Shown here: piece by piece, positions 1 to 64,000 of the stretch
Layout: every line of letters begins with the position of its first letter
Numbering within the stretch: position 1 is the stretch's first letter
Origin: an uncultured Gemmatimonadales bacterium
GTDB lineage: Bacteria; Gemmatimonadota; Gemmatimonadetes; Gemmatimonadales; GWC2-71-9
NCBI GenBank assembly: GCA_963828735.1
Contig: CAWHFW010000005.1
Location: 1,728,001-1,792,000, forward strand
Direction: 5' to 3'
Length of the DNA stretch: 64,000 nucleotides
Position numbers and translations under genes: made by a program
The notes under the pieces: generated by a model
What the model was told of the DNA's origin: nothing
The model's database searches: none
What the model saw: only the letters and a program-made list of their open reading frames with translations

Positions 1-373
1 GGTCCAGCGTCATCGTATTGAGGAGCGTGAACGCGGCGGCCAGCGCGTGCTTCCCGCGTAGGCCGTAGCCCTCGGTGGGCACCACCACCGGCAGCGGCTG
101 CACGACGTGCGGGGCGATGCGGAGCAGCGCCCGCCGCTCCCGGCTCGACTGCCGGACCCGCGTGATGTCGAGATGCTGGAGGTAGCGGATCCCGCCGTGG
201 ACGATCTTGAGCGAATTGGCGGAGGTCGCCCCACCGAAGTCGGCCCGCTCGACCAGAGCCACCGACAGGCCGCGCTGTGTCGCGTCCCACGCGATGGCGG
301 CACCGCAAATGCCGCCCCCCACCACGACGACATCAAAGGTGCCCGCGGCGAGCGCAGCCGGGTCACGACTCAT
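1..373 (-). CDS. FAD-dependent glycerol-3-phosphate dehydrogenase/oxidase family protein, 5' part (runs off window start)
   Basis: Manual translation from ATG 373: MSRDPAALAAGTFDVVVVGGGICGAAIAWDATQRGLSVALVERADFGGATSANSLKIVHGGIRYLQH. GxGxxG FAD motif plus the GlpD-type TSxxSxKxxHGGxRYL motif. Not in the ORF track. Confidence 0.85.
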   Translation of the reverse strand, partial: MSRDPAALAAGTFDVVVVGGGICGAAIAWDATQRGLSVALVERADFGGATSANSLKIVHGGIRYLQHLDITRVRQSSRERRALLRIAPHVVQPLPVVVPTEGYGLRGKHALAAAFTLLNTMTLD

Positions 374-723
374 GCATCACTCCGGTGTATTGGCCGTTCG
401 CCAGCGTTGTGACGAACCGCATGCCGGGGCTTGCCGGGCGTGTCATTCGGGCCCGAACACCCCGAGGTGAAGGACGTTCTCAGAACGGTTGAAGCCCCGA
501 CGACCCTGACGCGAGAGGATCGCGGACGCGGTGACCACCGACCTGACGGTGCCACGGGCCCGAAATCTACCCGGCATCAGGCCCGTCGAGGGAGTCGGTC
601 CACGCGATCGCAGGCCGAGCGCGCCGGCCTCCTGCAAACGGCGTTCCCGGCATGCCGGGTAGGAAGCAGCCGGCGCTGCTGGAGGGCGGCATGGTCGCGA
701 ACGCCGACCCAAGCCCCGGCGCG

Positions 724-810
724 CCAGGCTATCGCGGCTCCCCAGCTGCCACCGCCCACAAGAACTACCTCGAACGTGCGGCCGATCAGCGCCGCCAGAT
801 CCCTGGTCAC
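724..810 (-). pseudogene. Degenerate copy of the 5' end of the GlpD-like gene
   Basis: MTRDLAALIGRTFEVVLVGGGSWGAAIAW aligns without gaps to MSRDPAALAAGTFDVVVVGGGICGAAIAW (1..373), then similarity is lost. The GTG start overlaps the upstream stop (GTGA at 807-810). Confidence 0.7.
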
Positions 811-1220
811 GTGCTACTCCCGAATGCCTTGACGCGCGGCAGAGCGTGAGCGACGAACGCCGACGCCGCCAGGGTCTCAAGCACGCGACCCGCGAGCGGT
901 ACGGTCGAGCTGCCCCTCAACGTGCTGCTCAGTGCGACCAACAGGATGCCGGCGTTGAGCACCCAGAATGTCGCCCATGGAAGCCACGCGTTGCCGCGCT
1001 CGCTCCCCGTGCGAAAGCGCGGCAGGATCCAGTACGCCACTCCAATGACCAGCTGCACCGTCCAGCCGAACAGCAGCACCTCAGCGTGGACCGGACGGAG
1101 CCATGTCACCCAGGGGCCGTCGGCCAGCTCACGCCCCGCGAGGAGCACGGCGCCGAGCGTGATACCGACGGCCAGATAGATGAGCGAGGTCCGGATGAGC
1201 CAGACGCTGAGTCGCGGCAG
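807..1220 (-). CDS. Small 4-TM membrane protein (NnrS/heme-copper-oxidase-like repeat unit), probable CTG start
   Basis: Frame is open up to CTG at 1220 (LPRLSVWLIRTSLIYL...), matching the N-terminus of the paralog 1221..1634. Shared H-x5/6-GW-x2-Q-x3-GVAYW-x2-PR motif. Confidence 0.75.
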   Translation of the reverse strand: MPRLSVWLIRTSLIYLAVGITLGAVLLAGRELADGPWVTWLRPVHAEVLLFGWTVQLVIGVAYWILPRFRTGSERGNAWLPWATFWVLNAGILLVALSSTLRGSSTVPLAGRVLETLAASAFVAHALPRVKAFGSST

Positions 1221-1634
1221 CTAGCGCTCCTTGATCCGGGGCCAGGTATTGACGACGAAGCCCCACCCCGCGAGCAGCTGGAGCAGGGCGGACGCCGCCA
1301 GCACGCCTCCCGTGCTCTGACCGAGCGCGTGCAGCGGTTCGCCGGCGGCTCGAAGCAGGAGCCCGATGTTGAGCGATGCAAGCGTCACCCATCCGAGACG
1401 CTCGCTACCCCGAGGTCGCTCCGCGGAGTAGCGGGGAAACATCCAGTAGGCGACGCCGAAGATGACCTGGGTGATCCAGCCGACGACGAGCAGGTGGAGC
1501 CAGGTCGGATAGACGACCGCGACCACGGGATACTCGGCGCGGAGGTCCGGCGACTGGAGCAGGACGCCCAGCACCAGCGCGCCGCCAAGGTGAATCATGG
1601 CGGCGCGCAGGTACCAACGGGTCAGGGACGGCAC
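1221..1634 (-). CDS. Small 4-TM membrane protein, paralog of 807..1220
   Basis: MPSLTRWYLRAAMIHL...WLHLLVVGWITQVIFGVAYWMFPRY; four hydrophobic segments. Confidence 0.8.
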   Translation of the reverse strand: MPSLTRWYLRAAMIHLGGALVLGVLLQSPDLRAEYPVVAVVYPTWLHLLVVGWITQVIFGVAYWMFPRYSAERPRGSERLGWVTLASLNIGLLLRAAGEPLHALGQSTGGVLAASALLQLLAGWGFVVNTWPRIKER

Positions 1635-1640
1635 TTCAGA

Positions 1641-2699
1641 TCAAACGGTCGCCGGCTGCACCACGAGCGCCGTCACCATCCCGAACATCCCGTGCTCGGA
1701 TTCGGCGTGCGGCAGGATGTGGCAGTGGAAGGCCCAGGTGCCAGGGTTGGTGGCTTTCACCAGCACGTCCCACCGCTCGCCCGGCGCGATGTTGAGCGTG
1801 TCGCACTTCCACGGCGCCGGCTGGTCCCACCCGTCCTTGGCGATCACGGTCATGTGCATCCCGTGCAGGTGCATGGGGTGGATCAGCATCCCCTCGTTCA
1901 TGAACCGGATGCGCACGGTCTGGCCCATCTTGCAGACCACCGGCTCCGTGGCCGGAAAGCCCTTGCCGTTCAGTGTATAGCCGTGCGCGCCGTCGTTCAG
2001 CACCATCACGTAGTCCACGTCTGCCCGGTGCGCGGGGAGCGGCCGCTTCGGCTCGACGATGAACGCGCCCAGCAGCCCGTTGCCGACCTGGATCGCGGCG
2101 TTGTGATGCGAGTGATACATGTGCGAGCCGGCGTTGGGCACCGTGAACTCGTACGTGTAGCTCTCGCCCGGCTTGACCGGCGGCTGGGTGATGTACGGGA
2201 CCCCGTCCTGATCATTGGGCAGCTCGAGCCCATGGAAGTGGATCGACGTGGACTGTGAGAGCTTGTTGATCAGCTTCACGCGCACCCGATCGCCTTCCCG
2301 CACCCGGATCTGCGGCCCCGGCACCTGCCGGTTGTACGTCCACGCCCGGGCCTTCCGGCCCGGCTCGACTTCCCAGTCGATCTCCTCGGCGGAGAGCTCG
2401 TAGACCTTCACGCCTTTCTCGAGCCGCGGCTCGAGCAGCTGGTTGCCCTTGCCCTCGGTCTTGGCCGGAAACGCCTTTATTCCCTTCTCGTGCATGGCGT
2501 CCATCGCGTCGGCCTTCTGCCGAGGCGTGGACTCCGGCGGCGGGGCAGCCACCTTGGTGGTATCAGCCGGAGGGGCGGCGGCCTTGGTGTCGGCACATCC
2601 ACCCAGGCCGACCACAGCCGGGATGGCCACGGCGACGGCGCCCTTCTTCAGGAAGGCGCGGCGTGAAGTCGGATGGACCAGCGAGGAATGGTCGGACAC
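1641..2699 (-). CDS. Tat-exported two-domain multicopper oxidase (small laccase-like)
   Basis: SRRAFLK twin-arginine signal followed by GLGGC. Cu motifs IHFHG, YHSHH, HPMHLHG, HCHILPH...M. 352 aa fits two cupredoxin domains. Confidence 0.9.
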   Translation of the reverse strand: MSDHSSLVHPTSRRAFLKKGAVAVAIPAVVGLGGCADTKAAAPPADTTKVAAPPPESTPRQKADAMDAMHEKGIKAFPAKTEGKGNQLLEPRLEKGVKVYELSAEEIDWEVEPGRKARAWTYNRQVPGPQIRVREGDRVRVKLINKLSQSTSIHFHGLELPNDQDGVPYITQPPVKPGESYTYEFTVPNAGSHMYHSHHNAAIQVGNGLLGAFIVEPKRPLPAHRADVDYVMVLNDGAHGYTLNGKGFPATEPVVCKMGQTVRIRFMNEGMLIHPMHLHGMHMTVIAKDGWDQPAPWKCDTLNIAPGERWDVLVKATNPGTWAFHCHILPHAESEHGMFGMVTALVVQPATV

Positions 2700-2744
2700 G
2701 GCATGCTCCGGTTCGGGTCGCTACCACATCGAGAACGCGCGCCC

Positions 2745-2788
2745 AGTCTAGCGTGCTCTCCGTGAAGTCGGTGTGGGGGGATCCTGAA
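2745..2788 (-). promoter_or_regulatory. TTCA-repeat promoter cassette upstream of the multicopper oxidase
   Basis: Sense strand: TTCA ggatccc CCCA caccgac TTCA cggagagcacgc TAGACT. Confidence 0.65.
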
Positions 2789-2795
2789 GGTTTCT

Positions 2796-3797
2796 TCAGG
2801 CTCCGTGCGGAGTCAGCACCGCGGCGCCGAGCACCCGGCCCGACCGGACCCGATCCAGTGCGTCGTTCGCGGCGGCGAGCGGCATGGACTCGGTCGCGAT
2901 CTCGAGCGGGACCTCGGCCGCGATCCTGAGGAAGGTCTCCCCGTCGGCCCGGGTGAGGTTGGCGACCGAGCGCACCCGTCGCTCGCCCCAGAGCAGGTCG
3001 TACGAGAAGGAGGGGATCGGCGACATGTGAATGCCGGCGCAGACGACCGTGCCGCCCTTGTCGGTTGCCGAGAGGGCGGCCGGGACGAGCGCGCCCACGG
3101 GCGCGAAGATGATCGCGGCGTCGAGCGGCTCCGGGGGCCGCTCGTCGGAGCCACCCGCCCACTCGGCGCCGAGCTCGCGCGCGAAGCGCTGGCCGTCGGT
3201 GTCGCCTGGGCGGGTAAACGCGAAGACCCTCCGACCCTGGTGTCGCGCCACCTGCGTGATGATGTGCGCCGCCGCGCCGAAGCCGTAGATGCCGACGCGC
3301 TCGGCGTCACCGGTAGCGGCGAGCGAGCGGTAGCCGATGAGTCCGGCGCAGAGGAGCGGCGCCGCGTGCACCGCGTCGTAGGAGGAGGGAATCAGGAAGC
3401 AGTAGCGCTCGTCGGCCACGACGAACTCAGCGTAGCCGCCGTCGTGGTCATAGCCGGTGAAGCGGGCTCGGTCGCACAAATTCTCGCGCCCCGAGCGACA
3501 GAAGCGGCAGACGCCGCAGGTCCATCCGAGCCACGGCACGCCGACCAAGGTGCCCGGCTCGAAACGACGCGCGCCCTCGCCCGATCCCACAATCGCGCCC
3601 ACGATCTCATGACCCGGCACGAGCGGCAGCTTGGGGCGCGACAGCTCGCCGTCCACGATGTGGAGGTCGGTGCGGCAGACGGCGCACGCGCGCACCTCGA
3701 GCAACACCTGCCCCGGCCCGGGTTCCGGTCGGGGCACGTCGGTGATGTGGAGCGGTTGCCCGGGCGTGTGGAAGAGCGCGGCGCGCATGGTTGACAT
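2796..3797 (-). CDS. Zinc-dependent alcohol dehydrogenase (AdhP/CAD-like)
   Basis: CRTDLH, GHEIVG, structural Zn CGVCRFCRSGRENLC, GIYGFGAAA. Start at ATG 3797 or 3788. Confidence 0.92.
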   Translation of the reverse strand: MSTMRAALFHTPGQPLHITDVPRPEPGPGQVLLEVRACAVCRTDLHIVDGELSRPKLPLVPGHEIVGAIVGSGEGARRFEPGTLVGVPWLGWTCGVCRFCRSGRENLCDRARFTGYDHDGGYAEFVVADERYCFLIPSSYDAVHAAPLLCAGLIGYRSLAATGDAERVGIYGFGAAAHIITQVARHQGRRVFAFTRPGDTDGQRFARELGAEWAGGSDERPPEPLDAAIIFAPVGALVPAALSATDKGGTVVCAGIHMSPIPSFSYDLLWGERRVRSVANLTRADGETFLRIAAEVPLEIATESMPLAAANDALDRVRSGRVLGAAVLTPHGA

Positions 3798-3849
3798 GTG
3801 GGAAGATATCAGCAACCCTGCCACGCACCCGATCGGGGAGGAGATGGAC

Positions 3850-4329
3850 TCAGTCGCCTTGCGGGCCTGCCGGCAGGGCACCGGCGGCCGAGCGAATCTC
3901 ATCGTGGCGGATCTGTCCGCCGGACCAGGCGGTCCAGCCGATCAGCAACGAGGTTGCGGCGAGCGCCCCCCAGACAGCCCGCGGGAGCCAGGGTCCACTC
4001 CAGGCCTTGGCTCGAAGGGCAAGTGCGGCGGCCGCCAGGCCGCCCGTCACGAGCGCGGCCACCAGGCTCACGAGTGCCTGCTCCTCGTGGGCTTCGATGA
4101 GTGTCTTGGAAACCCACGGGGCGCGCTCGATCAGCTCCTCCGCCGGCTCACCGGTCAGGTAGATGAGCGCGGTCGCCGCTGCGAGCCCAATGACCAGCGT
4201 CAGAGACACGGTGGTCAATTCGCGGGAGCCGCGCAGGAGTCCAATCGTCAGCAGCAGCAGCAGGAGCGGCGTCCCGATCACCGGGACGTGATTCAGCATG
4301 AGATGAAGATGCGCGGCGTCGATGCCCAT
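3850..4329 (-). CDS. Membrane protein, DUF2231-like (conserved His)
   Basis: HLHLMLNHVP, TGEPAEE, IEAHEE, GGQIRH; four hydrophobic segments. Confidence 0.7.
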   Translation of the reverse strand: MGIDAAHLHLMLNHVPVIGTPLLLLLLTIGLLRGSRELTTVSLTLVIGLAAATALIYLTGEPAEELIERAPWVSKTLIEAHEEQALVSLVAALVTGGLAAAALALRAKAWSGPWLPRAVWGALAATSLLIGWTAWSGGQIRHDEIRSAAGALPAGPQGD

Positions 4330-4411
4330 GGGAGATCACCAGGTTCAGCCTCGAGTGGGGCGAGAGGAGATTGCCGTCCAACGGTGACGAAGCGGCAACC
4401 CCCTCGCATTT

Positions 4412-4813
4412 TCACAGCCTGCCGGTGGCGACCGCGCGGACAATGTCCGTCGTGGAGATGATGCCGACAACATGGTCGCCCTCGGCTACGAAGAGCCGGT
4501 GCACCTCGGCGTAGAGCATCTGGCGCGCGGCTTCACGAAGGTCTTCGCCCGGCGCGATGGTGAACGGGCGCGGAGTCATGATGTCCCGTACCGGCGTATT
4601 CTCCAACAGGGACTCGCGGGCGGCGCGATCATCTGCCTCGGCTTCCGCGGTCAGCACGTCGGTGGTCGAAAGGACGCCGATGACTCTTCCGGTGCCATCC
4701 ACCACCGGCATGCCCGAAATGTGCTCGTCCGCCAGAGCGACAATAGCCTCGGCGAGGCTGGCTTCGCTCGGTACCGACTTGACGTTGCGCTGCATGAGTT
4801 CGGCGACCGTCAT
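4412..4813 (-). CDS. CBS domain pair protein
   Basis: MTVAELMQRNV...ISGMPVVD...VIGVLSTTD and VRDIMT...VVGIISTTD; GAGGA RBS before ATG 4813. Confidence 0.9.
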   Translation of the reverse strand: MTVAELMQRNVKSVPSEASLAEAIVALADEHISGMPVVDGTGRVIGVLSTTDVLTAEAEADDRAARESLLENTPVRDIMTPRPFTIAPGEDLREAARQMLYAEVHRLFVAEGDHVVGIISTTDIVRAVATGRL

Positions 4814-4840
4814 GGTATCCTCACGGTGGAGGTCACGCAC

Positions 4841-4884
4841 AACATGCGGTGGGACGGCTGAATCCAGCGTGAAGGACGCATGAA
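4841..4884 (-). promoter_or_regulatory. TTCA-repeat promoter cassette upstream of the CBS gene
   Basis: Sense strand: TTCA tgcgtcc TTCA cgctgga TTCA gccgtcccaccg CATGTT; three perfect repeats at 11-bp period. Confidence 0.75.
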
Positions 4885-4955
4885 ACGACCTTCCCAGATC
4901 CGCGCGCGGGATGACACCCCTCTTTCGAAACTCCCACTCGTCGAGGATCTGGGGC

Positions 4956-4981
4956 AACAAAAACCCGGGTGGGAACCCGGG
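4956..4981 (-). terminator. Intrinsic terminator downstream of hsp20
   Basis: Minus strand CCCGGGT-tccc-ACCCGGG followed by TTTTTGTT. Confidence 0.7.
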
Positions 4982-5003
4982 CTACTGAGGGGAGCAGTGG
5001 GAC

Positions 5004-5459
5004 TTACTTGATCAGGATCTTGGTCGCGGCCAGTGGCGTCTCCTTGGGGAGATGCAGCACCAGCAGGCCATCCCGATACTCGGCCGCCACCTTCTTCTCG
5101 GCCACCGGCTTGGACAGGCGGATCGTGCGGACAAACTTCCCGATCGCGCGCTCCTTCACCAGATAGCCTTCGCCCTCGAACTCTGGAGCGAACTCCCTCG
5201 TGCCGGTGATGATCAGCAACTCACCGGTGAGGTTGACGTCCAGGTTCTCCTTGTGGATGCCGGGCACCTCGAGGCGGACCACATACTCCGTGGGGGTCTC
5301 GATCATGTCCATCACCGGGATCCACTCCGCCCCCGTGGTCTCGAACGGGAATGGCGGCACCGGCTCCGTCAGGAACCGCGGGACCAGCAGTCGATCGAAC
5401 ACCCGATCGAACTCCTCGCCCAGCTTCCCCACCATGGGGTTCCGCAGTGCAACTCGCAT
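5004..5459 (-). CDS. Hsp20/alpha-crystallin small heat shock protein
   Basis: WIPVMDMIET...VRLEVPGIHKENLDV...ERAIGKFVRTIRL...AEYRDGLLVLHLPK; GGAGG RBS before ATG 5459. Confidence 0.92.
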   Translation of the reverse strand: MRVALRNPMVGKLGEEFDRVFDRLLVPRFLTEPVPPFPFETTGAEWIPVMDMIETPTEYVVRLEVPGIHKENLDVNLTGELLIITGTREFAPEFEGEGYLVKERAIGKFVRTIRLSKPVAEKKVAAEYRDGLLVLHLPKETPLAATKILIK

Positions 5460-5487
5460 AACACCTCCTGGTTTGAACTGCGTCGCC

Positions 5488-5531
5488 AACATAGCACTCG
5501 CCCCATGATGCCAGGATGAAACCCGCGTCAA
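5488..5531 (-). promoter_or_regulatory. TTCA-repeat promoter cassette upstream of hsp20
   Basis: Sense strand: TTGA cgcgggt TTCA tcctggc ATCA tggggcgagtgc TATGTT. Confidence 0.65.
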
Positions 5532-5582
5532 GAAGCCCTCATTCGTCGCTCACCTGCTCATTTCGTGTCCTTGGTGGGATTC

Positions 5583-5626
5583 TTCCCACCCGATTCACCG
5601 TTTCTTAAGGGTGACGGCCCTATGAT
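5583..5626 (+). promoter_or_regulatory. TTCA-repeat promoter cassette upstream of the 5655 gene and USP
   Basis: TTCC cacccga TTCA ccgtttc TTAA gggtgacggccc TATGAT. Confidence 0.7.
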
Positions 5627-5654
5627 GGAGCCCAGACCACACCGGGAGGACGCC

Positions 5655-6149
5655 ATGTCCGCCGTCGCATCGCCCGTCTATGTCGGATCCACTGAGGAAA
5701 CCCTCGACGCCGTCCTCGCGCCCACTCACGATACGTGGGTCAACGAGGCGCGGCACCTGCTGGGCTCGGCGTCGGCGCCCGGCGCGCCGGATTGGAAACG
5801 GTGGACGACGGTGCGCTGGCTCAACGATCAGTTCCTGCGCTGGTTCCTGGCCGAGTGGGCGCTCCTGAACGAGCTCCGGCCGCACCTGACGATCCGCGAA
5901 GACGAGATGATCGGCGCGGGCGAAGAGCAGATCGCCCAGCTCCGCGTGGCGCTCGACCGGGTGGCCCGGCGTCGTGGCAGCGCGGCCGAATTCACCGCGC
6001 TGGCGCAGAGATTTCTGCAGGCGCTCGAAATGTGGTGCGCCGAATGTGAGCTGGCGGCGCGCCGGATCCACTGCCGGTACCTGTCGCGCGATGCGCGACG
6101 GCTGCTCGAGGACGTGGAGGCCGCGTCGGGCGTACAGCCGCACATGTGA
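5655..6149 (+). CDS. Hypothetical helical protein, paralog of 7401..7850
   Basis: GGAGGA RBS before ATG 5655. HDTWVNEAR...WKRWTTVRWLNDQF...RRRGSAAEF is similar to the 7401 protein. Confidence 0.75.
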   Translation: MSAVASPVYVGSTEETLDAVLAPTHDTWVNEARHLLGSASAPGAPDWKRWTTVRWLNDQFLRWFLAEWALLNELRPHLTIREDEMIGAGEEQIAQLRVALDRVARRRGSAAEFTALAQRFLQALEMWCAECELAARRIHCRYLSRDARRLLEDVEAASGVQPHM

Positions 6150-6193
6150 AACGCGCCGAAGCGGTGCGCCGGCACTCAACGTCGAGGTGATTC

Positions 6194-7198
6194 ATGTCGA
6201 TCAACGCATCGCAGTTTCGCTCCATCCTGGTGCCGCTGGACGGCTCGCCGCTCGCGGAGCGGGCGCTCGCCGTCGCGGCCAGGATCGCGCAGGCGGGAAA
6301 CGGGAGTCTCGCCCTGGCGCTGGTGCACGAGCCCCCGCCGATCCCGTTCGATAAGCCGGACCCTGCGCTGGTGGCCTCCGGAGAGGCGGCCGTGGCGCGC
6401 GCCGAGGAGACCTATCTCACGGGCATCGAGACGCGGCTCCGCGGAGACGGCACCCCGGTGTCCTCCGCGACGATTCTGACCGGCGAAGTCGGACCGTGCC
6501 TCGCCGATCAGGCGCGGTCGCTCGGTGTCGACCTGGTCGTGATGCCGACACATGGCCGGGGCGGCGTGCAACGCCTCTGGCTGGGAAGCGTCGCCGACTA
6601 TCTCGTGCGTCATCTCGACGTTCCGGTGCTGGTGTTGCGGGCGGGCGAGGTCGCCGATCGCGTGAACGCGACGTCAGCCGCTACGCAGCTGCTCGTGCCA
6701 CTCGATGGTTCACCGCTGGCCGAAGAGGCGCTGGCTCCGGCGGCGGAGCTCGCGCGGCTCTCCGACCTCGAGCTCAGCTTGCTGCAGGTCGTCCGTCCCG
6801 TCGCGTTCGTCACCGAGCCCGGCCTCACGCTCCCGACTGCCTACGACCGGGAGCTCACGGACAGCGTGGTGGATCAGGCCAGGGACTACGTTCGGGATCT
6901 GGTCGAGGACCTGCGGGCGCGCGGTTTCCGGGCGACGGGTTCCGCGGTGATCGGATGGAACCCGGTCGACACGATTCTCGAGATCGCGCGCCCCGAGCAG
7001 GTCGCCATGGTGGCGCTGGCGACTCATGGGCGGGGCGGAATGACGCGCCTCGCGCTCGGCAGCGTGGCCGACGAGCTGATCCGGGCCGCGCGCGTCCCGG
7101 TGCTGGTCATGCGGCCGACACTCATCGGGCGCGCGGGCGCCGAAAGCCCCGCAGTCGCAACCGGCGCAGCTGAGCCGCTGCCTCTCCGTTCTCGATGA
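6194..7198 (+). CDS. Universal stress protein, tandem USP domains
   Basis: Two ILVPLDGSPLAE motifs and two THGRGG...LGSVAD motifs. Confidence 0.93.
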   Translation: MSINASQFRSILVPLDGSPLAERALAVAARIAQAGNGSLALALVHEPPPIPFDKPDPALVASGEAAVARAEETYLTGIETRLRGDGTPVSSATILTGEVGPCLADQARSLGVDLVVMPTHGRGGVQRLWLGSVADYLVRHLDVPVLVLRAGEVADRVNATSAATQLLVPLDGSPLAEEALAPAAELARLSDLELSLLQVVRPVAFVTEPGLTLPTAYDRELTDSVVDQARDYVRDLVEDLRARGFRATGSAVIGWNPVDTILEIARPEQVAMVALATHGRGGMTRLALGSVADELIRAARVPVLVMRPTLIGRAGAESPAVATGAAEPLPLRSR

Positions 7199-7203
7199 CA
7201 CCA

Positions 7204-7231
7204 ATGGGGCCGTCCAAGTGGACGGCCCCAT
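7204..7231 (+). terminator. Perfect hairpin after the USP gene
   Basis: ATGGGGCCGTCCA-ag-TGGACGGCCCCAT, 5 nt after the stop; weak U-tract. Confidence 0.6.
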
Positions 7232-7328
7232 ATTGACCCTGCCTCCCGTCTTGCGGGTACGCTTTTCTCGTGCACCGCTTTCGCATCCTTGCGGGGGATC
7301 GCTTCACGCGGGCGCACGCGAAGGCTCC

Positions 7329-7372
7329 TTCTCCGTCTCTTCACCCTTCCTTCATCCTCGCGAGTGTAGTCT
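7329..7372 (+). promoter_or_regulatory. TTCA-repeat promoter cassette upstream of the 7401 gene
   Basis: TTCT ccgtctc TTCA cccttcc TTCA tcctcgcgagtg TAGTCT. Confidence 0.75.
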
Positions 7373-7400
7373 CGAATCGTCACTCGAGCCGAGCGAACCA

Positions 7401-7850
7401 ATGACCGTACCGAACACGACATCCTTCCCGGGTGCGGAGCTCTCCGGCTTCCACCGCTTGTGGATCACCGAGGCCCGTCGCTTCCTCGCTCCGGCGCTCG
7501 TATCAGGTGCCGACTTCTGGACGCGATGGGCCGCGGTCCGGTATCTGTCCGACGATTTCCGGGACCGCCACGCCACGGAGCTCGTGCTGATGCATCGGCT
7601 CCGGCCTGTGCTCGCCGAGGACGTCGCGGCACGACTCGTCACTGGTGGCGATGGGGTCTTCCACCTCCGGCTGGAGGCGGATCGTATCGGACGCCGCAGG
7701 GGAACGGCCAAGGAATTCGCCGAAGGCGTAGGGGCGCTGCTGGAGCGGCTGGAAACGTGGCTCGAGGAGATCGATCGGGCCGCCGCCGAGCTCTCTCCGG
7801 AATCCCCGATGCCGGCACCGCCGACACCGCTCCACGCCGGGACGCCATGA
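7401..7850 (+). CDS. Hypothetical helical protein, paralog of 5655..6149
   Basis: HRLWITEAR...FWTRWAAVRYLSDDF...RRRGTAKEF; ATG 7401 lies just downstream of the promoter cassette. Confidence 0.75.
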   Translation: MTVPNTTSFPGAELSGFHRLWITEARRFLAPALVSGADFWTRWAAVRYLSDDFRDRHATELVLMHRLRPVLAEDVAARLVTGGDGVFHLRLEADRIGRRRGTAKEFAEGVGALLERLETWLEEIDRAAAELSPESPMPAPPTPLHAGTP

Positions 7851-7895
7851 CACGCACACCACATCCTTCCGCTCGACCCTCGTGCCGCTCGACGG

Positions 7896-9815
7896 TTAAG
7901 CGCTCACCGAGTTGGCGCTGCCCTCGGCCAGCTCGCCGGCGACCGCACCGGCTTCTACTCCGGGGCTGCTCGACGATGGTTGCTCCTCGAAGGTAGCCCG
8001 GAGCGCGTTGAGGATCACCGCCACGTCGATCGCCTCTTGTAGCAGCGCGCCCGCGATCGGCGGGATGTAGCCGAACGCCGCCGCGATCATCGCGAGACCG
8101 CTCAGCCCGAGCCCCGCCCAGATGCTCTGCCGCGCCAGCCGAAGCGTGCGGCGGCTGATGGCGATCGCCTGGCGGAGCAGGGTCGGGTCGTCAGCCAGGA
8201 GGACGGCGTCCGCTGCCTCCGCGCTGATGCCACCGCCGCCGCTGGCGAGCGCGACACCCACCGTGGCGCTGCTGAGCGCCGGCGCGTCGTTGGTACCGTC
8301 GCCCACCATCAGCACCCGCTCACCTTCTTTCACCAGCCGCTGGATGTAGGCGACTTTCTGTTCCGGCAGCAGGTCACCGTGAGCCTCCTCGATTCCGACG
8401 GCGTGCGCGACCGCCGAGGCGTTGGCCTGCTCGTCGCCGGAGAGGAGCAGCGTGCGGCGCACGCCGAGCCGGCGGAGGTCAGCCATGAATCGACCGACAC
8501 CCGGCCGGAGTCTGTCGGCGTACTCCACCACCCCGGCACCGTGTCCATCCACGGCGACGTAGGCGCGGAGCCCGGGCCCGCCGTTCCCGCCCAACGCCGA
8601 GTGCAAGCCCGCCTCGGCTTGGGGTGCCTGGCGGGTAACGAACGCCCAGCCGCCCACGTTGATCCTGCGACCGTCGACCTCGCCGGTCACGCCCTCGCCG
8701 GGTGTCTCGATGATCTCTCGCGCCTCCGGTAGCTCGATGCCCCGTGCCACCGCCTCGTCCACGAGCGTGCGTGCGAGCAGGTGGCCGGAGCCGCGCTCGA
8801 CCGCTCCGGCGAGTTGCAACACCTCCATGGGCGTGAACGGCGCGGTCGCGAGGACGCGCGCGACCTGCGGACGGCCGATCGTCAGCGTACCGGTCTTGTC
8901 GAACACGGCCACCGTGATCCGCGAGAGCTGCTCGAGCGCCGTGCCGTGCCGCACGATGATCCCGTGGCGGGCCGCGCAGTTGATTCCGCCCACGATCGCG
9001 ACGGGCGTGGCGAGAATGAGCGGGCACGGCGTGGCGACGACCAGCACCGCGAGCAGGCGCGTTGGATCCCGCGTGACGAAATACACCGCGGCGGCCACCA
9101 GCAGGGTGAGGGGCGTGAACCAGACGGCATAGCGGTCGGCCAGCCGCTGCAGCGGGGACTTGCTCTCCTGTGCCGTGCGCACCAGCTCGACGATGCGCGC
9201 ATACTGACTCTCCCGCGCCGGTGCGGCAGCGCGCACGGTCAGCGGCCCATCCAGGTTGAGGCTCCCGCTCAGGAGTCGGGTCCCGGCCGTGGCCGTCAGG
9301 GGGAGCGGCTCGCCAGTGAGCCGCGCCGTGTCCACGTGCGAGCGGCCCTCGAGCACGACCACGTCGCACGGCACCAGCTCCCCGGGCCGGACCAGGAGCT
9401 CGTCGCCCACGGCCACGGCGTCCACCCCTACGTCCTCGAGGCCGGCGGCGGCGATTCGATGCGCCAAACGCGGCGCGGCAGCCTCCAGGTCGTGCACTGC
9501 CCGCGAAGCACGACCCTCGGCGTAGCGCTCGAGCGCCTCGCCTCCCGTCTGCATGAGGACCACGATGAGGCCCGCCAGGGGCTGGCCGAGGAGAAGGGCG
9601 GTGACGATGGCGAGCATCGCCACCAGATCGGCGGCGAATCGGCCGGCGGCGACGCCGCGGAGCGTCCGCCAGACGACCGGGAGTCCGGTCGCGGCCAGCC
9701 CGATCGCCCACGCGAGAGTCGCCGCCTCGGGTGAGACCGCGACACGGATGATCAGGCCGAGAACAATCGCGAGCAACGCAGCCGCGGGCAGGCGGACCCC
9801 ACCGCGACGGGGCAT
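7896..9815 (-). CDS. Heavy-metal P1B-type ATPase, P1B-5 (PCP motif) subtype
   Basis: LTGE, ATPCPLILA, DKTGTLT, MVGDGTNDAPAL, LLQEAIDV; no N-terminal HMA domain. Confidence 0.9.
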   Translation of the reverse strand: MPRRGGVRLPAAALLAIVLGLIIRVAVSPEAATLAWAIGLAATGLPVVWRTLRGVAAGRFAADLVAMLAIVTALLLGQPLAGLIVVLMQTGGEALERYAEGRASRAVHDLEAAAPRLAHRIAAAGLEDVGVDAVAVGDELLVRPGELVPCDVVVLEGRSHVDTARLTGEPLPLTATAGTRLLSGSLNLDGPLTVRAAAPARESQYARIVELVRTAQESKSPLQRLADRYAVWFTPLTLLVAAAVYFVTRDPTRLLAVLVVATPCPLILATPVAIVGGINCAARHGIIVRHGTALEQLSRITVAVFDKTGTLTIGRPQVARVLATAPFTPMEVLQLAGAVERGSGHLLARTLVDEAVARGIELPEAREIIETPGEGVTGEVDGRRINVGGWAFVTRQAPQAEAGLHSALGGNGGPGLRAYVAVDGHGAGVVEYADRLRPGVGRFMADLRRLGVRRTLLLSGDEQANASAVAHAVGIEEAHGDLLPEQKVAYIQRLVKEGERVLMVGDGTNDAPALSSATVGVALASGGGGISAEAADAVLLADDPTLLRQAIAISRRTLRLARQSIWAGLGLSGLAMIAAAFGYIPPIAGALLQEAIDVAVILNALRATFEEQPSSSSPGVEAGAVAGELAEGSANSVSA

Positions 9816-10513
9816 CAGCGGGCGGGCGAGATCTCCGCGTCGCTGCCCCGACGCAAGCTGAAGCCCACGCCGCGGACGGTCGTGAGCAGCGGCTCGCCCG
9901 CCGCCTGCATCAGCTTCCTGCGGAGGTTGCCCACGTGCACGTCCACCACGTTGCTCTCCGGATCGAAGTGCATGTCCCAGACCTTCTCCAGGAGCGTGGT
10001 GCGGCGGACGACCTCCTCGGGGCGCAGCAGGAAGTACTCGAGGAGCTGGAATTCCTTCGGGGTGAGGTCGAGGCGCTCGTCGTTGACGGCGGCGACGTGG
10101 CGCAGCCGGTCGAGCGTGAGCGGGCCGTACCGGAGCGTCTCGAGGCGCTCCGCGCCGCCGCGGCGGTGGAGCGCCCGGATGCGCGCCAGCAGCTCGTCGA
10201 AGCGGAACGGCTTCGACAGATAGTCGTCGGCCCCGGCATCGAGCCCCCGCACCACGTCTTCCACCGCATCCCGCGAGGTGAGCATCAGGATGGGCGTGTT
10301 GCGCCCCTCCCGCCGGAGCTCGGTCGCGACCTGGAATCCGTTCTTCTTCGGCAGCACGATGTCGAGCAGGATCACGTCGTACTCGTAGACGTGGGCCAGC
10401 ATGGTGGCCTCCTCGCCGTCTGGCGCGACGTCCACCACGTAGCCCTCTTCCTTCAATCCCTGCTCGATGAATCCCGCGACCTTCCGGTCGTCTTCCACGA
10501 CGAGGATTTTCAT
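9815..10513 (-). CDS. OmpR/PhoB-family response regulator
   Basis: KILVVEDD, LLDIVLP, GADDYLSKPF; winged-helix region LTPKEFQLLEY...SNVVDVHVGNLRRKL...TVRGVGF. Confidence 0.95.
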   Translation of the reverse strand: MKILVVEDDRKVAGFIEQGLKEEGYVVDVAPDGEEATMLAHVYEYDVILLDIVLPKKNGFQVATELRREGRNTPILMLTSRDAVEDVVRGLDAGADDYLSKPFRFDELLARIRALHRRGGAERLETLRYGPLTLDRLRHVAAVNDERLDLTPKEFQLLEYFLLRPEEVVRRTTLLEKVWDMHFDPESNVVDVHVGNLRRKLMQAAGEPLLTTVRGVGFSLRRGSDAEISPAR

Positions 10514-10519
10514 GGGCTC

Positions 10520-10563
10520 AATGTACGGGCGGCCATCTGAACGCGGCCGGAATCGTTCGTGAA
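10520..10563 (-). promoter_or_regulatory. TTCA-repeat promoter cassette upstream of the response regulator (autoregulation candidate, leaderless)
   Basis: Sense strand: TTCA cgaacga TTCC ggccgcg TTCA gatggccgcccg TACATT, then 6 nt to ATG. Confidence 0.72.
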
Positions 10564-10570
10564 GGGTTCT

Positions 10571-11812
10571 TCATGATTGAGGTGTCGCCGGGAGCTCCAG
10601 CACGAACTGGCCTCCCTGACCCGGGCGGCATACGGCGCGGAGCTCCCCACCCAGCAGGCGCGCCAGCCGCCGGGAGAGCGGGAGGCCAAGACCAGCGCCG
10701 CGGCTGTCACCGCCCGCCTTGGTAACGTAGATGTCGAAGATCCGCTCCAGCTCGGCCTCGGGCACGCCCGGCCCTTCGTCCTCCACCACGTACTCGATCT
10801 TCGCCCCGCGGTCGGTGATCCGCACGCGGACGGTGCTGGCTTGCGCCGTGTGACGGATCGCGTTGCCCAGCAGGTTCACCAGGATCTGCTCCAATCGACT
10901 GCTGTCGGTGTCGCAGCTCGGCAGGCCGGCGGGCGCTTGCAGCTCCAGCCTGACCTGGCGGGATTCGGCCGCGGGCGTCACGCGGCCGAAGGCGTGCCGA
11001 ACGACAGAGGCGGGCTCGACCGACCGGATCACGGGATTGAGCCGGTCCTCGTCGAGCCGACTGAGGTCGAGCAGATCGTTGATGAGGGCGATGGCGTGCT
11101 GCGCGGAGTCGAGCACCTCGAACGCCGCCCGCGGCACCGTGGCGGGGTCCTTCTTGCGGACCAGCATCTCGGACCAGCCGAAGACCGCCGCGAGCGCGTT
11201 CCGGAGCTCGTGGTTCACCATGGCGAAGAACCGCTCGCGGGTCCGATGCAGCGCCTGCACCTCTTCCAGCAACCGAGCGCTCTCCTCGTGCAGGCGGGCG
11301 TTCTGGACGGCCGCCGCCGTGATGGCCGCGAGCAGCACCGCCATGTGCTCGTCCCGGTCGGTGAACGCCGGCTCATCGATCTTCTCGGTGAGGTACAGGT
11401 TTCCGAAGACTCCCCGCCGGCCCACGATCGGCACGCCCAGGAACGAGCGCATCGGCGGGTGATGGGGTGGAAAGCCGTAGGAATCGGGATGCCGGGTCAG
11501 ATCGGGGAGCCGGATCGGACGGGCCTCGCGGATCACCAGGCCCAGGATGCCGTGCCCGCGCGGTAGTGGCCCGATCAGCTCCCGCTCCTCGTCGCTGATA
11601 CCGTGGGTGGTGAAGCTCTCGAGCACGCGGCCGTCGGGCGCCAGCACGCCGATTGCCGCGTAGTGCGCACCGATCACCTCGGCCGCGACCTGAACGACGC
11701 GCTGCAGCACCCCGTCCAGCGACAGCTCGGTGATGAGGGCCGACGTGGCGATGATCAGGTGCTCGAGCCGCGGGTCGGCGCCGAGATCTGTGCGGGTCGC
11801 TGAATCGGTCAT
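10571..11812 (-). CDS. Soluble sensor histidine kinase with DosS/DosT-like GAF domain
   Basis: GILGLVI...PIRLPDLTRHPDSYGFPPHHPPMRSFLGVPI...FGNLYLTEK; HisKA NHELRN; NLLGNA, DEGPG, GLGL boxes; no TM segment. Confidence 0.9.
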   Translation of the reverse strand: MTDSATRTDLGADPRLEHLIIATSALITELSLDGVLQRVVQVAAEVIGAHYAAIGVLAPDGRVLESFTTHGISDEERELIGPLPRGHGILGLVIREARPIRLPDLTRHPDSYGFPPHHPPMRSFLGVPIVGRRGVFGNLYLTEKIDEPAFTDRDEHMAVLLAAITAAAVQNARLHEESARLLEEVQALHRTRERFFAMVNHELRNALAAVFGWSEMLVRKKDPATVPRAAFEVLDSAQHAIALINDLLDLSRLDEDRLNPVIRSVEPASVVRHAFGRVTPAAESRQVRLELQAPAGLPSCDTDSSRLEQILVNLLGNAIRHTAQASTVRVRITDRGAKIEYVVEDEGPGVPEAELERIFDIYVTKAGGDSRGAGLGLPLSRRLARLLGGELRAVCRPGQGGQFVLELPATPQS

Positions 11813-11859
11813 GAGAGAAAGGTACGGCCGGCCCCCGACTGCGGAACCCCATCGGGAGA

Positions 11860-11903
11860 TTCCGAGGGGTTTCATCTTTTCTTCACCCCCGCTCCGCTAG
11901 CCT
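11860..11903 (+). promoter_or_regulatory. TTCA-repeat promoter cassette upstream of the second USP
   Basis: TTCC gaggggt TTCA tcttttc TTCA cccccgctccgc TAGCCT, then 8 nt to ATG 11912. Confidence 0.75.
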
Positions 11904-11911
11904 GTTCCACC

Positions 11912-12733
11912 ATGAATGGCTCCTTGAATGGCTCCTTGCATGTCCGGCGGGTGATGGCCGCGACGGACGAGTCGGGCGCGGGTCGGCAGGCGGTCGCCAC
12001 CGCCCTGCAGGTCGCTCGGCGGGCCTCCGCGCACGCCACGATCCTCCGGGTCCTGCCGTTCGACGGCACCGCGTCGCGGGGTGCCGCCGAACAGCTCCAG
12101 CGTTGGGTCGAGTCGGATCTGCCCTCGCCGCTGCCGCCGCTCCCGATCGAATACGCCGTGGGCTACGGCCTTCCAGGAATCGAGATCCCCCGCGCCGCCG
12201 AGCGCATGCGCGCGGATCTGCTCGTACTCGGCCGGAACCAGCGCTCGCAGGCCATGCGCCTGCTGCTGGGCGACACCGCAGACGCAGTCGCCCGGCGGAG
12301 CCGAATCCCGTGCCTGTTCGTGCCGGCATACTCGGGGCGTACGCGCCGGGTGCTGGTTGCGGTGGACGGCTCCGGGCGGGGGACGGCCGTCCTGCGGGTC
12401 GCGAACGACTTCGCGGGGCAGCTGGGCGCCGACCTGCGGGTTCTGACCGTCGAGCGGGTCCACGCCGGCGAGCCTGCCGAGCTCGCGGCGGGTGTCCCGG
12501 CGACACGCAGCACGAGCATCCAGGCGGACGTGAACCAAACGCTCGCGCGCGGGCTGGACGTGCGCCGCGGCGACGCGGCGGCGGAGATCCTCGCGGCCGT
12601 CGAGGAGCAGGCCCCTGATGTGCTCGTGATCGGCTGCCACCGCGGCGGGCCGGCGGGCGTGATCGAGGCTGGCAGCACCGCCCGGAAGGTGATCCACCAG
12701 GCGCCGTGCGCGGTGCTCACGGTGCCGTTGTAG
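11912..12733 (+). CDS. Universal stress protein, tandem USP domains
   Basis: VMAATDES...LLGDTADAVARRS; VLVAVDGS...GSTARKVIHQAPCAVLTVP. Confidence 0.88.
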   Translation: MNGSLNGSLHVRRVMAATDESGAGRQAVATALQVARRASAHATILRVLPFDGTASRGAAEQLQRWVESDLPSPLPPLPIEYAVGYGLPGIEIPRAAERMRADLLVLGRNQRSQAMRLLLGDTADAVARRSRIPCLFVPAYSGRTRRVLVAVDGSGRGTAVLRVANDFAGQLGADLRVLTVERVHAGEPAELAAGVPATRSTSIQADVNQTLARGLDVRRGDAAAEILAAVEEQAPDVLVIGCHRGGPAGVIEAGSTARKVIHQAPCAVLTVPL

Positions 12734-12745
12734 CCGGGCGCTGCC

Positions 12746-13141
12746 CTAGGTCCCCCTCAAGAGATCTTCGACCGTCCGATCGCGGAAGAACGCGGTGACG
12801 CGCTCGCTCACCGACTTCCACTCGTGGTGCGCAGGGCAGGGGTTCCGGTCGCTGCACTGCGGGCGGCCGAGCAGGCAGCGACGCTCGGCCGAGATCCCGT
12901 CGAACGGCGCGACGACCCGGAGCAGCTTGAGCCGGTCCGGTGGGACCGCCAGCCGGAACCCGCCGCCCTTGCCGCGAGTGGAGAGCAGCACCCCCTCGCG
13001 GGCCAGCCGGTGCAGGGTCTTCGACAGGTAGTTGCGGGGGATTTGAAGCCGCTGGGCGATCTCGTCGGCCCGGGCGGCTTCGTCGCGGTCGGCCAGGAAC
13101 AGGACCGTCCGGAGGGCGTATTCAGCGGTCTGGGACAGCAC
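12746..13141 (-). CDS. Rrf2-family Fe-S transcriptional regulator
   Basis: LSQTAEYALR, YLSKTLHRL...STRGKGGGFRL, C-x6-C-x5-C-x2-H; GTG start at 13141 preferred. Confidence 0.92.
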   Translation of the reverse strand: MLSQTAEYALRTVLFLADRDEAARADEIAQRLQIPRNYLSKTLHRLAREGVLLSTRGKGGGFRLAVPPDRLKLLRVVAPFDGISAERRCLLGRPQCSDRNPCPAHHEWKSVSERVTAFFRDRTVEDLLRGT

Positions 13142-13190
13142 GGTAGTCTCGGGGTCGGAATGGGAACGATCCTTTCCCCGGAAATTAATC

Positions 13191-13208
13191 ATATCCTCAT
13201 GATGATAT
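13191..13208. promoter_or_regulatory. AT-rich imperfect palindrome, candidate Rrf2 operator
   Basis: ATATCcTCA-TGAtGATAT in the Rrf2/nosZ divergent intergenic region. Confidence 0.5.
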
Positions 13209-13268
13209 CAAGATACTTGTCGCGACCCTCCTCGCAGGTTCGAGGGTCACGGCGGGTGTGAAGAAAGG

Positions 13269-13312
13269 CTCACGGCCGGTTCACGGTCCGCCGTGCCCGG
13301 CCCTCGTAGGTT
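13269..13312 (+). promoter_or_regulatory. TTCA-repeat promoter cassette upstream of nosZ
   Basis: CTCA cggccgg TTCA cggtccg CCGT gcccggccctcg TAGGTT; same register as the other seven, third unit degenerate. Confidence 0.58.
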
Positions 13313-13351
13313 CCGCCGCAACGACCAGTCCCACACGCAGGAGGACCACCG

Positions 13352-15388
13352 ATGTCGCGCCGCACCTTTCGCATTCCCGGTTCGCTCGCGCTGCTTGCCG
13401 GCAGCGCCATCCTCGCCACAGGCTGCGGCTCGGCGAATGCCACGCGGCTCGGCGAGGCGAGCGACGCTGCCCAGCGGGTCTACGTCGCCCCTGGCAAATA
13501 CGACGAGTTCTACGCCTTCATGTCTGGCGGGTTCGACGGCCAGGTCGGGGTGTACGGCCTGCCGTCCGGCCGGCTCCTCAAGCACGTGCCGGTCTTCTCG
13601 CAGAGCACGGAGAACGGTTGGGGCTACAGCGAGCAGACGAAGCCCATGCTGATGACCAGCTACGGCTTCGTGCCGTGGGACGACGCCCACCATCCGCAGC
13701 TCAGCCAGACCGACGGCGTACCCGACGGCCGCTGGTTGTTCATCAACGGCAACAACACGCCGCGCATCGCCCGGCTCGAGCTCACGAAGTTCGAGACCGA
13801 GGAGATCCTCGAGATTCCCAACAGCGCCGGCAACCACAGCTCGCCGTTCGTCACCGAGAACAACGAGTACGTCGTCGCGGGTACCCGGTTCAGCGTGCCG
13901 GCGCCGCAGCGGGACGTGTCGATCGACGAGTACAAGGAGGCCTTCGCGGGCACGCTCACCTTCGCTCGGGTCGACAGCGCGACCGGCCACATGACGATCG
14001 CGTTCCAGATCCGGCTGCCGGCGTTCGACTACGATCTCTCGCACGCGGGCAAGGGGCCGTCGCACGGCTGGTCCTTCTTCACCAGCTACAACAGCGAGGA
14101 AGGGAACACCAAGCTCGAGGTGAACGCCTCCCAGAAGGACAAGGACTACATCGCGGCGATCAACTGGAAGCAGGCCGAGCAATGCGTCGCGCAGGGCAAG
14201 GCCACGACCGAGCCGGCCCGCTATGCCCACAACGTGATGGGTGGGGACGGGATCGCGCGGACCGAGTGGGGCACCAGCGTCAAGGTGCTGACGCCCGCCG
14301 CGTGCCCGGGACTCGCCTACTTCCTGCCGACGCCCAAGAGCCCGCACGGCGTGGACGTGGATCCGACCGGCGAGTACATCGTGGCGGGCGGCAAGCTCGC
14401 GACGGTGATCCCCGTGCACAGCTTCTCGAAGATGCAGAAGGCGATCGCTGACCGGGCGTTCGCGGGCGAGGACCACGGCATCCCGGTGCTCAAGTACGAG
14501 GCCACGGTGGCGGGCGAAGTGCAGAACCCCGGGCTGGGCCCGCTCCACACCGAGTTCGACGGGAAGGGCAACGCCTACACCTCGATGTTCCTGAGCTCCG
14601 AGATCGTGAAGTGGAGCCTCAAGACGTTCAAGGTGCTCGACCGCGCACCGACCTACTACTCGATCGGCCACCTGATGATCCCGGGCGGCGACAGCCGGAA
14701 GCCATGGGGCAAGTACGTCCTCGCCCTCAACAAGATCACCAAGGACCGCTACCTGCCGACCGGCCCGGAGCTGGCGCAGTCGGCGCAGCTCTACGACATC
14801 AGCGGCGACCGGATGAAGCTGCTGTCCGACTTCCCGACCATCGGCGAGCCGCACTACGCCCAGGCGCTGCCGGCGGCGATGATCAAGGACCGCCAGCTCA
14901 AGATGTATTCGCTCAAGGAGAACCAGGACCCGTGGGCGGCCAAGAACGAAAAGGTGACGCGGGTGGAGCGGAAGGGCAGCGTCGTGCACGTGGTGATGAC
15001 CTCGGTCCGCAGCCACTTCATGCCCGACAAGATCGAGGGAATCCAGGTGGGCGACTCGGTCTACTTCCACCTCACCAACCTCGAGCAGGACTGGGACGTG
15101 CCCCACGGCTTCGCGGTGCTGGGCAACAACAACTCCGAGCTGCTGATGATGCCGGGCCAGACGCGCACGTTGGCGTGGGTGCCGAGCCGGCCCGGGATCT
15201 ATCCCTTCTACTGCACCGACTTCTGCTCGGCGCTGCACCAGGAGATGCAAGGCTACATCCGGGTGTCCCCGAAGGGCGCGAAGGTCGCGGTCAAGTGGAA
15301 CAGTCCGAGCTACCACGAGGCCGAGGGTGAGCACGAGGAGCACGAAGTCGCTCGGGCAGGACGAGACCATGAACGCGACAGCAATTGA
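13352..15388 (+). CDS. nosZ: Nitrous-oxide reductase, clade II, lipoprotein
   Basis: CuZ ligands DAHHP, GNHS, SPHG, GPLHT, IGHL, EPHY; CuA PHGF...CTDFCSALHQEM; clade II N-terminus YVAPGKYDEFYAFMSGG; lipobox LATGC. Confidence 0.97.
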   Translation: MSRRTFRIPGSLALLAGSAILATGCGSANATRLGEASDAAQRVYVAPGKYDEFYAFMSGGFDGQVGVYGLPSGRLLKHVPVFSQSTENGWGYSEQTKPMLMTSYGFVPWDDAHHPQLSQTDGVPDGRWLFINGNNTPRIARLELTKFETEEILEIPNSAGNHSSPFVTENNEYVVAGTRFSVPAPQRDVSIDEYKEAFAGTLTFARVDSATGHMTIAFQIRLPAFDYDLSHAGKGPSHGWSFFTSYNSEEGNTKLEVNASQKDKDYIAAINWKQAEQCVAQGKATTEPARYAHNVMGGDGIARTEWGTSVKVLTPAACPGLAYFLPTPKSPHGVDVDPTGEYIVAGGKLATVIPVHSFSKMQKAIADRAFAGEDHGIPVLKYEATVAGEVQNPGLGPLHTEFDGKGNAYTSMFLSSEIVKWSLKTFKVLDRAPTYYSIGHLMIPGGDSRKPWGKYVLALNKITKDRYLPTGPELAQSAQLYDISGDRMKLLSDFPTIGEPHYAQALPAAMIKDRQLKMYSLKENQDPWAAKNEKVTRVERKGSVVHVVMTSVRSHFMPDKIEGIQVGDSVYFHLTNLEQDWDVPHGFAVLGNNNSELLMMPGQTRTLAWVPSRPGIYPFYCTDFCSALHQEMQGYIRVSPKGAKVAVKWNSPSYHEAEGEHEEHEVARAGRDHERDSN

Positions 15389-16025
15389 CGTGAAGCCGGG
15401 CGGGCTCAGCGCCCGCCCGGCGGCCCCGCCGGCTCAGGCGCGCGGCATGCGGCGTCTGTCGCAGGGGGTCGTCGCCGTGGCGTCGCTGATGCTCCTCGCG
15501 GTCTACGTGGCGCCGCTCTGGGTCATCCGCCTGGTGGCGCCGCAGTACCCGGAGGGCCTCGGACTGCTGATCTGGGTGAACCGGATCACGGGGCTTGGCC
15601 CGAACGACCTCAACAGCATCAATGGGCTCAACCACTACATCGGGATGCGCCCGATCGACCCGGCCTCGATTCCCGAGCTGCGGCTCATGCCCGGCCTCGT
15701 CGCGGCCGCGATCGTCGCGGGGCTGCTGGTCGCGCTGATCGGCCGGCGGCCGCTGCTCTACGTCTGGGCGGTGCTGTTCACGATCGGAGCCGCGCTCGGG
15801 CTCGGCGACTTCTGGCACTGGGGCTACGAGTACGGCCATCAGCTCGACCCGCATGCCGCGATCAAGGTGCCCGGGATGAGCTACCAGCCGCCGGTCATCG
15901 GCAGCAAGGTACTGCTCAACTTCCACGCGACCTCGTGGCCCGGCCTCGGCGGGTGGATGGCCATCCTGTCACTCGGGTGCGTCGCCACCGTCGCGGTGCT
16001 CGAGTGGCGGAGACGCCATGGGTAG
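15369..16025 (+). CDS. nosB: NosB membrane protein of clade II nos clusters
   Basis: PLWVIRLVAPQYPEGL, INGLNHYIGM, WGYEYGHQLDPHAAIKVPGMSYQPP; directly after nosZ. Confidence 0.85.
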   Translation: MNATAIDVKPGGLSARPAAPPAQARGMRRLSQGVVAVASLMLLAVYVAPLWVIRLVAPQYPEGLGLLIWVNRITGLGPNDLNSINGLNHYIGMRPIDPASIPELRLMPGLVAAAIVAGLLVALIGRRPLLYVWAVLFTIGAALGLGDFWHWGYEYGHQLDPHAAIKVPGMSYQPPVIGSKVLLNFHATSWPGLGGWMAILSLGCVATVAVLEWRRRHG

Positions 16026-17250
16026 CGCGGTGCTGGCGGTGCTGCTGGCCGTCGCTGGGCCGCCGAGCCGGCGCATCGTGGTGGCCCAGGCCGGACCGGT
16101 CCCCACGATCGCCGCGGCCCTGGCCCGCGCGCACGCGGGCGACACCATCGTCGTGACGGCCGGCGTGTACCGGGAGCCCCGGCTCGAGGTGACGGTGCCG
16201 GTGACGATCCTCGGCCAGGGCAATGCCGTCCTCGACGGCGGAGGCGACCACGAGGTCCTGACCGTCCGCGCCGACGACGTCACCGTTCGCGGACTCACCA
16301 TCCGCAATGTCGGCGTGAGCTACGTCGAGGATCGCGCCGGGATCCGGCTCGACCGGGCGCGTCGCTGCACGATCGCCGACAACCTGCTGCTGGACACCTT
16401 CTTCGGCATCTACGCCGCGCGGGCGGAAGGCTGCGTGATCTCGGGGAACAGGATCCAGGGCCGGGCGCGGCAGCAAACCGCCGCGGGCAACGGGATTCAC
16501 CTGTTCTCCTCGGCCGGCTTCACCGTCTCGCGCAACCTGATCGCGGGGCATCGCGACGGCATCTACCTCGAGTTCTCCCGGCGGGCCACGATCGCGGGCA
16601 ATGAGAGCCGCGGCAACCTGCGCTACGGGCTCCATTTCATGTACTCGGACAGCTGTACGTACCAGGGGAACGCGTTCGTGGGCAACACGGCGGGCGTCGC
16701 GGTGATGTACAGCAGGAGCGTGACGATGACGCGAAACCGGTTCGAGGACAACCGGGGGGCGGCCGCCTATGGGCTCCTGCTCAAGGAGATCAAGGACAGC
16801 CGCATCGAGGACAACGTCCTGGCCCGGAACACCGTCGGGCTGTTCGCCGAGGGCGTGGACCGAACCTCGGTCGAGCGCAACCAGTTCCTGGACAACGGCT
16901 GGGCGATCCGCCTCATGGCCGACGCCACCGAGAACGCCTTCGTCCACAACCGGTTCGAGGGGAACACCTTCGACGTCACGACCAACAGCCAGGCGAGCAG
17001 CCCGAGCACCTTCGCCGAGAACTACTGGGACTCGTACGCCGGCTACGACCTCGACCGCGACGGCATCGGCGACGTGCCTCATCGTCCGGTGCGCCTGTTC
17101 GCGGTGCTCGCCGAGCAGAACAAGCCGCTCCTGATCCTGCTGCACAGCTTCCTGTTCGACCTGCTGGATGCCGCCGAGCGGGTGATTCCCCTCATCACGC
17201 CGGAGACGCTGGCGGACGCCCGGCCCCTCATGCGGTGGGACGACCGATGA
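16018..17250 (+). CDS. nosD: Nitrous-oxide reductase maturation protein NosD
   Basis: Beta-helix repeats GNGIHL, HRDGIYLEFS, LRYGLHFMYS, ENYWDSYAGYDLDRDGIGDVPH. Confidence 0.95.
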   Translation: MGSAVLAVLLAVAGPPSRRIVVAQAGPVPTIAAALARAHAGDTIVVTAGVYREPRLEVTVPVTILGQGNAVLDGGGDHEVLTVRADDVTVRGLTIRNVGVSYVEDRAGIRLDRARRCTIADNLLLDTFFGIYAARAEGCVISGNRIQGRARQQTAAGNGIHLFSSAGFTVSRNLIAGHRDGIYLEFSRRATIAGNESRGNLRYGLHFMYSDSCTYQGNAFVGNTAGVAVMYSRSVTMTRNRFEDNRGAAAYGLLLKEIKDSRIEDNVLARNTVGLFAEGVDRTSVERNQFLDNGWAIRLMADATENAFVHNRFEGNTFDVTTNSQASSPSTFAENYWDSYAGYDLDRDGIGDVPHRPVRLFAVLAEQNKPLLILLHSFLFDLLDAAERVIPLITPETLADARPLMRWDDR

Positions 17251-18002
17251 CCGAGCTCGCCCTGGTAACACCGCTCACCCGGCCCCGCACGGCGGTGTCG
17301 GCCTCGGGTGTCAGCAAGCGCTTCGGCCGCGTGACCGCGCTGAGAGACGTGGACCTTGCGGTGCGGGCAGGACGAGTGACTGCCCTGCTGGGACCCAACG
17401 GAGCGGGGAAGTCCACCTTCATCAAGCTGCTGCTCGGCCTGATCAGGGCGGACGCCGGATCGCTGGCCGTGGATGGCGTCGCGGTCGGCAGCGATCCGGG
17501 CTATCGGCAGACGATCGGCTACATGCCGCAGCATCCTCGCTTCCCGGAGAACCTCACGGGCCGGGAGGTCGTGCGCCTGCTTCGAGACCTGCGCGGGGAC
17601 GCGGTCCCCGAGGACGACGAGCTCTTCGAGGAGTTCGGGCTCGCGGCCGAGCTCGACAAGCCGGTGCGGACGCTCTCGGGGGGAACGCGTCAGAAGCTGA
17701 ACGCCGCGGTCGCGTTCATGTTCCGGCCCACCCTGCTGGTGCTGGACGAGCCCACGGCGGGCCTCGACCCCGTGGCCAGCGCTCGCCTCAAGGCCAAGAT
17801 TCTCCGGGTCCGGCAGGCCGGCGCCTCGGTGCTCGTGGTGTCCCACCTGTTGAGCGAGCTGGACGACCTGGCCGACGACGTCGTGTACCTGGTGGATGGC
17901 ACGGTGGAGTTCGCGGGCCCGTTGCGGCAGCTCCGGGAGGCGACCGGGGAGAGCCGCCTGGAGCGGGCAGTCGTTCGCCTGATGGAGCGGAGGGCATCAT
18001 GA
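17247..18002 (+). CDS. nosF: ABC transporter ATP-binding protein NosF
   Basis: GPNGAGKST, LSGG, LDEPTAGLD; ATGA overlap with nosD. Confidence 0.9.
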   Translation: MTELALVTPLTRPRTAVSASGVSKRFGRVTALRDVDLAVRAGRVTALLGPNGAGKSTFIKLLLGLIRADAGSLAVDGVAVGSDPGYRQTIGYMPQHPRFPENLTGREVVRLLRDLRGDAVPEDDELFEEFGLAAELDKPVRTLSGGTRQKLNAAVAFMFRPTLLVLDEPTAGLDPVASARLKAKILRVRQAGASVLVVSHLLSELDDLADDVVYLVDGTVEFAGPLRQLREATGESRLERAVVRLMERRAS

Positions 18003-18778
18003 CGGCCACCAAGGTCCTGCGGTTCGAGCTCCGCGACCTGGCGCGGAGTCGCTGGGTCGGCGGGTATGCGCTCTTCCTCCTGCTGCTGACGACTCTGCTC
18101 CTCCGCTTCGGCGGCGGCGGGCCGCGCGCCGTGCTGAGCCTGATGAACGTCGTCCTGACGGTCGTTCCGCTGGCGAGCCTCGTGTTCGGTACCATGTACC
18201 TGTACGGCTCCCGCGATTTCATCGAGCTGCTGCTGGCACAGCCGGTGAGCCGCCCCGCGCTGTTCGCGGGTCTGTATGCCGGGCTGGTCGTGCCGCTCGC
18301 CTGCGGATTCCTGCTCGGTGTCGGGTTGCCGTTCCTCTGGTACGGGACGACGCTCGCGGGTCCGGTGGCGGCGCTGCTCGGCACGGGGACGCTGCTGACG
18401 CTGGTGTTCACCGCGGTCGCGATGCTGGTTTCGCTGACCGTGGATGACCGGGCGAAGGGGCTCGGCGCAGCGATCCTCCTCTGGCTCGGAGCGACCGCGC
18501 TGTACGACGCGCTCCTCGTGCTCGTCGCCTCGACCCTCTCCGATCATCCGCTCGAGCTGCCACTGCTCGGCCTCACCCTGCTCAACCCCGTAGACCTTGG
18601 CCGGGTGCTGTTGCTGCTCCGGCTGGATACGGCGGCGCTGATGGGCTACACGGGCGCCGTCTTCGAGCGATTCTTCGGGAGCGCACAGGGGGTCGTCGTC
18701 ACGGTGGTCGCGCTCGCATTCTGGTGCGCGGGCCCTCTGGCCCTGGCCCGGCGGCGGTTCGAGCGAAAGGATTTTTGA
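17999..18778 (+). CDS. nosY: ABC transporter permease NosY
   Basis: Six hydrophobic segments, FIELLLAQPVSR, LNPVDLGR, ALMGYTGA; ATGA overlap with nosF. Confidence 0.9.
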   Translation: MTATKVLRFELRDLARSRWVGGYALFLLLLTTLLLRFGGGGPRAVLSLMNVVLTVVPLASLVFGTMYLYGSRDFIELLLAQPVSRPALFAGLYAGLVVPLACGFLLGVGLPFLWYGTTLAGPVAALLGTGTLLTLVFTAVAMLVSLTVDDRAKGLGAAILLWLGATALYDALLVLVASTLSDHPLELPLLGLTLLNPVDLGRVLLLLRLDTAALMGYTGAVFERFFGSAQGVVVTVVALAFWCAGPLALARRRFERKDF

Positions 18779-18855
18779 CACCAACCGCACTACCTCGCCG
18801 TTACGGCGTGTGTTATTCTTGACTTCACAGGTCAAAATACACATTCCGTCTGCCT

Positions 18856-18891
18856 AGTAAGCTGGCAGGTACCAGTAAGCTGGCAGGTAAC
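18856..18891 (+). repeat. 18-bp tandem duplication
   Basis: AGTAAGCTGGCAGGTACC followed by AGTAAGCTGGCAGGTAAC. Confidence 0.9.
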
Positions 18892-18937
18892 TGGACGAGG
18901 CTCTACGCGACATTTCCTGCGTGGCAACGCCGTCATT

Positions 18938-21900
18938 GTGGTGCTTGGTGCCGTCGCATATTTAGTCGCCGGTAGGGTTGGCCTCCTCCTCTCCTTCGGC
19001 GCTCAGAACGTCTCCTCGCTGTGGCCGGCCGCTGGCGTCGCGCTCGCCCTCCTCTGGCGGTTCGGGCTCCGCTCCTGGCCGGGCGTGTTCCTCGGGGTCA
19101 TTGCCGCCTGCATCGGTTCGCGGTACCCGTTCAATGCCGCGATCCTGTTCGCCGTCGGCAACACCCTGGCAGCGGTCGCCGGCGTCCTGATGCTCCGGCG
19201 CGTGCCCGGTTTTCATCCGGGACTCGAGCGCCTGAGCGACGTAGTCCGGCTCACGGTGGTGAGCATCCTCGCCCCGACGGTGAGCGCCACGTTCGGCGTG
19301 CTCAGTCTCGCCGCAACCCACGCCTACCCGCTGACCCCGCCGATCGATCAGTGGCTCACCTACTGGTCGGGCGACGCGCTCGGCACCCTGCTCGTGGCCC
19401 CGCTCCTTTTCGTCTGGCTTGCCGGCCCGTACCGCCGGCCGAGCTGGCGCGTGGGCGCCGAGGCGACCATTCTGGCCGCGCTGCTGCTCACCCTGACGTA
19501 CGCGGTGTACTTCCGCACGCTGCCGCGACCGAGCCTGCTCTATCCGGTCGTCATCTGGGCGGCACTCCGGTTCGACCTGCGGGGCGCGACGCTCGCCGCG
19601 ACTGTCGTCGCGATCGGAGCCGTCTGGGCCTCCGCCACGGGCTTCGGTCCGCTCGTGCACGACGTCCCGGCCGAGACCGCGCACTCGCTCCAGATCGTCG
19701 TGGCTGTCACCGTGGGGATGGCCCTCGTCATCGGATCGGTCACCGCCGAGCGGCGCCGGGCGCTGGAGGCCTGGCGGACCGCGAGCGAAAGCCTGCGGGC
19801 GGTGTTCGATGCCGCGCCGCTGGCGATCGTCGCGACCGACGAGCAGGGACTCGTGAGCCGCTGGAACGCGGGTGCCGAGCAGTTGTTCGGATGGCGACGG
19901 GACGAGGTGATAGGGCGGCACCTGCCGACGATTCCCGACGACCGCCGCGAGGAGTTCGACAGGCTGTTGGCGCGGCAGGCCCGGGGGGAGTCCATCGTCG
20001 GGCTCGAGACCGTGCGGCGCCATCGGAGTGGCCGGCAGGTCCACGTGAACCTCTCTCTCGCGGGACTCCGCGGCCCGGAGGGCCGCATGGTCGGCAGCAT
20101 CGCGCTGATCGAAGACATCAGCGCCCGGCGCCAACAGCGGGACAAGCTGCGCGAGAGTGAGGCTCGCCTCCACACCGCGCTCGAGAGCCTGCCGTTCGAC
20201 TTCTGGATCTGCGACCAGGATGGGCGCTACGTGCTCCAGAACCCCGCGTCGGTTCGCCGTTGGGGGCGGCGCATCGGCTCGACCGCGGCAGATGCCGAGG
20301 TGTCACCCGAGATCCGCGCGCTCTGGACCGAGCGGAACCGGCGCGCCTTCGCGGGCGAGGTGGTGCAGGGAGAAGTCGAGTACGCCCTGCCCGAGGGCCA
20401 CCGCCACTTCCATGACATCATCGCGCCGGTCTACGACGGGGGCGAGGTGCGGGGCATCCTCGGCTGCAACATAGACATCACCGAGCGGAAACGGGCCGAG
20501 GCGGCGCTGGCGCAGCAGAAGGAGATCCTGCAGACCATCTTCGACCACGTCCCCGTGATGATCGCGTTCATCGACGCCGACGGCCGATTCCAGTGGGTGA
20601 ATCGGGCCTGGCGCGAGCAGCTCGGCTGGTCGATCGACGAGATGCAGGGCCGGGACATGATGGCCGAGTTCTACCCGAACCCCCGCGAGCGGAAGCAGGC
20701 GGTGGCGTTCGCCCTCTCGGCCGACTCCCAGTGGACGGACTTCCGGACCCGGACGCGAAGCGGCGAGGTGGTGGACGCCTCGTGGGCCGCCGTCCGATTG
20801 TCGGATGGGACCACGATTCAGATCGGCCAGGACGTGGGAGAGCGCCGTGAGACCGAACGCGCGCTCCGGCTGAGCGAGGCCCAGCTCCGCCAGGCACAGA
20901 AGATGGAGGCCATCGGCCGGCTCGCCGGCGGCGTCGCCCACGATTTCAACAACCTGCTGACCAGCATCCTGGGGTACACCGGCCTCATGTTGGACGACCT
21001 CCCCGCGGGTCACGCACTGCGCAACGATCTCGGCGAGGTCCATCATGCCGCCGAGCGCGCCGCGGACCTCACCAGCCAGTTGCTCGCGTTCAGCCGGAAG
21101 CAGGTGATCGAGCCGAAGATCCTGGACCCGAACGCCGTCATCGGGCGCATCACCGCCATGCTACGGCGCCTCATCGGCGAGCACATCGAGCTCACGACGG
21201 TGCTCGAGCCAACCCTCGGCCGCGTCCTGGCCGATCGGGGCCAGATCGAGCAGGTGATCGTGAACCTCGTCGTCAACGCGCGGGACGCCATGCCTGACGG
21301 CGGCCACCTTCGCATCGAGACCACCAACGTCGTGCTCGACGACGAGTTCAAGCGTCGGCACGTCGGGGCCGTGGCGGGACCCCACGTGATGCTGGCGGTC
21401 AGCGACGAGGGCGTCGGGATCGATCCCGAGATTCAGCCGCACATCTTCGAGCCGTTCTTCACCACCAAGGACAAGGCGAAGGGCACAGGCCTCGGCCTCG
21501 CGACGGTCTACGGGATCGTGAAGCAGAGCGGAGGCTACATCGCGGTGGACAGCGCGTCCGGGCGCGGGACGACGATGCGGGTGTACCTGCCGCTCGCCAT
21601 GGTCATGCCGCTCCCGGTCGTCTCGCTGGCCGAGGAGCGGAGCAGCGGAGGCAGCGAGACGATCCTGCTGGTCGAAGACGAGGCCTCGGTGCGCGGGCTC
21701 ACGCGGCGGCTCCTGGCGAACGCGGGATATACCGTTCTGGCGGCGGGCGACGCGGATGAGGCGCTCCGGATCTCGGGGGAATACGAGGGCTCCGTGGAGC
21801 TGCTGCTCACCGACGTCATCATGAGCGGACTCAGCGGTCCACGCCTGGCGGAGACGCTGCTCGGGCTCCGGCCGGAGCTGGCCGTGCTCTACATGTCGGG

Positions 21901-22057
21901 GTACAACGAGGATACCATCGTCCGGCAGGGGGTGTTACGGCAGGGCGTCGCGTATCTCCAGAAGCCTTTCACACCAGGCGCTCTGGCGCAGCGGGTGCGC
22001 GAAGTGCTGGATGCGCGGCTCGTGGACCAGGGGAGCGAGGACCTGGCGGCCGGGTAG
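18938..22057 (+). CDS. Hybrid histidine kinase: MASE1, 3 PAS, HisKA, HATPase, receiver
   Basis: MASE1 WPAAGVALA...YWSGDALG; PAS repeats; AGGVAHDFNNLL; NLVVNARDAM; GTGLGL; ILLVEDE...TDVIM...KPF. Confidence 0.92.
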   Translation: MVLGAVAYLVAGRVGLLLSFGAQNVSSLWPAAGVALALLWRFGLRSWPGVFLGVIAACIGSRYPFNAAILFAVGNTLAAVAGVLMLRRVPGFHPGLERLSDVVRLTVVSILAPTVSATFGVLSLAATHAYPLTPPIDQWLTYWSGDALGTLLVAPLLFVWLAGPYRRPSWRVGAEATILAALLLTLTYAVYFRTLPRPSLLYPVVIWAALRFDLRGATLAATVVAIGAVWASATGFGPLVHDVPAETAHSLQIVVAVTVGMALVIGSVTAERRRALEAWRTASESLRAVFDAAPLAIVATDEQGLVSRWNAGAEQLFGWRRDEVIGRHLPTIPDDRREEFDRLLARQARGESIVGLETVRRHRSGRQVHVNLSLAGLRGPEGRMVGSIALIEDISARRQQRDKLRESEARLHTALESLPFDFWICDQDGRYVLQNPASVRRWGRRIGSTAADAEVSPEIRALWTERNRRAFAGEVVQGEVEYALPEGHRHFHDIIAPVYDGGEVRGILGCNIDITERKRAEAALAQQKEILQTIFDHVPVMIAFIDADGRFQWVNRAWREQLGWSIDEMQGRDMMAEFYPNPRERKQAVAFALSADSQWTDFRTRTRSGEVVDASWAAVRLSDGTTIQIGQDVGERRETERALRLSEAQLRQAQKMEAIGRLAGGVAHDFNNLLTSILGYTGLMLDDLPAGHALRNDLGEVHHAAERAADLTSQLLAFSRKQVIEPKILDPNAVIGRITAMLRRLIGEHIELTTVLEPTLGRVLADRGQIEQVIVNLVVNARDAMPDGGHLRIETTNVVLDDEFKRRHVGAVAGPHVMLAVSDEGVGIDPEIQPHIFEPFFTTKDKAKGTGLGLATVYGIVKQSGGYIAVDSASGRGTTMRVYLPLAMVMPLPVVSLAEERSSGGSETILLVEDEASVRGLTRRLLANAGYTVLAAGDADEALRISGEYEGSVELLLTDVIMSGLSGPRLAETLLGLRPELAVLYMSGYNEDTIVRQGVLRQGVAYLQKPFTPGALAQRVREVLDARLVDQGSEDLAAG

Positions 22058-22078
22058 AGTGGGGCGCCGAACGCGGTC

Positions 22079-23650
22079 CTACGCCCCGCCCGCCACCGCC
22101 CGCACCGCTGACACCACCCCCGGCTGGACAGCCACGTCCGCAAGCGCGGCCACCGCGCCGATCACCGTAACGACCGGGTTCTCGAGCCCGTCCCGGTCGG
22201 CCGCGTCGGCGATCGTGGCGAGCGTGGCCCGCGTGACCCGCTGCTCGGCCGTCGTGGCGCTCTGAATGCAGGCGGCCGGCGTCTCCGGGTCCCGGCCCGC
22301 CGCCACGAGCTGCGCGGTCAACGCGCCAAGGCTCGCTCGGCCCATCAGCACCACCAACGTATCCACGGCCGCCAGCCCACTGACGTCGATCGCTTCGCCC
22401 GACCCGTCGGCGGTGTGCGCCGTGACCACCGCGAACGAGCGTGCGAGCCCGCGCGCCGTCACCGGAATGCCCGCCGCGGCAGGCGCGGCGATGGCGCTGC
22501 TCACCCCCGGCACCACGTAGACCAGGACGCCCGCCTCGCGGCACGCGGCCGCCTCCTCGCTTCCTCGCCCGAAGACGAACGGGTCGCCGCCCTTGAGCCG
22601 GACCACGGTGTGACCGAGCCGCGCCCGTGCCACGAGCATCGCATTGATCTCGTGCTGAGCGTACGGCGCGTGTCCCGGACCCTTGCCGACGTCGATGAGC
22701 TCGGCGTCGGCGCGTGCTTCCTGGAGCAGCTCGGGTCCGATCAGGCGGTCGTGCACCACCACGTCCGCCGCGCGGAGGAGATCGAGCCCGCGTGAGGTGA
22801 TGAGGCCCGGGTCGCCGGGGCCGCCGCCGACCAGATGGACCGTCCCGGTCTTCTTCGGCGGCCCGGTCATGAGCCGGGGACGGAAGCGCCGCGCGGGCGG
22901 CGGCGTGTGCTTACGCGCCAGGTCGACGACGATCTCCTCGAGCCCGGCGTATCCCCCGACGGCGTCGTCGATCAGGAGCCGCCGGTCGTCCCCCACCCCC
23001 TCCCGCCAGCCCTCGATGGCAGGCAAGCCCGCCAGCAGGGGCACGTCCTCGACCGCATGGGTTCCTCCCCCGATCAGGAACGGGATCACCAGTACGGTCG
23101 GGCGGCGGACCGATGCGACCACGCGGTCGAGCGGGGGGTCGTCGTCCAGGAATCCGGCCGCCACGTGGCCCGCCACGCGCCGGCGCCGCAGCGTATCGGC
23201 AAGCAGCTCGGTGGCGGCCCGGCTCTTCGGGTGCCGGCCCGTGCCATGGCCCGCGATCACCAGCCCGACGTCTTCCCGATCGACGTGCCGATCGCGCAGC
23301 AGCTCGGTCACCCGGCGGGCAACGAGCGGGGCCACGCCGGGGTGGGTGCCGACCGGCGGCGTCTGCCGCAGCCGCACGCCGCCGAACCTCCGATTCCGGG
23401 CGAGCGCCTCGGGCAAGACGATCTCACTGTAGTATCCGGCGCTCGTCAGGAACGGGACGACCGTCACCTCCTCCGCCTCGAGCTCGTCGAGCACGGCATC
23501 GAATCCGGGCTCGCCCTGGTGGAACGCCACCGCGATCTCGTCGAAGAGCCGGCGCGCGCGCAGCGATTCGGCCAGCCGCCGCACCAGCGCGTTCGCGCAC
23601 GGCTCCCGCCGCGAGCCGTGCGCGGCGATGACCAGCGCCCGGCCGCTCAC
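22079..23650 (-). CDS. cobA: Fusion of CbiX/SirB sirohydrochlorin chelatase and uroporphyrinogen-III C-methyltransferase
   Basis: N-terminal AAHGSR...VPFLTSAG and second half AGHGT...PFLIGGGTH; C-terminal VHLVGGGPGDPGLIT, VVRLKGGDPFVFGRG, VPGVSS. Confidence 0.9.
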   Translation of the reverse strand: MSGRALVIAAHGSRREPCANALVRRLAESLRARRLFDEIAVAFHQGEPGFDAVLDELEAEEVTVVPFLTSAGYYSEIVLPEALARNRRFGGVRLRQTPPVGTHPGVAPLVARRVTELLRDRHVDREDVGLVIAGHGTGRHPKSRAATELLADTLRRRRVAGHVAAGFLDDDPPLDRVVASVRRPTVLVIPFLIGGGTHAVEDVPLLAGLPAIEGWREGVGDDRRLLIDDAVGGYAGLEEIVVDLARKHTPPPARRFRPRLMTGPPKKTGTVHLVGGGPGDPGLITSRGLDLLRAADVVVHDRLIGPELLQEARADAELIDVGKGPGHAPYAQHEINAMLVARARLGHTVVRLKGGDPFVFGRGSEEAAACREAGVLVYVVPGVSSAIAAPAAAGIPVTARGLARSFAVVTAHTADGSGEAIDVSGLAAVDTLVVLMGRASLGALTAQLVAAGRDPETPAACIQSATTAEQRVTRATLATIADAADRDGLENPVVTVIGAVAALADVAVQPGVVSAVRAVAGGA

Positions 23651-25371
23651 CGGGCCACCTCCTGCGGCAACAGGTCGATCGTCGGCAGCTCGCGGCCGGT
23701 GACGACGGTGCGCTTCGCGCGGAGCCCCATCAGCCGCTGATAGAAGTCGCCCAGGCTCTCGTCACCGTCGCGCTCCGCCGCCCATCGGTGCAGCAGTGGA
23801 CGCATGGTGTCGAGCAGCTCCTCGATCGGTACGTCGGCCCGGTAGAGATCCACCAGCCGGTCGCCCGCGAGTCCTCCCCCGACGTACACGTTGTACAGCC
23901 CGAGCGAGCGACCCACGAACGCGAGATCCGCGGTATAGGGACGCGCACAGCCGTTGGGGCAGCCGGTCATGCGGATGGTGAGCGGCGCATCGCGCAGGCC
24001 GAGGTGCTCGAGCTCGGCCTCGAAGTGGTCGAGCAGGCCGGGAATCGCGCGCTCCGACTCGGCCACCGCGAGACCGCAGGTCGGCAGGGCGGGGCAGGCC
24101 ATGGAAAACCGCCGCGCGGCCGAGAGCCTCGTCGGCAGGGTGACGCCGTGGGCCTGGAGGATGCGCTCGACGGTCTCGATGCCGTCGGAGTCGAGGTCGG
24201 TGAGCAGCAGGTTCTGCTGGCCGGTGAGACGGATGCCGGGGCGCAGCCGTGCGACGATCTCGTGCAGCGCGCTCTTGAGCCGATGCGCTCCCGTGTCCAC
24301 GATCCGTCCGCTCTGGATGAACACGCCATAGAACCACCGCCCGTCGCTCTGTCGGTGACGGCCGAGGTGGTCGTGGAACGGGAGCCGCGGGAGGCTCACG
24401 GCCGGCGCGAGCGTGAACGACGCCCGCCGCTGGAACTCCTCGCGGAAGCGCGGCGTGCCCCAGTCGGCGAGGAGGTACTTGAGCCGCGCGTGCCGGCGAT
24501 CGCTCCGGTTCCCGTGGTCGCGGAAGATCGCGGCCACGATCCGCACGGCCTCGACGCCGTGCTCGGTCGGCACGAAGCCGAGCGGCTCGGCCAGGCGGGC
24601 GGCGGTGTCGCCCTTGTGGTGCGTCATGCCCAGGCCGCCGCCGACCAGCAGGTTGAAGCCGCGGATCCGCCCGTCCTCGACGATCGCGAGGAGCCCCACG
24701 TCGTGGGCCCAGATGTCCACGCAGTTGTCGGTCGAGAGGCCGACCGCGGTCTTGAACTTCCGCGGGAGGTAGCGGTCGCGGTAGAAGGGCTCTTCCTGCT
24801 CGGACGATTCCTGCTTCTCGCCGTCGAGCCAGATCTCGTGGTACGCCCGCGTCCCCGGGCGCAGCTCGACCGCGAGCGCTTCAGCGACGGCACGAACGGC
24901 GGCGTGATCGGCATCCGCGAGCGGCGCCGAGCACCCCATGACGTTGCGTTGGACGTCGCCGCAGGCGGAAATGGTCGTGAGGAGCGCCTCATTCACGCGC
25001 GCGATCGTGGGCTTGAGCTCGCCCTTGAGCACGCCGTGGAACTGAAAGCCCTGGCGGGTGGTGACCCGCAGGGTGGCGTTGCCATGCTCGTCGGCGATCC
25101 GCTCGAGGGCGAGGTACTGCTCCCCAGCCAGCTGTCCGGCGGGGATCGCCACCCGCACCATGAAGCTGTACGCCTTCTCGAGGCCGGCGGCCTCGAGCAC
25201 GCGGCGCGCGTCGCGATCGTCCTGCTGGTACGTGCCGTGGAACTTGAGCAGGGCGACGTCGTCGCCGCCGAAGTGCGTCCGGTCGGAGCCGAGCGTCTCG
25301 GCGATGGTGCCGCGCAGGTGATGGCCCTGGCGCTTGGCGACCTCGACCTTGGATTCCGGTTGTCCGGTCAT
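23647..25371 (-). CDS. cysI: Assimilatory sulfite reductase hemoprotein (siroheme, 4Fe-4S)
   Basis: KFHGTYQQDDRD, TTRQ, ACGDVQRNV, YLPRKFK, ACPALPTCGLA, MTGCPNGCARP. Confidence 0.95.
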   Translation of the reverse strand: MTGQPESKVEVAKRQGHHLRGTIAETLGSDRTHFGGDDVALLKFHGTYQQDDRDARRVLEAAGLEKAYSFMVRVAIPAGQLAGEQYLALERIADEHGNATLRVTTRQGFQFHGVLKGELKPTIARVNEALLTTISACGDVQRNVMGCSAPLADADHAAVRAVAEALAVELRPGTRAYHEIWLDGEKQESSEQEEPFYRDRYLPRKFKTAVGLSTDNCVDIWAHDVGLLAIVEDGRIRGFNLLVGGGLGMTHHKGDTAARLAEPLGFVPTEHGVEAVRIVAAIFRDHGNRSDRRHARLKYLLADWGTPRFREEFQRRASFTLAPAVSLPRLPFHDHLGRHRQSDGRWFYGVFIQSGRIVDTGAHRLKSALHEIVARLRPGIRLTGQQNLLLTDLDSDGIETVERILQAHGVTLPTRLSAARRFSMACPALPTCGLAVAESERAIPGLLDHFEAELEHLGLRDAPLTIRMTGCPNGCARPYTADLAFVGRSLGLYNVYVGGGLAGDRLVDLYRADVPIEELLDTMRPLLHRWAAERDGDESLGDFYQRLMGLRAKRTVVTGRELPTIDLLPQEVAR

Positions 25372-25378
25372 CGCTGCC

Positions 25379-26104
25379 TCATGCCTTTCGGGCCAGGTGT
25401 CGTGGAGCGTCGACGTGCAGGCCGCACTCCGTCTTGTCGGTGCCGGCCCAGCGGCCGGCGCGGGTGTAGTCGCGGGGACCCGCGCCGAGAACCGCGCTGG
25501 TGCAATGGGTGCAGCCCAGCGTCGGATAGCCGCGCTCGTGGAGCTCGTTGTAGGGCACGTCGTGCGCGACGACGTAGTCCCAGACGCGCCGGCGGTCCCA
25601 GCCGGCCAGCGGGTTCACCTGCACGAGCCGATAGGCGTCGTTCCATTGGAGCTCGCCGAGGCTGCTGCGTTCGCCGCCCTGGCTCCGCATGAGCCCGGTC
25701 ATCCACACGTCCACTCCTTCGAGCGCCCGCCGCATGGGCTCGACCTTCCGGATCGCGCAGCAGCGATCCGGATCGTGGCGCCAGAGCTCGGCGCCGTACC
25801 GCTCGGCCTGCGCCTCGGCCGTGAGCGTGGTGCCACGGTTCTCGAACCGGAGGTGTGGATAGCGCTCGACCATGCGGTCGCGCAGCGCGTACGTCTCGGG
25901 AAACAGGAACATCGTGTCCAGATAGACGACCGGGATCCGCACGCCGTGCCGCGCCACCATGTCGATGAGCGCGCAGCCCTCCATGCCGAACGACGTCGTC
26001 ACCACAAGGCGCCGGTCCGCGAAGCGACGGAGCGTCCACGCCACGATCTCTTCGGGGGTCGACTGCTCGGCGATCTCCGTCGCCGTCGTTCCGTGCGTCA
26101 GCAT
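25379..26104 (-). CDS. cysH: APS/PAPS reductase (4Fe-4S type)
   Basis: TTSFG, LDTMFLFPETY, DRCCAIRKVEP, GYPTLGCTHCT, RAGRW, ECGLH. Confidence 0.95.
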   Translation of the reverse strand: MLTHGTTATEIAEQSTPEEIVAWTLRRFADRRLVVTTSFGMEGCALIDMVARHGVRIPVVYLDTMFLFPETYALRDRMVERYPHLRFENRGTTLTAEAQAERYGAELWRHDPDRCCAIRKVEPMRRALEGVDVWMTGLMRSQGGERSSLGELQWNDAYRLVQVNPLAGWDRRRVWDYVVAHDVPYNELHERGYPTLGCTHCTSAVLGAGPRDYTRAGRWAGTDKTECGLHVDAPRHLARKA

Positions 26105-26126
26105 CTGCCCATGCTCTCCATGGCCC

Positions 26127-26164
26127 AAAAAAGGAAAAGCCCGCAGGACGTTGCCTGCGGGCTT
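26127..26164 (-). terminator. Intrinsic terminator (attenuator) in the cysH leader
   Basis: Minus strand AAGCCCGCAGG-caacgt-CCTGCGGGCTT-TTCCTTTTTT, about 20 nt before the cysH start. Confidence 0.85.
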
Positions 26165-26191
26165 CACACCATGCGCGTGAATGTCTGGCCG

Positions 26192-26299
26192 TTAGGTCGT
26201 CCGGTCGGGTGAGTCCTTCGCCATACAACAACAGGCCATCGCCCCCGCGAAGGGCGAGCGGGTGGCGAACCGAGGGGATACGGCCGAACGCATAATCAT
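26192..26299 (-). CDS. Cys-rich leader peptide of the cys operon (35 aa)
   Basis: MIMRSAVSPRFATRSPFAGAMACCCMAKDSPDRTT*; ATG GCC TGT TGT TGT ATG at 26239-26222; starts 6 nt after the -10 box. Confidence 0.8.
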   Translation of the reverse strand: MIMRSAVSPRFATRSPFAGAMACCCMAKDSPDRTT

Positions 26300-26305
26300 A
26301 CGGTT

Positions 26306-26334
26306 AGCCTAAGGCTCACCGGCGGGGTTGTCAA
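26306..26334 (-). promoter_or_regulatory. Sigma70-type promoter of the cys leader/operon
   Basis: TTGACA-N17-TAGGCT-N6-ATG. Confidence 0.85.
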
Positions 26335-26430
26335 CACCCCCTGCAGCTCGCGCGTCACGGTTTGGTAGTGGAGGCCTTGGCGACGGAGTCCTTCGCCGCC
26401 TTTCGCCACGGAATCCGTGGACGTGAGGGG

Positions 26431-27000
26431 TTAGTTGGGCGAGGCGTCGAGCGACGGGGCACCCGGCGTGGCACGGCCCACGAAATTGTTCGCCCGGGCC
26501 GCCGTATCCGACGAATCCGTCAAACCGTCCGCGTCGGGAAGGCAGGAGAGGATCTTGGCCGCGCGCTGCGCGCCGCTGGGGTGCCAGGCGTCGAAGCGGA
26601 ACGGGCCCATGCGGGTGAAGAACTGGATCGCCGCATCCACGGCGGGGGACTCGCCCAGGGTCCGGGCGGCGTAGCAATCGGCCTCCAGCTCCTGGCGCGC
26701 GCGGAGGGCGCCCAGGTCTCCCTCACCCGCGGCGAGCGCGGCGCCCGTGTGACCGTAGCGCACGTGCCCGTACTCGTGGGCGAAGAAGTAGGCCTCGAGC
26801 TGCGGGCCGACCCGCTGCATCAGGACGGGATTGTAGTAGATGACCGGGCGTCCCTGCTCGAACGCGGCGAAAGCGACGTCCCGCAGCGTGTCGCTCGGGA
26901 CCTGCCGCACGTCGATCAGGCGCTGCAGCGCCGGGGCCCGATGGGTCCCGGCGGCCAGCAGCAGCGCCGCGAAGACGGTGGCGATCCAGAACCTGCGCAT
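26431..27000 (-). CDS. Secreted zincin metalloprotease-like protein (M48-like)
   Basis: Signal peptide MRRFWIATVFAALLLAAG; AHEYGH, QELEADC, HPSGAQR. Confidence 0.75.
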   Translation of the reverse strand: MRRFWIATVFAALLLAAGTHRAPALQRLIDVRQVPSDTLRDVAFAAFEQGRPVIYYNPVLMQRVGPQLEAYFFAHEYGHVRYGHTGAALAAGEGDLGALRARQELEADCYAARTLGESPAVDAAIQFFTRMGPFRFDAWHPSGAQRAAKILSCLPDADGLTDSSDTAARANNFVGRATPGAPSLDASPN

Positions 27001-27252
27001 GGGCCCTCTGCTCGTGTACGAGCATTGCCGGTGCAACGTGAGGGCGGGGCGTCAAGTTCCGCTCAATGACGACGCCCTCGGCTTCGGTTCGAGCGCGAGG
27101 GCGTCGGGCGCGTCCGGGGACGGGCGCGGTCAGCGAAGCGGTCTCGTCGGTCGAACCAGCGTGAGCCTGGGGGTGGCCCAACGCGTCGTGCGATGGATCA
27201 AACGGGCTGCCCTGGTTGAGAGGGGGCTGGACGGGGTTTTGATGCCGGCTGA

Positions 27253-29256
<2,004 letters not shown>

Positions 29257-29278
29257 CCCGCGGCCCCGGCCCTCGGAG

Positions 29279-29896
29279 TCACTCCTTCTCCCCCAGGCTC
29301 AGCACCGGCAGCTCGAGCCGCCACAGGATCGCCGCGAGGCGCACGATCGCGATCGCCGCCATCCCCGCCGTCGCTGCGGGGTCGCGCGGCACGCCCTTCC
29401 ACTCGAGCAGCAGGTAGAGCGCCGCCCCGGCGATCGCCGAGCTCGCGTAGAGCTGCCCGCCCCGCATGATGAGCGGGATCTCCGCGCAGAGCACGTCGCG
29501 CACCACCCCGCCGGCGACACCCGTGATCACTCCCATCAGGCCCGCGAGCAGTCCCGACAGGCCGGCCTGCTGCGCGATCTGGACTCCGCTGATCGTGAAG
29601 AAGGCGAGGCCCAACGCGTCCGCGACGAACAGCGCGCGGAAGGCGGGTATGCGCAGGCGCGCATACATCAGGGTGAAACCGATCGCGACCAGGCAGACGA
29701 CGAGATAGGTCGGATCGGCGATCCAGAAGATCGGGTGCCGGTCGAGCAGGACATCCCGCAGCGTGCCGCCGCCGATCGCGGTGACCACCGCGACGACCGT
29801 CACGCCCAGCCAGTCCAGTTTCTTCCGTCCGGCCGCGAGGACGCCGCTCACGGCGAAGACGGCGACGCCCAACAGGTCGAGGACGTGCCGGGTCAT
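29279..29896 (-). CDS. Trimeric intracellular cation channel / UPF0126 (YadS-like) membrane protein
   Basis: Duplicated DLLGVAVFA...GGGTLRDVLL and DALGLAFF...GGVVRDVL motifs. Confidence 0.9.
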   Translation of the reverse strand: MTRHVLDLLGVAVFAVSGVLAAGRKKLDWLGVTVVAVVTAIGGGTLRDVLLDRHPIFWIADPTYLVVCLVAIGFTLMYARLRIPAFRALFVADALGLAFFTISGVQIAQQAGLSGLLAGLMGVITGVAGGVVRDVLCAEIPLIMRGGQLYASSAIAGAALYLLLEWKGVPRDPAATAGMAAIAIVRLAAILWRLELPVLSLGEKE

Positions 29897-30051
29897 CGCG
29901 GCCTCGCGGGATTCGTGGCGGTGGTGGTGGCCCTGGCCTCCGGCGAGGCGCCGGTCCGGCGCGGAAGACCACAAGCCGTGCGGGTGACGTGACGAGGTCG
30001 AGGCGAACCTAGAGTAGGAATCGGCCCAGATGCCGTCAAGGCCGCCGTGAC

Positions 30052-30067
30052 TGTAGTTTAGACCAAT
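30052..30067. promoter_or_regulatory. dre-like (NagR/DasR-type GntR) operator at the nagB start
   Basis: TGTAGTTTAGACCAAT resembles the TGGTCTAGACCA consensus; 1 nt before ATG 30069. Confidence 0.55.
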
Positions 30068-30068
30068 C

Positions 30069-31910
30069 ATGTCCCACGAACGCATGCGCACCCTCATCGT
30101 CGACGACCACGACGAGCTTGGCCGACTCGTGGCGCGTCGGATCGCCGAGGTCGTACGCGCCCGTGCCGCCGAGGGCCGGCGGGCCGTGCTCGGTCTCGCC
30201 ACTGGCTCGACGCCGATCGGCGTCTACCGCGAGCTCGTCCGCCTGCACCAGCACGAGGGGCTCAGCTTCCGGAACGTCGTCACCTTCAATCTCGACGAGT
30301 ACTACCCGATGGACCCGGGGAGCGTGCACTCCTACCATCGGTTCATGTGGGAGCACCTGTTCTCCCAGCTCGACATTCCCCGCGAGCAGGTCCATCTCCT
30401 GCGCGGCGACATCCCCCGCACGGAGGTGGAGAACGAGGTCGCCTGCTACGAGGAGGCGATCCGCGAGGCCGGCGGCATCGACCTCCAGCTCCTCGGCATC
30501 GGGCGGACGGGGCACATCGGCTTCAACGAGCCCGGCTCGGGTGCGGAGAGCCGCACCCGCCTCATCACGCTCGACCACGTGACCCGGAAGGACGCGGCGG
30601 CCGATTTCTTCGGCGAGGAGAACGTCCCGCGCGAGGCGCTCACGATGGGCGTCGCCACGATCCTCGAGGCCCGCGAGATTCTCATCCTCGCGACCGGCGA
30701 GCACAAGGCCGCCATCGTGCGTCGGGCGGTCGAGGGCGAGGTGGACCACGAAGTCGCGGCCACGTTCCTCCAGCGCCATCCGAACACCACCTTCTTCGTG
30801 GACCGCGCCGCCGCGGCGGCGCTCACGCGCGAAGCGACGCCCTGGCTCCTCGGCGCCGTGGTCTGGACGCCCGGCCTCGTCGTCCGTGCGGTCGTTTGGC
30901 TCTCGCACCGCGCCGGCAAGGCGATCCTCAAGCTCACCTACCTCGATTACGCCGAGCACCGGCTCTCGTCGCTCGTAGCGCAGTTCGGGTCGCCCGGCGC
31001 GCTCAACGGGCTCGTCTTCAACACGCTCGGCGCCAAGATCCGCGGCCGCTCGAAGCTGCCGAGGGATCAGCGCGTGATCTGCTTCTCGCCGCACCCCGAC
31101 GACGACGTCATCTCCATGGGCGGCATCCTCCGCAAGCTGGTCGAGAACGAGAACGAGATCACGGTCGCGTACATGACCAGCGGCAACGTGGCCGTCTTCG
31201 ACCACGACGTGCGGCGCCATCTCGACTTCCTCCGGCGGCTCGCGGCCGAGGACCGCATCCCGGGCGACGCGGTGGATGGGCTCGGCCGGCGGGTGGACGA
31301 GTTCCTCGCCGGCAAGCACCCGGGCGACGTGGACATTCCCGAGGTGCTGGACGCCAAGCGGATCATCCGCGAGAGCGAGGCGGTGGCGGGCATCCGTACG
31401 CTCGGCCTCGATGACAGCGCCGCGCGCTTTCTGGACCTGCCGTTCTATCAGACGGGCATGGTGAAGAAGGCGCCGGTGGGCCCCGCCGACGTGGCGATCG
31501 TGCGCGCACTGCTCGAGGAGGTGTCGCCCGACCTCGTCTTCGTCGCCGGCGACCTCTCCGATCCTCACGGTACCCACCGCATGTGCAAGGAGGCGATCGA
31601 CCGCGCGCTCGCCGAGCACGTGGCGGCCGGCGGCCGGCGGCCGGAAGTGTGGCTCTACCGCGGCGCCTGGCAGGAGTGGCCGGTGACCGAGGCCACGTGG
31701 CTCGTGCCCCTCTCGCAGGAGGAGCTGCGCCTCAAAATCCAGGCGATCTTCAAGCACCAGAGCCAGAAGGACTCGGCGCCGTTTCCCGGCCCCGACGAGC
31801 GGGAATTCTGGCAACGGGTCGAGGCGCGGAACACCGGTACGGCGGCGGAGCTCGACCGGCTGGGGCTGGCGGAGTATTTCGCGATGGAGGCGTACGTGGT
31901 GGAGGGGTGA
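30069..31910 (+). CDS. nagB: Glucosamine-6-phosphate deaminase fused to a PIG-L/LmbE-type deacetylase domain
   Basis: LGLATGSTP, FNLDEYYP, GIGRTGHIGFNEPGS; C-terminal FSPHPDDDVISMGG, DPHGTH, HQSQ. Confidence 0.92.
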   Translation: MSHERMRTLIVDDHDELGRLVARRIAEVVRARAAEGRRAVLGLATGSTPIGVYRELVRLHQHEGLSFRNVVTFNLDEYYPMDPGSVHSYHRFMWEHLFSQLDIPREQVHLLRGDIPRTEVENEVACYEEAIREAGGIDLQLLGIGRTGHIGFNEPGSGAESRTRLITLDHVTRKDAAADFFGEENVPREALTMGVATILEAREILILATGEHKAAIVRRAVEGEVDHEVAATFLQRHPNTTFFVDRAAAAALTREATPWLLGAVVWTPGLVVRAVVWLSHRAGKAILKLTYLDYAEHRLSSLVAQFGSPGALNGLVFNTLGAKIRGRSKLPRDQRVICFSPHPDDDVISMGGILRKLVENENEITVAYMTSGNVAVFDHDVRRHLDFLRRLAAEDRIPGDAVDGLGRRVDEFLAGKHPGDVDIPEVLDAKRIIRESEAVAGIRTLGLDDSAARFLDLPFYQTGMVKKAPVGPADVAIVRALLEEVSPDLVFVAGDLSDPHGTHRMCKEAIDRALAEHVAAGGRRPEVWLYRGAWQEWPVTEATWLVPLSQEELRLKIQAIFKHQSQKDSAPFPGPDEREFWQRVEARNTGTAAELDRLGLAEYFAMEAYVVEG

Positions 31911-31949
31911 GCCGTTCGCGGGGCGGCATCGAGCGACGGCGCGCCGCGC

Positions 31950-32519
31950 TCAGTCCGTACGAAAGAGAATGTGCGGCGTCCCCTCGTGGGTCACCTCGCG
32001 CTCGGGCGCGAACGCCGCCTTGAGCAGCACCCGCTGGGATGCGAGGTTGTCCGGCCGCGTGAGCGCCACGAGCGACGGCAACCCGACCCACTCGCGGCCG
32101 ATCGTCACGCAGGCGCAGGCCGCATCGGTCGCGAGCCCCTTGCCCCAGAATTCCGGCAGCAACGCGTAGGCCAGCTCCACCTCGGCGACGGCCTCGACGG
32201 TGAGATGGCGAAGGCCGGCCCGTCCCATCACCTGGCCGCTCGTCGGATCGCGCAGGATCCAGATGCCGAAGCCGTGGTCCGCCCAGTGGGCCAGGTTCCG
32301 CTCGAGGTAGGCCTTGGTTTCTGCGTCACTGCGGACCCCGCCGAGCGTCGCCATCATTCTGGCGTTGCCGTGCATCCGGCGGAGGAAGGGTAGATGGGCC
32401 TCGGTCAGCCGTTCCGCGAACACGCGGCGCAGCACGAAGGTGGTGGGCGCGGTTTCCCGCTCCTCGACCCGATCGGTGGTGCCGCGGCCAGCGGTCGGGG
32501 CGTTCATTACCGCGTCCAT
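31950..32519 (-). CDS. GNAT acetyltransferase (RimJ/RimL-like)
   Basis: HGFGIW, EVELAYALLPEFWGKGLATDA, NLASQRVL. Confidence 0.85.
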   Translation of the reverse strand: MDAVMNAPTAGRGTTDRVEERETAPTTFVLRRVFAERLTEAHLPFLRRMHGNARMMATLGGVRSDAETKAYLERNLAHWADHGFGIWILRDPTSGQVMGRAGLRHLTVEAVAEVELAYALLPEFWGKGLATDAACACVTIGREWVGLPSLVALTRPDNLASQRVLLKAAFAPEREVTHEGTPHILFRTD

Positions 32520-32872
32520 GTGGCCGGCTCCGTCTCGATTCCATCCGTTGCAAGACGGGACGGAGAGCGGCCAGGCTGGCCCCGTCCGGGCAAGTCGTTC
32601 GCGCGCATCGCGTTGGGCGAGAACATCGAGCGGGGCGGGGGGACGGAGTGGGCTCCGGGGGCCGCCCGCAGCAGCAGGGCGGACCTGGAAGCGTCGAAGA
32701 GCAGAGCGGAACGGGGCCGCGCGAATGCCGTTGTTACCATGCCATACACTGGCGGGCCAGCGTCAAGTGGATTTCAAGTGGCCCTTTTCGTGGGGGTGCT
32801 CACGTTGCGTCTTCCCGAAACGGCCTGCAGTTTTGGGTAGCTCACCTTGCAATATTATTTGACGGCGGCTCG

Positions 32873-35800
32873 ATGGCGGTGACCCTCACCTGTCTACACT
32901 GCGGTGGTGATCTCGACGACGGAGATCGCTATTGTCCCGCCTGCGGGGTCGAGGCCCTCCGGTGCAAGTCGTGCAGCCAGTTGCTCCTCCCCACTGACCT
33001 CACCTGCCCCAACTGCGGCGTAACGGCCGAGCACGCGCTGCCCGCCGGCCCGATGATCACGCCCGCGGATGCCTCGTCCGATCTGGGTGACATCATCGGT
33101 CGCCTTCGGCGCGCCACGCTCGGCGAGTTCGACATCGGCCGCGAGCTCGGGCGCGGGGGCATGGCCGCCGTGTTCCTCGCCCACGAGATCGCGCTCGACC
33201 GCAAGGTCGCGATCAAGGTCATGTCGCCCGGCCTGATGATGGGCGAAGGGATGGTCGACCGGTTCAAGCACGAAGCGATCACCATCGCCCAGCTGCATCA
33301 CCCGAGCATCGTGTCGGTCTACTCGGTGCGGCAGGCGGAGGGGCTGCACTTCTTCGTCATGCGCTACGTCCAGGGCCGCTCGCTCGAGCAGGTGCTGCAG
33401 CAGGCGCGCCGCCTGGAGCTGCCGATCGTCCGCTCCATCATCTATCAGGTCGGCTCGGCGCTCACGTACGCGCACCGCTCGCGCGTCGTACACCGGGACG
33501 TGAAGCCCGCCAACATCCTGATCGACCTCGACGGCAACGCCGTCGTCACCGACTTCGGCATCGCGAAGGCAGCCGAGCGGCCGACACAGACCCTGACCGG
33601 CGCGCTGGTGGGAACGCCGGCCTACATGAGTCCCGAGCAGTGCGCCGGCGGCCCGGTGTCGGGCGCCTCCGACCAGTACTCGCTCGGCGCCGTGGCGTAC
33701 GAGCTCGTGACGGGCGAGCCGCCGTTCGCCGGCTCCACGCTCACCGTCATGCAGGCGCATGTCGAGCGCGCGCCGCGTCCGCTGCGCGAGCTGTGTCCCG
33801 ACTGCCCACCCGAGGTGGAGGCGGCCATCCACCGCATGCTGGAAAAGGACCCGGCCGCGCGCTGGCCCCGGATGGCCGACGCGCTCACCGCGATCGGCGC
33901 GGCAGCCCTGGCCGACGAGCACCCGCTCCGAACCGACTTGAGCCGGATCGTCGCCGGGACGGTGGCCACGCTCACCGGGTCGGCGACGCCGAGCAGTCCC
34001 GCACCGCGCACCCGGGCATCGGGCGCGATCAGCGGTCCCTCGCGGTCGGTGGGCGGCATCACGATCATGCCCGCGCCGGCCGGGTTCGAGGTCGGCGACA
34101 GCTTCACCCTCGTCGCCGTCATCCGCGGCCAGTACGGCACCAGGCTTCCGCCGCGCGCCGTCGAGTGGGCCACGGACGCTCCCGCCGTGCTGCGGGTGGA
34201 CGCGCCCGCGGGGCTCGCGACGGCGCTCGCGCCGGGCACCGCGATGGTGACCGCCACCTGCAAGGGCATCATCGCCCGGCTCCGGGTGGACGTCGCCGCG
34301 CCACGGGCGGACGACATCGTGATCGAGCCGATGGTCGAGCCGCTGCAGGCCGGCGAGGAGATCCGACTCGACGCGACGGCGCGTGACAAGCACGGGTGGC
34401 CCGTCTATCGCCCGGTCAGCTGGTTATCGGCGGACGCGCACGTCGCCGTCGTGACGCCTCACGGGACCATCGCCGGCCTCGCGCCCGGCACGGTCCGCAT
34501 CACCGCCGCCCTCGATGACGCGCGCGCGAGCATCGTGATCCCTGTGCTGCCGCCGCGAGTGGCCGGCGTCGACATCGCCGATCCGCCGGCCTCGATCGTG
34601 GTCGGCCGGAGCGCCGTCCTCGACGCGACGCCGCTGGACCGCGGGAACACGCCGCTGCCGGGCCGTCCAATCGTCTGGAGCACGAGCGACGCGAGCATCG
34701 CCACCGTGACCGAGGAAGGGCGCGTGACCGGCATGCGTACCGGAACGGCGGTGCTCACCGCGACCTGCGAAGGCGTCCGGGCGATGATCCGGATCGGCGT
34801 CGTCGCTGGGCCGCAGGCCGTGGCCGCGCCGCCGAAGGGACGCGTCACTCCGAGCCGACGTGCGCGCCGGACCCGGCGCCGGGCGATCCTGGCGGCGGTT
34901 GTCTCGCTCGCGGCAGTCGGGGTGTGGCTGCTGCTCCAACCGGCGCCCCTCGATGAACGGAGCGGGGCGGCCCCGGCGGCCTACGTTGGCGGCTCGGTCG
35001 GGATCGACAGCTCGCCGCCGGTCGCGGTTGTCATCACGCAGCGGCCGGCGCGATCGCTCCGGCCGGACAGCACGGCCAGCCTGGCAGCTGAGGCCCGGGA
35101 CGCGGCCGGGAATCTGGTCCCCGGCGCGGCGGTCGTCTGGACGTCGAGCGACTCGACCATCGTGCGGGTGGACCCGTCGACCGGCCGAGTCCGGGCGATC
35201 CGCACGGGCCGCGTGCTCGTCGCGGCCACGAGCGGCAGCGGGCGTGACAGCGTCGTGATCTCCGTGCGGCGGCCGGGCACGCGGGTGCTTCCGGTCGCCT
35301 CGGTCACCATCGGGGCGCTCCCGACCCTGCGCGTCGGCGACTCCGTCCCGCTCCGCGCGCTGGTGCGGGGCGTCAACGGCGACACGCTGCTCGGCGCCGA
35401 GATCACCTGGGCATCGAGCAACCCGCCCGTCGCCACCATCGAGGCGCTGACCGGCATGACGCGCACGCACACCCCGGGCACCGCGCTGATCCTGGCCCGG
35501 AGCGGCAGCGAATCCTCGTTCACGGAGCTCACGGTGCTGCCGCCGGCCGTGACGGCGATCCAGATCCTGGGCGCGCGCCCGATGGCGGTGCGCGAGACGC
35601 TCGCGCTCCGGGTCGCGTCGAACGACGCGCTCGGCGGCGACCTCACCGGCGTCACCACTACCTGGAGCAGCGGCGATACGTCGATTGCCCAGGTGGACGA
35701 GACCACCGGCGCCGTGGTGGGTCGGGCGCCGGGCTCGGCGAGGATCACCGCCTCGGCCGACGGGGCGACGGCCTCGATCCGCCTGGCGGTGCTACCGCGG

Positions 35801-36184
35801 CCCGAGCCGATCCGCTCAGCCGCGGAGGACGAGGCGATCGACGCGCGACTCATGGCGGGCGTGGAGGAATGCTACGGCGCCCTCCAGTCGAAGGACCTGA
35901 TCCGCCTCCGCGCGATGTGGCATCCCGACGCCGGGCCGGACGAGGAGCGCCTGCGACGGCTCTCCCGGATCCTGCGGGACTCGTCGGCCAACGTCGGCGA
36001 GCGCATCGACCACGCCCCGGCCATCGGTCTGGAATCCGCGTCGTTCGAGTTCGGCGTACCGCTCGCGTGGCGGGAATCGTCCAGCGCGCGAAGCGGCGTG
36101 CCGGTCTTCCGCGCGGAATTCGTGCGCACCGGGGGCCGCTGGGAACTGTCGACCTGCCGGATCACATCGCCCTCCTCGTTCTGA
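32873..36184 (+). CDS. Ser/Thr protein kinase with N-terminal double zinc ribbon, Ig-like (Big_2) repeats and one TM helix
   Basis: Four CxxC; LGRGGMA, VAIK, HRDVKPAN, DFG; repeated VxWxSSDxxVAxV...GxAxITA units; RRRAILAAVVSLAAVGVWLLL. Confidence 0.88.
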   Translation: MAVTLTCLHCGGDLDDGDRYCPACGVEALRCKSCSQLLLPTDLTCPNCGVTAEHALPAGPMITPADASSDLGDIIGRLRRATLGEFDIGRELGRGGMAAVFLAHEIALDRKVAIKVMSPGLMMGEGMVDRFKHEAITIAQLHHPSIVSVYSVRQAEGLHFFVMRYVQGRSLEQVLQQARRLELPIVRSIIYQVGSALTYAHRSRVVHRDVKPANILIDLDGNAVVTDFGIAKAAERPTQTLTGALVGTPAYMSPEQCAGGPVSGASDQYSLGAVAYELVTGEPPFAGSTLTVMQAHVERAPRPLRELCPDCPPEVEAAIHRMLEKDPAARWPRMADALTAIGAAALADEHPLRTDLSRIVAGTVATLTGSATPSSPAPRTRASGAISGPSRSVGGITIMPAPAGFEVGDSFTLVAVIRGQYGTRLPPRAVEWATDAPAVLRVDAPAGLATALAPGTAMVTATCKGIIARLRVDVAAPRADDIVIEPMVEPLQAGEEIRLDATARDKHGWPVYRPVSWLSADAHVAVVTPHGTIAGLAPGTVRITAALDDARASIVIPVLPPRVAGVDIADPPASIVVGRSAVLDATPLDRGNTPLPGRPIVWSTSDASIATVTEEGRVTGMRTGTAVLTATCEGVRAMIRIGVVAGPQAVAAPPKGRVTPSRRARRTRRRAILAAVVSLAAVGVWLLLQPAPLDERSGAAPAAYVGGSVGIDSSPPVAVVITQRPARSLRPDSTASLAAEARDAAGNLVPGAAVVWTSSDSTIVRVDPSTGRVRAIRTGRVLVAATSGSGRDSVVISVRRPGTRVLPVASVTIGALPTLRVGDSVPLRALVRGVNGDTLLGAEITWASSNPPVATIEALTGMTRTHTPGTALILARSGSESSFTELTVLPPAVTAIQILGARPMAVRETLALRVASNDALGGDLTGVTTTWSSGDTSIAQVDETTGAVVGRAPGSARITASADGATASIRLAVLPRPEPIRSAAEDEAIDARLMAGVEECYGALQSKDLIRLRAMWHPDAGPDEERLRRLSRILRDSSANVGERIDHAPAIGLESASFEFGVPLAWRESSSARSGVPVFRAEFVRTGGRWELSTCRITSPSSF

Positions 36185-36191
36185 GCCACCG

Positions 36192-38165
36192 GTGATCGGC
36201 TGCCGGACCCTCGGGCCGATCGAGGTCACCGTCGACGGAGAGCCCGCGCCGCCCGAGCTCCTCTGGCGAAAGCATCTCGCCCTCCTCGTATACCTTGCCC
36301 GATCCCCTAGGCAGACCAGAAGTCGTGACCACCTGATCGCGCTCCTGTGGGCGGACCGGACCGAAGCCGCCGCCCGGCACTCGTTGAGCGAGGCGCTGCG
36401 GGTGCTGCGTCGTCACGGAGGCGCAGCGGCCGTCGAGGTCACCGTGGGACAGGTCGGCCTCGGCGAGGGCGCGGTGGATCTCGACGTGGACCGGCTCGAG
36501 CAGCTCGCCGCCGCCGAGAGCTGGCCCGCGGCCGCCGAGCTCGTGGCGGGCGAGTTCCTTGAGGGGTTCGGCGTGCCGGACGCGACGGCGTTCGAGGACT
36601 GGCTCGCCGCCGAGCGCGAGCACTGGCGCCGTCGCAGTGTCGAGGTGCTGATCCGATCCGCCGACGGGCTCGCCCGCGCGGCCCGGGCCGCCGACGCCGC
36701 CGACATCGCCGCCCGCGCCCTCGCGATCGAACCCACCTCCGAGGGTGCCTTCTGCGCGGTGATCCGCTGCATGGCCCTAGCCGGCGATCGCGCGGGCGCC
36801 CTGGAGCTCGCCGACCGGTTCCATGCCCGCCTGGCCGAGCTCGGCGCCGAGCCGGGACAGGACACCCGCGCGATGGTGGAGCGCGTGCGTCGCGAGCGCG
36901 GCGTGCGCCGCGCTCCCGCCGCGGAGGCCGTGGACGAAGCTGCCATCGTCCGTCCCCCGCTCGCGGGGCGCTCTGCGGAGCTCGCCCGGCTGCTGGATGA
37001 GGCGACGCGGGCGGGACGCACCGGCAGATCGATGCTCCTCCTGATCGAAGGCGAGGCGGGCGTCGGGAAGAGCCGGCTGCTCGACGAGATGCTCGCACTG
37101 CTCCGGCTGGATGGCATGCCGGTGGCCTCGGCACGCGCGGTCGAAGGTGACCTGTCGGATCCCTGGAGCGGGGCACTCGCGCTCGCGCGCGGCGGCCTGG
37201 TCGAGATACCCGGCGTCACGGCCGCTCCACCGACGGCGCTCGCGGCGTTCGCGCACGCGCTTCCCGAGTGGGCCAACCGGTTTCCCGGCGTGCGCGGCGA
37301 AGAGCCCATGTCGCTCGGACGGGCCCTGACGGCGACGGTGGGGGCGGCCGCCGCGGAGCGGCCGATCGTGCTGGCGCTGGATGACGCGCAGTGGCTCGAC
37401 GCCGACTCGGCGCTCTCGCTCGGCGCCATGCTGCGCGATCTCCGGGCGGCGCCGCTCACGTTGGTATTCGGTGTGGCTCCCTATCCCGAGCGCCCGGAGC
37501 TGGACGAGCTCCGCAGTCGGATCGGGCGCGATCTGGAGGGCGGCGCCATCCGCCTCCGGCGGCTCGACCGGGCGGCGCTCCGGAGCCTCGCCGGCGAGAT
37601 GCTGCCCGGGTACGATCCGATCTCACTCGACCGCGTCGTCCGACGGGTCGCCACCGATTCGGCGGGGCTGCCGCTCCTCGCGGTCGAGCTGCTGCGCGCG
37701 GTGGCCCTCGGCCTCGACCTCGGCACGATCGCGGGGACCTGGCCGGAACCGCTCCGCACGCTGGACCAGAGTCTTCCCGGGGATCTCCCCGATGCCGTCG
37801 TCGCGGCGATCCGGGTCGCGGTCCGCCGGCTGAGCCCCGACGCGCAACGCGTGCTCGTCTCCGCGTCCGTCCTCGGCGATCTGGCCGCACCCGTCGTGCT
37901 CGAGCGCGCGCTCGAGATGCAGTCCGAGACGCTGGGCCGGGCGCTCGACGAGCTCGAGTGGCGTCGCTGGCTGGTCGCGGAGCCGCGCGGCTATTCCTTC
38001 GCCGCCCGCATCGTGCGGCAGGTGGTGCTGCGGGACATGGTGACGCCGGGACAGCGGCGGCGGGTGTTGGAGGCGGCGGGGATGGAGGAGGGAGCCGGGA
38101 GACCCTCGGGCGCTCGGCCCGTCAGACCATCGAGTGATCAGGCCATCGGACGATCCGGGGACTGA
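36192..38165 (+). CDS. SARP/AfsR-like regulator (wHTH, BTAD, AAA ATPase)
   Basis: TLGPIEV, LALLVYLA, SRDHLIALLW, FEDWLAAER, GEAGVGKSRL, LALDDAQWLD. Confidence 0.85.
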   Translation: MIGCRTLGPIEVTVDGEPAPPELLWRKHLALLVYLARSPRQTRSRDHLIALLWADRTEAAARHSLSEALRVLRRHGGAAAVEVTVGQVGLGEGAVDLDVDRLEQLAAAESWPAAAELVAGEFLEGFGVPDATAFEDWLAAEREHWRRRSVEVLIRSADGLARAARAADAADIAARALAIEPTSEGAFCAVIRCMALAGDRAGALELADRFHARLAELGAEPGQDTRAMVERVRRERGVRRAPAAEAVDEAAIVRPPLAGRSAELARLLDEATRAGRTGRSMLLLIEGEAGVGKSRLLDEMLALLRLDGMPVASARAVEGDLSDPWSGALALARGGLVEIPGVTAAPPTALAAFAHALPEWANRFPGVRGEEPMSLGRALTATVGAAAAERPIVLALDDAQWLDADSALSLGAMLRDLRAAPLTLVFGVAPYPERPELDELRSRIGRDLEGGAIRLRRLDRAALRSLAGEMLPGYDPISLDRVVRRVATDSAGLPLLAVELLRAVALGLDLGTIAGTWPEPLRTLDQSLPGDLPDAVVAAIRVAVRRLSPDAQRVLVSASVLGDLAAPVVLERALEMQSETLGRALDELEWRRWLVAEPRGYSFAARIVRQVVLRDMVTPGQRRRVLEAAGMEEGAGRPSGARPVRPSSDQAIGRSGD

Positions 38166-38198
38166 CGAGGGCCGATCACGGGAGCTTTCTTCCCGACG

Positions 38199-39878
38199 TC
38201 ACCGCCGGTCTCCCGGCGATCCGGTCCGCATGCGCCCCATGTCCCGCAGCAACGCCGCCGGCGTGACGGGTCCGCCGAGAAATTCCTTCACGACCTCCTC
38301 GGTCTTCTTTTCCAGCCCGAAGCGATACAGCCGCGGGGCGACCCACGCGTACCAGGTCGAGTCGCCCGTCACGAACGGCCCGTGCAGCTCCCGGATGCGA
38401 TCGCGGATCGCCGCGATGAGCAGGGCGCCCGCCGCGTAGTTCATCATGTAGCCCGGCGCGTCCACGAGCTGACCCCGCATCGCCCACCAGGAGAGCTCCG
38501 GGTGCCCGCGGATCCGCAGGTAGTCCCTGGTGAGGGTCGTCCACACCTGGTTGGGATCGGCGCGCGGATCCCGCAGCATGCGAACCTCGAAGAGCGCCCA
38601 CGCCATGTCGAGGACGATGCCGCCATAACGCCCGCGGAGGCCTTCGGCGAGCGGCACGGAGTCGTCCAGCCAGTGCTGCTGCCATGCCGGCTCGTACACG
38701 TCGAGGGCGACGACGTCGGCGACCGCCTCGGTGAAGGGATCGCTGTCGGGCCAGTCGCGGAACGCGGGGCGTGTGCGGATGGCGGCCAGATGGACGGCGT
38801 GGCCGGTCTCGTGCAGGAGCTCGTTCAGGTTGTCGAGGCCGCCGGTACGGTAGGTCGCGAACACCCACGGCTCGATCACCGGCTCTCGCGCGCCGAAGGT
38901 GGTGAATGCCACCGGGTCCTTCCCCTCGCGCGGCTCGAGGTCGAAGTGGACGCGCAGCCCCTGCACGTCGGCGCCGAGGGACCGGAACACCTCCGCATCG
39001 AGCATCGGCAGCCGGGACAACGGGATTCCGGGGCTCAACTCCCGGCTGGCGCGCCCATTCTCGTAGATCCAATCCCACGGCTCCACCAGCGTGTCGGGCG
39101 TCGCGTCGCGCCAGGCGCCGAGCACGGCCAGGAGCCACGGCTCCAGCGAGTCCGGCGGGATACCCGCCGTCCGAGCCTGGGCCGCAGCCGGGGGTTCGGC
39201 GTCTGGCCGGGCGCGCGCCTCCATCGCGATCAGCCGGCGATAGGGACTGTCGGGCTCGTTGCCTCCGTTCATGCTGTGCCAGACGGGCGCGAGCGCGAGA
39301 AACAGCGCTCGCCGCCGGGCGACGTCGTCGGTGCTGCCGATGGTCCCGAGGATCGTCAGCCGATCAAGCGTGTCGGCTCCGAACGGAACGTGGGATTGCG
39401 CCCAGCCGTAGCAGGCGTAGATGCGCGCTCGCAGGGAGTCGATGCCGCCCATCGTGTCGGCGGAACAGTCGGGGCCGGTGGAGGGGACGACCGCCGCCCC
39501 CGCGTTGGTGGCCGTGATCGCCAGCAGGTCGCGAAGCGCCACCCGGCGCATCTCCGTGAGCGCTCGAACGTCAGCACCCGCGAGCGCCGACGAGTCGACC
39601 GCGGCGAGCACCCGGTCCAGCCGGTCACGGGTCTCGTTGGCGCGCGCGGCGAGTTGGTCGAGCGTCGCCCCGTCCTCGGCCGCCGATCGGCCGGAGGCGA
39701 CGGTGACCTCGTAGCGATCTCGGGCGTCGCGTGCGAGCGCGAACGTCGACTCCGCCGAGGCGAGCTCCACGACCGCGCGCGCGGGAGTCGGCGTCGTCGC
39801 TTGCGGCGCGCAGCCCGCGAGCCCTGCGAGCAGCAGCGTCGCCGGAGTGGTCGAGCGTCCGATCGATCGTAGAAGCAC
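38199..39878 (-). CDS. Lipoprotein gluzincin metallopeptidase (M3/M2-like)
   Basis: Lipobox LAGC; LLHETGHAVH; downstream FTEAVAD; PGYMMNY. Confidence 0.7.
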   Translation of the reverse strand: MLLRSIGRSTTPATLLLAGLAGCAPQATTPTPARAVVELASAESTFALARDARDRYEVTVASGRSAAEDGATLDQLAARANETRDRLDRVLAAVDSSALAGADVRALTEMRRVALRDLLAITATNAGAAVVPSTGPDCSADTMGGIDSLRARIYACYGWAQSHVPFGADTLDRLTILGTIGSTDDVARRRALFLALAPVWHSMNGGNEPDSPYRRLIAMEARARPDAEPPAAAQARTAGIPPDSLEPWLLAVLGAWRDATPDTLVEPWDWIYENGRASRELSPGIPLSRLPMLDAEVFRSLGADVQGLRVHFDLEPREGKDPVAFTTFGAREPVIEPWVFATYRTGGLDNLNELLHETGHAVHLAAIRTRPAFRDWPDSDPFTEAVADVVALDVYEPAWQQHWLDDSVPLAEGLRGRYGGIVLDMAWALFEVRMLRDPRADPNQVWTTLTRDYLRIRGHPELSWWAMRGQLVDAPGYMMNYAAGALLIAAIRDRIRELHGPFVTGDSTWYAWVAPRLYRFGLEKKTEEVVKEFLGGPVTPAALLRDMGRMRTGSPGDRR

Positions 39879-40082
39879 GCACGAGAATACACCCGACTCG
39901 CGCGCTCGCGACAGCGGCGACCGGGCTTCGAGGAACAGCGCGCCAAGTCCTCGCTCGGACGGACGTCCGGGATCCGAAGAAGAAGCGGGGCTGGAGGGAG
40001 TCGAACAGAAAAGTGGACCGACCGGCGCACGATCCTGCGTGCTCCCGTCCGTCCACTTCCCCGTCAGCCGTGTGGCGGGAGA

Positions 40083-40592
40083 CTAGCGCCGAGCGGCAAG
40101 CCGGTTCAGGCGTGCCTCCGCGACCTCGGTGAGCTTGAGGTCGGCCGCCTTCTCCTCCTCCAGCGTCTGCTCGAGCACGCTCGCGCAGTCGTCCCGGCCG
40201 AGCTCGCGCGCCCAGGAGATCAGGGTGCCGTAGCGCGCGATCTCGTAATGCTCCACCGCCTGCGCCGCCGCCGCGGCGGCCGCGTCCAGCACGTCGGTGT
40301 CCTTGGCGTCGCCCAGGATCTGGCTGGCTTCCTCGAGGATGCCGTCGATCGCGGGGCAGGTGACCGCCTTGGCCGGCTGCCCGTGGAGCTGAAAGACGCG
40401 CTCCACCCGGGTGACGTGGTTCTTGGTCTGCTCGAGATGGTTCGACAACCCCTGCTTGAGCTCGGAGTTGCCCACCTTGGAAATCATCTTCGGCAGGGCC
40501 TTCGTGATCTGCTGCTCGGCGTAGTAGATGTCCTGCAACGTATGGACGAACAGGTCGTCCAGCGTCTTGATCGGCTTGGTAAGCAAACCCAT
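40083..40592 (-). CDS. Ferritin-like YciF/DUF892 protein
   Basis: LQDIYYAEQQITKALPKM, HLEQT, QAVEHYEIARYGTL, TLEEEKAAD. Confidence 0.92.
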   Translation of the reverse strand: MGLLTKPIKTLDDLFVHTLQDIYYAEQQITKALPKMISKVGNSELKQGLSNHLEQTKNHVTRVERVFQLHGQPAKAVTCPAIDGILEEASQILGDAKDTDVLDAAAAAAAQAVEHYEIARYGTLISWARELGRDDCASVLEQTLEEEKAADLKLTEVAEARLNRLAARR

Positions 40593-40748
40593 GGTGATAC
40601 CCCTTCGAGTTCAGACGGCGCGTGCCCGCGTGTGCGTGACGCGCGCGAAAACTTTGCGAGTGCCTAGTTTGGCCACGGAGCCGTGCGAGTACCGTGACCT
40701 TCCTCACGGCATGGCGCTTCTTGACGGGGAACGCTGAGCATAGCACAT

Positions 40749-40764
40749 TTAACCTTATGGTTAA
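40749..40764. promoter_or_regulatory. ArsR autoregulatory palindrome over the start codon
   Basis: TTAACC-ttat-GGTTAA; promoter TTGACG-N17-CACATT at 40721-40749. Confidence 0.7.
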
Positions 40765-41089
40765 GTCAGTCGCGTACGACCTTGATCGCGTATTTCACGC
40801 GCTGTCCCACCCCACCCGCCGGGAGATCCTGCGTCACCTCACCCGACGTGAGCGCTCCGTCTCCGAGCTCGCTCAGCCGCATGAAATGTCCCTCGTCGCG
40901 GTCTCGAAGCATCTCAAGGTGCTCGAGGACGCCCGGCTGATCCGCCGCCGCAAGGACGGCAGCTTCCACTACTTGCGCCTCAACCCCGAGGCGCTCCAGA
41001 CGGCGGACGAATGGATCCGCCGGTACGAGCAGTTCTGGAGCCCGCGCCTCGACTCCCTCAAGCAGCTCCTGGAGCAGGAGGACACGTGA
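40757..41089 (+). CDS. ArsR/SmtB family regulator
   Basis: VFHALSHPTRREIL...SVSELA...AVSKHLKVLEDARLI. Confidence 0.92.
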   Translation: MVKSVAYDLDRVFHALSHPTRREILRHLTRRERSVSELAQPHEMSLVAVSKHLKVLEDARLIRRRKDGSFHYLRLNPEALQTADEWIRRYEQFWSPRLDSLKQLLEQEDT

Positions 41090-41532
41090 CACCCTCGCAG
41101 ACGCAAACCGAGCTTCGCATGACCCGCCACATCCGGGCCCCCAGGGAACGGGTGTTCGACGCCTGGATTCGCCCGGAGTCTCTGAGACGCTGGTTGGGTC
41201 CGGAGGCCGTGACCGTGGACTCGGTCGAGCTCGACCCGAGGGTCGGCGGCCGCTACCGAATCGTGGCGCGCGAGGCCGGGCAGACCCGCGTCGTGACCGG
41301 CGAGTACAAGGAGCTGGTTCATGGACGGAAGGTGGTCATGACCTGGGCCTTCGAAGGACCCACCCGCCACGACACCCTGCTCACCGTGCTCTTCGAGGAC
41401 CTGGATGGCGGCACGGAGCTCACCCTGATCCACGAACGCTTCGCCAGCGCCGAAGACATGGGCCACCACGAGCAGGGTTGGGTCGGAAGCCTGGACAAGC
41501 TCGCGGCGGCGATGGCGGGCCCAATCGGCTAG
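41086..41532 (+). CDS. SRPBCC/AHSA1 domain protein
   Basis: IRAPRERVFDAW...DPRVGGRYRI...GGTELTLIHE...HEQGW; GTGA overlap with arsR. Confidence 0.88.
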   Translation: MTPSQTQTELRMTRHIRAPRERVFDAWIRPESLRRWLGPEAVTVDSVELDPRVGGRYRIVAREAGQTRVVTGEYKELVHGRKVVMTWAFEGPTRHDTLLTVLFEDLDGGTELTLIHERFASAEDMGHHEQGWVGSLDKLAAAMAGPIG

Positions 41533-41542
41533 ACTGGAGGGC

Positions 41543-42136
41543 ATGCAGCCGACGTTTTTCGCGACGCCCGAGGAGTGGCGCGCCTGGCTGGCGCGCCACC
41601 ACGACACCGTGCCCGAGTTGTGGGTCGGCTTCCACAAGCGGGGCACGGGTCGGCCTAGCATCACGTGGCCGGAATCCGTGGACCAGGCGCTCTGCTTCGG
41701 CTGGATCGATGGCGTCCGGCGGCGACTCGACGACGAGCGCTACGTCATCCGCTTCACCCCCCGGCGCAGTGGTAGCATCTGGAGCAGCGTGAACCACGCC
41801 CGGGTCAAGGAGCTCACGCGCCTCGGCCTGATGCAGCCCGCCGGACTCCGGGCGCACGCGGCGCGCAAGGCCGCCAAGTCCGGCGTGTATGCCTATGAGC
41901 AGCGCAAGTCGGCGGCCCTGCCGGCACCCCTGGAGCGGAAGTTCCGGCGCGACCGGAAGGCGTGGGCCTTCTTCCAGGCCCAGCCCCAGTGGTATCGCCA
42001 GACCGCCGTGTGGTGGATCGTGAGCGCCAAGAAAGAGGAAACGCAGGACCGGAGGCTCGCCACCCTGATCGAGGACTCGGCGGCCGGGCGGCCCATCAAG
42101 CACCTCGATCGGCGAGGCGTGCGCGACTCATCGTGA
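41543..42136 (+). CDS. YdeI/OmpD-associated family protein
   Basis: FFATPEEWRAWL, ALCFGWIDG, FTPRRSGSIWS, SAKKEET. Confidence 0.88.
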   Translation: MQPTFFATPEEWRAWLARHHDTVPELWVGFHKRGTGRPSITWPESVDQALCFGWIDGVRRRLDDERYVIRFTPRRSGSIWSSVNHARVKELTRLGLMQPAGLRAHAARKAAKSGVYAYEQRKSAALPAPLERKFRRDRKAWAFFQAQPQWYRQTAVWWIVSAKKEETQDRRLATLIEDSAAGRPIKHLDRRGVRDSS

Positions 42137-42181
42137 GCCGGCGGGCTCGAGCCACGCGAGTCCGCAGCGGCCCCGCGGTCC

Positions 42182-43519
42182 CTAGCGCGGCCTTCCGCGC
42201 GCAATCTTCTCAACCTCCGCGAGCCGTCCCTGGAGGAATCGCCGCTCCGGCTCTTGCCGGGCGAGCGCGAGCGCCCGCCGATACGAATCCGCGGCCTCCG
42301 CCACGCGGTCGAGCCGGCGGCACAGGTCCGCGCGTGCCGAGTGCGCGAGATGGTAGTGCGCGAGCTCGCCGCGCGCGAGGAGGTCCTCCACGAGCGCGAG
42401 CCCGGCGGCGGGTCCGTCGCGCATGGCCACGGCCGCCGCGCGGTTGAGCTCGACGACCGGTGACGGATCCGCCCGCAGCAGCACGTCGTACAGCCCCACG
42501 ATCTGAGCCCAGTCGGTGGCCCCCGCGTCCGCCGCCTCCGCGTGGACGGCGGCGATCGCCGCCTGCAGCGCGTACGGCCCCACGCTGCGCGACTCGAGCG
42601 CTCGCCGCGCCAAGGTGGCGCCTTCCTCGATCATCGCCGGGTCCCACCGCGAGCGGTCCTGCGCGGCCAGCAGCACGAGCTCCCCGTCAGGCGACGTGCG
42701 CGCGCTGCGTCGGGATTCGTGCAGCAGCATCAGCGCGAGCAGCCCGACCGCCTCGGGCTCGGGTGGGTCGGGCAACAGCTCGAGGAGAAGCCTGCCCAGA
42801 CGAATCGCTTCGGCCGAGAGGTCGTGCCGCGTGAGCGACGTGCCGGAGGAAGCCGAGTAGCCTTCGTTGAAGACGAGATAGATGACGTGGAGCACGCTCT
42901 CCAGGCGGTCCGGCAGGTCGGTTCGCGCGGGCACCTGGTAGGGAATGCGCGCGTCGCGGATCTTGGCCTTCGCGCGGACGATCCGCTGCGCCACCGTCGG
43001 CGGCGACGTCAGGAACGCGTGGGCGATCTCCTCGGTGGTGAGGCCGCAGACCTCGCGCAGCGTGAGCGCGATGCGGGCGTCGGGCGTGAGGGCGGGATGG
43101 CAGCAGGTGAAGATGAGCCGGAGCCGGTCGTCCGCGAGCGCCTCGTCGTCGGCAGGGTCGGCATCCGCCGATTCCGCCTCGAGCCGCCGCGCAAGCTCGC
43201 CTTGCGACGCGTCGAATCGCGCTCGCCGACGGAGCGCGTCGATCGCCTTGAAGCGGCCGGTCGACACCAGCCAGGCACGCGGATTCGCCGGCACGCCGTC
43301 GCGCGGCCAGCGCTCGAGCGCGATGGTGAACGCGTCGTGCAGCGCCTCCTCGGCGCGGTCGAAGTCGCCGAGCAGGCGGATGAGGGTGGCGAGCACGCGC
43401 CGCGAATCGGCCCGGTAGATCGCGTCGACCGTGGCGCGGGCGGCGTCGACCGCGGAGTCGTCGGGCGTCGGGCCGGACGCGGGTCCCGAGCGGAGCATTG
43501 GGTGTGTGCGTCGGCTCAT
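42182..43519 (-). CDS. ECF sigma factor, ECF42-type with C-terminal extension/TPR
   Basis: VLATLIRLLGDFDRAEEA, DDRLRLIFTCCHPAL, VAQRIVRAKAKI, YLVFNEGY, GPYALQAAIAAVH. Confidence 0.9.
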   Translation of the reverse strand: MSRRTHPMLRSGPASGPTPDDSAVDAARATVDAIYRADSRRVLATLIRLLGDFDRAEEALHDAFTIALERWPRDGVPANPRAWLVSTGRFKAIDALRRRARFDASQGELARRLEAESADADPADDEALADDRLRLIFTCCHPALTPDARIALTLREVCGLTTEEIAHAFLTSPPTVAQRIVRAKAKIRDARIPYQVPARTDLPDRLESVLHVIYLVFNEGYSASSGTSLTRHDLSAEAIRLGRLLLELLPDPPEPEAVGLLALMLLHESRRSARTSPDGELVLLAAQDRSRWDPAMIEEGATLARRALESRSVGPYALQAAIAAVHAEAADAGATDWAQIVGLYDVLLRADPSPVVELNRAAAVAMRDGPAAGLALVEDLLARGELAHYHLAHSARADLCRRLDRVAEAADSYRRALALARQEPERRFLQGRLAEVEKIARGRPR

Positions 43520-43628
43520 GGCTTCGTCTGGCTCGGGGTGACACCCTGCCCGGCCGGACTCACACGCAGGAGGCCCCTCCCGCTCGGCTCGGGATGCTCG
43601 CTCGGCGTGACGCCGCCGATCCAGCGTA

Positions 43629-43985
43629 CTACGGCTGGCCGAAGTCCACCACGGGACGGACCTCGACGCTGCCGATCCGGACCGATGGAATACGCGACGC
43701 GACCTGGATGGCTTCGTTCAGGTCCTTGGCCTCGATCAGGTAGAAGCCGCCCAGCTGCTCCTTGGTCTCCGCGAACGGCCCGTCGGTCGTGCTGACCTTG
43801 CCGTTCCGCTGGCGCACGGTGGTGGCGGTCTCCACCGGCTGCAGCGCCTCGCCGTGGATCATGTGGCCGCTCTTCCGGATGTCGTCCGTAAACGCGAAGT
43901 ACTCCCCCATGAACTTGTCGGACTCGCTCTGCGTCATCGTGCCGATCTTCTTCTCGTCGTCGTAAATCAGGCAGAGGTATCGCAT
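43629..43985 (-). CDS. YciI/DGPF protein
   Basis: MRYLCLIY...TDGPFAETKEQLGGFYLIEA...GSVEVRP. Confidence 0.92.
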   Translation of the reverse strand: MRYLCLIYDDEKKIGTMTQSESDKFMGEYFAFTDDIRKSGHMIHGEALQPVETATTVRQRNGKVSTTDGPFAETKEQLGGFYLIEAKDLNEAIQVASRIPSVRIGSVEVRPVVDFGQP

Positions 43986-44029
43986 GGCTCCCTCGGGTTC
44001 GAAAGTGGACCTGCCGTGGATGCCAGATA

Positions 44030-44056
44030 GTCGAACGGGACTCCCCGGTTTCGACA
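44030..44056 (-). promoter_or_regulatory. ECF42-type promoter upstream of yciI-sigma
   Basis: Minus strand TGTCGA-N17-CGAC. Confidence 0.6.
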
Positions 44057-44296
44057 TCCGCTCCCCCGAGTCGTCGCGCCCGTCGAGCCACGAGTATAAG
44101 ACGTGAAGCGGCAGTCACTTGCACACTAGCGCCCCGGTCCGGTCCGGGCCGCCCCTCCGGCACGGCCCATTTATCACTTGCCGCACTCGGCGATCGCTCT
44201 AACGTATCGATGCTCCGTCGCCACGGCCGCAACCCGGGCCAGGCGTCGTCGTCCGCCGCCCTTCCGGTCGCGGGAGGCGGCAAGCCAGGAGGTGCT

Positions 44297-44872
44297 ATGA
44301 GAGTCCCGCTGGATCGTTCCATCCTCGTGCTGTTGCTGCTCCCCGCCGTGCTCCACGCCCAGGCCAATCCCCCCGGTCAGACCAAGGAAACCGAAGCCGA
44401 GTTCATCAAGGCCGCCCAGGCGGGCGCACCTGATCGCATCTCGGCGCAGGCCACGATCGCGAGGATGGAGCCGAAAGGCCAGGTGGCCATCGTGCGACAG
44501 GGCACCAACGGCTTCACCTGCTCGCTGTTTCCCGACGAGAGCCACGCGCCGATCTGCGCCGACCAGGCGGGCTGGCATTGGTTCGTGGCCGCGATGTCGC
44601 AGCAGCCGAAGCCACCCGCCCCGGGCGGCGTCGCGTACATGGCGAAGGGAGGCATCCACTACGAGATGGCCGACGGACGCATCGTGATGATGCCCGCCCC
44701 CGGCACGAAGAAGGCGGATGAGCCGCCGCACTGGATGCTCCTCACGCCCTTCGATTCGGCCACGAGCGGCATTCCGACGCGACCGAACGCCGGCGGGTCG
44801 TACATCATGTTCGCGGGCACGCCGTACGCGCACCTGATGATCTACCAGGATCCGAAGATGCTCAAGCAGTAG
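44297..44872 (+). CDS. Secreted hypothetical protein
   Basis: AGGAGG RBS; signal peptide ...PAVLHA; GTNGFTC, PICAD, GVAYM, PPHWM, GTPYAHLMI. Confidence 0.75.
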   Translation: MRVPLDRSILVLLLLPAVLHAQANPPGQTKETEAEFIKAAQAGAPDRISAQATIARMEPKGQVAIVRQGTNGFTCSLFPDESHAPICADQAGWHWFVAAMSQQPKPPAPGGVAYMAKGGIHYEMADGRIVMMPAPGTKKADEPPHWMLLTPFDSATSGIPTRPNAGGSYIMFAGTPYAHLMIYQDPKMLKQ

Positions 44873-44935
44873 GCGCTGGCGGCACAGGCCCGCCGAGGGC
44901 AGATTCGACGGGTTCCGTCCCCCTCCAGGAGCTGG

Positions 44936-47590
44936 ATGGCCGATCCCCCTGCACGACTCACCGCCGCTCTTGCCGACCGGTATCGCGTGGAGCGCGAGCT
45001 GGGGCAGGGCGGGATGGCGACCGTGTACCTCGCGGAAGACCTCAAACACCACCGCAAGGTGGCGCTCAAGGTGCTCCGCCCGGAGCTGGCCGCGACCCTC
45101 GGCCCGGATCGCTTCTTCCGCGAAATCGAAGTCGCGGCGGGACTCCAGCATCCGCACATCCTCCCGCTGCACGATTCCGGCGAGGCCGCCGGTTTCCTCT
45201 ACTACGTCATGCCGTTCGTCGACGGCGAAAACTTGCGCGGGCGCCTCACCCGCCATGGCGAGCTGCCGATCCACGAGGCCGTGCGGCTGCTCGCGGAGGT
45301 CGCCGACGCGCTGGCCTACGCCCACCGGCAAGGCGTCGTCCACCGCGACATCAAGCCCGACAACGTCCTGCTCTCCGGGCGCCACGCCCTGGTGACCGAT
45401 TTCGGCGTGGCCAAGGCGGTGAGCGAGGCCACCGGCCGGCAGCAGCTCACCACGGCGGGGGTGGCCCTGGGCACGCCGACCTACATGGCGCCCGAGCAGG
45501 CAGCGGCGGATCCCCACCTCGACCATCGGGTGGACATCTACGCGGTCGGCGTGATGGCGTACGAGCTGCTCGCCGGCCGGCCGCCGTTCACCGGACGGTC
45601 GTCGCAGGAGGTGCTGGCTGCCCACCTGACTCAACCGCCGGAAATGGTGTCGTCACTGCGCCCGGCGGTGCCCGAGGCGCTCGCCGCGATCGTGATGAAG
45701 TGCCTGGCCAAGCGGCCGGCCGATCGGTGGCAGTCGGCCGAGGAGCTCGCGAGTCAGCTCGAGCTGCAGCTCACGCCGAGCGGCGGCGTGACGCCTGCCC
45801 AGACGCGGCCGATGGCCGCGGTGGCGTCGCGGCCATCGCGCCGGCTGCGGGTCGGCGTCGCGGGTGCGATCGCGCTGGGGCTCCTGATCGGCGGGCTTCT
45901 GCTCGCCCGGAGACCGCCGGCGCTGCCTGCCCTCGGCAAGCGCGCCGCGGTCACCCTCGATCCCGGCCTGGAGCTCAACCCGGCGATCTCACCCGACGGG
46001 AAACTGGTGGCCTACGGTCGGGTCACGCCGACGGAGAGCCGCCTCGTGGTGCAGCAGCTCGCGGGCGGCGAGCCGGTCACGGTGGCGCGCTGGCCCGGGA
46101 GCCTGGCGCCCGTGTCCGCCTGGTCGCCCGACGGCGCACGGCTGCTGTTCAGCTCGCCGCGCGGCCTCGAGGTCGTGCCCGCGCTCGGCGGTGTGTCCCG
46201 CGTCTTCGCGAGCCAATCGCCCGACCTCCGCCTGGCCTGGGGCACGTGGTCGCCCGATGGCAACCGGATCGCCTACTCGAGCGCTGACACACTCTACAGC
46301 CGTGGTCTCGAGGACGACGCACTGAAAGCCCTGGCGCGGCGCCCGCAGGCCCACTCGGCGGCTTGGTCGCCCGACGGGCGGTGGATCGCGTTCGTGTCGG
46401 GCAACGTGCAGTACCCGACGATCGCCAACCTCGCACCCAGCTCCATCTGGGTGGTGTCGTCCCAGGGCGGCGAGCCGATCCGCATCACCGACGACCGCCC
46501 GCTCCACGCCAGTCCGGTCTGGCTGCCTGACAGCCGCGGGCTGCTCTACGTGTCTGACGAGGACGGAGGACGGGACATCTATGTCGCGCGGCTCTCGCGG
46601 TCGGGCACTCCGGAAGGCTCGGCCGTGCGGCTCACGACGGGACTCCACCCGCACACGATCAGCCTGTCCGCCGACGGACGGCGCCTGCTCTATTCCCTCT
46701 ACACCGAGACGTCGAACATCTGGGCGGTGGACCTGCAGCCCGGCCGTTCGGTGTCCCTGCACGATGCTCGGCCCGTGACCACCGGATCGCAGGTGGTCGA
46801 GGGGTTCAGCGTGTCGCCCGACGGCCAGTGGCTGGCGTTCGACTCGAACCGAAACGGGAAGCAGGAGATCTGGCGGATGCCGCTCGACGGCAGCACCCCG
46901 CCGACCCCGATCTCCTCCGGGCCGGAGGACGAGTTCCAGCCCTCCTATTCACCCGACGGAAAGTTCGTGGCCTTTCACGCCGTTCGCACCGGCGGCGTGC
47001 GCGACGTCTACCTCGTGCCGGCGGAGGGCGGGAGCCGGACCCGAGTCCCGCTCGCGACGACGAACAATCTCGTGCCGCGGTTCTCGCCCGACGGTCGCTC
47101 GCTGCTGTACACCGTCTGGGGCGACGACGGCAGCTTCTCGGTGCAGGCCGTGCGGCGGTCCGCCGACGGGGCGGGATGGGATCATGCAAGCCAGTTGTTC
47201 AAGGTGCCGTCGTTCACCACCGGTGGGGGCGACTGGTCCCCGGACGGGAAGTGGGTGACCTTCGTCCAGGGCACGCAGGTATTCCGGATCGAGATCGGCA
47301 GCGACCACCCACCTGAGCTGGTGGTGTCCATGCCGGCGGGATTCACGCCGTTCTACACCCGGGCCAGCCCCGATGGGCGGAACGTGTACGTCAGCGGGGT
47401 CCGGGGGGACGGGACCTATCTGATCTACGTCTGCCCGGCGGCGGGAGGAACGCCGCGCGAGGTGGCGCACTCCGAAGGTCCGACGTACCAGAACTTCCGA
47501 TTCCCGTTCAACCTGCACGGCAACCGGCTGTTTGTTTCCCTGGCCGACCCGCAGAGCGACATCTGGATGGCCGAGATGACGCGGCCCTAG
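44936..47590 (+). CDS. Ser/Thr protein kinase with TM helix and TolB-like (PD40) beta-propeller
   Basis: RELGQGGMATVYLA, VALK, HRDIKPDN, DFG; many WSPDG repeats. Confidence 0.92.
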   Translation: MADPPARLTAALADRYRVERELGQGGMATVYLAEDLKHHRKVALKVLRPELAATLGPDRFFREIEVAAGLQHPHILPLHDSGEAAGFLYYVMPFVDGENLRGRLTRHGELPIHEAVRLLAEVADALAYAHRQGVVHRDIKPDNVLLSGRHALVTDFGVAKAVSEATGRQQLTTAGVALGTPTYMAPEQAAADPHLDHRVDIYAVGVMAYELLAGRPPFTGRSSQEVLAAHLTQPPEMVSSLRPAVPEALAAIVMKCLAKRPADRWQSAEELASQLELQLTPSGGVTPAQTRPMAAVASRPSRRLRVGVAGAIALGLLIGGLLLARRPPALPALGKRAAVTLDPGLELNPAISPDGKLVAYGRVTPTESRLVVQQLAGGEPVTVARWPGSLAPVSAWSPDGARLLFSSPRGLEVVPALGGVSRVFASQSPDLRLAWGTWSPDGNRIAYSSADTLYSRGLEDDALKALARRPQAHSAAWSPDGRWIAFVSGNVQYPTIANLAPSSIWVVSSQGGEPIRITDDRPLHASPVWLPDSRGLLYVSDEDGGRDIYVARLSRSGTPEGSAVRLTTGLHPHTISLSADGRRLLYSLYTETSNIWAVDLQPGRSVSLHDARPVTTGSQVVEGFSVSPDGQWLAFDSNRNGKQEIWRMPLDGSTPPTPISSGPEDEFQPSYSPDGKFVAFHAVRTGGVRDVYLVPAEGGSRTRVPLATTNNLVPRFSPDGRSLLYTVWGDDGSFSVQAVRRSADGAGWDHASQLFKVPSFTTGGGDWSPDGKWVTFVQGTQVFRIEIGSDHPPELVVSMPAGFTPFYTRASPDGRNVYVSGVRGDGTYLIYVCPAAGGTPREVAHSEGPTYQNFRFPFNLHGNRLFVSLADPQSDIWMAEMTRP

Positions 47591-48543
47591 GCCGGGATCG
47601 GGATCTGGTCCTTGTACCGCGCCAGCCACTGGTCGTACGTCATCATGTCCGGCACCAGGCTGCGCGAGAAAGCGAGGTCGCGCGCGCCGGCGTAGTAGTC
47701 GTTGAAGTCCCGCTTGAACTGGAACATGTTGCCCAGGTCATCCGCGCCTGGAAAGTCGAAGCTGCGGTACACGTCCGGCGACACGTTGGTGTAGTCGACC
47801 TCCTTTCCAAGCGCCCGACTCAGGCCCGCGGCCAGCTCCGCGCCGGTCTCGTGGCCGCCCGCGATTCCCACCGTCCGGCCGATGAATTCCTTGCCGCGCT
47901 TGAAGATCGCGTAGGCCGCCTTCCCGATGTCCTCGACGGCGATGGCGGGCAGCTTCTTGTCGTCCAGCGGGAGGACGAGCGCCAGCTTGCCGTCGGGTCC
48001 GCGCTGCGGCCCAGCGCCGAAGTAGATGAAGTTGTCCCAGTAGAAGGACGTGAGCAGGAACGTGGTGGGAACGCCGGAGCGCCGGAACGCCTCGTCGGCC
48101 TCACCTTTGGCGTCGAAGTGGGGGACCTTGTGCTTCCCCTTGATCGTCGGCATCCGCGCGTCGTGGAGCGGCACCCACCGCCGGGTGTCTTCGAGCGTGG
48201 ACCAGATCGCGTGCTGCACGCCGGCGGCCTTCGCCGCCTTGGCCAGGTTGGTCGCCTGCTCCAGCTCCTTCTGGGGCGAGAAGTGCTCCCAGAAGTTGGT
48301 GATGCAGAACGCACCGTACGCCCCGGCGAACGCGCGCTCGAGGCTCTTCTCGTCGTCGAGGTCCGCCGCCACCACCTCGGCGCCGGCGGCCTCGAGCGCC
48401 TTGCCTTTGTCCGAATCCGGGTGGCGCGTCAGCGCGCGCACCTTGAATTGGCCGTTCTTGTCGGCCAGGATCGCGCGAACCAGACCGCCACCCTGTGCGC
48501 CCGTGGCGCCGACGACCGCGATCACCTTCTGCTGCTCTGGCAT
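47587..48543 (-). CDS. NmrA/HSCARG family NAD(P)-binding protein
   Basis: VVGATGAQGGGLVRA, TNFWEH, VPHFDAK. Confidence 0.9.
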   Translation of the reverse strand: MPEQQKVIAVVGATGAQGGGLVRAILADKNGQFKVRALTRHPDSDKGKALEAAGAEVVAADLDDEKSLERAFAGAYGAFCITNFWEHFSPQKELEQATNLAKAAKAAGVQHAIWSTLEDTRRWVPLHDARMPTIKGKHKVPHFDAKGEADEAFRRSGVPTTFLLTSFYWDNFIYFGAGPQRGPDGKLALVLPLDDKKLPAIAVEDIGKAAYAIFKRGKEFIGRTVGIAGGHETGAELAAGLSRALGKEVDYTNVSPDVYRSFDFPGADDLGNMFQFKRDFNDYYAGARDLAFSRSLVPDMMTYDQWLARYKDQIPIPA

Positions 48544-48590
48544 GACAACTCTCCTGCTACGTGTGGGTCATTCATGAAATGAACGGCGCG

Positions 48591-49043
48591 TCAGGGCACC
48601 AACGCATCGCACAGCCGCACGAGCTGTCGCAGGTCCCTCTCGCTCAACGTGGCGGTGACGGCCGTCTGCGTCGCGTAGACGTCCGGATCCACCCGGTCGA
48701 GCAGCGCGAGCCCTGTCTTCGTGATCGTGGCGACCGATTCCCGCCGATCATCCGGATTCCGCACCCGCGCCACGAGGTGCTGGCGCACCAGCCGGTCGAG
48801 CATGCGGGTAACGTCGGGCGCGCGGTGGATCATCCGGCGCGCCACCTCGTTCCGCGGATGCCCGCCCGGGTACACGCCGCGCAGGATGCGGAGGACGTTG
48901 TACTGGTCTGCGGTGATCCCGTGCCGCTCCCACACGGGAGCCACCGCCTGCTCCAAGGCGTCGGCGGCCACCATGAGGCTTACCACTGCCTCGTCCGCGA
49001 GGGTGCGGAACCGGCGCTGCTGGAGTCGCTCCCGGATCGGCAT
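48591..49043 (-). CDS. MarR family regulator
   Basis: GITADQYNVLRILRG...DVTRMLDRL...DDRRES...ITKTG. Confidence 0.9.
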   Translation of the reverse strand: MPIRERLQQRRFRTLADEAVVSLMVAADALEQAVAPVWERHGITADQYNVLRILRGVYPGGHPRNEVARRMIHRAPDVTRMLDRLVRQHLVARVRNPDDRRESVATITKTGLALLDRVDPDVYATQTAVTATLSERDLRQLVRLCDALVP

Positions 49044-49046
49044 GGC

Positions 49047-49077
49047 GACAATATGTGTTGTAAACACGTATTGTCAA
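49047..49077. promoter_or_regulatory. MarR operator palindrome overlapping its leaderless promoter
   Basis: GACAATAtGTGTT-gta-AACACgTATTGTC; minus strand TTGACA-N16-CATATT-N6-ATG. Confidence 0.75.
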
Positions 49078-49195
49078 GAGGGCGGGCCCCGGACCGGCAT
49101 GCGCTCGAGGCGAGCACCGGGGCAGGAGGGGCGGCGCCGTCTCGCGGAATCAACGCGTCCGCCGCCGCCCTCCCCGCTTGCCTCCACCCAGCGAG

Positions 49196-50228
49196 TTACC
49201 CCGCCTGGGTCACCGCGCGGCGGAGCGCTCCGAACCGCTTCCGGTACTGCGACGGCGTCAGATGCACGTGCCGCCGAAACAGCCGCCGGAAGAACGCCGC
49301 GTCCTCGTACCCCACCTCGAACGCGACCGCCTCCGCGGCCCGGTCGTCACGCTCGAGCAGCTCCTTGGCCGCCTCGAGCCGCAGCATGTGCACGTACTCC
49401 AGGGGGGACATCCCGGTGGCCGCCCGGAAGCGCCGCTTGAACGAGCGCTCGGCGATCCCGCTCAGCCGGATCATCGCGGTCACCGGCGAGGCCTCGCGGA
49501 AGTGCTCGGCGATCCAGCCCTGGCAACGGGCGATCAGAGCGTCGCTCACCTGTCGTGTGCGCGCGAGCCGGGCGAACGGCTGCTGGCCGACCCGGTGCCA
49601 GTCGATCAGGTTGATGCGCGCCACGTGCATCGCGGCGTCGACTCCGGCGAACCGCCCGATGAGGTAGAGCGCGAGGTCCTGCCACGACGTCCCGGCGCCG
49701 GCCATGACCAGGCGCTGCCCCTCGCCGGCCAGGACGAGGGCCCGCTCGGGGTGCACCCGGATCTTCGGAAACTGCTTGCGAAGGGTGTCCGCGTAGGCCC
49801 AATGCGTCGTCGCGTCCTGTCCGTCGAGCAGACCCGCCAGCGCGAGCAGCACCGCCCCGGAGCACGCGCTCGCGACGACGGCGCCCGCCTCGTAGCGCGC
49901 CCGGATCCACTCGATCTCTCGATTGAAGCGGTCGCCCAGCTTCGCCGCCCGGCGGGACAGCGAGCTCGGGGACACAGACGATGTCGGGATGGCCGGCCCC
50001 TTCGAGCGTGAGATGCGGCAGGATCGTGACCCCGTTCGCCGCCTCGAACGCGCCGTCCGTTGCGGCGACGACGGCGGCCCGCATGAGCTCGGGGCCGGGC
50101 TCGCCGTCCACCACGAAGCCCCAGTCCCGCCCCGCCGACACGAACAGGTCGTACATCCCGTAGACGGCCGAGGCGGTCGTTTCGGGGTAGGCGAGAACCG
50201 CCACGGCGGTCGGGCGCGCGTGAGACAT
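49196..50228 (-). pseudogene. GlxA-family (DJ-1/PfpI + AraC) regulator interrupted by a frameshift
   Basis: N-terminal half in ORF 49347..50228 (to DIVCVPELAVPPG); the rest (KLGDRFNREIEW...ACSGA...ATTHW...RSFKRRF...VGYED) is in ORF 49196..49975. Total 1033 nt = 3n+1; switch near 49945. Confidence 0.8.
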
Positions 50229-50332
50229 GGCCGGTTTGCCTCGTTTCGTGCAGGAATGGCCTAGGTGGCTCCGGGGCGCGGCCGTTACCTTCGCCCTGTG
50301 AGTTCATCCGGAACACTATGGAGGACGGAGCC

Positions 50333-51286
50333 ATGAGCAAGTATCGGAAGCGCCTGCCCCAGCTTGGCGAGGATCTCTTCCTGACCGACGGAGGCCTCGA
50401 GACCACGCTGATCTTCCAGGAGGGCGTGCCGCTCACCTGCTTCGCGGCGTTCGATCTCCTGCGGAACGAGGAGGGAACGGCGGTGCTCCGTCGCTACTTC
50501 GAGCGCTACGCCGGGATCGCGCGCGAGCAGGACCGCGGCCTCGTGCTCGAGACGCCGACCTGGCGCGCCAATCCGGACTGGGGCGCCAAGCTCGGCTACG
50601 ACGCGGGGGCCCTGGCTGACGCCAATCGGCGTTCCGTGGGCCTGCTGCTGGAGATCCGCCAGGCCTTCGAGCGCGGCGGCACGCCCATTGTCATCAGCGG
50701 GAACCTCGGACCTCGCGGCGATGGCTACGTGGCCGACGCACGGATGACCGTGGAGGAGGCGCGCGCCTACCACGCGCCCCAGGTGGAGACGTTCGCGGGC
50801 ACCGATGCGGACATGGTGGCGGCATTCACGATGAACTACCCGGAGGAGGCGATCGGCATCGCCCAGGCGGCGCGGGAGGCCGCGATGCCGGTGGCGATCT
50901 CGTTCACCACCGAGACCAACGGGCACCTCCCATCGGGGATCCCGCTCGCCGATGCCATCGCGTGGACCGATGACGAAACGGAGGGCCATCCCGCGTACTA
51001 CATGATCAACTGCGCTCACCCCACGCACCTGGGCGGCGCGCTTGCCGTGGAAGGCGGCTGGCCGGACCGGGTGCGCGGCCTTCGCGCGAACGCGTCCCGG
51101 CGGAGCCACGCGGAGCTCGACGAGAGCCCCCATCTCGACGAGGGGAATCCGGACGAGCTGGCGGCGCAGTACCGCGAGCTGCGGGCGGCATTTCGCCGGC
51201 TCGCGGTGGTCGGTGGATGCTGTGGGACGGACCACCGGCATGTCGAGGCAATCGGACGGGCGATGCCGGCGCTGGCACGCGTCTGA
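50333..51286 (+). CDS. Homocysteine S-methyltransferase family protein
   Basis: LTDGGLETTL, GPRGDGY, YMINCAHP, VGGCCGTD. Confidence 0.9.
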   Translation: MSKYRKRLPQLGEDLFLTDGGLETTLIFQEGVPLTCFAAFDLLRNEEGTAVLRRYFERYAGIAREQDRGLVLETPTWRANPDWGAKLGYDAGALADANRRSVGLLLEIRQAFERGGTPIVISGNLGPRGDGYVADARMTVEEARAYHAPQVETFAGTDADMVAAFTMNYPEEAIGIAQAAREAAMPVAISFTTETNGHLPSGIPLADAIAWTDDETEGHPAYYMINCAHPTHLGGALAVEGGWPDRVRGLRANASRRSHAELDESPHLDEGNPDELAAQYRELRAAFRRLAVVGGCCGTDHRHVEAIGRAMPALARV

Positions 51287-51414
51287 AAGCGGGGGCAAGT
51301 GAAGCGCGCCGCGAGCGGTGTCCGCGTCGCGACGCGCTTCAGGCTTTCCGACTCACCTCGACGCGACTGCCACTTTCGTCCGGCCGTCTACGCCCCTCCG
51401 CGACATCCTCCCAC

Positions 51415-52161
51415 CTATCCCACCGGTCTCGCCACGAGCCGCGCCTCGGCTCGCCTCTCCTGCCGCAGCCGCCGCAGTGCGAGCACGTGCAGAATGACCG
51501 AGAGCGGTACCGCGAACGTCGGCACGAGAATCAGGGGAAACACGCCCATCGCCGCGGCGGCGGGAACCCGGCTTCCAAGGTCCGGAGCGAGATAGGGCGC
51601 GAGCACCCCGGTTCCCATGCCCACGGCCACCACCAAGTCCAGGATGCCGACGGTGTTCCACGCGATCGCGAGCGTGCGCGCCCCGGCGGCGCGCCGGGCG
51701 AGGGCGAGCGCCACCAGCGGCGCCGTAACGCCGACGAGGATGTCACCCCAGCCCGCCGGCTGCGCGAAATACCCCGGGAGCTGGCCGAGGGAGAGAAGGA
51801 TCAGGAACAACACGCCCAGCACGCGATAGACCTGCACGCCCACCAGTCCGGGCAGCGACGCCGCATCGACGGCCCGACGCACGGAAGGTGAGAGCAGGAC
51901 GCCCGCCAGCGCGACGGCGAACGACCCCAGCGCGAAGATCGGAATCAGCGGCGTCAGAGAGAACGGGTCGCGCCCGGCGACGGAGGCCGCTGACGGAGCC
52001 AGGGCGAAGGCGAGGCCGAGCCAGCCGAACAGGAACGCGGCGAGTCCCGCGCGTACGCGGGGCGAGGCCGACGCGCCTAGGATCCGCCAGACGGCGATGG
52101 CCGCGAGCGGCTGCACCAGCACGATGGCGACGGTGATGAAGCGGGGAATGACGGGAATCAT
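51415..52161 (-). CDS. Membrane protein of unknown function
   Basis: Multiple TM segments; QVYRVLG, PAGWGDILVG, WNTVGILDL, FPLILVPTFAVP...H. Confidence 0.75.
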   Translation of the reverse strand: MIPVIPRFITVAIVLVQPLAAIAVWRILGASASPRVRAGLAAFLFGWLGLAFALAPSAASVAGRDPFSLTPLIPIFALGSFAVALAGVLLSPSVRRAVDAASLPGLVGVQVYRVLGVLFLILLSLGQLPGYFAQPAGWGDILVGVTAPLVALALARRAAGARTLAIAWNTVGILDLVVAVGMGTGVLAPYLAPDLGSRVPAAAAMGVFPLILVPTFAVPLSVILHVLALRRLRQERRAEARLVARPVG

Positions 52162-52472
52162 GGAATCCTCCAGCAAATGTCGTTAGGTGTATATACACAT
52201 ATACGCTGGCGACCGCAAGAGGAGGGAAAGGGAGCGGTTTGTGAGTGGGGACAGCCGGAAAGCCCGCGCAGCGCCTCAGCCGTCTCGGCCACGAGCGCTC
52301 GCACGATCGTGGCGGCCGGTTGCTCGCCTCGCGCGAGGCGCATCTCACGATAGTCCGCCATGGTGGCCTCGTTGCCCCGGCGCATCTCCCCGATCACGAT
52401 GATGGCGTACATCGTCTCTGGCCCTGTCATCGCCGCGATCGTCCGCCCCGGGCGCGGCGCGGGACGTCCTCG

Positions 52473-53690
52473 TCAGATGCCGACTGCCTCCGCGTCCTCG
52501 ATGCGGCCGGCATGGGGCGACCGATCGCCGACGTCGAGCCCGGGAAGCCAGGCGGTGAGCAGCCCGAGCGCGGGGAGATACGCGCACAGGCGGTAGACGA
52601 ACTCGATGCTCGTGTGGTCCGCGAGCCGGCCCAGCACCGCCGCCCCGATGCCGGCGATACCGAACGCAAAGCCGAAGAAGAGGCCGGAGATCATGCCGAC
52701 CTTGCCGGGCACCAGCTCCTGCGCGAAGACCAGGATCGCGCTGAAGGCGGACGCGAGTATGAACCCGATCACCACGCTCAGCACGCCGGTCCACGCCAGG
52801 TTCACGTGCGGGAGCGCGAGGGTGAACGGCAGTACGCCGAGGATCGAGCACCAGATCACGAGCTTGCGGCCGAAGCGATCGCCCACGGGGCCGCCGATGA
52901 TGGTCCCGGCGGCCACCGCGGCCAGGAACGCGAACAGATGGAGCTGCGCGCTCTGCACGCTCACGCCGAACCGGTGAATGAGGTAGAAGGTGAAGTAGCT
53001 CGAAATGCTCGTCAGGTAAATGTACTTGGAGAAAATGAGCACGATGAGCACGCCCAGCGCGAGCCGGACCCGTCCCGGCGACAACGTCGGATGCCCCTGC
53101 GACGGGGTGGACCGCAGGGCCGCGGCTCGGGCCCGGTGCCGGCGGTACCAGCCGCCGACCCGCCAGAGGACGAGGATCGCGAGCAGCGCCGCGACGGAGA
53201 ACCAGGCGACGCTCCGCTGGCCGCGCGGCAGCACCACGAACGCGGCCAGCAGCGGCCCCACGGCCGAGCCCGTGTTTCCGCCCACCTGGAACAGCGACTG
53301 CGCCATTCCGTGCCGCCCGCCCGACGCCATCCGGGCGACGCGCGAGCTCTCGGGGTGGAACACCGCCGACCCGAGCCCGACCAGTCCGGCCGAGACCAGC
53401 AGCGCGTGAAAGCTCGAGCTCACCGAGAGCAGCAGCATGCCGACGAAGGTGAACCCCATGCCGGCCATGAGAGAGTACGGCTTGGGACGATGGTCGGTGT
53501 ACAGCCCGATGAGCGGCTGCAGCAGCGATGCCGTGAGCTGGAAGGTGAGGGTGATGAGCCCGATCTGGCCGAAATCCAGGTGGAACCCGGCCTTGAGCAT
53601 CGGGTACATCGCCGGCAGCAGCGCCTGCATCATGTCGTTGAGCAAATGGCAGAAGCTGATGGCGAACAGCACGGACAGGGCGGTGGGCAT
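52473..53690 (-). CDS. MFS transporter, Fsr (fosmidomycin resistance)-like
   Basis: ISFCHLLNDMMQ, FHPESSRVAR, QSLFQVGGN, GDRFGRK. Confidence 0.9.
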   Translation of the reverse strand: MPTALSVLFAISFCHLLNDMMQALLPAMYPMLKAGFHLDFGQIGLITLTFQLTASLLQPLIGLYTDHRPKPYSLMAGMGFTFVGMLLLSVSSSFHALLVSAGLVGLGSAVFHPESSRVARMASGGRHGMAQSLFQVGGNTGSAVGPLLAAFVVLPRGQRSVAWFSVAALLAILVLWRVGGWYRRHRARAAALRSTPSQGHPTLSPGRVRLALGVLIVLIFSKYIYLTSISSYFTFYLIHRFGVSVQSAQLHLFAFLAAVAAGTIIGGPVGDRFGRKLVIWCSILGVLPFTLALPHVNLAWTGVLSVVIGFILASAFSAILVFAQELVPGKVGMISGLFFGFAFGIAGIGAAVLGRLADHTSIEFVYRLCAYLPALGLLTAWLPGLDVGDRSPHAGRIEDAEAVGI

Positions 53691-53737
53691 CGAGTAAGGT
53701 AGCACCGGGTCGCAGGCGATCCGGAAGCCCGCTCCAC

Positions 53738-54250
53738 TCACCGATCGGCCGACGGGCAGCGCTCCGGGGGCGCGGGTGTGAAGGTGGACGCCACGGTGGT
53801 CATGCGCCATCCGCCGTCGCGCCACGCGTAGGTGGCGGCATAGGCCGAAACGAAGCGGCGCCGCTGCCTGCCGCCGCGCGCGCCAGGCTCCTCCCGGTCC
53901 ACACACACGACCCGCGCCACCCAGGCGAGCGAGGCATCGTCGGAGAGATCGATTCTCGGCGGCTCGAGGTCATCCCAGGCGTAGTATCTGGCGCCCGCGA
54001 AGTAGCGCTCGAACATCGCGTGCACGGCCTCGCGCGGCTGGAGGCTCACCGCGCCCGCGTCGAGCGAGACCAGCGTGTCGGCGAGTGAGGATGCGAGCAA
54101 GGCGGCATCGGTCGTGAGGTGGGCCCGCCTGCCTTCGGCGAGGACGCGGTCGAGCGCGGCGCGAGCCGAGGCACTGCGCGCGGCCGGGGACGCGCCGCCT
54201 GCGCCGCAGGCGGCGAGCAGTGCCAACGCGAACGGTAGCAAGCGAGTCAT
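53738..54250 (-). CDS. Lipoprotein with NTF2-like (DUF4440) fold
   Basis: LLAAC lipobox; DASLAWV...TYAWRDGGWRMT. Confidence 0.65.
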   Translation of the reverse strand: MTRLLPFALALLAACGAGGASPAARSASARAALDRVLAEGRRAHLTTDAALLASSLADTLVSLDAGAVSLQPREAVHAMFERYFAGARYYAWDDLEPPRIDLSDDASLAWVARVVCVDREEPGARGGRQRRRFVSAYAATYAWRDGGWRMTTVASTFTPAPPERCPSADR

Positions 54251-54326
54251 GTGGCGCGGCATCCTGAGCGGGGGTGTTCCTCCGGACGCAGGCCCGCTCG
54301 CGACTGTTTCGAGGAGCGCGGGAGCC

Positions 54327-54758
54327 TCAGCCGGCCCGGGTCAGCTCCTGGTACAGCTCCCACGCGCTGCGCTCGACCCAGCGCTCGGCAAGCCGGCCAT
54401 CCCGGACGGCCCAGATGGCGATGCCGGTGAACGCGACCGCTCGGCCATCGGCCGGCAGGCCGAGCATGCCCTGGTTCAGCCCGGTGCAGATCCAGCGCGA
54501 GACGACGCGATCGCCGGCCGCGTTGGCGAACGCCTCGACGTTCAGCGTGCGCGCGTGGAACAGGTGGCGCTGGAACTCGGCCACCCACCCCTTGAACGCA
54601 TCCCGGCCGCGGACCGCGCGGCCGCCGGATGTGATGATGTAATCGGGCGTCATGAGCTCATCGATGGCGGCGAGCTCGTGCGACGGTCCCCAGACCCGCT
54701 CGAGGAATTCGACGGCGAGCCGCTCGGCGACCTGAGCGGGCGAAGGGTCGTGCGGCAT
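54327..54758 (-). CDS. SnoaL-like ester cyclase
   Basis: AIDELMTPDY, GRDAFK, GDRVVSRW, VAFTGIAIW...DGRLAERW. Confidence 0.85.
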   Translation of the reverse strand: MPHDPSPAQVAERLAVEFLERVWGPSHELAAIDELMTPDYIITSGGRAVRGRDAFKGWVAEFQRHLFHARTLNVEAFANAAGDRVVSRWICTGLNQGMLGLPADGRAVAFTGIAIWAVRDGRLAERWVERSAWELYQELTRAG

Positions 54759-54810
54759 GGATGGCGCTCCTGACAGGGGAACAGCCTGGCGTCCCTCGAA
54801 GAGGGAATGA

Positions 54811-54829
54811 TAGTTGACAAAAGCAACTA
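54811..54829. promoter_or_regulatory. Palindrome between the ester cyclase and MarR-GNAT genes
   Basis: TAGTTG-acaaaag-CAACTA. Confidence 0.6.
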
Positions 54830-54870
54830 ATTGGCGAAGCTTGGGATGGTCGCCCTCTCGGAGCATCTGT

Positions 54871-55887
54871 ATGCCCGCCGCACGCTCGCCCGCCGCGTCC
54901 CCCGGCGCGACGCACGTCGCCGCCGCCCGGGTCCGGCGCTTCAACCGATTCTACACCCGCCGGCTCGGCCTGCTCGACGCGGGTCACCTCCGCACCCCGT
55001 TCACTCTCGCCGAGGTGCGGGTGCTGTACGAGGTGGCGCATCGCGACCGGCCGACGGCGGCCGCGATCGCGGAGGTACTCGGGCTCGACGCGGGCTACAT
55101 GAGCCGGCTTCTCCGCGCGCTTCGGCACGGGGGACTCCTCACCGCCCGGGTGGTTCCGCACGACCGACGGCAGCGGGTGCTGGCGCTCACCGCGCGGGGC
55201 CGCAAGACGTTCGCGACGCTCGATGCACGCGCGACCGCGGAGATGGCAGCCATGCTCGGGGACCTGTCGCGCCCGGAGCAGGCTCGCCTTCTGACGTCGC
55301 TCGAGGCGGTGCAATCCCTGTTGGACGAGGGCGACCCGACGCCGGCCGGAGCCCTTCCGATCGTCGCGCTGCGCGCTCCGGAGCCGGGCGATCTCGGGTG
55401 GGTCGTCCAGCGGCACGGTGAGCTGTATGCGGAGGAATACGGCTGGAACGAGGAGTTCGAGCGGCTGGTGGCCATCGTCGTCGGCGAGTTCGCCGCCGCC
55501 GAGCCCGGGCCGCGGCGCCGGTGCTGGATCGCGACGCTCGACGGGCGGCGGGCGGGCTGTGTCTTCCTCATGCCCGGAGACGAGGGCATCGGCCGGTTGC
55601 GGCTGCTGCTGGTCGAGCCTTGGGCGCGCGGCCACGGACTTGGCGCGCGCCTGGTGGATACCTGCATCCAGGCCGCGCGCCGCGCGGGTTGCCACACCCT
55701 CACGCTCTGGACCAACGACGTGCTGGACGCGGCGCGCCGGCTCTACGAGCGCGCGGGATTCCGGCTGGTGACGACCGACCATCACCGGAGCTTCGGCAAG
55801 GCGCTCACGGGTCAGACGTGGGACCTCGCCCTCCCTAGAACCGCTCGTGCTCCTCGAGCACGGCGAGGCTCCTCGACCCCAGCGTGA
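54871..55887 (+). CDS. Bifunctional MarR wHTH / GNAT acetyltransferase
   Basis: VRRFNRFYTR, LDAGYMSRLL, GDLGWVVQRHG, LRLLLVEPWARGHGLG, LWTNDVL. Confidence 0.9.
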   Translation: MPAARSPAASPGATHVAAARVRRFNRFYTRRLGLLDAGHLRTPFTLAEVRVLYEVAHRDRPTAAAIAEVLGLDAGYMSRLLRALRHGGLLTARVVPHDRRQRVLALTARGRKTFATLDARATAEMAAMLGDLSRPEQARLLTSLEAVQSLLDEGDPTPAGALPIVALRAPEPGDLGWVVQRHGELYAEEYGWNEEFERLVAIVVGEFAAAEPGPRRRCWIATLDGRRAGCVFLMPGDEGIGRLRLLLVEPWARGHGLGARLVDTCIQAARRAGCHTLTLWTNDVLDAARRLYERAGFRLVTTDHHRSFGKALTGQTWDLALPRTARAPRARRGSSTPA

Positions 55888-56188
55888 CGAGCGACTGGAA
55901 CACGCCCTTCACCCCGGTGGTGGAACCCTTGGGAGGCGGGGCCGCCGTCTCGGCGACGACCGTGAGGGTGCCGGTGTCGTCCTTCACCTGGTAGGCCCCC
56001 CGACCCAGGATGCCGGCCGACTCCCCGACCTGGCCTTTGATCCGCACCGTCTTGCCGTTGTACTTGGAGGAGTTCTGGAGCAGCTCGCCGATCGGCGTGA
56101 CGCTGGCGCAGGCGGCGAGCAGGACCACGGCGGCGGCAACGCACGTGTGAGACGCCGCGCGGCGGAACGTGCGAGCGGAGGGACGCAT
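55835..56188 (-). CDS. Small lipoprotein, OB-fold-like
   Basis: LLAAC lipobox; YNGKTVRIKGQV...YQVKDDTGTLTVV. Confidence 0.65.
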   Translation of the reverse strand: MRPSARTFRRAASHTCVAAAVVLLAACASVTPIGELLQNSSKYNGKTVRIKGQVGESAGILGRGAYQVKDDTGTLTVVAETAAPPPKGSTTGVKGVFQSLVTLGSRSLAVLEEHERF

Positions 56189-56287
56189 AGTCAGGGCTCC
56201 TGGTAACCGGTCAAGGCGCTGGACATCCGAGACGCCCGCCGAATGTAGTGCCCTGAGGTCCGGCTGCCAGCGAGCCGGATCACATGT

Positions 56288-56452
56288 GGGGCCACCGTGT
56301 TCACGCTGTTGCCGTTGTGGGAGCCGCTCCGCTACGCGCAGATCGGCGGCCTCGCCTTCGCGACCGAGATCACACTCATCCTGGTACCGGTGTTCCATTC
56401 GATCTCGGTGCTGGACCTCAAGATCGTGAAGTGGGTTCCGAGTCACCACTAG
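56288..56452 (+). pseudogene. Remnant of the C-terminus of an AcrB-family RND permease
   Basis: GATVFTLLPLWEPLRYAQIGGLAFATEITLILVPVFHSISVLDLKIVKW resembles the last RND helices (P-x5-IGGL-x2-AT-x2-TL-x2-VP); no upstream part of the gene. Confidence 0.6.
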
Positions 56453-56575
56453 TGGGCGACGGCGTGCGCATGACGATCCGGTGGAATCGCGCATTCAAGA
56501 ATGGGGGCGACCGTCATCGCGGCGGCAGGGCGTCCGCGGGCGGCGAGCGCTCCCCACTCTCGAAGGAGGAAGAAC

Positions 56576-57211
56576 ATGCGCGCGCCGGTGCCGCTCGCCG
56601 TGGCCGCAATGGTCATGGCGTTCACTGCTTGCTCCCCGGCCCCACAGCCGCAGACCGTCGTCGCCCCCGACGGCGGCCTGAGTGGCCTTCAGACGTTCCA
56701 GGTCGTCGACGCGTCCAATTTCCTGGGCGACGTCCAGCCCGGAGAAACCCGCCCCCCATTCGTCAATTCCACGACCAGCCGAGCCTTGGGGGCGACCATC
56801 ACCACCCAGCTCGAGCGCCGGGGCTACACCCCGAGCGAGGCCGCGCCGGATGTCCTGGTCAAGTACGGGGTGGCGGCCAAGGAAGACCTCGATCCGAGCG
56901 ACGGGAACTATGACTATCTCTGGCGCACGGCCGACTGGCGCGACTGGGGGCCGGGACAAAATGACGCCACGCCCGAGGAGTACGCCGAGGGCGCGGTGGT
57001 GATCGACGTCATCGACACGCACACCGGACAACTCCTGTGGCGGGGGCACGCGCCGGCTGACCCGTCGGGTGACGAAAACGTCGCGGTCAGGCGGCTGGAT
57101 CGAACGGTCACCTCGATCCTCGGCCGGTTCCCGGAGCGGACAGTCGCCCTCGGCCCGGCCGCGGATTCTTCCCGCGCGTCCCGATCGGGGCATCGCGCGA
57201 TTCAGGGCTGA
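56576..57211 (+). CDS. DUF4136 lipoprotein
   Basis: FTAC lipobox; YAEGAVVIDVIDTHTGQLLWRG...ILGRFP. Confidence 0.8.
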   Translation: MRAPVPLAVAAMVMAFTACSPAPQPQTVVAPDGGLSGLQTFQVVDASNFLGDVQPGETRPPFVNSTTSRALGATITTQLERRGYTPSEAAPDVLVKYGVAAKEDLDPSDGNYDYLWRTADWRDWGPGQNDATPEEYAEGAVVIDVIDTHTGQLLWRGHAPADPSGDENVAVRRLDRTVTSILGRFPERTVALGPAADSSRASRSGHRAIQG

Positions 57212-57241
57212 CGGGCGATCGACAAGTCACTCGAGCACAAA

Positions 57242-57275
57242 CGAAGGGGCATGCGCGCAACGCATGCCCCCTTCG
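57242..57275. terminator. Hairpin between convergent genes
   Basis: CGAAGGGGCATGCG-cgcaa-CGCATGCCCCcTTCG. Confidence 0.5.
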
Positions 57276-57370
57276 GTGTGCCAAGGTGACTCATGGCGCG
57301 GAACTCCCGGGGATCTTCTCGCTTGCCCCGACAGTCCCGCCGTACGGCTACACCGTGGGCGCCACGGCGC

Positions 57371-57775
57371 TCAGCCTCTCGTCCCGCCTGCGCGCATCGC
57401 CCGTTCGATCGCGGCGAGCAGCTCGTCACCGTCGATCGGTTTGGGCAAGAACTCGGTCACGCCCGCGGCGACGTAACGGGCGCGCGCCTCGGCCGAGTCG
57501 TCCGCGGTCACCACCACGGTCGGAATTCGGAGGGATCGCGCGGCGAGAACGCGCTGCATCTCGAACCCGGTCATACCCGGCATCTGGGTATCGAGGACCA
57601 GGCAGTCGGGCAGTGTCCCGCCCCCGTCGATCGCGTCGATGAATTCGTGGCCTGAGCTGTGGACCGTCGCCCGCATGCCAAGCGCGGCGCAGAGCCGGCC
57701 CAGGCCCACACGAACGGGGCCGTCGTCGTCGATGATGGCGAGCCAGAGGCCTGTCTTGGGTACGTCGACGCTCAT
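57371..57775 (-). CDS. Single-domain response regulator
   Basis: AIIDDD, CLVLDTQMPGMTG, FLPKP. Confidence 0.88.
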   Translation of the reverse strand: MSVDVPKTGLWLAIIDDDGPVRVGLGRLCAALGMRATVHSSGHEFIDAIDGGGTLPDCLVLDTQMPGMTGFEMQRVLAARSLRIPTVVVTADDSAEARARYVAAGVTEFLPKPIDGDELLAAIERAMRAGGTRG

Positions 57776-59829
57776 GCGTGGGCCCTCGTGGGAGAGATGT
57801 CATAGACGCCGCCGATCAACTCGGGGCGAGGCATTCCGATCGCCTCCAGCGGCGCCGCCGCGAGGAGGCAATGCACCGTCGCCCCACGGGCGGGGTTGTT
57901 CTCGGCCCAGAGACGGCCGCCGTGCGCAGCCACGATGGTCCTCGAGATCGAGAGCCCGAGGCCAAGCCCCTCGGCCTTGGTCGTGACGAACGGCTCGAAC
58001 AGGCGGCCGATCACTGTGTCCGGGATGCCCGTTCCGCAATCGCGGATGGAAAAGTGCACGTAGTCCCCGGGGGCGGTCGCCACCGTGAGAGTTAGCGCCC
58101 GATCGGCATCGGATGCGGCGCTCATGGCCTCGCACGCGTTGAGAATGAGGTTGAGCAGCACCTGCTGCAGCTGGACCCGGTCGCCCAGCACCGGCGGGAG
58201 GTCGGGCTCGACCAAGGTGGTGGCGGTCACGCGTCGGACGATCAGCTCGGCGTGGGCCAGCTCCAGCACGTCCCGTATGAGCTCGCCCGGATCCAGCTGC
58301 TGAAGCCGCGTCTCGCCCCGCTTGAGCAGGGCGCGAAGGCGATCGATCACCTGGCCGGCGCGGCGGTCCTCGCTCACGATGTCCTGCAGAATAGCACCAA
58401 GCTCGGCGGGATCCACCGCCTGGCGGCGGACCAGGTGGCTGGCGGTCTGCGCGTTGCTCAGGATGGACGTCAGGGGCTGGCTGAGCTCGTGCGCGAGCGC
58501 GCCGGACAGCTGGCCCAGGACGCTGACGCGCGCCAGGTGCGACAGCGCCCGCCGCTGCTCCTCGATCTCGAGGCGCGACTGGCGGAGCGCGGTCACGTTG
58601 GCCCGTGTGACGACGGCGCCGCCGGCGGGCCGCTCGAGCGCCTCGGCGCTCAGGGTGTACCACTCCTCCCGACCGCCGTAGTCGCGATCGTACTCCAGCT
58701 CGAACCGGCGCTGCACGCGGCCCAGCACGCTCTCGATGCCGGCGAGCGTGCGGGTCGCGATGGCGTCGCCGCCGTGCGCGGCGAGCCCGCACGCGGCCAG
58801 GTAGTCGTCACCCGCGCCCGCGCGCTCCCACTGGTCCGCGTCGGGCGTGTCGGCAAATCGCCGCCACGAGTCGTTGACCTCGAGCACGATGCCACGCGCA
58901 TCGAGAATGGCGACGTGATCGTGGAGCGACAGGAGCAGCGCCCGATAGAGCTGCACGGCGCCCTGGCGGGCGCTCGCGACGGCGGCCAGGCAAAGGACCG
59001 GCAGCGTCGTCAGCAGCACGAAGACCTGCAGGGCCAGCACGTTTGCGTCGGGCGACGATACCACGAGCGGGTTGGTGCCGCGGTCGGCGCCCAGAATGGC
59101 GGAGGTCGCTACCGTCGTCAGGGCGAGGGCCGCCCCGCCGGGCCCGAAGCGGAGGGCGGCCCAGATCAACACGGGAAGCGGCGCGTAGGCGGTGACGGCG
59201 GGATTCCAGCGGCCGGAGCTCGGCAGCAGAAACGCGGCCGTGCAGGTGACGACGAGCGCGCTGGCCAGAATCCCGGCCTCCACGGCACGCCGCCGGCTCA
59301 CCAGGCGACGACGCCACTTCGCGCCACCCAGGAGCGCCGCCGTGAACACCGGCAGCAAGGTCAGGCCCGTCAGCGCGTTGGACACGAACCACTCGGTCCA
59401 CGCGCGCCAGTACCTTGGCGACGTGTCGTGCAGCAGGACGTTGGTGGCGCCGATCGTCGCCGCGACCGCCGGCGCGACGAGGACGGCGGGCACCACGAAC
59501 ATCAGGAGCGCGGGGATGCTGTCGAGGCGCGGCAGCCCTCGGAACAGCCACTGCAGGAGCAGTGCTGCCACGAGCGCGCGCACCGTGTTCGCCAGGTCCG
59601 CGAGCAGCACCCAGGAGAGACTCCACTGCGACAGGCTCGCGAGAGCATGAGTGAAGCCGCCGAGGAGGATGTACCACACCCAGTCGCGCCGTGGGGTGGC
59701 GAGGAGGGCGGCTGTGAGGATCGCGTAGGGCGGGAAGAACACCGCGGAACCCATCTCCGGGTACCGCAGCAGGGAGCCGACTTCGTTGCCGAGAAAGGCG
59801 AGCGGGGTGAACAGCAGGAGTCCCGGCAC
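57772..59829 (-). CDS. MASE1-PAS sensor histidine kinase (FixL-like transmitter)
   Basis: MASE1 TM region; ALAHELSQPL, QQVLLNLILNA, FEPFVTTK, GLGLGL. Start uncertain. Confidence 0.88.
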   Translation of the reverse strand: MPGLLLFTPLAFLGNEVGSLLRYPEMGSAVFFPPYAILTAALLATPRRDWVWYILLGGFTHALASLSQWSLSWVLLADLANTVRALVAALLLQWLFRGLPRLDSIPALLMFVVPAVLVAPAVAATIGATNVLLHDTSPRYWRAWTEWFVSNALTGLTLLPVFTAALLGGAKWRRRLVSRRRAVEAGILASALVVTCTAAFLLPSSGRWNPAVTAYAPLPVLIWAALRFGPGGAALALTTVATSAILGADRGTNPLVVSSPDANVLALQVFVLLTTLPVLCLAAVASARQGAVQLYRALLLSLHDHVAILDARGIVLEVNDSWRRFADTPDADQWERAGAGDDYLAACGLAAHGGDAIATRTLAGIESVLGRVQRRFELEYDRDYGGREEWYTLSAEALERPAGGAVVTRANVTALRQSRLEIEEQRRALSHLARVSVLGQLSGALAHELSQPLTSILSNAQTASHLVRRQAVDPAELGAILQDIVSEDRRAGQVIDRLRALLKRGETRLQQLDPGELIRDVLELAHAELIVRRVTATTLVEPDLPPVLGDRVQLQQVLLNLILNACEAMSAASDADRALTLTVATAPGDYVHFSIRDCGTGIPDTVIGRLFEPFVTTKAEGLGLGLSISRTIVAAHGGRLWAENNPARGATVHCLLAAAPLEAIGMPRPELIGGVYDISPTRAHA

Positions 59830-60047
59830 GAGCGGGAACCCCGCTCGTGCCGACCTCCGGCAGCGAACTTCCGCGCACTTCGGTCACTCGATTCCGTCTT
59901 GAGGCGTCCGATGCACCTGGCCTACCCGGGACCGGCTACAGCTAATGTACCGGCCGGGAACGCCCGGGACTAGAGAAGGGTCGTTGGGTCCCGGGGCCAG
60001 GTTGTCGGGTTGCTCGCCCGAACGCAGGGCGGGCCCGAGGGGACGCC

Positions 60048-60539
60048 TCATGTATGAGGCCCGCCCGACCAAAGGCGCCTCGCGAGCATGCCGGCGCGCT
60101 CCACGAATCCGTGCCGCTCGTACAGCGGTCGGCTCCGCGGCGTCGGCCAGAGGAACACCGTGTCGATGTCGCGCGCGGCGCACCCGGTCAGCGCCGCCTC
60201 GAGTAGCGCCGACCCGACGCCGCGATTCCGCGCGGACGCTCGCACGTAGAAGCCGGTCATGTACGCGTGATGCTCGGGCTCGCCGGTCGGATTCGGCAGC
60301 TTTTCGAGGAACTGCACCCAGACGACCCCCAGCGGCACGCCCCCGGCATCTTCGGCGAGCCAGCAGCGCCATACGTCCGACCGCGGCAGGCGGGCAGCCA
60401 TCCACTCGGCGCACCGTTCGTGGAACCCGGATTCGGGACGCACCTCCGGCACGACGGCGGTGCGGAGCTCGTAGCGCAGCTCGGCGAGGGCGGGCGCATC
60501 CGTGGGGATGGCCGGACGGATCCGCGGCGAGTCGGTCAC
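60048..60539 (-). CDS. GNAT acetyltransferase
   Basis: IRPA, FYVRASARNRGVGSALL, RPLYERHGF. Confidence 0.85.
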   Translation of the reverse strand: MTDSPRIRPAIPTDAPALAELRYELRTAVVPEVRPESGFHERCAEWMAARLPRSDVWRCWLAEDAGGVPLGVVWVQFLEKLPNPTGEPEHHAYMTGFYVRASARNRGVGSALLEAALTGCAARDIDTVFLWPTPRSRPLYERHGFVERAGMLARRLWSGGPHT

Positions 60540-60959
60540 GAGGACAGCCGCAGCACCATGTCGAGCTGCACGGCTGCGCCGAATGGGAGGTGCGCGGTCA
60601 GCAGGTGGCCGTCGGGATTCACCGGAGATCCTCCGCGGGGTGCCAGGGGAAGGGAGGGCCGCAGGGGAACCGGTGTCAAGGCCGCGGTTGAAGTGAAGCG
60701 AATCGCGCTGATGCAGCCGAATGCGCAGGACGATTCGGGCCCTCCCCCTTGTAACGATTCAGGCCTCGCCGGATGTGTGCGAGCCGCTGCACCCGGGGCC
60801 CCGCAAGCGAGGTGCGTGCACGCGCAACCGAGACTTGCAGGGTGGCACGAGAATGCATCTCGGCGCCCACTGTCGCTTTTCGCGTCGCGATCAGTTTTCT
60901 CACACTTGAGGGCCTGCCGGGTGGGGACGATCCTGTTGGCGTCTTCAACGGGAGAGCCA

Positions 60960-61847
60960 TTGCCGTTCGCGCCTGGCCGTCGCCATTTGACCGCTCCGCT
61001 CGCCGTGCTCACGCTCGCTGGCCTCGGGTGCGCGGGAGCGCCTGGCAGCGGGGTTTCGCTGCCGATGCCGCTGTTCTATCCGGCCTACGCATCCGCGGGG
61101 GCCGTTGCGTCTCCACGCGACACGGTCCATGCCGCGACTGCGGTCGCGCTGAAATCGGGGGCGAGCGCGGGGCAGAACTCCGCCCCGGCAGGCAAGCCGT
61201 CCCCCCGCAAGGGTCCCACGGCCAAGGCGCCAATCGGCAAAGGTCCCGCGGCCAAGGCGCCCGTCGCCAAGGGCCCCGCGGCCAAGCCGCGGGCGGGTAA
61301 GCCTCAACCTCGCCAGGCGGCCCCGCGCGTCCTCGTGGACAGCACCGCGCTCGAGTTCGCGGTGACCGCTCGGCTCGCGCACGAGCCGCTCACGCGCGCC
61401 ATCGCGCGGCGCACGCGGAACTCCGTGCTCGCCGAGCGTGCGGCCTGGGCGGTGACGCGGGAAGCGGGACGGCTGCGCATGAGCCCGAGTCTGCTGGCCG
61501 CGGTGCTGCTGGTGGAGAATCGGCAGCTCGACTCCGCGGCGGTGAGCAGCCAGGGCGCGATCGGATTGATGCAGGTGATGCCGATCCACGCCGGCAGCTA
61601 CGGCTGCGAATCGGCGGACCTCCTGACCGTGGACGCCAACATCTGCCACGGCGCGCGGATCCTGCATCTCTATCTCGTACGCAGTCGCTCGGTGACCGTC
61701 GCCCTCCGCCGGTACAACGGCTGCGTGCGCGGTGCCAATACGCCGCGCTGCTACCGCTATCCCGTGCGGGTGCTCCAGACCGCGGCACGGCTCCGCCGCG
61801 ACATCCTGGCCAGCGCCGCCCCCGCGGACCGTCGGGTGCGGATGTAG
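60960..61847 (+). CDS. Lipoprotein lytic transglycosylase (SLT domain)
   Basis: GGAG RBS before TTG 60960; LAGLGC lipobox; LLAAVLLVEN, AVSSQGAIGLMQVMP, NICHGARIL, ALRRYNG. Confidence 0.85.
   Translation: MPFAPGRRHLTAPLAVLTLAGLGCAGAPGSGVSLPMPLFYPAYASAGAVASPRDTVHAATAVALKSGASAGQNSAPAGKPSPRKGPTAKAPIGKGPAAKAPVAKGPAAKPRAGKPQPRQAAPRVLVDSTALEFAVTARLAHEPLTRAIARRTRNSVLAERAAWAVTREAGRLRMSPSLLAAVLLVENRQLDSAAVSSQGAIGLMQVMPIHAGSYGCESADLLTVDANICHGARILHLYLVRSRSVTVALRRYNGCVRGANTPRCYRYPVRVLQTAARLRRDILASAAPADRRVRM
61209..61298 (+). repeat. Three 30-bp coding tandem repeats
   Basis: KGPTAKAPIG / KGPAAKAPVA / KGPAAKPRAG. Confidence 0.85.
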
Positions 61848-61857
61848 CGAGCGCCCG

Positions 61858-63696
61858 TCAGGGGCTCGCGGGCACGACCGTCACCTCGATACGAGAAGGA
61901 TGTTCCGCGGTGTGCCACACGCGGTGCGTCTCGGCGTGGAAGTCCGTCGCCTTCGCCTTGAAGATGTTCGGCACCCAGGTCTGCGGATTCCGGTCGTACA
62001 GCGGGAACCAGGTGCTCTGCACCTGCACCATCAGCTTGTGGCCGCGCTTGAAGGTGTAGGCTTGCTGGTGCAGGTCCACCGTGAAGTCGAGCGGCGTGTT
62101 CGGCGCGAGCGGGGCCGGGGCGCTGAAGCTCTTCCGGTAGCGGCCGCGCATGATCTCGTGCGCCACCATGAGCTCGTAGCCGCCGAGCTTCCAGTCGTCG
62201 GGCACGCTATCCGGAAGGACGTCGATCAGCTTCACCACCCAGTCGGCGTCCTGGCCGGTGGTGGAGGCCACGAGCCGTGCCGTCACGTCGCCGGCGATCG
62301 TCAGGTCCTCGCCCAGCGGCTCCGACACCCAGGTCAGGACGTCGGGCCGCCCGTCCACGAACCGCTGGTCCTCCGTCTCCCACACCCTCCAGCGCGAGCC
62401 CCGGGAGTCGTAGGTCTGCTCGACCGGCCGCGGCCGATAGGGCACCGGGTCCGCCGGGTCGGAGACGTACTGGTCGTAGGCTCGTTCGCCCGCGGCGGGC
62501 GGGTCGAACGAGACCTTCCTACCGGCCCGCAGGTAGATGCTGCGTCGCGCGCGGCCCTTCGGGGGCCAGGCATCGAACGAGCGCCACTGCCTCGCGCCCG
62601 AGTCGTAGAGATAGGCGTCGGGCACCGAGAGCGTACCCTTGTCCTTGAGCCAGTAGGCGAACCACGGCGCCTCGACATCACGCAGGTAGCCTTCGGACGT
62701 GCCCGGATCCACCACGGCCATCCGCCTCGGCTCGCCGCGGCGCCAGCCGCCGTGGTTCCAGGGTCCCATCACGAGCGCGTTCCGGTCGCTGGAGTCGCCG
62801 CGCTCGAGCGCCCGGTACGTGGCGAGCGGCCCGAAGCGATCCTCCTGATCCCACCATCCGCCCACCGTCAGCGTCGGAACCGCGGGGGCGGTCAGCCTGC
62901 GCTGGACGGCCCGCGCCTGCCAGAACGCGTCGTACGCGGGGTGCGCGACGAATGCGGACCAGGTCGGGTTCTTCCCCTGGAAGTACTTCGCGTCCACGCC
63001 CGCGAGCGATCCGAGCCGGCGGTACCAGTCGTAAGTATCCCAGGTATCGATCGGGAGCGGGACCGACATGTCCTTGCTCAGCTCGAGCGAGGCGCTGTAC
63101 TCGAAGCCGTACGACAGCCGGAACGCGCCCTGGTGGAAGAAGTCGTCGCCCATCCACGTGTCGGTCATCGGCGCCTGCGGAGAGATGGCCTTCATCGCGG
63201 GGTGCGGATTGATCCCGGCCATGGTCGCGAGGAACCCGGGATAGGAGACGCCGAGGGCGCCGACCCGCCCATTGTTGTTCGGAACGTTCTTGAGCAGCCA
63301 CTCGACCGTGTCGTAGGTGTCGGTGGTCTCGTCCACGCCGGCCGAATCGCGGGGATCGTGCAGCGGGCGGTTCATGAGGAACTGCCCTTCGCTGCCGAAT
63401 CGGCCGCGGATGTCCTGGGACACGAAGATGTAACCCTCGGCCGCGAGGAAGCGGTAGTCGTTGCCCACGACGGTGTCGCCGGCGATGCCGTAGGGCGTCC
63501 GCGTGAGGAGCAAGGGCAACTTGTCCGACGTGTTCCCGGGCGCGCAGACGCTGGTATGGAGGTGAACGCCGTCTCGAACGGGGATCTCCACGAACCGGCA
63601 GGCATAGGCGGAAATCGGAAGCGCCTGCGCCGTGGCGAGGGACGGGGATGTCGCGACGACGAGGAGCGCCAGGGGGACACGACGGATTCGGATCAT
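61858..63696 (-). CDS. CocE/NonD family hydrolase (alpha-amino acid ester hydrolase-like), secreted
   Basis: RTPYG, QDIRGRFGSEG, GVSYPG nucleophile, GDDFFHQGAF, GPWNHGGW, STWFPLYDRNPQ. Confidence 0.93.
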   Translation of the reverse strand: MIRIRRVPLALLVVATSPSLATAQALPISAYACRFVEIPVRDGVHLHTSVCAPGNTSDKLPLLLTRTPYGIAGDTVVGNDYRFLAAEGYIFVSQDIRGRFGSEGQFLMNRPLHDPRDSAGVDETTDTYDTVEWLLKNVPNNNGRVGALGVSYPGFLATMAGINPHPAMKAISPQAPMTDTWMGDDFFHQGAFRLSYGFEYSASLELSKDMSVPLPIDTWDTYDWYRRLGSLAGVDAKYFQGKNPTWSAFVAHPAYDAFWQARAVQRRLTAPAVPTLTVGGWWDQEDRFGPLATYRALERGDSSDRNALVMGPWNHGGWRRGEPRRMAVVDPGTSEGYLRDVEAPWFAYWLKDKGTLSVPDAYLYDSGARQWRSFDAWPPKGRARRSIYLRAGRKVSFDPPAAGERAYDQYVSDPADPVPYRPRPVEQTYDSRGSRWRVWETEDQRFVDGRPDVLTWVSEPLGEDLTIAGDVTARLVASTTGQDADWVVKLIDVLPDSVPDDWKLGGYELMVAHEIMRGRYRKSFSAPAPLAPNTPLDFTVDLHQQAYTFKRGHKLMVQVQSTWFPLYDRNPQTWVPNIFKAKATDFHAETHRVWHTAEHPSRIEVTVVPASP

Positions 63697-63796
63697 GAGG
63701 CTCGGCCGGAGAGGGTGGGCCCGCCGAGGGGGCGGGCCCGATGAAGATAGTCTGAGCCCATGTCGGGGTCACTTCGCGAACACGAGCTCCCCGTCC

Positions 63797-64000
63797 TCAA
63801 TTCGCCGAACGGGCACTCGATCGCTCCCAGTTGACGAACAGGAAGCCACCCGGGGCGTCGAACTTCGGCTGCCCGGGACCCGGAGTGATCTGGAGCTGCA
63901 GCTCGTCGATCGGGTTCCTGGAGCAGTCCCAGCACGCCAAGGCGTAGTCCGAGGCTCGCCGGGTGTGAGAGAGCAGCATCACGTGCACGTAGGCGCTGTC
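63797..64000 (-). CDS. 3' end of an unidentified gene entering from outside the window
   Basis: Frame open from the window end: DSAYVHVMLLSHTRRASDYALACWDC...; no recognisable motif. Confidence 0.4.
   Translation of the reverse strand, partial: DSAYVHVMLLSHTRRASDYALACWDCSRNPIDELQLQITPGPGQPKFDAPGGFLFVNWERSSARSAN

Follow-up and report, generated by a model that had tools for sequence, protein, structure and literature searches.

Genes and cassettes of the locus

The window, a stretch of 64,000 nucleotides from an uncultured Gemmatimonadales bacterium, holds a series of genes recognized mainly by family search. On the minus strand lie a two-domain multicopper oxidase with two small membrane genes that match COX1 weakly (807..2699), followed by zinc alcohol dehydrogenase, DUF2231-like, CBS, and Hsp20 genes (2796..5459). 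A plus-strand group (5655..7850), assigned by family search and predicted fold, encodes a 164-aa four-helix protein, a tandem universal stress protein (USP), and a 149-aa paralogue of the first. The two paralogues (5655-6149 and 7401-7850), a high-scoring Atlas lead as possible hemerythrin-like proteins, are confidently predicted to form helical bundles. Hemerythrin-like proteins would have His and Glu as di-iron ligands; this family has just one nearly invariant His, and fold comparison of the 164-aa protein gave no clear match. Back on the minus strand, a soluble sensor kinase with GAF, HisKA, and HATPase domains (10571..11812) precedes an OmpR-family response regulator (9815..10513), with a P1B heavy-metal ATPase directly behind it (7896..9815). 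A USP gene (11912..12733, plus strand) and an Rrf2-family regulator (12746..13141, minus strand) lead to the divergent nos operon (13352..18778, plus strand), composed of nosZ, a 218-aa gene, nosD, an ABC ATPase, and an ABC permease. This nosZ belongs to the Sec-dependent clade II (TIGR04246, 928 bits against a cut-off of 625), and the operon also matches TIGR04247 above cut-off (439 bits). The 218-aa gene, which occupies the nosL position, had no match in the family search.

Eight promoters of this region share a cassette, and all eight were found where the original prediction had placed them, each oriented towards its downstream gene and with the -10 hexamer listed there 12 nt past the third repeat unit. 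The full motif is TGAAG-N4-CTTCA, with TTCA at +11 and +22 and the hexamer 12 nt further on. The in-phase direct repeats described earlier therefore stand, but not as a pure direct repeat, since an inverted half-site, TGAAG, absent from that description, precedes unit 1 by 10 nt, as in sites of the AgrR/CopR type.

The multicopper oxidase cassette (2745..2798, minus strand) combines TGAAG-N4-CTTCA with a degenerate unit 2, a unit 3, and the hexamer TAGACT; its TGA doubles as the stop codon of the alcohol dehydrogenase, and oxidase orthologues in relatives have the same layout upstream. The CBS cassette (4841..4894, minus strand) has GGAAG, three TTCA units, and CATGTT. Those of Hsp20 (5488..5541, minus strand), of the 164-aa helical-bundle gene and USP (5573..5626, plus strand), and of the 149-aa paralogue (7319..7372, plus strand) were confirmed in position and match the matrix. 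A perfect TGAAG-N4-CTTCA marks the predicted autoregulatory cassette of the response regulator (10520..10573, minus strand), where TGA is the kinase stop codon. The USP cassette (11850..11903, plus strand) consists of direct repeats only, lacking the inverted half-site, and the nosZ cassette (13259..13312, plus strand) reads TGAAG-N4-GCTCA, TTCA, no unit 3, and TAGGTT.

A stop-codon artefact behind the TGA was rejected, as it is a stop codon in two of the eight window sites but in none of 24 outside sites. Among those 24, chosen without the half-site columns, nine match TGAAG in at least four of five positions, against 1% expected. A matrix iterated from the eight cassettes finds 32 sites scoring at least 20 in the 4.78-Mb genome and none in the reversed genome, and the roughly 32 sites are nearly all intergenic. 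When the matrix is instead derived solely from 25 sites that lie outside the window, the eight cassettes score 16.1-36.0. Sites of at least 16 number 32 in the real sequence and average 0.8 when the whole intergenic DNA is simulated with an order-2 Markov model. Moving the -10 by 1-3 nt cuts the sites scoring at least 25 from 29 to 3-14. The eight cassettes are thus not a product of chance. The earlier remark that none occurs elsewhere in the window also holds, because the only extra matrix match, an AT-rich one at 13174, is the Rrf2 operator discussed below and was rejected as a second nos promoter. The regulon does include the island of the window, but it is not confined to it, with about 23 more sites elsewhere in the genome.

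A copper-type regulator next to a DosT-like kinase

The regulator at 9815-10513 matches PF00072 and PF00486 above cut-off, with Asp51 as the predicted phospho-acceptor. Its best family is TIGR01387 (CusR/CopR/CzcR), at 232 bits below the cut-off of 279. It is the only one of the five OmpR-family regulators in the genome with a cassette at its own promoter, which, together with co-occurrence in relatives, supports the proposal that it is the likely binder. The exact three-unit pattern occurs in 19 of 20 relatives with a regulator orthologue and in 2 of 20 without, while the backwards control gave one match in 41 genomes; the palindrome plus unit 3 occurs in 16 of 20 and in the same 2 of 20. In one exception (G017) the contig starts within the gene of the ATPase usually found behind the regulator, and the other (G040), a genome 87% complete, has sites but no regulator match. 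Autoregulation, likewise predicted originally, is favored by a palindrome that 35 of 40 orthologues (at least 74% identity, own genome included) have 59-62 nt ahead of the start codon. As the ATG lies 7 nt past the -10, the mRNA is predicted to be leaderless, starting near 10513. A paralogue with 46% identity was rejected as the binder, having no site in its 8-kb locus, and the pattern search gave no match in four same-genus genomes with this paralogue only.

The kinase has a single GAF domain (residues 30-170) and a HisKA domain at 192, in place of a tandem GAF-A and GAF-B. The best solved relatives of its GAF are those of mycobacterial DosS and DosT (E 2e-45 to 3e-35), and 120 of 120 homologues keep His118, Tyr140, and Gly55 unchanged, which correspond to the proximal His149, the distal Tyr171, and the Gly of the DosT type. 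The matches and the kept haem residues argue for the DosS/DosT-like identity first assigned to it. In 77 of 81 family genomes the kinase lies at most 150 nt upstream of the regulator, and in 77 of 81 its partner is of the OmpR family, not a NarL-family DosR.

Judged by sequence, the nearest sisters of the regulator are copper-type two-component regulators with the same cassette geometry, an inverted repeat with a 4-nt spacer plus in-phase direct repeats as in CusR/CopR-type regulators. Of 17 sister loci (regulators 56-68% identical), 14 have the cassette and 15 a membrane kinase; efflux, oxidase, or P1B genes are present at 12. Sister regulators with membrane metal-type kinases have the same cassette ahead of efflux genes. 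At six distant loci the regulator itself is followed by such a kinase. The motif alone thus does not tell the signal, since these metal-type systems share it.

It is conceivable, if unlikely, that the same regulator and sites still respond to copper or another metal in the manner of the sister systems, nosZ being included because NosZ is a copper enzyme. The best family of the regulator and the sister loci point that way, as do the multicopper oxidase and P1B ATPase among the targets and the CopR site of Corynebacterium, TGAAGATTTnnTGAAGATTT, which when reverse-complemented gives CTTCA at an 11-nt period (PMC3140484). However, the membrane metal-sensing kinase and efflux partners are not found at the 9815-10513 locus, where the adjacent kinase is the GAF-HisKA protein, with no strongly hydrophobic segment (maximum 1.6) and its haem residues kept. 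Moreover, the genome lacks the sister membrane kinase, the best match (28-38%) sitting in the operon of the 46% paralogue; no efflux system is found among the annotated targets; and two genomes with the copper-type sister only have no site ahead of nos.

The nosZ promoter and its Rrf2 neighbor

That nosZ belongs to the regulon is supported by the keeping of its site in relatives. Of the eight window sites the nosZ cassette scores lowest, with CCGT in place of a unit 3. Under the earlier motif model (leave-one-out) it came 1167th genome-wide; adding the inverted half-site lifts it to 48th. The nos site is present in five of five genomes with a close nosZ type and five of five with a distant type (47-49% identical), against none of three without the system, and a draw across the phylum found it in 32 of 50 genomes with the regulator and none of 26 without. 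Pooled, this gives 10/10 close and 32/50 wider relatives with the regulator against 0/29 without, a contrast mostly of one family against others, in which the kin are not independent because just two genomes within the family have nosZ but no regulator.

FNR- or DNR-controlled nos promoters have a TTGAT-N4-ATCAA-type box upstream. The absence of such a box had been predicted, and between 13141 and 13352 the best matches to the consensus sequences have four mismatches (FNR) and three (TTGA-N6-TCAA). Searches for FNR, DNR/Nss, CRP, and NsrR boxes ahead of nosZ gave none below two mismatches; the CRP-like match with two is the cassette's own palindrome. The N-terminal cysteine cluster is in neither Crp-family protein of the genome.

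The divergent Rrf2 protein probably co-controls nos through a predicted operator at 13185..13206, the palindrome WTWATCAY-N6-ATGATWAW. This is one of two genome sites with at most two mismatches, and when up to three mismatches are allowed, the operator is present at 19 of 30 nos loci next to an Rrf2 gene and at 3 of 45 lacking that neighbor. An Rrf2 gene with its operator also precedes nos in two genomes that lack the regulator (G161 and G079), and clade II nos scaffolds have been reported to be enriched in Rrf2 genes (PMC6264515).

These observations, the low score of the nosZ cassette, and the 18 of 50 regulator-bearing relatives without a nos site of at least 14, 12 of which have a divergent Rrf2 gene, could mean that the island regulon is real and nosZ answers mainly to Rrf2, the weak cassette adding little. 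The chance of this is small. The palindrome and unit 2 are kept ahead of two distant nosZ types and of nos operons with no Rrf2 nearby. In the window the operator lies 53 nt upstream of the cassette, on the Rrf2 side and clear of the nos -10. It overlies unit 3 and the -10 in five relatives, and in three relatives that had counted as misses the palindrome is perfect and the operator likewise covers unit 3 and the -10, an arrangement that fits activation plus repression.

Eleven soil RNA runs matched (share at most 0.10, all contigs), and the four that were aligned gave no start or end places. An RNA contig from run X5 (five differences) spans 13207-13528, across the predicted nosZ start near 13319, DNA carry-over being possible.

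Proposed mechanism and comparison with known systems

Among the predicted targets genome-wide are USPs, Hsp20, CBS, OmpW, DUF542, and a flavodoxin operon, together with an Acg-family oxidoreductase above its family cut-off. The DosR regulon includes USP, Hsp20, CBS, and Acg classes, which the target set resembles. Several of the 32 sites precede genes for Kelch-repeat or other secreted proteins, with no obvious role in hypoxia. The regulator is present in 81 of 97 genomes of the family sample and nosZ in 54.

Some 30 genes, including the N2O-destroying enzyme, are probable targets of a hybrid switch. The proposal that the regulator and the DosS-like kinase drive nosZ is favored by the comparative evidence, and needs amending for the copper-type kin, the genome-wide regulon, and the Rrf2 operator. 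The likely reading is that a copper-family regulator has been rewired to a DosT-like gas sensor and activates a low-oxygen regulon with clade II nosZ among its members. The soluble kinase would bind haem in its GAF domain through His118 and, upon a fall in O2 (or binding of NO or CO), autophosphorylate at His201 and pass the phosphate to Asp51. At the cassette, acting as its activator site, the regulator would recruit sigma70 polymerase to a bare -10 and amplify itself through its leaderless mRNA. About 30 promoters, of DosR-like stress genes and the nos operon, would respond, the latter probably also being repressed by Rrf2. The regulator would derive from the copper-type (CusR/CopR/AgrR) group and have been coupled to the DosT-like sensor, a direction that is only inferred because the quick regulator tree leaves basal nodes open.

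The main input being NO, CO, or redox state instead of O2 depletion is quite improbable. DosS and DosT reach their highest activity when bound to NO or CO, a DUF542 gene is among the targets, and the kinase is missing GAF-B, which shapes ligand discrimination in DosS. Nevertheless, it has Gly at the Glu87 position, a variant reported as a stable O2 binder (a result disputed, according to a review), and in distant loci the regulator is followed by a two-subunit haem-copper oxidase and a globin-like gene. That another factor reads the cassette, for instance an alternative sigma factor or, on the palindrome, an unrelated dimer, would suit G040, with its sites but no regulator match, but is highly improbable given the co-occurrence, the site at the regulator's own promoter, the identity of the recognition helix across 33 of 36 orthologous rows, and a half-site drift (CTTCA, CTTAA, xGTCA) that follows regulator divergence.

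More tentatively, the rewired system may represent a dormancy-type regulon that arose in this Gemmatimonadales family independently of mycobacteria, with a DosT-like haem sensor placed before a copper-resistance two-component operon. On this view, relatives with both kinases at one regulator would be intermediates, and a single regulator might integrate O2 and a metal signal to time synthesis of the copper enzyme NosZ. Two unrelated nosZ types would each have been recruited to it, Rrf2 serving as a second gate.

Clade II N2O reducers are regarded as important N2O sinks whose nosZ control is little studied, and the cases described are Crp/Fnr proteins (PMC11539149). A literature search covering few subscription papers returned no description of the system or motif. 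A candidate sensor, regulator, operator, and co-regulator can now be named for nosZ in this family, and each component can be reconstructed in a laboratory host, so that what switches these bacteria to removing N2O is open to direct testing. It offers, too, a clear candidate for signal rewiring, with a copper-type regulator and operator geometry reused for gas sensing.

Control by Crp/Fnr proteins (DnrD, FnrP/NNR, NssABC) ties nosZ to low O2 or nitrogen oxides (PMC11539149), as proposed here, although in this case control would be by a two-component system plus Rrf2, a Crp/Fnr-type box not being found ahead of this nosZ. Mycobacterial DosS/DosT-DosR shares a GAF of the haem type, including the proximal His and the distal Tyr, but has two GAFs and a NarL-family regulator, whereas here there is one GAF, a HisKA core, an OmpR-family regulator, a different site, and nosZ in the regulon (PMC4082495); in 58 actinobacterial kinase loci (838 kb) no cassette scored 14 or more. 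ArcA from Escherichia coli is similarly an OmpR-family regulator of a large regulon, with two to five half-sites at 11-bp spacing, but it has no inverted pair and a different sensor, and the position here is fixed against the -10 (PMC3798270). CopR from Corynebacterium glutamicum shares the CTTCA core and 11-nt period (reverse complement of TGAAGATTTnnTGAAGATTT), but it has a single site in its genome, a direct repeat only, and a copper signal (PMC3140484). AgrR from Cupriavidus metallidurans and the CopR/PcoR group share the layout, with a 4-nt-spaced inverted repeat and in-phase direct repeats, both needed for activation by AgrR, which can act unphosphorylated. Autoregulation and activation at promoters with a poor -35 are known for that group, and the sequence suggests the same here. 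The half-site is CTTCA rather than ATTACA, the predicted center is -53.5 rather than -43.5 or slightly further up, and a soluble haem-type kinase with stress and N2O genes takes the place of the metal efflux of the AgrR group (PMC7380067).

The promoter element and its targets

All eight 44-nt cassettes proposed for the window, which covers C5:1728001-1792000 of a genome of 4.78 Mb, are found there as described. The full element consists of the palindrome TGAAG-N4-CTTCA, TTCA units at +11 and +22, a 12-nt spacer and the -10. The inverted half-site TGAAG, ending four bases ahead of the C of CTTCA, emerged as an unselected signal in the 24 highest-scoring sites elsewhere in the genome, 16 of which carry an A at -7 (p 8e-8). 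Its TGA doubles as a stop codon in two of the eight window sites, those following the ADH gene (2796-2798) and the kinase gene (10571-10573), and in none of the 24 outside sites. With a matrix of the three units and the -10 alone, seven of the eight window sites rank 22nd or better among 9.6 million positions (leave-one-out), but the nosZ site ranks only 1167th. With a matrix built exclusively from 25 sites outside the window, the nosZ site scores 16.1.

The genome-wide scan suggested by the original prediction, performed with an iterated matrix, returned 32 sites scoring at least 20, against none in the reversed genome. With the matrix from the 25 outside sites, simulated intergenic DNA of the genome yields 0.8 sites scoring as high as that of nosZ, against 32 in the real sequence. 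Of the 32 sites scoring at least 20 with the iterated matrix, all except one avoid called genes entirely, and a start on the same strand is found within 92 nt of 22 of them; the 4286 genes were called with a codon model made for this analysis, so these starts are approximate. Among the 63 proteins scanned from site-bearing loci outside the window, the putative targets include a USP, OmpW, DUF302, DUF542, CheB-like and sulfatase proteins, a flavodoxin operon, three Kelch-repeat genes, an Acg-family oxidoreductase (family match over the cut-off), and the third copy of a helical-bundle gene. The three paralogous helical-bundle proteins, of 150-165 aa and without a Pfam family, each have a cassette ahead (window 5655-6149 and 7401-7850; locus L001, 11717-12205). 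Some sites form a subclass in which the second unit is CTCA and the third TT--; they are located at C5:386648, C5:2461902, C2:54978, C6:96432, C5:510910, and C5:2457913 of the same genome; three of these precede Kelch-repeat genes.

The regulator and its kinase

The genome encodes five OmpR-family regulators. The one at 9815-10513 (minus strand) has an orthologue of at least 74% identity in 20 of 40 relatives, where the motif was searched as originally recommended: the exact three-unit pattern occurs in 19 of the 20 genomes with the orthologue versus 2 of the 20 without, and the palindrome plus unit 3 in 16 of the former and the same two of the latter. One exception, G017, carries its sites on a 4-kb contig beginning inside the ATPase gene that is normally found behind the regulator (in the window at 7896-9815, minus strand); in the other, G040, which is 87% complete, no regulator was found. 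The regulator promoters were compared in 43 rows anchored on the start codon rather than on the motif. In 35 of the 40 rows at or above 74% identity, the palindrome (at most two mismatches) begins 59-62 nt 5' of the start codon, which places this codon 7-8 nt past the -10 and predicts a leaderless mRNA, with the palindrome centre expected near -53.5. Promoter classes are also kept among relatives: palindrome plus unit 3 for regulator and oxidase, three direct units for USP, and palindrome plus unit 2 for nos. In a phylum draw of 200 genomes at least 90% complete, 81 of the 97 same-family genomes have the regulator orthologue, and in 77 of these 81 the kinase gene lies immediately upstream of it. 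Judged from sequence, the regulon is real, conserved, and family-wide. Two kinase-regulator pairs per genome are seen in G007 (loci L017 and L018) and G004 (L027 and L046).

The kinase (10571-11812, minus strand) has one GAF, a HisKA, and an HATPase domain, lacks strongly hydrophobic stretches, and has close homologues from Gemmatimonadales. The best solved matches of its GAF domain are DevS/DosS GAF entries and 2vzw (E 2e-45), which its file describes only as a probable histidine kinase and which we take to be the DosT GAF. Its His118, Tyr140, and Gly55, invariant among the 120 homologues listed of 3157 found, align with His149, Tyr171, and the Glu87/DosT Gly position of DosS. The roles of these DosS residues are described in a review (PMC4082495), which itself treats the Glu/Gly finding as contested. 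The best 80 kinase loci in the genome collection comprise 21 from Gemmatimonadota, all metagenome-assembled, and 59 actinobacterial ones, none of the latter with a cassette scoring at least 14. This kinase type also occurs without the regulator, behind an NtrC-like regulator in locus L078 and alone in L043.

Control of nos and the adjacent Rrf2 gene

In the initial set of 40 relatives, nosZ is present in 13. A site heads the nos operon in all ten that have the system (five with a close nosZ, five with a type 47-49% identical), one scoring only 15.0, and no site of at least 10 precedes nos in the three that lack it. The phylum draw provided 82 further genomes with nosZ, of which 76 were retained after excluding four already examined and two without upstream DNA. 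With a matrix from which the nos sites of the window's genome were left out, a site of at least 14 within 3 kb is present in 32 of the 50 genomes that carry the regulator versus 0 of 26 others, a contrast largely of one family against others, with only 2 of the 26 from the same family; backwards controls gave 1 of 50 and 2 of 26. The site usually stands before a gene for a cytochrome c or a cupredoxin-like protein that itself precedes nosZ. Of the 18 regulator-bearing genomes without a nos site of that score, 12 have a divergent Rrf2 gene, one is limited to 109 nt, and for the remaining five neither holds.

In the window, an Rrf2 gene (12746-13141, minus strand) is divergent from the nos operon (13352-18778, plus strand), and enrichment of Rrf2 next to clade II nos is described in an earlier report (PMC6264515). 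A candidate operator, WTWATCAY-N6-ATGATWAW, lies at 13185-13206, and one of the 32 matrix sites (13174) corresponds to it. At up to three mismatches, this palindrome is present in 19 of 30 nos loci with an adjacent Rrf2 gene versus 3 of 45 without, a comparison that is partly circular because some of the same loci served to derive the consensus. In five relatives it begins 29 nt after the start of the cassette palindrome and covers unit 3 and the -10, which would be the position of a repressor. The candidate operator (loci L138-L213) is also seen in the system-free genomes G161 and G079. The sole other such palindrome of the window's genome at up to two mismatches, near 4621 in locus L014 (C5:1716621), before a CocE/NonD hydrolase gene, may be due to chance. 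In G025 (locus L035), without the system, a palindrome resembling the NsrR box separates nosZ from a divergent Rrf2-like gene, pointing to a different control of nosZ.

As originally stated, no FNR-type box is found before nosZ, and both Crp-family proteins of the genome lack an N-terminal cysteine cluster. RNA contigs give no information on transcription starts; one of them spans the predicted nosZ start. The nosZ gene is a probable direct target of the system, jointly controlled with Rrf2. A sirohaem-type nitrite/sulfite reductase and a chelatase-methylase fusion are encoded 3 kb beyond nos (22079-25371), without a cassette.

Copper-type relatives and known systems

The best family for the regulator is a heavy-metal model, with a score below the cut-off. 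Regulators 56-68% identical to it are accompanied by membrane kinases at 15 of 17 loci and by efflux, oxidase, or P1B genes at 12; the cassette geometry is common to 14 of the 17, often with CTTAA. At 50-60% identity, the palindrome reads TGACA/TGACG-N4-xGTCA or TGTAA, and at two further such loci the cassette stands directly before TolC-like and membrane-fusion-like genes. Six distant loci hold GAF kinase, regulator, and membrane kinase in a single run, and the two membrane kinases tested from distant loci best match a metal-kinase model, below the cut-off. A quick tree of 46 rows, in which the basal nodes are open, unites the 36 GAF-linked regulators (SH-aLRT 97) to the exclusion of two copper-type regulators. 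By sequence, both the regulator and its operator belong to the type found with copper regulators; the simplest reading, in which we infer the direction, is a rewiring from copper to gas sensing. At loci L073, L074, L077, and L078, a divergent two-subunit haem-copper oxidase, which we read as ba3-type, follows the regulator and a second kinase, as does a globin-like gene at L077.

Literature searches covering listings and abstract openings found no description of this system. AgrR (PMC7380067) offers an experimentally tested precedent for the architecture of the element, the CTTCA repeat with its 11-nt period agrees with that of Corynebacterium CopR (PMC3140484), and ArcA is known to use sites with several repeats at 11-bp spacing (PMC3798270). 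In its sensor and its targets the system is akin to DosRS, without belonging to it.

Follow-up and report, generated by a model that had tools for sequence, protein, structure and literature searches.

Leader-peptide attenuators of the classical kind, as in the E. coli trp and Salmonella his operons and the leaderless Streptomyces leaders trpL1, leuL2 and ilvL (described in the available part of PMC8079986), share a short open reading frame (ORF) with a run of codons for the end product, mutually exclusive 1:2, 2:3 and 3:4 helices, and a U-tailed terminator in front of a biosynthetic operon. For cysteine, these terminator-based systems show a gap: the one printed terminator-based case that we found is a prediction, uORFC-8-2, in which an upstream ORF (uORF) with a Cys-Cys pair and an intrinsic terminator precede cysS in the Rhodobacterales (Brewer et al. 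2021, PMC8632094). Going by its description in the accessible text, its two Cys codons are mostly UGC, lie at positions 14–15, and occur in Rhodobacterales only.

A cysteine response has been demonstrated experimentally for Ms5788A, a mycobacterial polycysteine leaderless short ORF (sORF), which works by masking a Shine-Dalgarno site downstream and for which termination was excluded as the mechanism (10.1101/834739, available portion). The same 2020 report states that no uORF-mediated cysteine attenuation had previously been described, and the type that it found was itself translational; in the part of PMC1262725 open to us, no terminators are given for mycobacterial polycysteine sORFs. In Streptomyces lividans, the leaderless leader metL, with interleaved Cys and Met codons, precedes the sulfur genes metNIQ; according to the excerpt of PMC8079986, this transporter operon has no typical intrinsic terminator. 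The literature searched, most subscription papers and supplements being outside its reach, held no experimentally tested terminator-type Cys attenuator, nothing under Gemmatimonad terms, and, in the available parts of PMC13236596, PMC13613805 and PMC2965389, nothing specific to the question.

Here we describe a candidate cysteine attenuator in a 64,000-nt stretch of DNA from an uncultured Gemmatimonadales bacterium (the window). At the level of sequence, its leader has every feature by which the classical leader-peptide attenuators are recognized; it differs from them in its predicted sensing of cysteine, in preceding sulfate-reduction genes, in its Gemmatimonadales host, and in a region 2 that can pair with both terminator arms. 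With uORFC-8-2, as far as the available text of PMC8632094 describes it, it shares Cys codons in a uORF, an intrinsic terminator and the proposed mechanism, and the claim of an earlier note on this DNA that the layout was undescribed is thus incorrect; the Cys codons of the window leader encode residues 23–25 and stand before cysH rather than cysS. Like the mycobacterial sORFs in the accessible text of 10.1101/834739, it has consecutive Cys codons in a putatively leaderless ORF before sulfur genes, but its Cys codons pair with region 2, not with a Shine-Dalgarno site, and a conserved terminator intervenes, 5' of the cysH ribosome-binding site. It is outside the mycobacterial class, which is translational.

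Anatomy of the leader and its genomic setting

The unit lies on the minus strand and comprises the following features (window coordinates).

26329..26334, minus: -35 hexamer TTGACA, read from the sequence; present in 29/29 loci selected by cysH
26306..26311, minus: -10 hexamer TAGGCT; 17-nt spacer from TTGACA, 6 nt before the ATG
26192..26299, minus: leader ORF of 35 codons with a variable N-terminal part; ATG at 26299, TAA at 26194-26192
26222..26233, minus: control codons Cys-Cys-Cys-Met (region 1); TGT three times at 26233-26225, then ATG
26187..26209, minus: region 2, the last five codons, the stop codon and the next few bases; from pairing analysis and ribosome model
26163..26181, minus: small hairpin, its apical part within the predicted antiterminator; one sub-clade only
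26127..26165, minus: intrinsic terminator and U-rich tail; stem 26165-26136, tail to 26127
25379..26104, minus: cysH, APS/PAPS reductase; NF002537 237.6 bits (cut-off 154), TIGR00434 220.2 (165.1)
23647..25371, minus: cysI/sir, sulfite reductase hemoprotein; NF010029 683 bits (cut-off 457)
22079..23650, minus: cobA (uroporphyrinogen-III methyltransferase) with an N-terminal chelatase-like fusion; TIGR01469 280 bits (cut-off 185)

The promoter (TTGACA-N17-TAGGCT-N6-ATG), the 35-codon ORF with its Cys-Cys-Cys-Met codons and TAA, and the U-tailed terminator all lie where the earlier note had placed them, and the cysH ATG (26104) is 3' of the U-rich tail. The run that the note calls "poly-Cys" has three codons here (three to six Cys in relatives). 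The spacing of TAGGCT and ATG suggests a leaderless start. A strict promoter scan returned no promoter and gave TTGACA/TAGGCT no score, so the promoter call rests on conservation. No Rfam family matches the leader in a covariance-model search: across positions 21000-30000, at E values up to 1, the sole match was the TPP riboswitch before thiC (27396-27504, plus strand, 55.3 bits). The leader ORF belongs to no NCBIfam family. All three downstream genes named in the note match their profiles above cut-off, with the refinement that cobA is a fusion; its chelatase-like part matches NF033198 and NF002090 weakly, below cut-off, and the protein presumably acts in siroheme synthesis.

The small hairpin that the note had placed over the terminator's 5' arm exists, but it shares just 2 nt with the terminator and is visible by eye in about 12 of 41 aligned leaders. 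With this 2-nt overlap and a distribution confined to one sub-clade, we rejected it as the antiterminator, which lies elsewhere (see below).

TGT is a minority codon in the host genome, at 802 of 5787 Cys codons (13.9%) in 1848 long ORFs, and the run uses it nevertheless, as the note had remarked. The 4.78-Mb genome has 23 promoter-plus-ATG sites, and the window leader is the only one to combine a Cys run with a terminator; 15 of these sites open ORFs of at least 100 residues, which would fit a genome in which leaderless genes are common. A genome scan placed a terminator-like hairpin after 5 of 136 Cys-rich short ORFs. Neither an ORF scan nor the leader covariance model found a second copy of the leader in the host genome, and no Cys leader was seen there in the 600 nt upstream of cysD-like, cysK-like or cysS matches. 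The genome, which is 97.5% complete, contains no SAM-I and no Sat-type ATP sulfurylase. Its only CysD-like match, below cut-off, is in a separate cysC-cysD-like cluster (G000:C2:750574-751443, L189); as no Cys leader was seen at this cluster, sulfate activation would be outside the control of the cysH attenuator.

Other short ORFs of the genome deserve mention in their own right. Outside the window, at G000:C5:2228524 (minus strand), a promoter-proximal 29-codon leader with a Trp/Phe/Tyr run and a terminator precedes a gene whose translation resembles prephenate dehydratase, and is probably an aromatic amino-acid attenuator. At G000:C5:1407408 (plus strand), a promoter-proximal 19-codon Asn-rich ORF and a U-tract hairpin stand before a putative outer-membrane protein, and this is possibly a nitrogen or Asn leader. 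A 27-residue ORF with nine Cys and its own terminator (G000:C6:75476, plus strand) is more suggestive of a very small metallothionein-type peptide than of a leader.

Conservation of the leader and of its pairing regions

The leader is directly upstream of cysH in 73/73 genus genomes with an orthologue (of 103 genomes; judged by eye), a count to be read in the light of kin that are not independent and of a covariance model built from cysH-linked loci. Three of the 73 are unpublished genomes (G003, G112 and G538), and G003 (L016) is also among the 29 cysH-selected loci and the 44 sub-family A leaders discussed below. The model was built from 41 leaders and gave 75 strong matches in 74 of the 103 genomes; at 48 bits or more, it matches one of the 30 genomes without a cysH orthologue. 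Of the two remaining matches, one lies at a contig end in G019, and one, in G024, has no cysH after it. In the latter (L246, 386-590), an intact leader and terminator stand before a short frame whose product looks like the C-terminal tail of an ABC ATPase, with a resemblance to CysA; the operon has apparently been lost by deletion, with the leader left behind.

The conserved unit consists of promoter, ATG, Cys run, a stop 9–10 codons later, and terminator. As the motif pattern used for scanning required Cys and Met codons, our unbiased sample consists of the 29 loci that were chosen through cysH alone. All 29 have TTGACA and, close to it, an ATG whose reading frame contains a Cys cluster (the note had proposed a search for Cys runs upstream of cysH), and the stop falls 9–10 codons past the last Cys of the run (10 in sub-family A, 9 in most of B). 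Among the 23 sub-family A loci of this sample, TGT makes up 67/69 run codons and Met comes next in 23/23; over the whole sub-family, Met directly follows the run in 43/44 leaders, and in sub-family B Met and Cys alternate. In their N-terminal part, the leaders differ from one another in both sequence and length, with the frame preserved: the ATG-to-Cys distance takes eight values in A and five in B, and leaders of the two sub-families span 20–43 codons. The run is preceded two codons earlier by an internal Met in just 22/44 leaders, and we discarded this ATG as a required start. A TA-N3-T box lies 5–7 nt before the ATG in 35/41 non-redundant leaders (exactly 6 nt in 31), and by this rule six sub-family B leaders are without it. 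The motif-pattern scan, which tests for sub-family A only, found at least 118 loci, 80 of them with titles; among the matches listed, 18/18 titled Gemmatimonadales had promoter, leader, terminator and cysH, and 0/62 titled non-Gemmatimonadales had a promoter-linked leader or cysH.

The terminator consensus has 10 pairs, three with changes on both sides. The antiterminator is formed by the last codons of the leader and the stop, pairing with the terminator 5' arm and the start of the 3' arm, and 84.1% of its cells are paired against 27.7–41.8% in slid controls. Both-side changes occur at 3 of its 12 pairs, nearly all marking the split of sub-families A and B; six rows of sub-family B supply 12 of the 13 compensatory cells, probably through a single event. 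Its extension along the 3' arm is 82.5% paired, with covariation not above shuffles (305/500). The Cys codons pair with region 2 (the 1:2 helix) at 91.2% against 28–55% when slid, covariation again not exceeding shuffles (235/500). This pairing explains the choice of TGT in the run, and also the nearly fixed third positions of the last leader codons. First positions in these codons vary, so that the constraint is on nucleotides and not on residues, and a conserved arrest peptide was rejected on this ground.

Cognate duplexes are on average more stable than those with arms of the other sub-family, at -20.2 kcal/mol for A with A against -14.2 for A with B arms, and -16.2 for B with B against -13.8 for B with A. 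The cognate duplex is beyond z -1.64 in 31/67 leaders (L133 and L173, with no terminator call, were left out); the test is not significant for sub-families B, D and singletons, nor for distant leader types. The window copy has a rare TAA stop (3/44 A leaders), and its duplex of -15.5 kcal/mol is not better than shuffles (p 0.27). Mutually exclusive antiterminator and terminator structures are predicted for sub-families A–C, weakly so in the window copy.

Proposed ribosome stalling and the alternatives to it

We consider ribosome-mediated transcription attenuation sensing charged tRNA-Cys, and possibly tRNA-Met too, to be the probable mechanism (roughly 0.8). The stalling on Cys codons that the note had proposed agrees with the conservation of the unit, its fixed spacing, its competing helices and the way in which SAM-II takes its place in some relatives. 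From the anatomy, conservation and complementarity set out above, we infer the start site, translation, termination and ligand response as follows. Transcription would start at or near the leader ATG, and a ribosome would translate the short ORF. When cysteine is plentiful, the ribosome would reach the stop and cover region 2, allowing the terminator to fold and transcription to end about 22 nt before cysH. When Cys-tRNA is scarce, it would pause at the Cys run, some 30 nt short of the stop, and the freed region 2 would pair with the 5' arm and loop of the terminator while the 3' arm is still to be transcribed. RNA polymerase would then read into cysH-cysI-cobA.

Folding with a ribosome at set positions, which the note had suggested as a way of finding the antiterminator, was modelled with footprints of 9, 10 and 12 nt. 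Since the fold of the whole leader was confounded by upstream refolding, folding was limited to the RNA that lies between the ribosome and the far arm of the terminator. In this model, a stall on the Cys codons leaves the helix of region 2 and terminator free to form: for a ribosomal A site at the Cys/Met codons, the probability P that the terminator 5' arm is blocked is 0.91–0.92 over the 44 A leaders, 0.71–0.95 over eight B leaders and about 0.79 over three C leaders. For the window copy, P is 0.52–0.64 with the ribosome on the control codons against 0.03 without it. Blocking falls off 4–6 codons before the stop, and its value of zero at the stop codon is a consequence of masking in the model. 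A stall anywhere 6–14 codons before the stop frees region 2 in the model, so that nothing but codon content would give specificity. The antiterminator has a mean P of 0.61 in A leaders even with no ribosome on the RNA, and the 1:2 helix therefore does not prevail in every case.

In full-length RNA, the mean P of the terminator in A leaders drops to 0.76–0.79 over the final two Cys codons and the Met codon, and is 0.94–1.0 from the codon after Met onward. At equilibrium, the terminator wins in 35/44 A leaders and in all B–E leaders (window copy, P 0.93–0.99 at the control codons), which means that the switch must be kinetic. Kinetic switching is usual for leader-peptide attenuators.

The nucleotide-level conservation of the last codons, with third positions nearly fixed, the pairing of the TGT codons with region 2, and the riboswitches that hold the same site in relatives would equally suit an RNA-only element, that is, a riboswitch or protein-binding leader in which the ORF is untranslated and the Cys codons arise only because a pairing strand is rich in UG. 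However, the frame from the promoter-proximal ATG survives many length changes, unrelated leaders in the order again encode Cys clusters, with TGT as well as TGC, and there is no Rfam match, making this reading very unlikely. Cys/Met-rich motifs can bind soft metals, and this capacity, together with the Met that so regularly follows the run in sub-family A, could point to arrest of the nascent Cys-rich peptide by a small ligand (sulfide, a metal ion or an oxidant) and not to tRNA charging. We regard this as the least probable explanation, since the residues flanking the run vary freely, the constraint at the C-terminus is on nucleotides, and the downstream genes make sulfide for cysteine.

A further reading concerns the host strain, in which the unit could be a fixed dampener or a partly decayed switch, with the TAA weakening the antiterminator and giving constant low read-through. 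The window antiterminator is indeed among the weakest, and the three TAA leaders have equilibrium terminator P of 0.99–1.0. Nevertheless, all other features of the leader are intact, and the truncated-transcript model favours the antiterminator upon a stall (0.5–0.6, against 0.03 with no ribosome), so we give decay or fixed dampening little credence. Within the preferred attenuation by tRNA-Cys, Met is possibly co-sensed: it is conserved, and no conserved pairing partner was seen for it, but the methionine branch of the host genome already has SAM-II.

SAM-II riboswitches and cysteine leaders across the order

A cysH match is present in 60/401 genomes of the order. Upstream DNA was assessed for 58 of the 60 (without G112 and G374), and two end at contig edges, leaving 56 loci, in which hairpins and U tracts were judged by eye. 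At 48/56, a hairpin is preceded by a Cys-rich short ORF, and these ORFs fall into several sequence types unrelated to one another; five loci have a SAM-II riboswitch only, and three have SAM-II and then a Cys-rich ORF. The distant leaders encode Cys clusters with both TGT and TGC. The SAM-II (RF00521) matches in relatives exceed the Rfam gathering score. SAM-II resembles the leader in its position before the operon and in the hairpin that follows, but it binds its metabolite directly and is absent from the window leader. The swap with a riboswitch for a sulfur metabolite gives independent support to the idea that the leader reports sulfur status by premature termination. In the host genome, SAM-II is found before genes whose translations read as MetH-like and ThrC-like.

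The serial loci, in which SAM-II with its own hairpin precedes the Cys-rich ORF, are L167 969-1039 (G304), L214 4537-4608 (G166) and L175 4644-4714 (G189); a further U-tailed hairpin can be made out clearly at L167 and L214 but less clearly at L175. At L206 2666-2741 and L207 1508-1582 (plus strand), SAM-II is followed by a short Cys/Met ORF before a ThrC-like gene, and these units are divergent from a Cys leader-cysH unit. In L153–L155, the U-rich tail and ATG after the SAM-II hairpin closely resemble the Cys-Cys-Met codons of sub-family A, which could be a coincidence or a hint at the origin of the leader. A sub-family B leader counted among the 48 (L164/L241; G323:C138, about 2350-2490, minus strand) has an in-frame TGA where its kin have Cys. 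Mutation and assembly error are possible explanations, as is a selenocysteine codon; G323 and three of its kin have selA. In another order of the class (L223, G485), a Cys-rich short ORF and U-tailed hairpin lie about 700 nt upstream of cysI, and the design thus reaches beyond the order.

The profile PRK12681 has no match over cut-off in the host genome. We take this profile to be CysB. Tentatively, and at somewhat less than even odds, the leader may be a sensor of two amino acids, through Cys- and Met-tRNA, within an order-wide set of interchangeable modules, in which unrelated Cys leaders, SAM-II, or both serially (as an AND gate) would control sulfate assimilation without a CysB-type regulator.

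With dozens of natural leader variants and an explicit pairing model, a terminator-based cysteine switch becomes directly testable, and the leader provides a compact cysteine sensor that is genetically encoded. The family also hints at the way in which a widespread and little-studied order controls sulfate assimilation.
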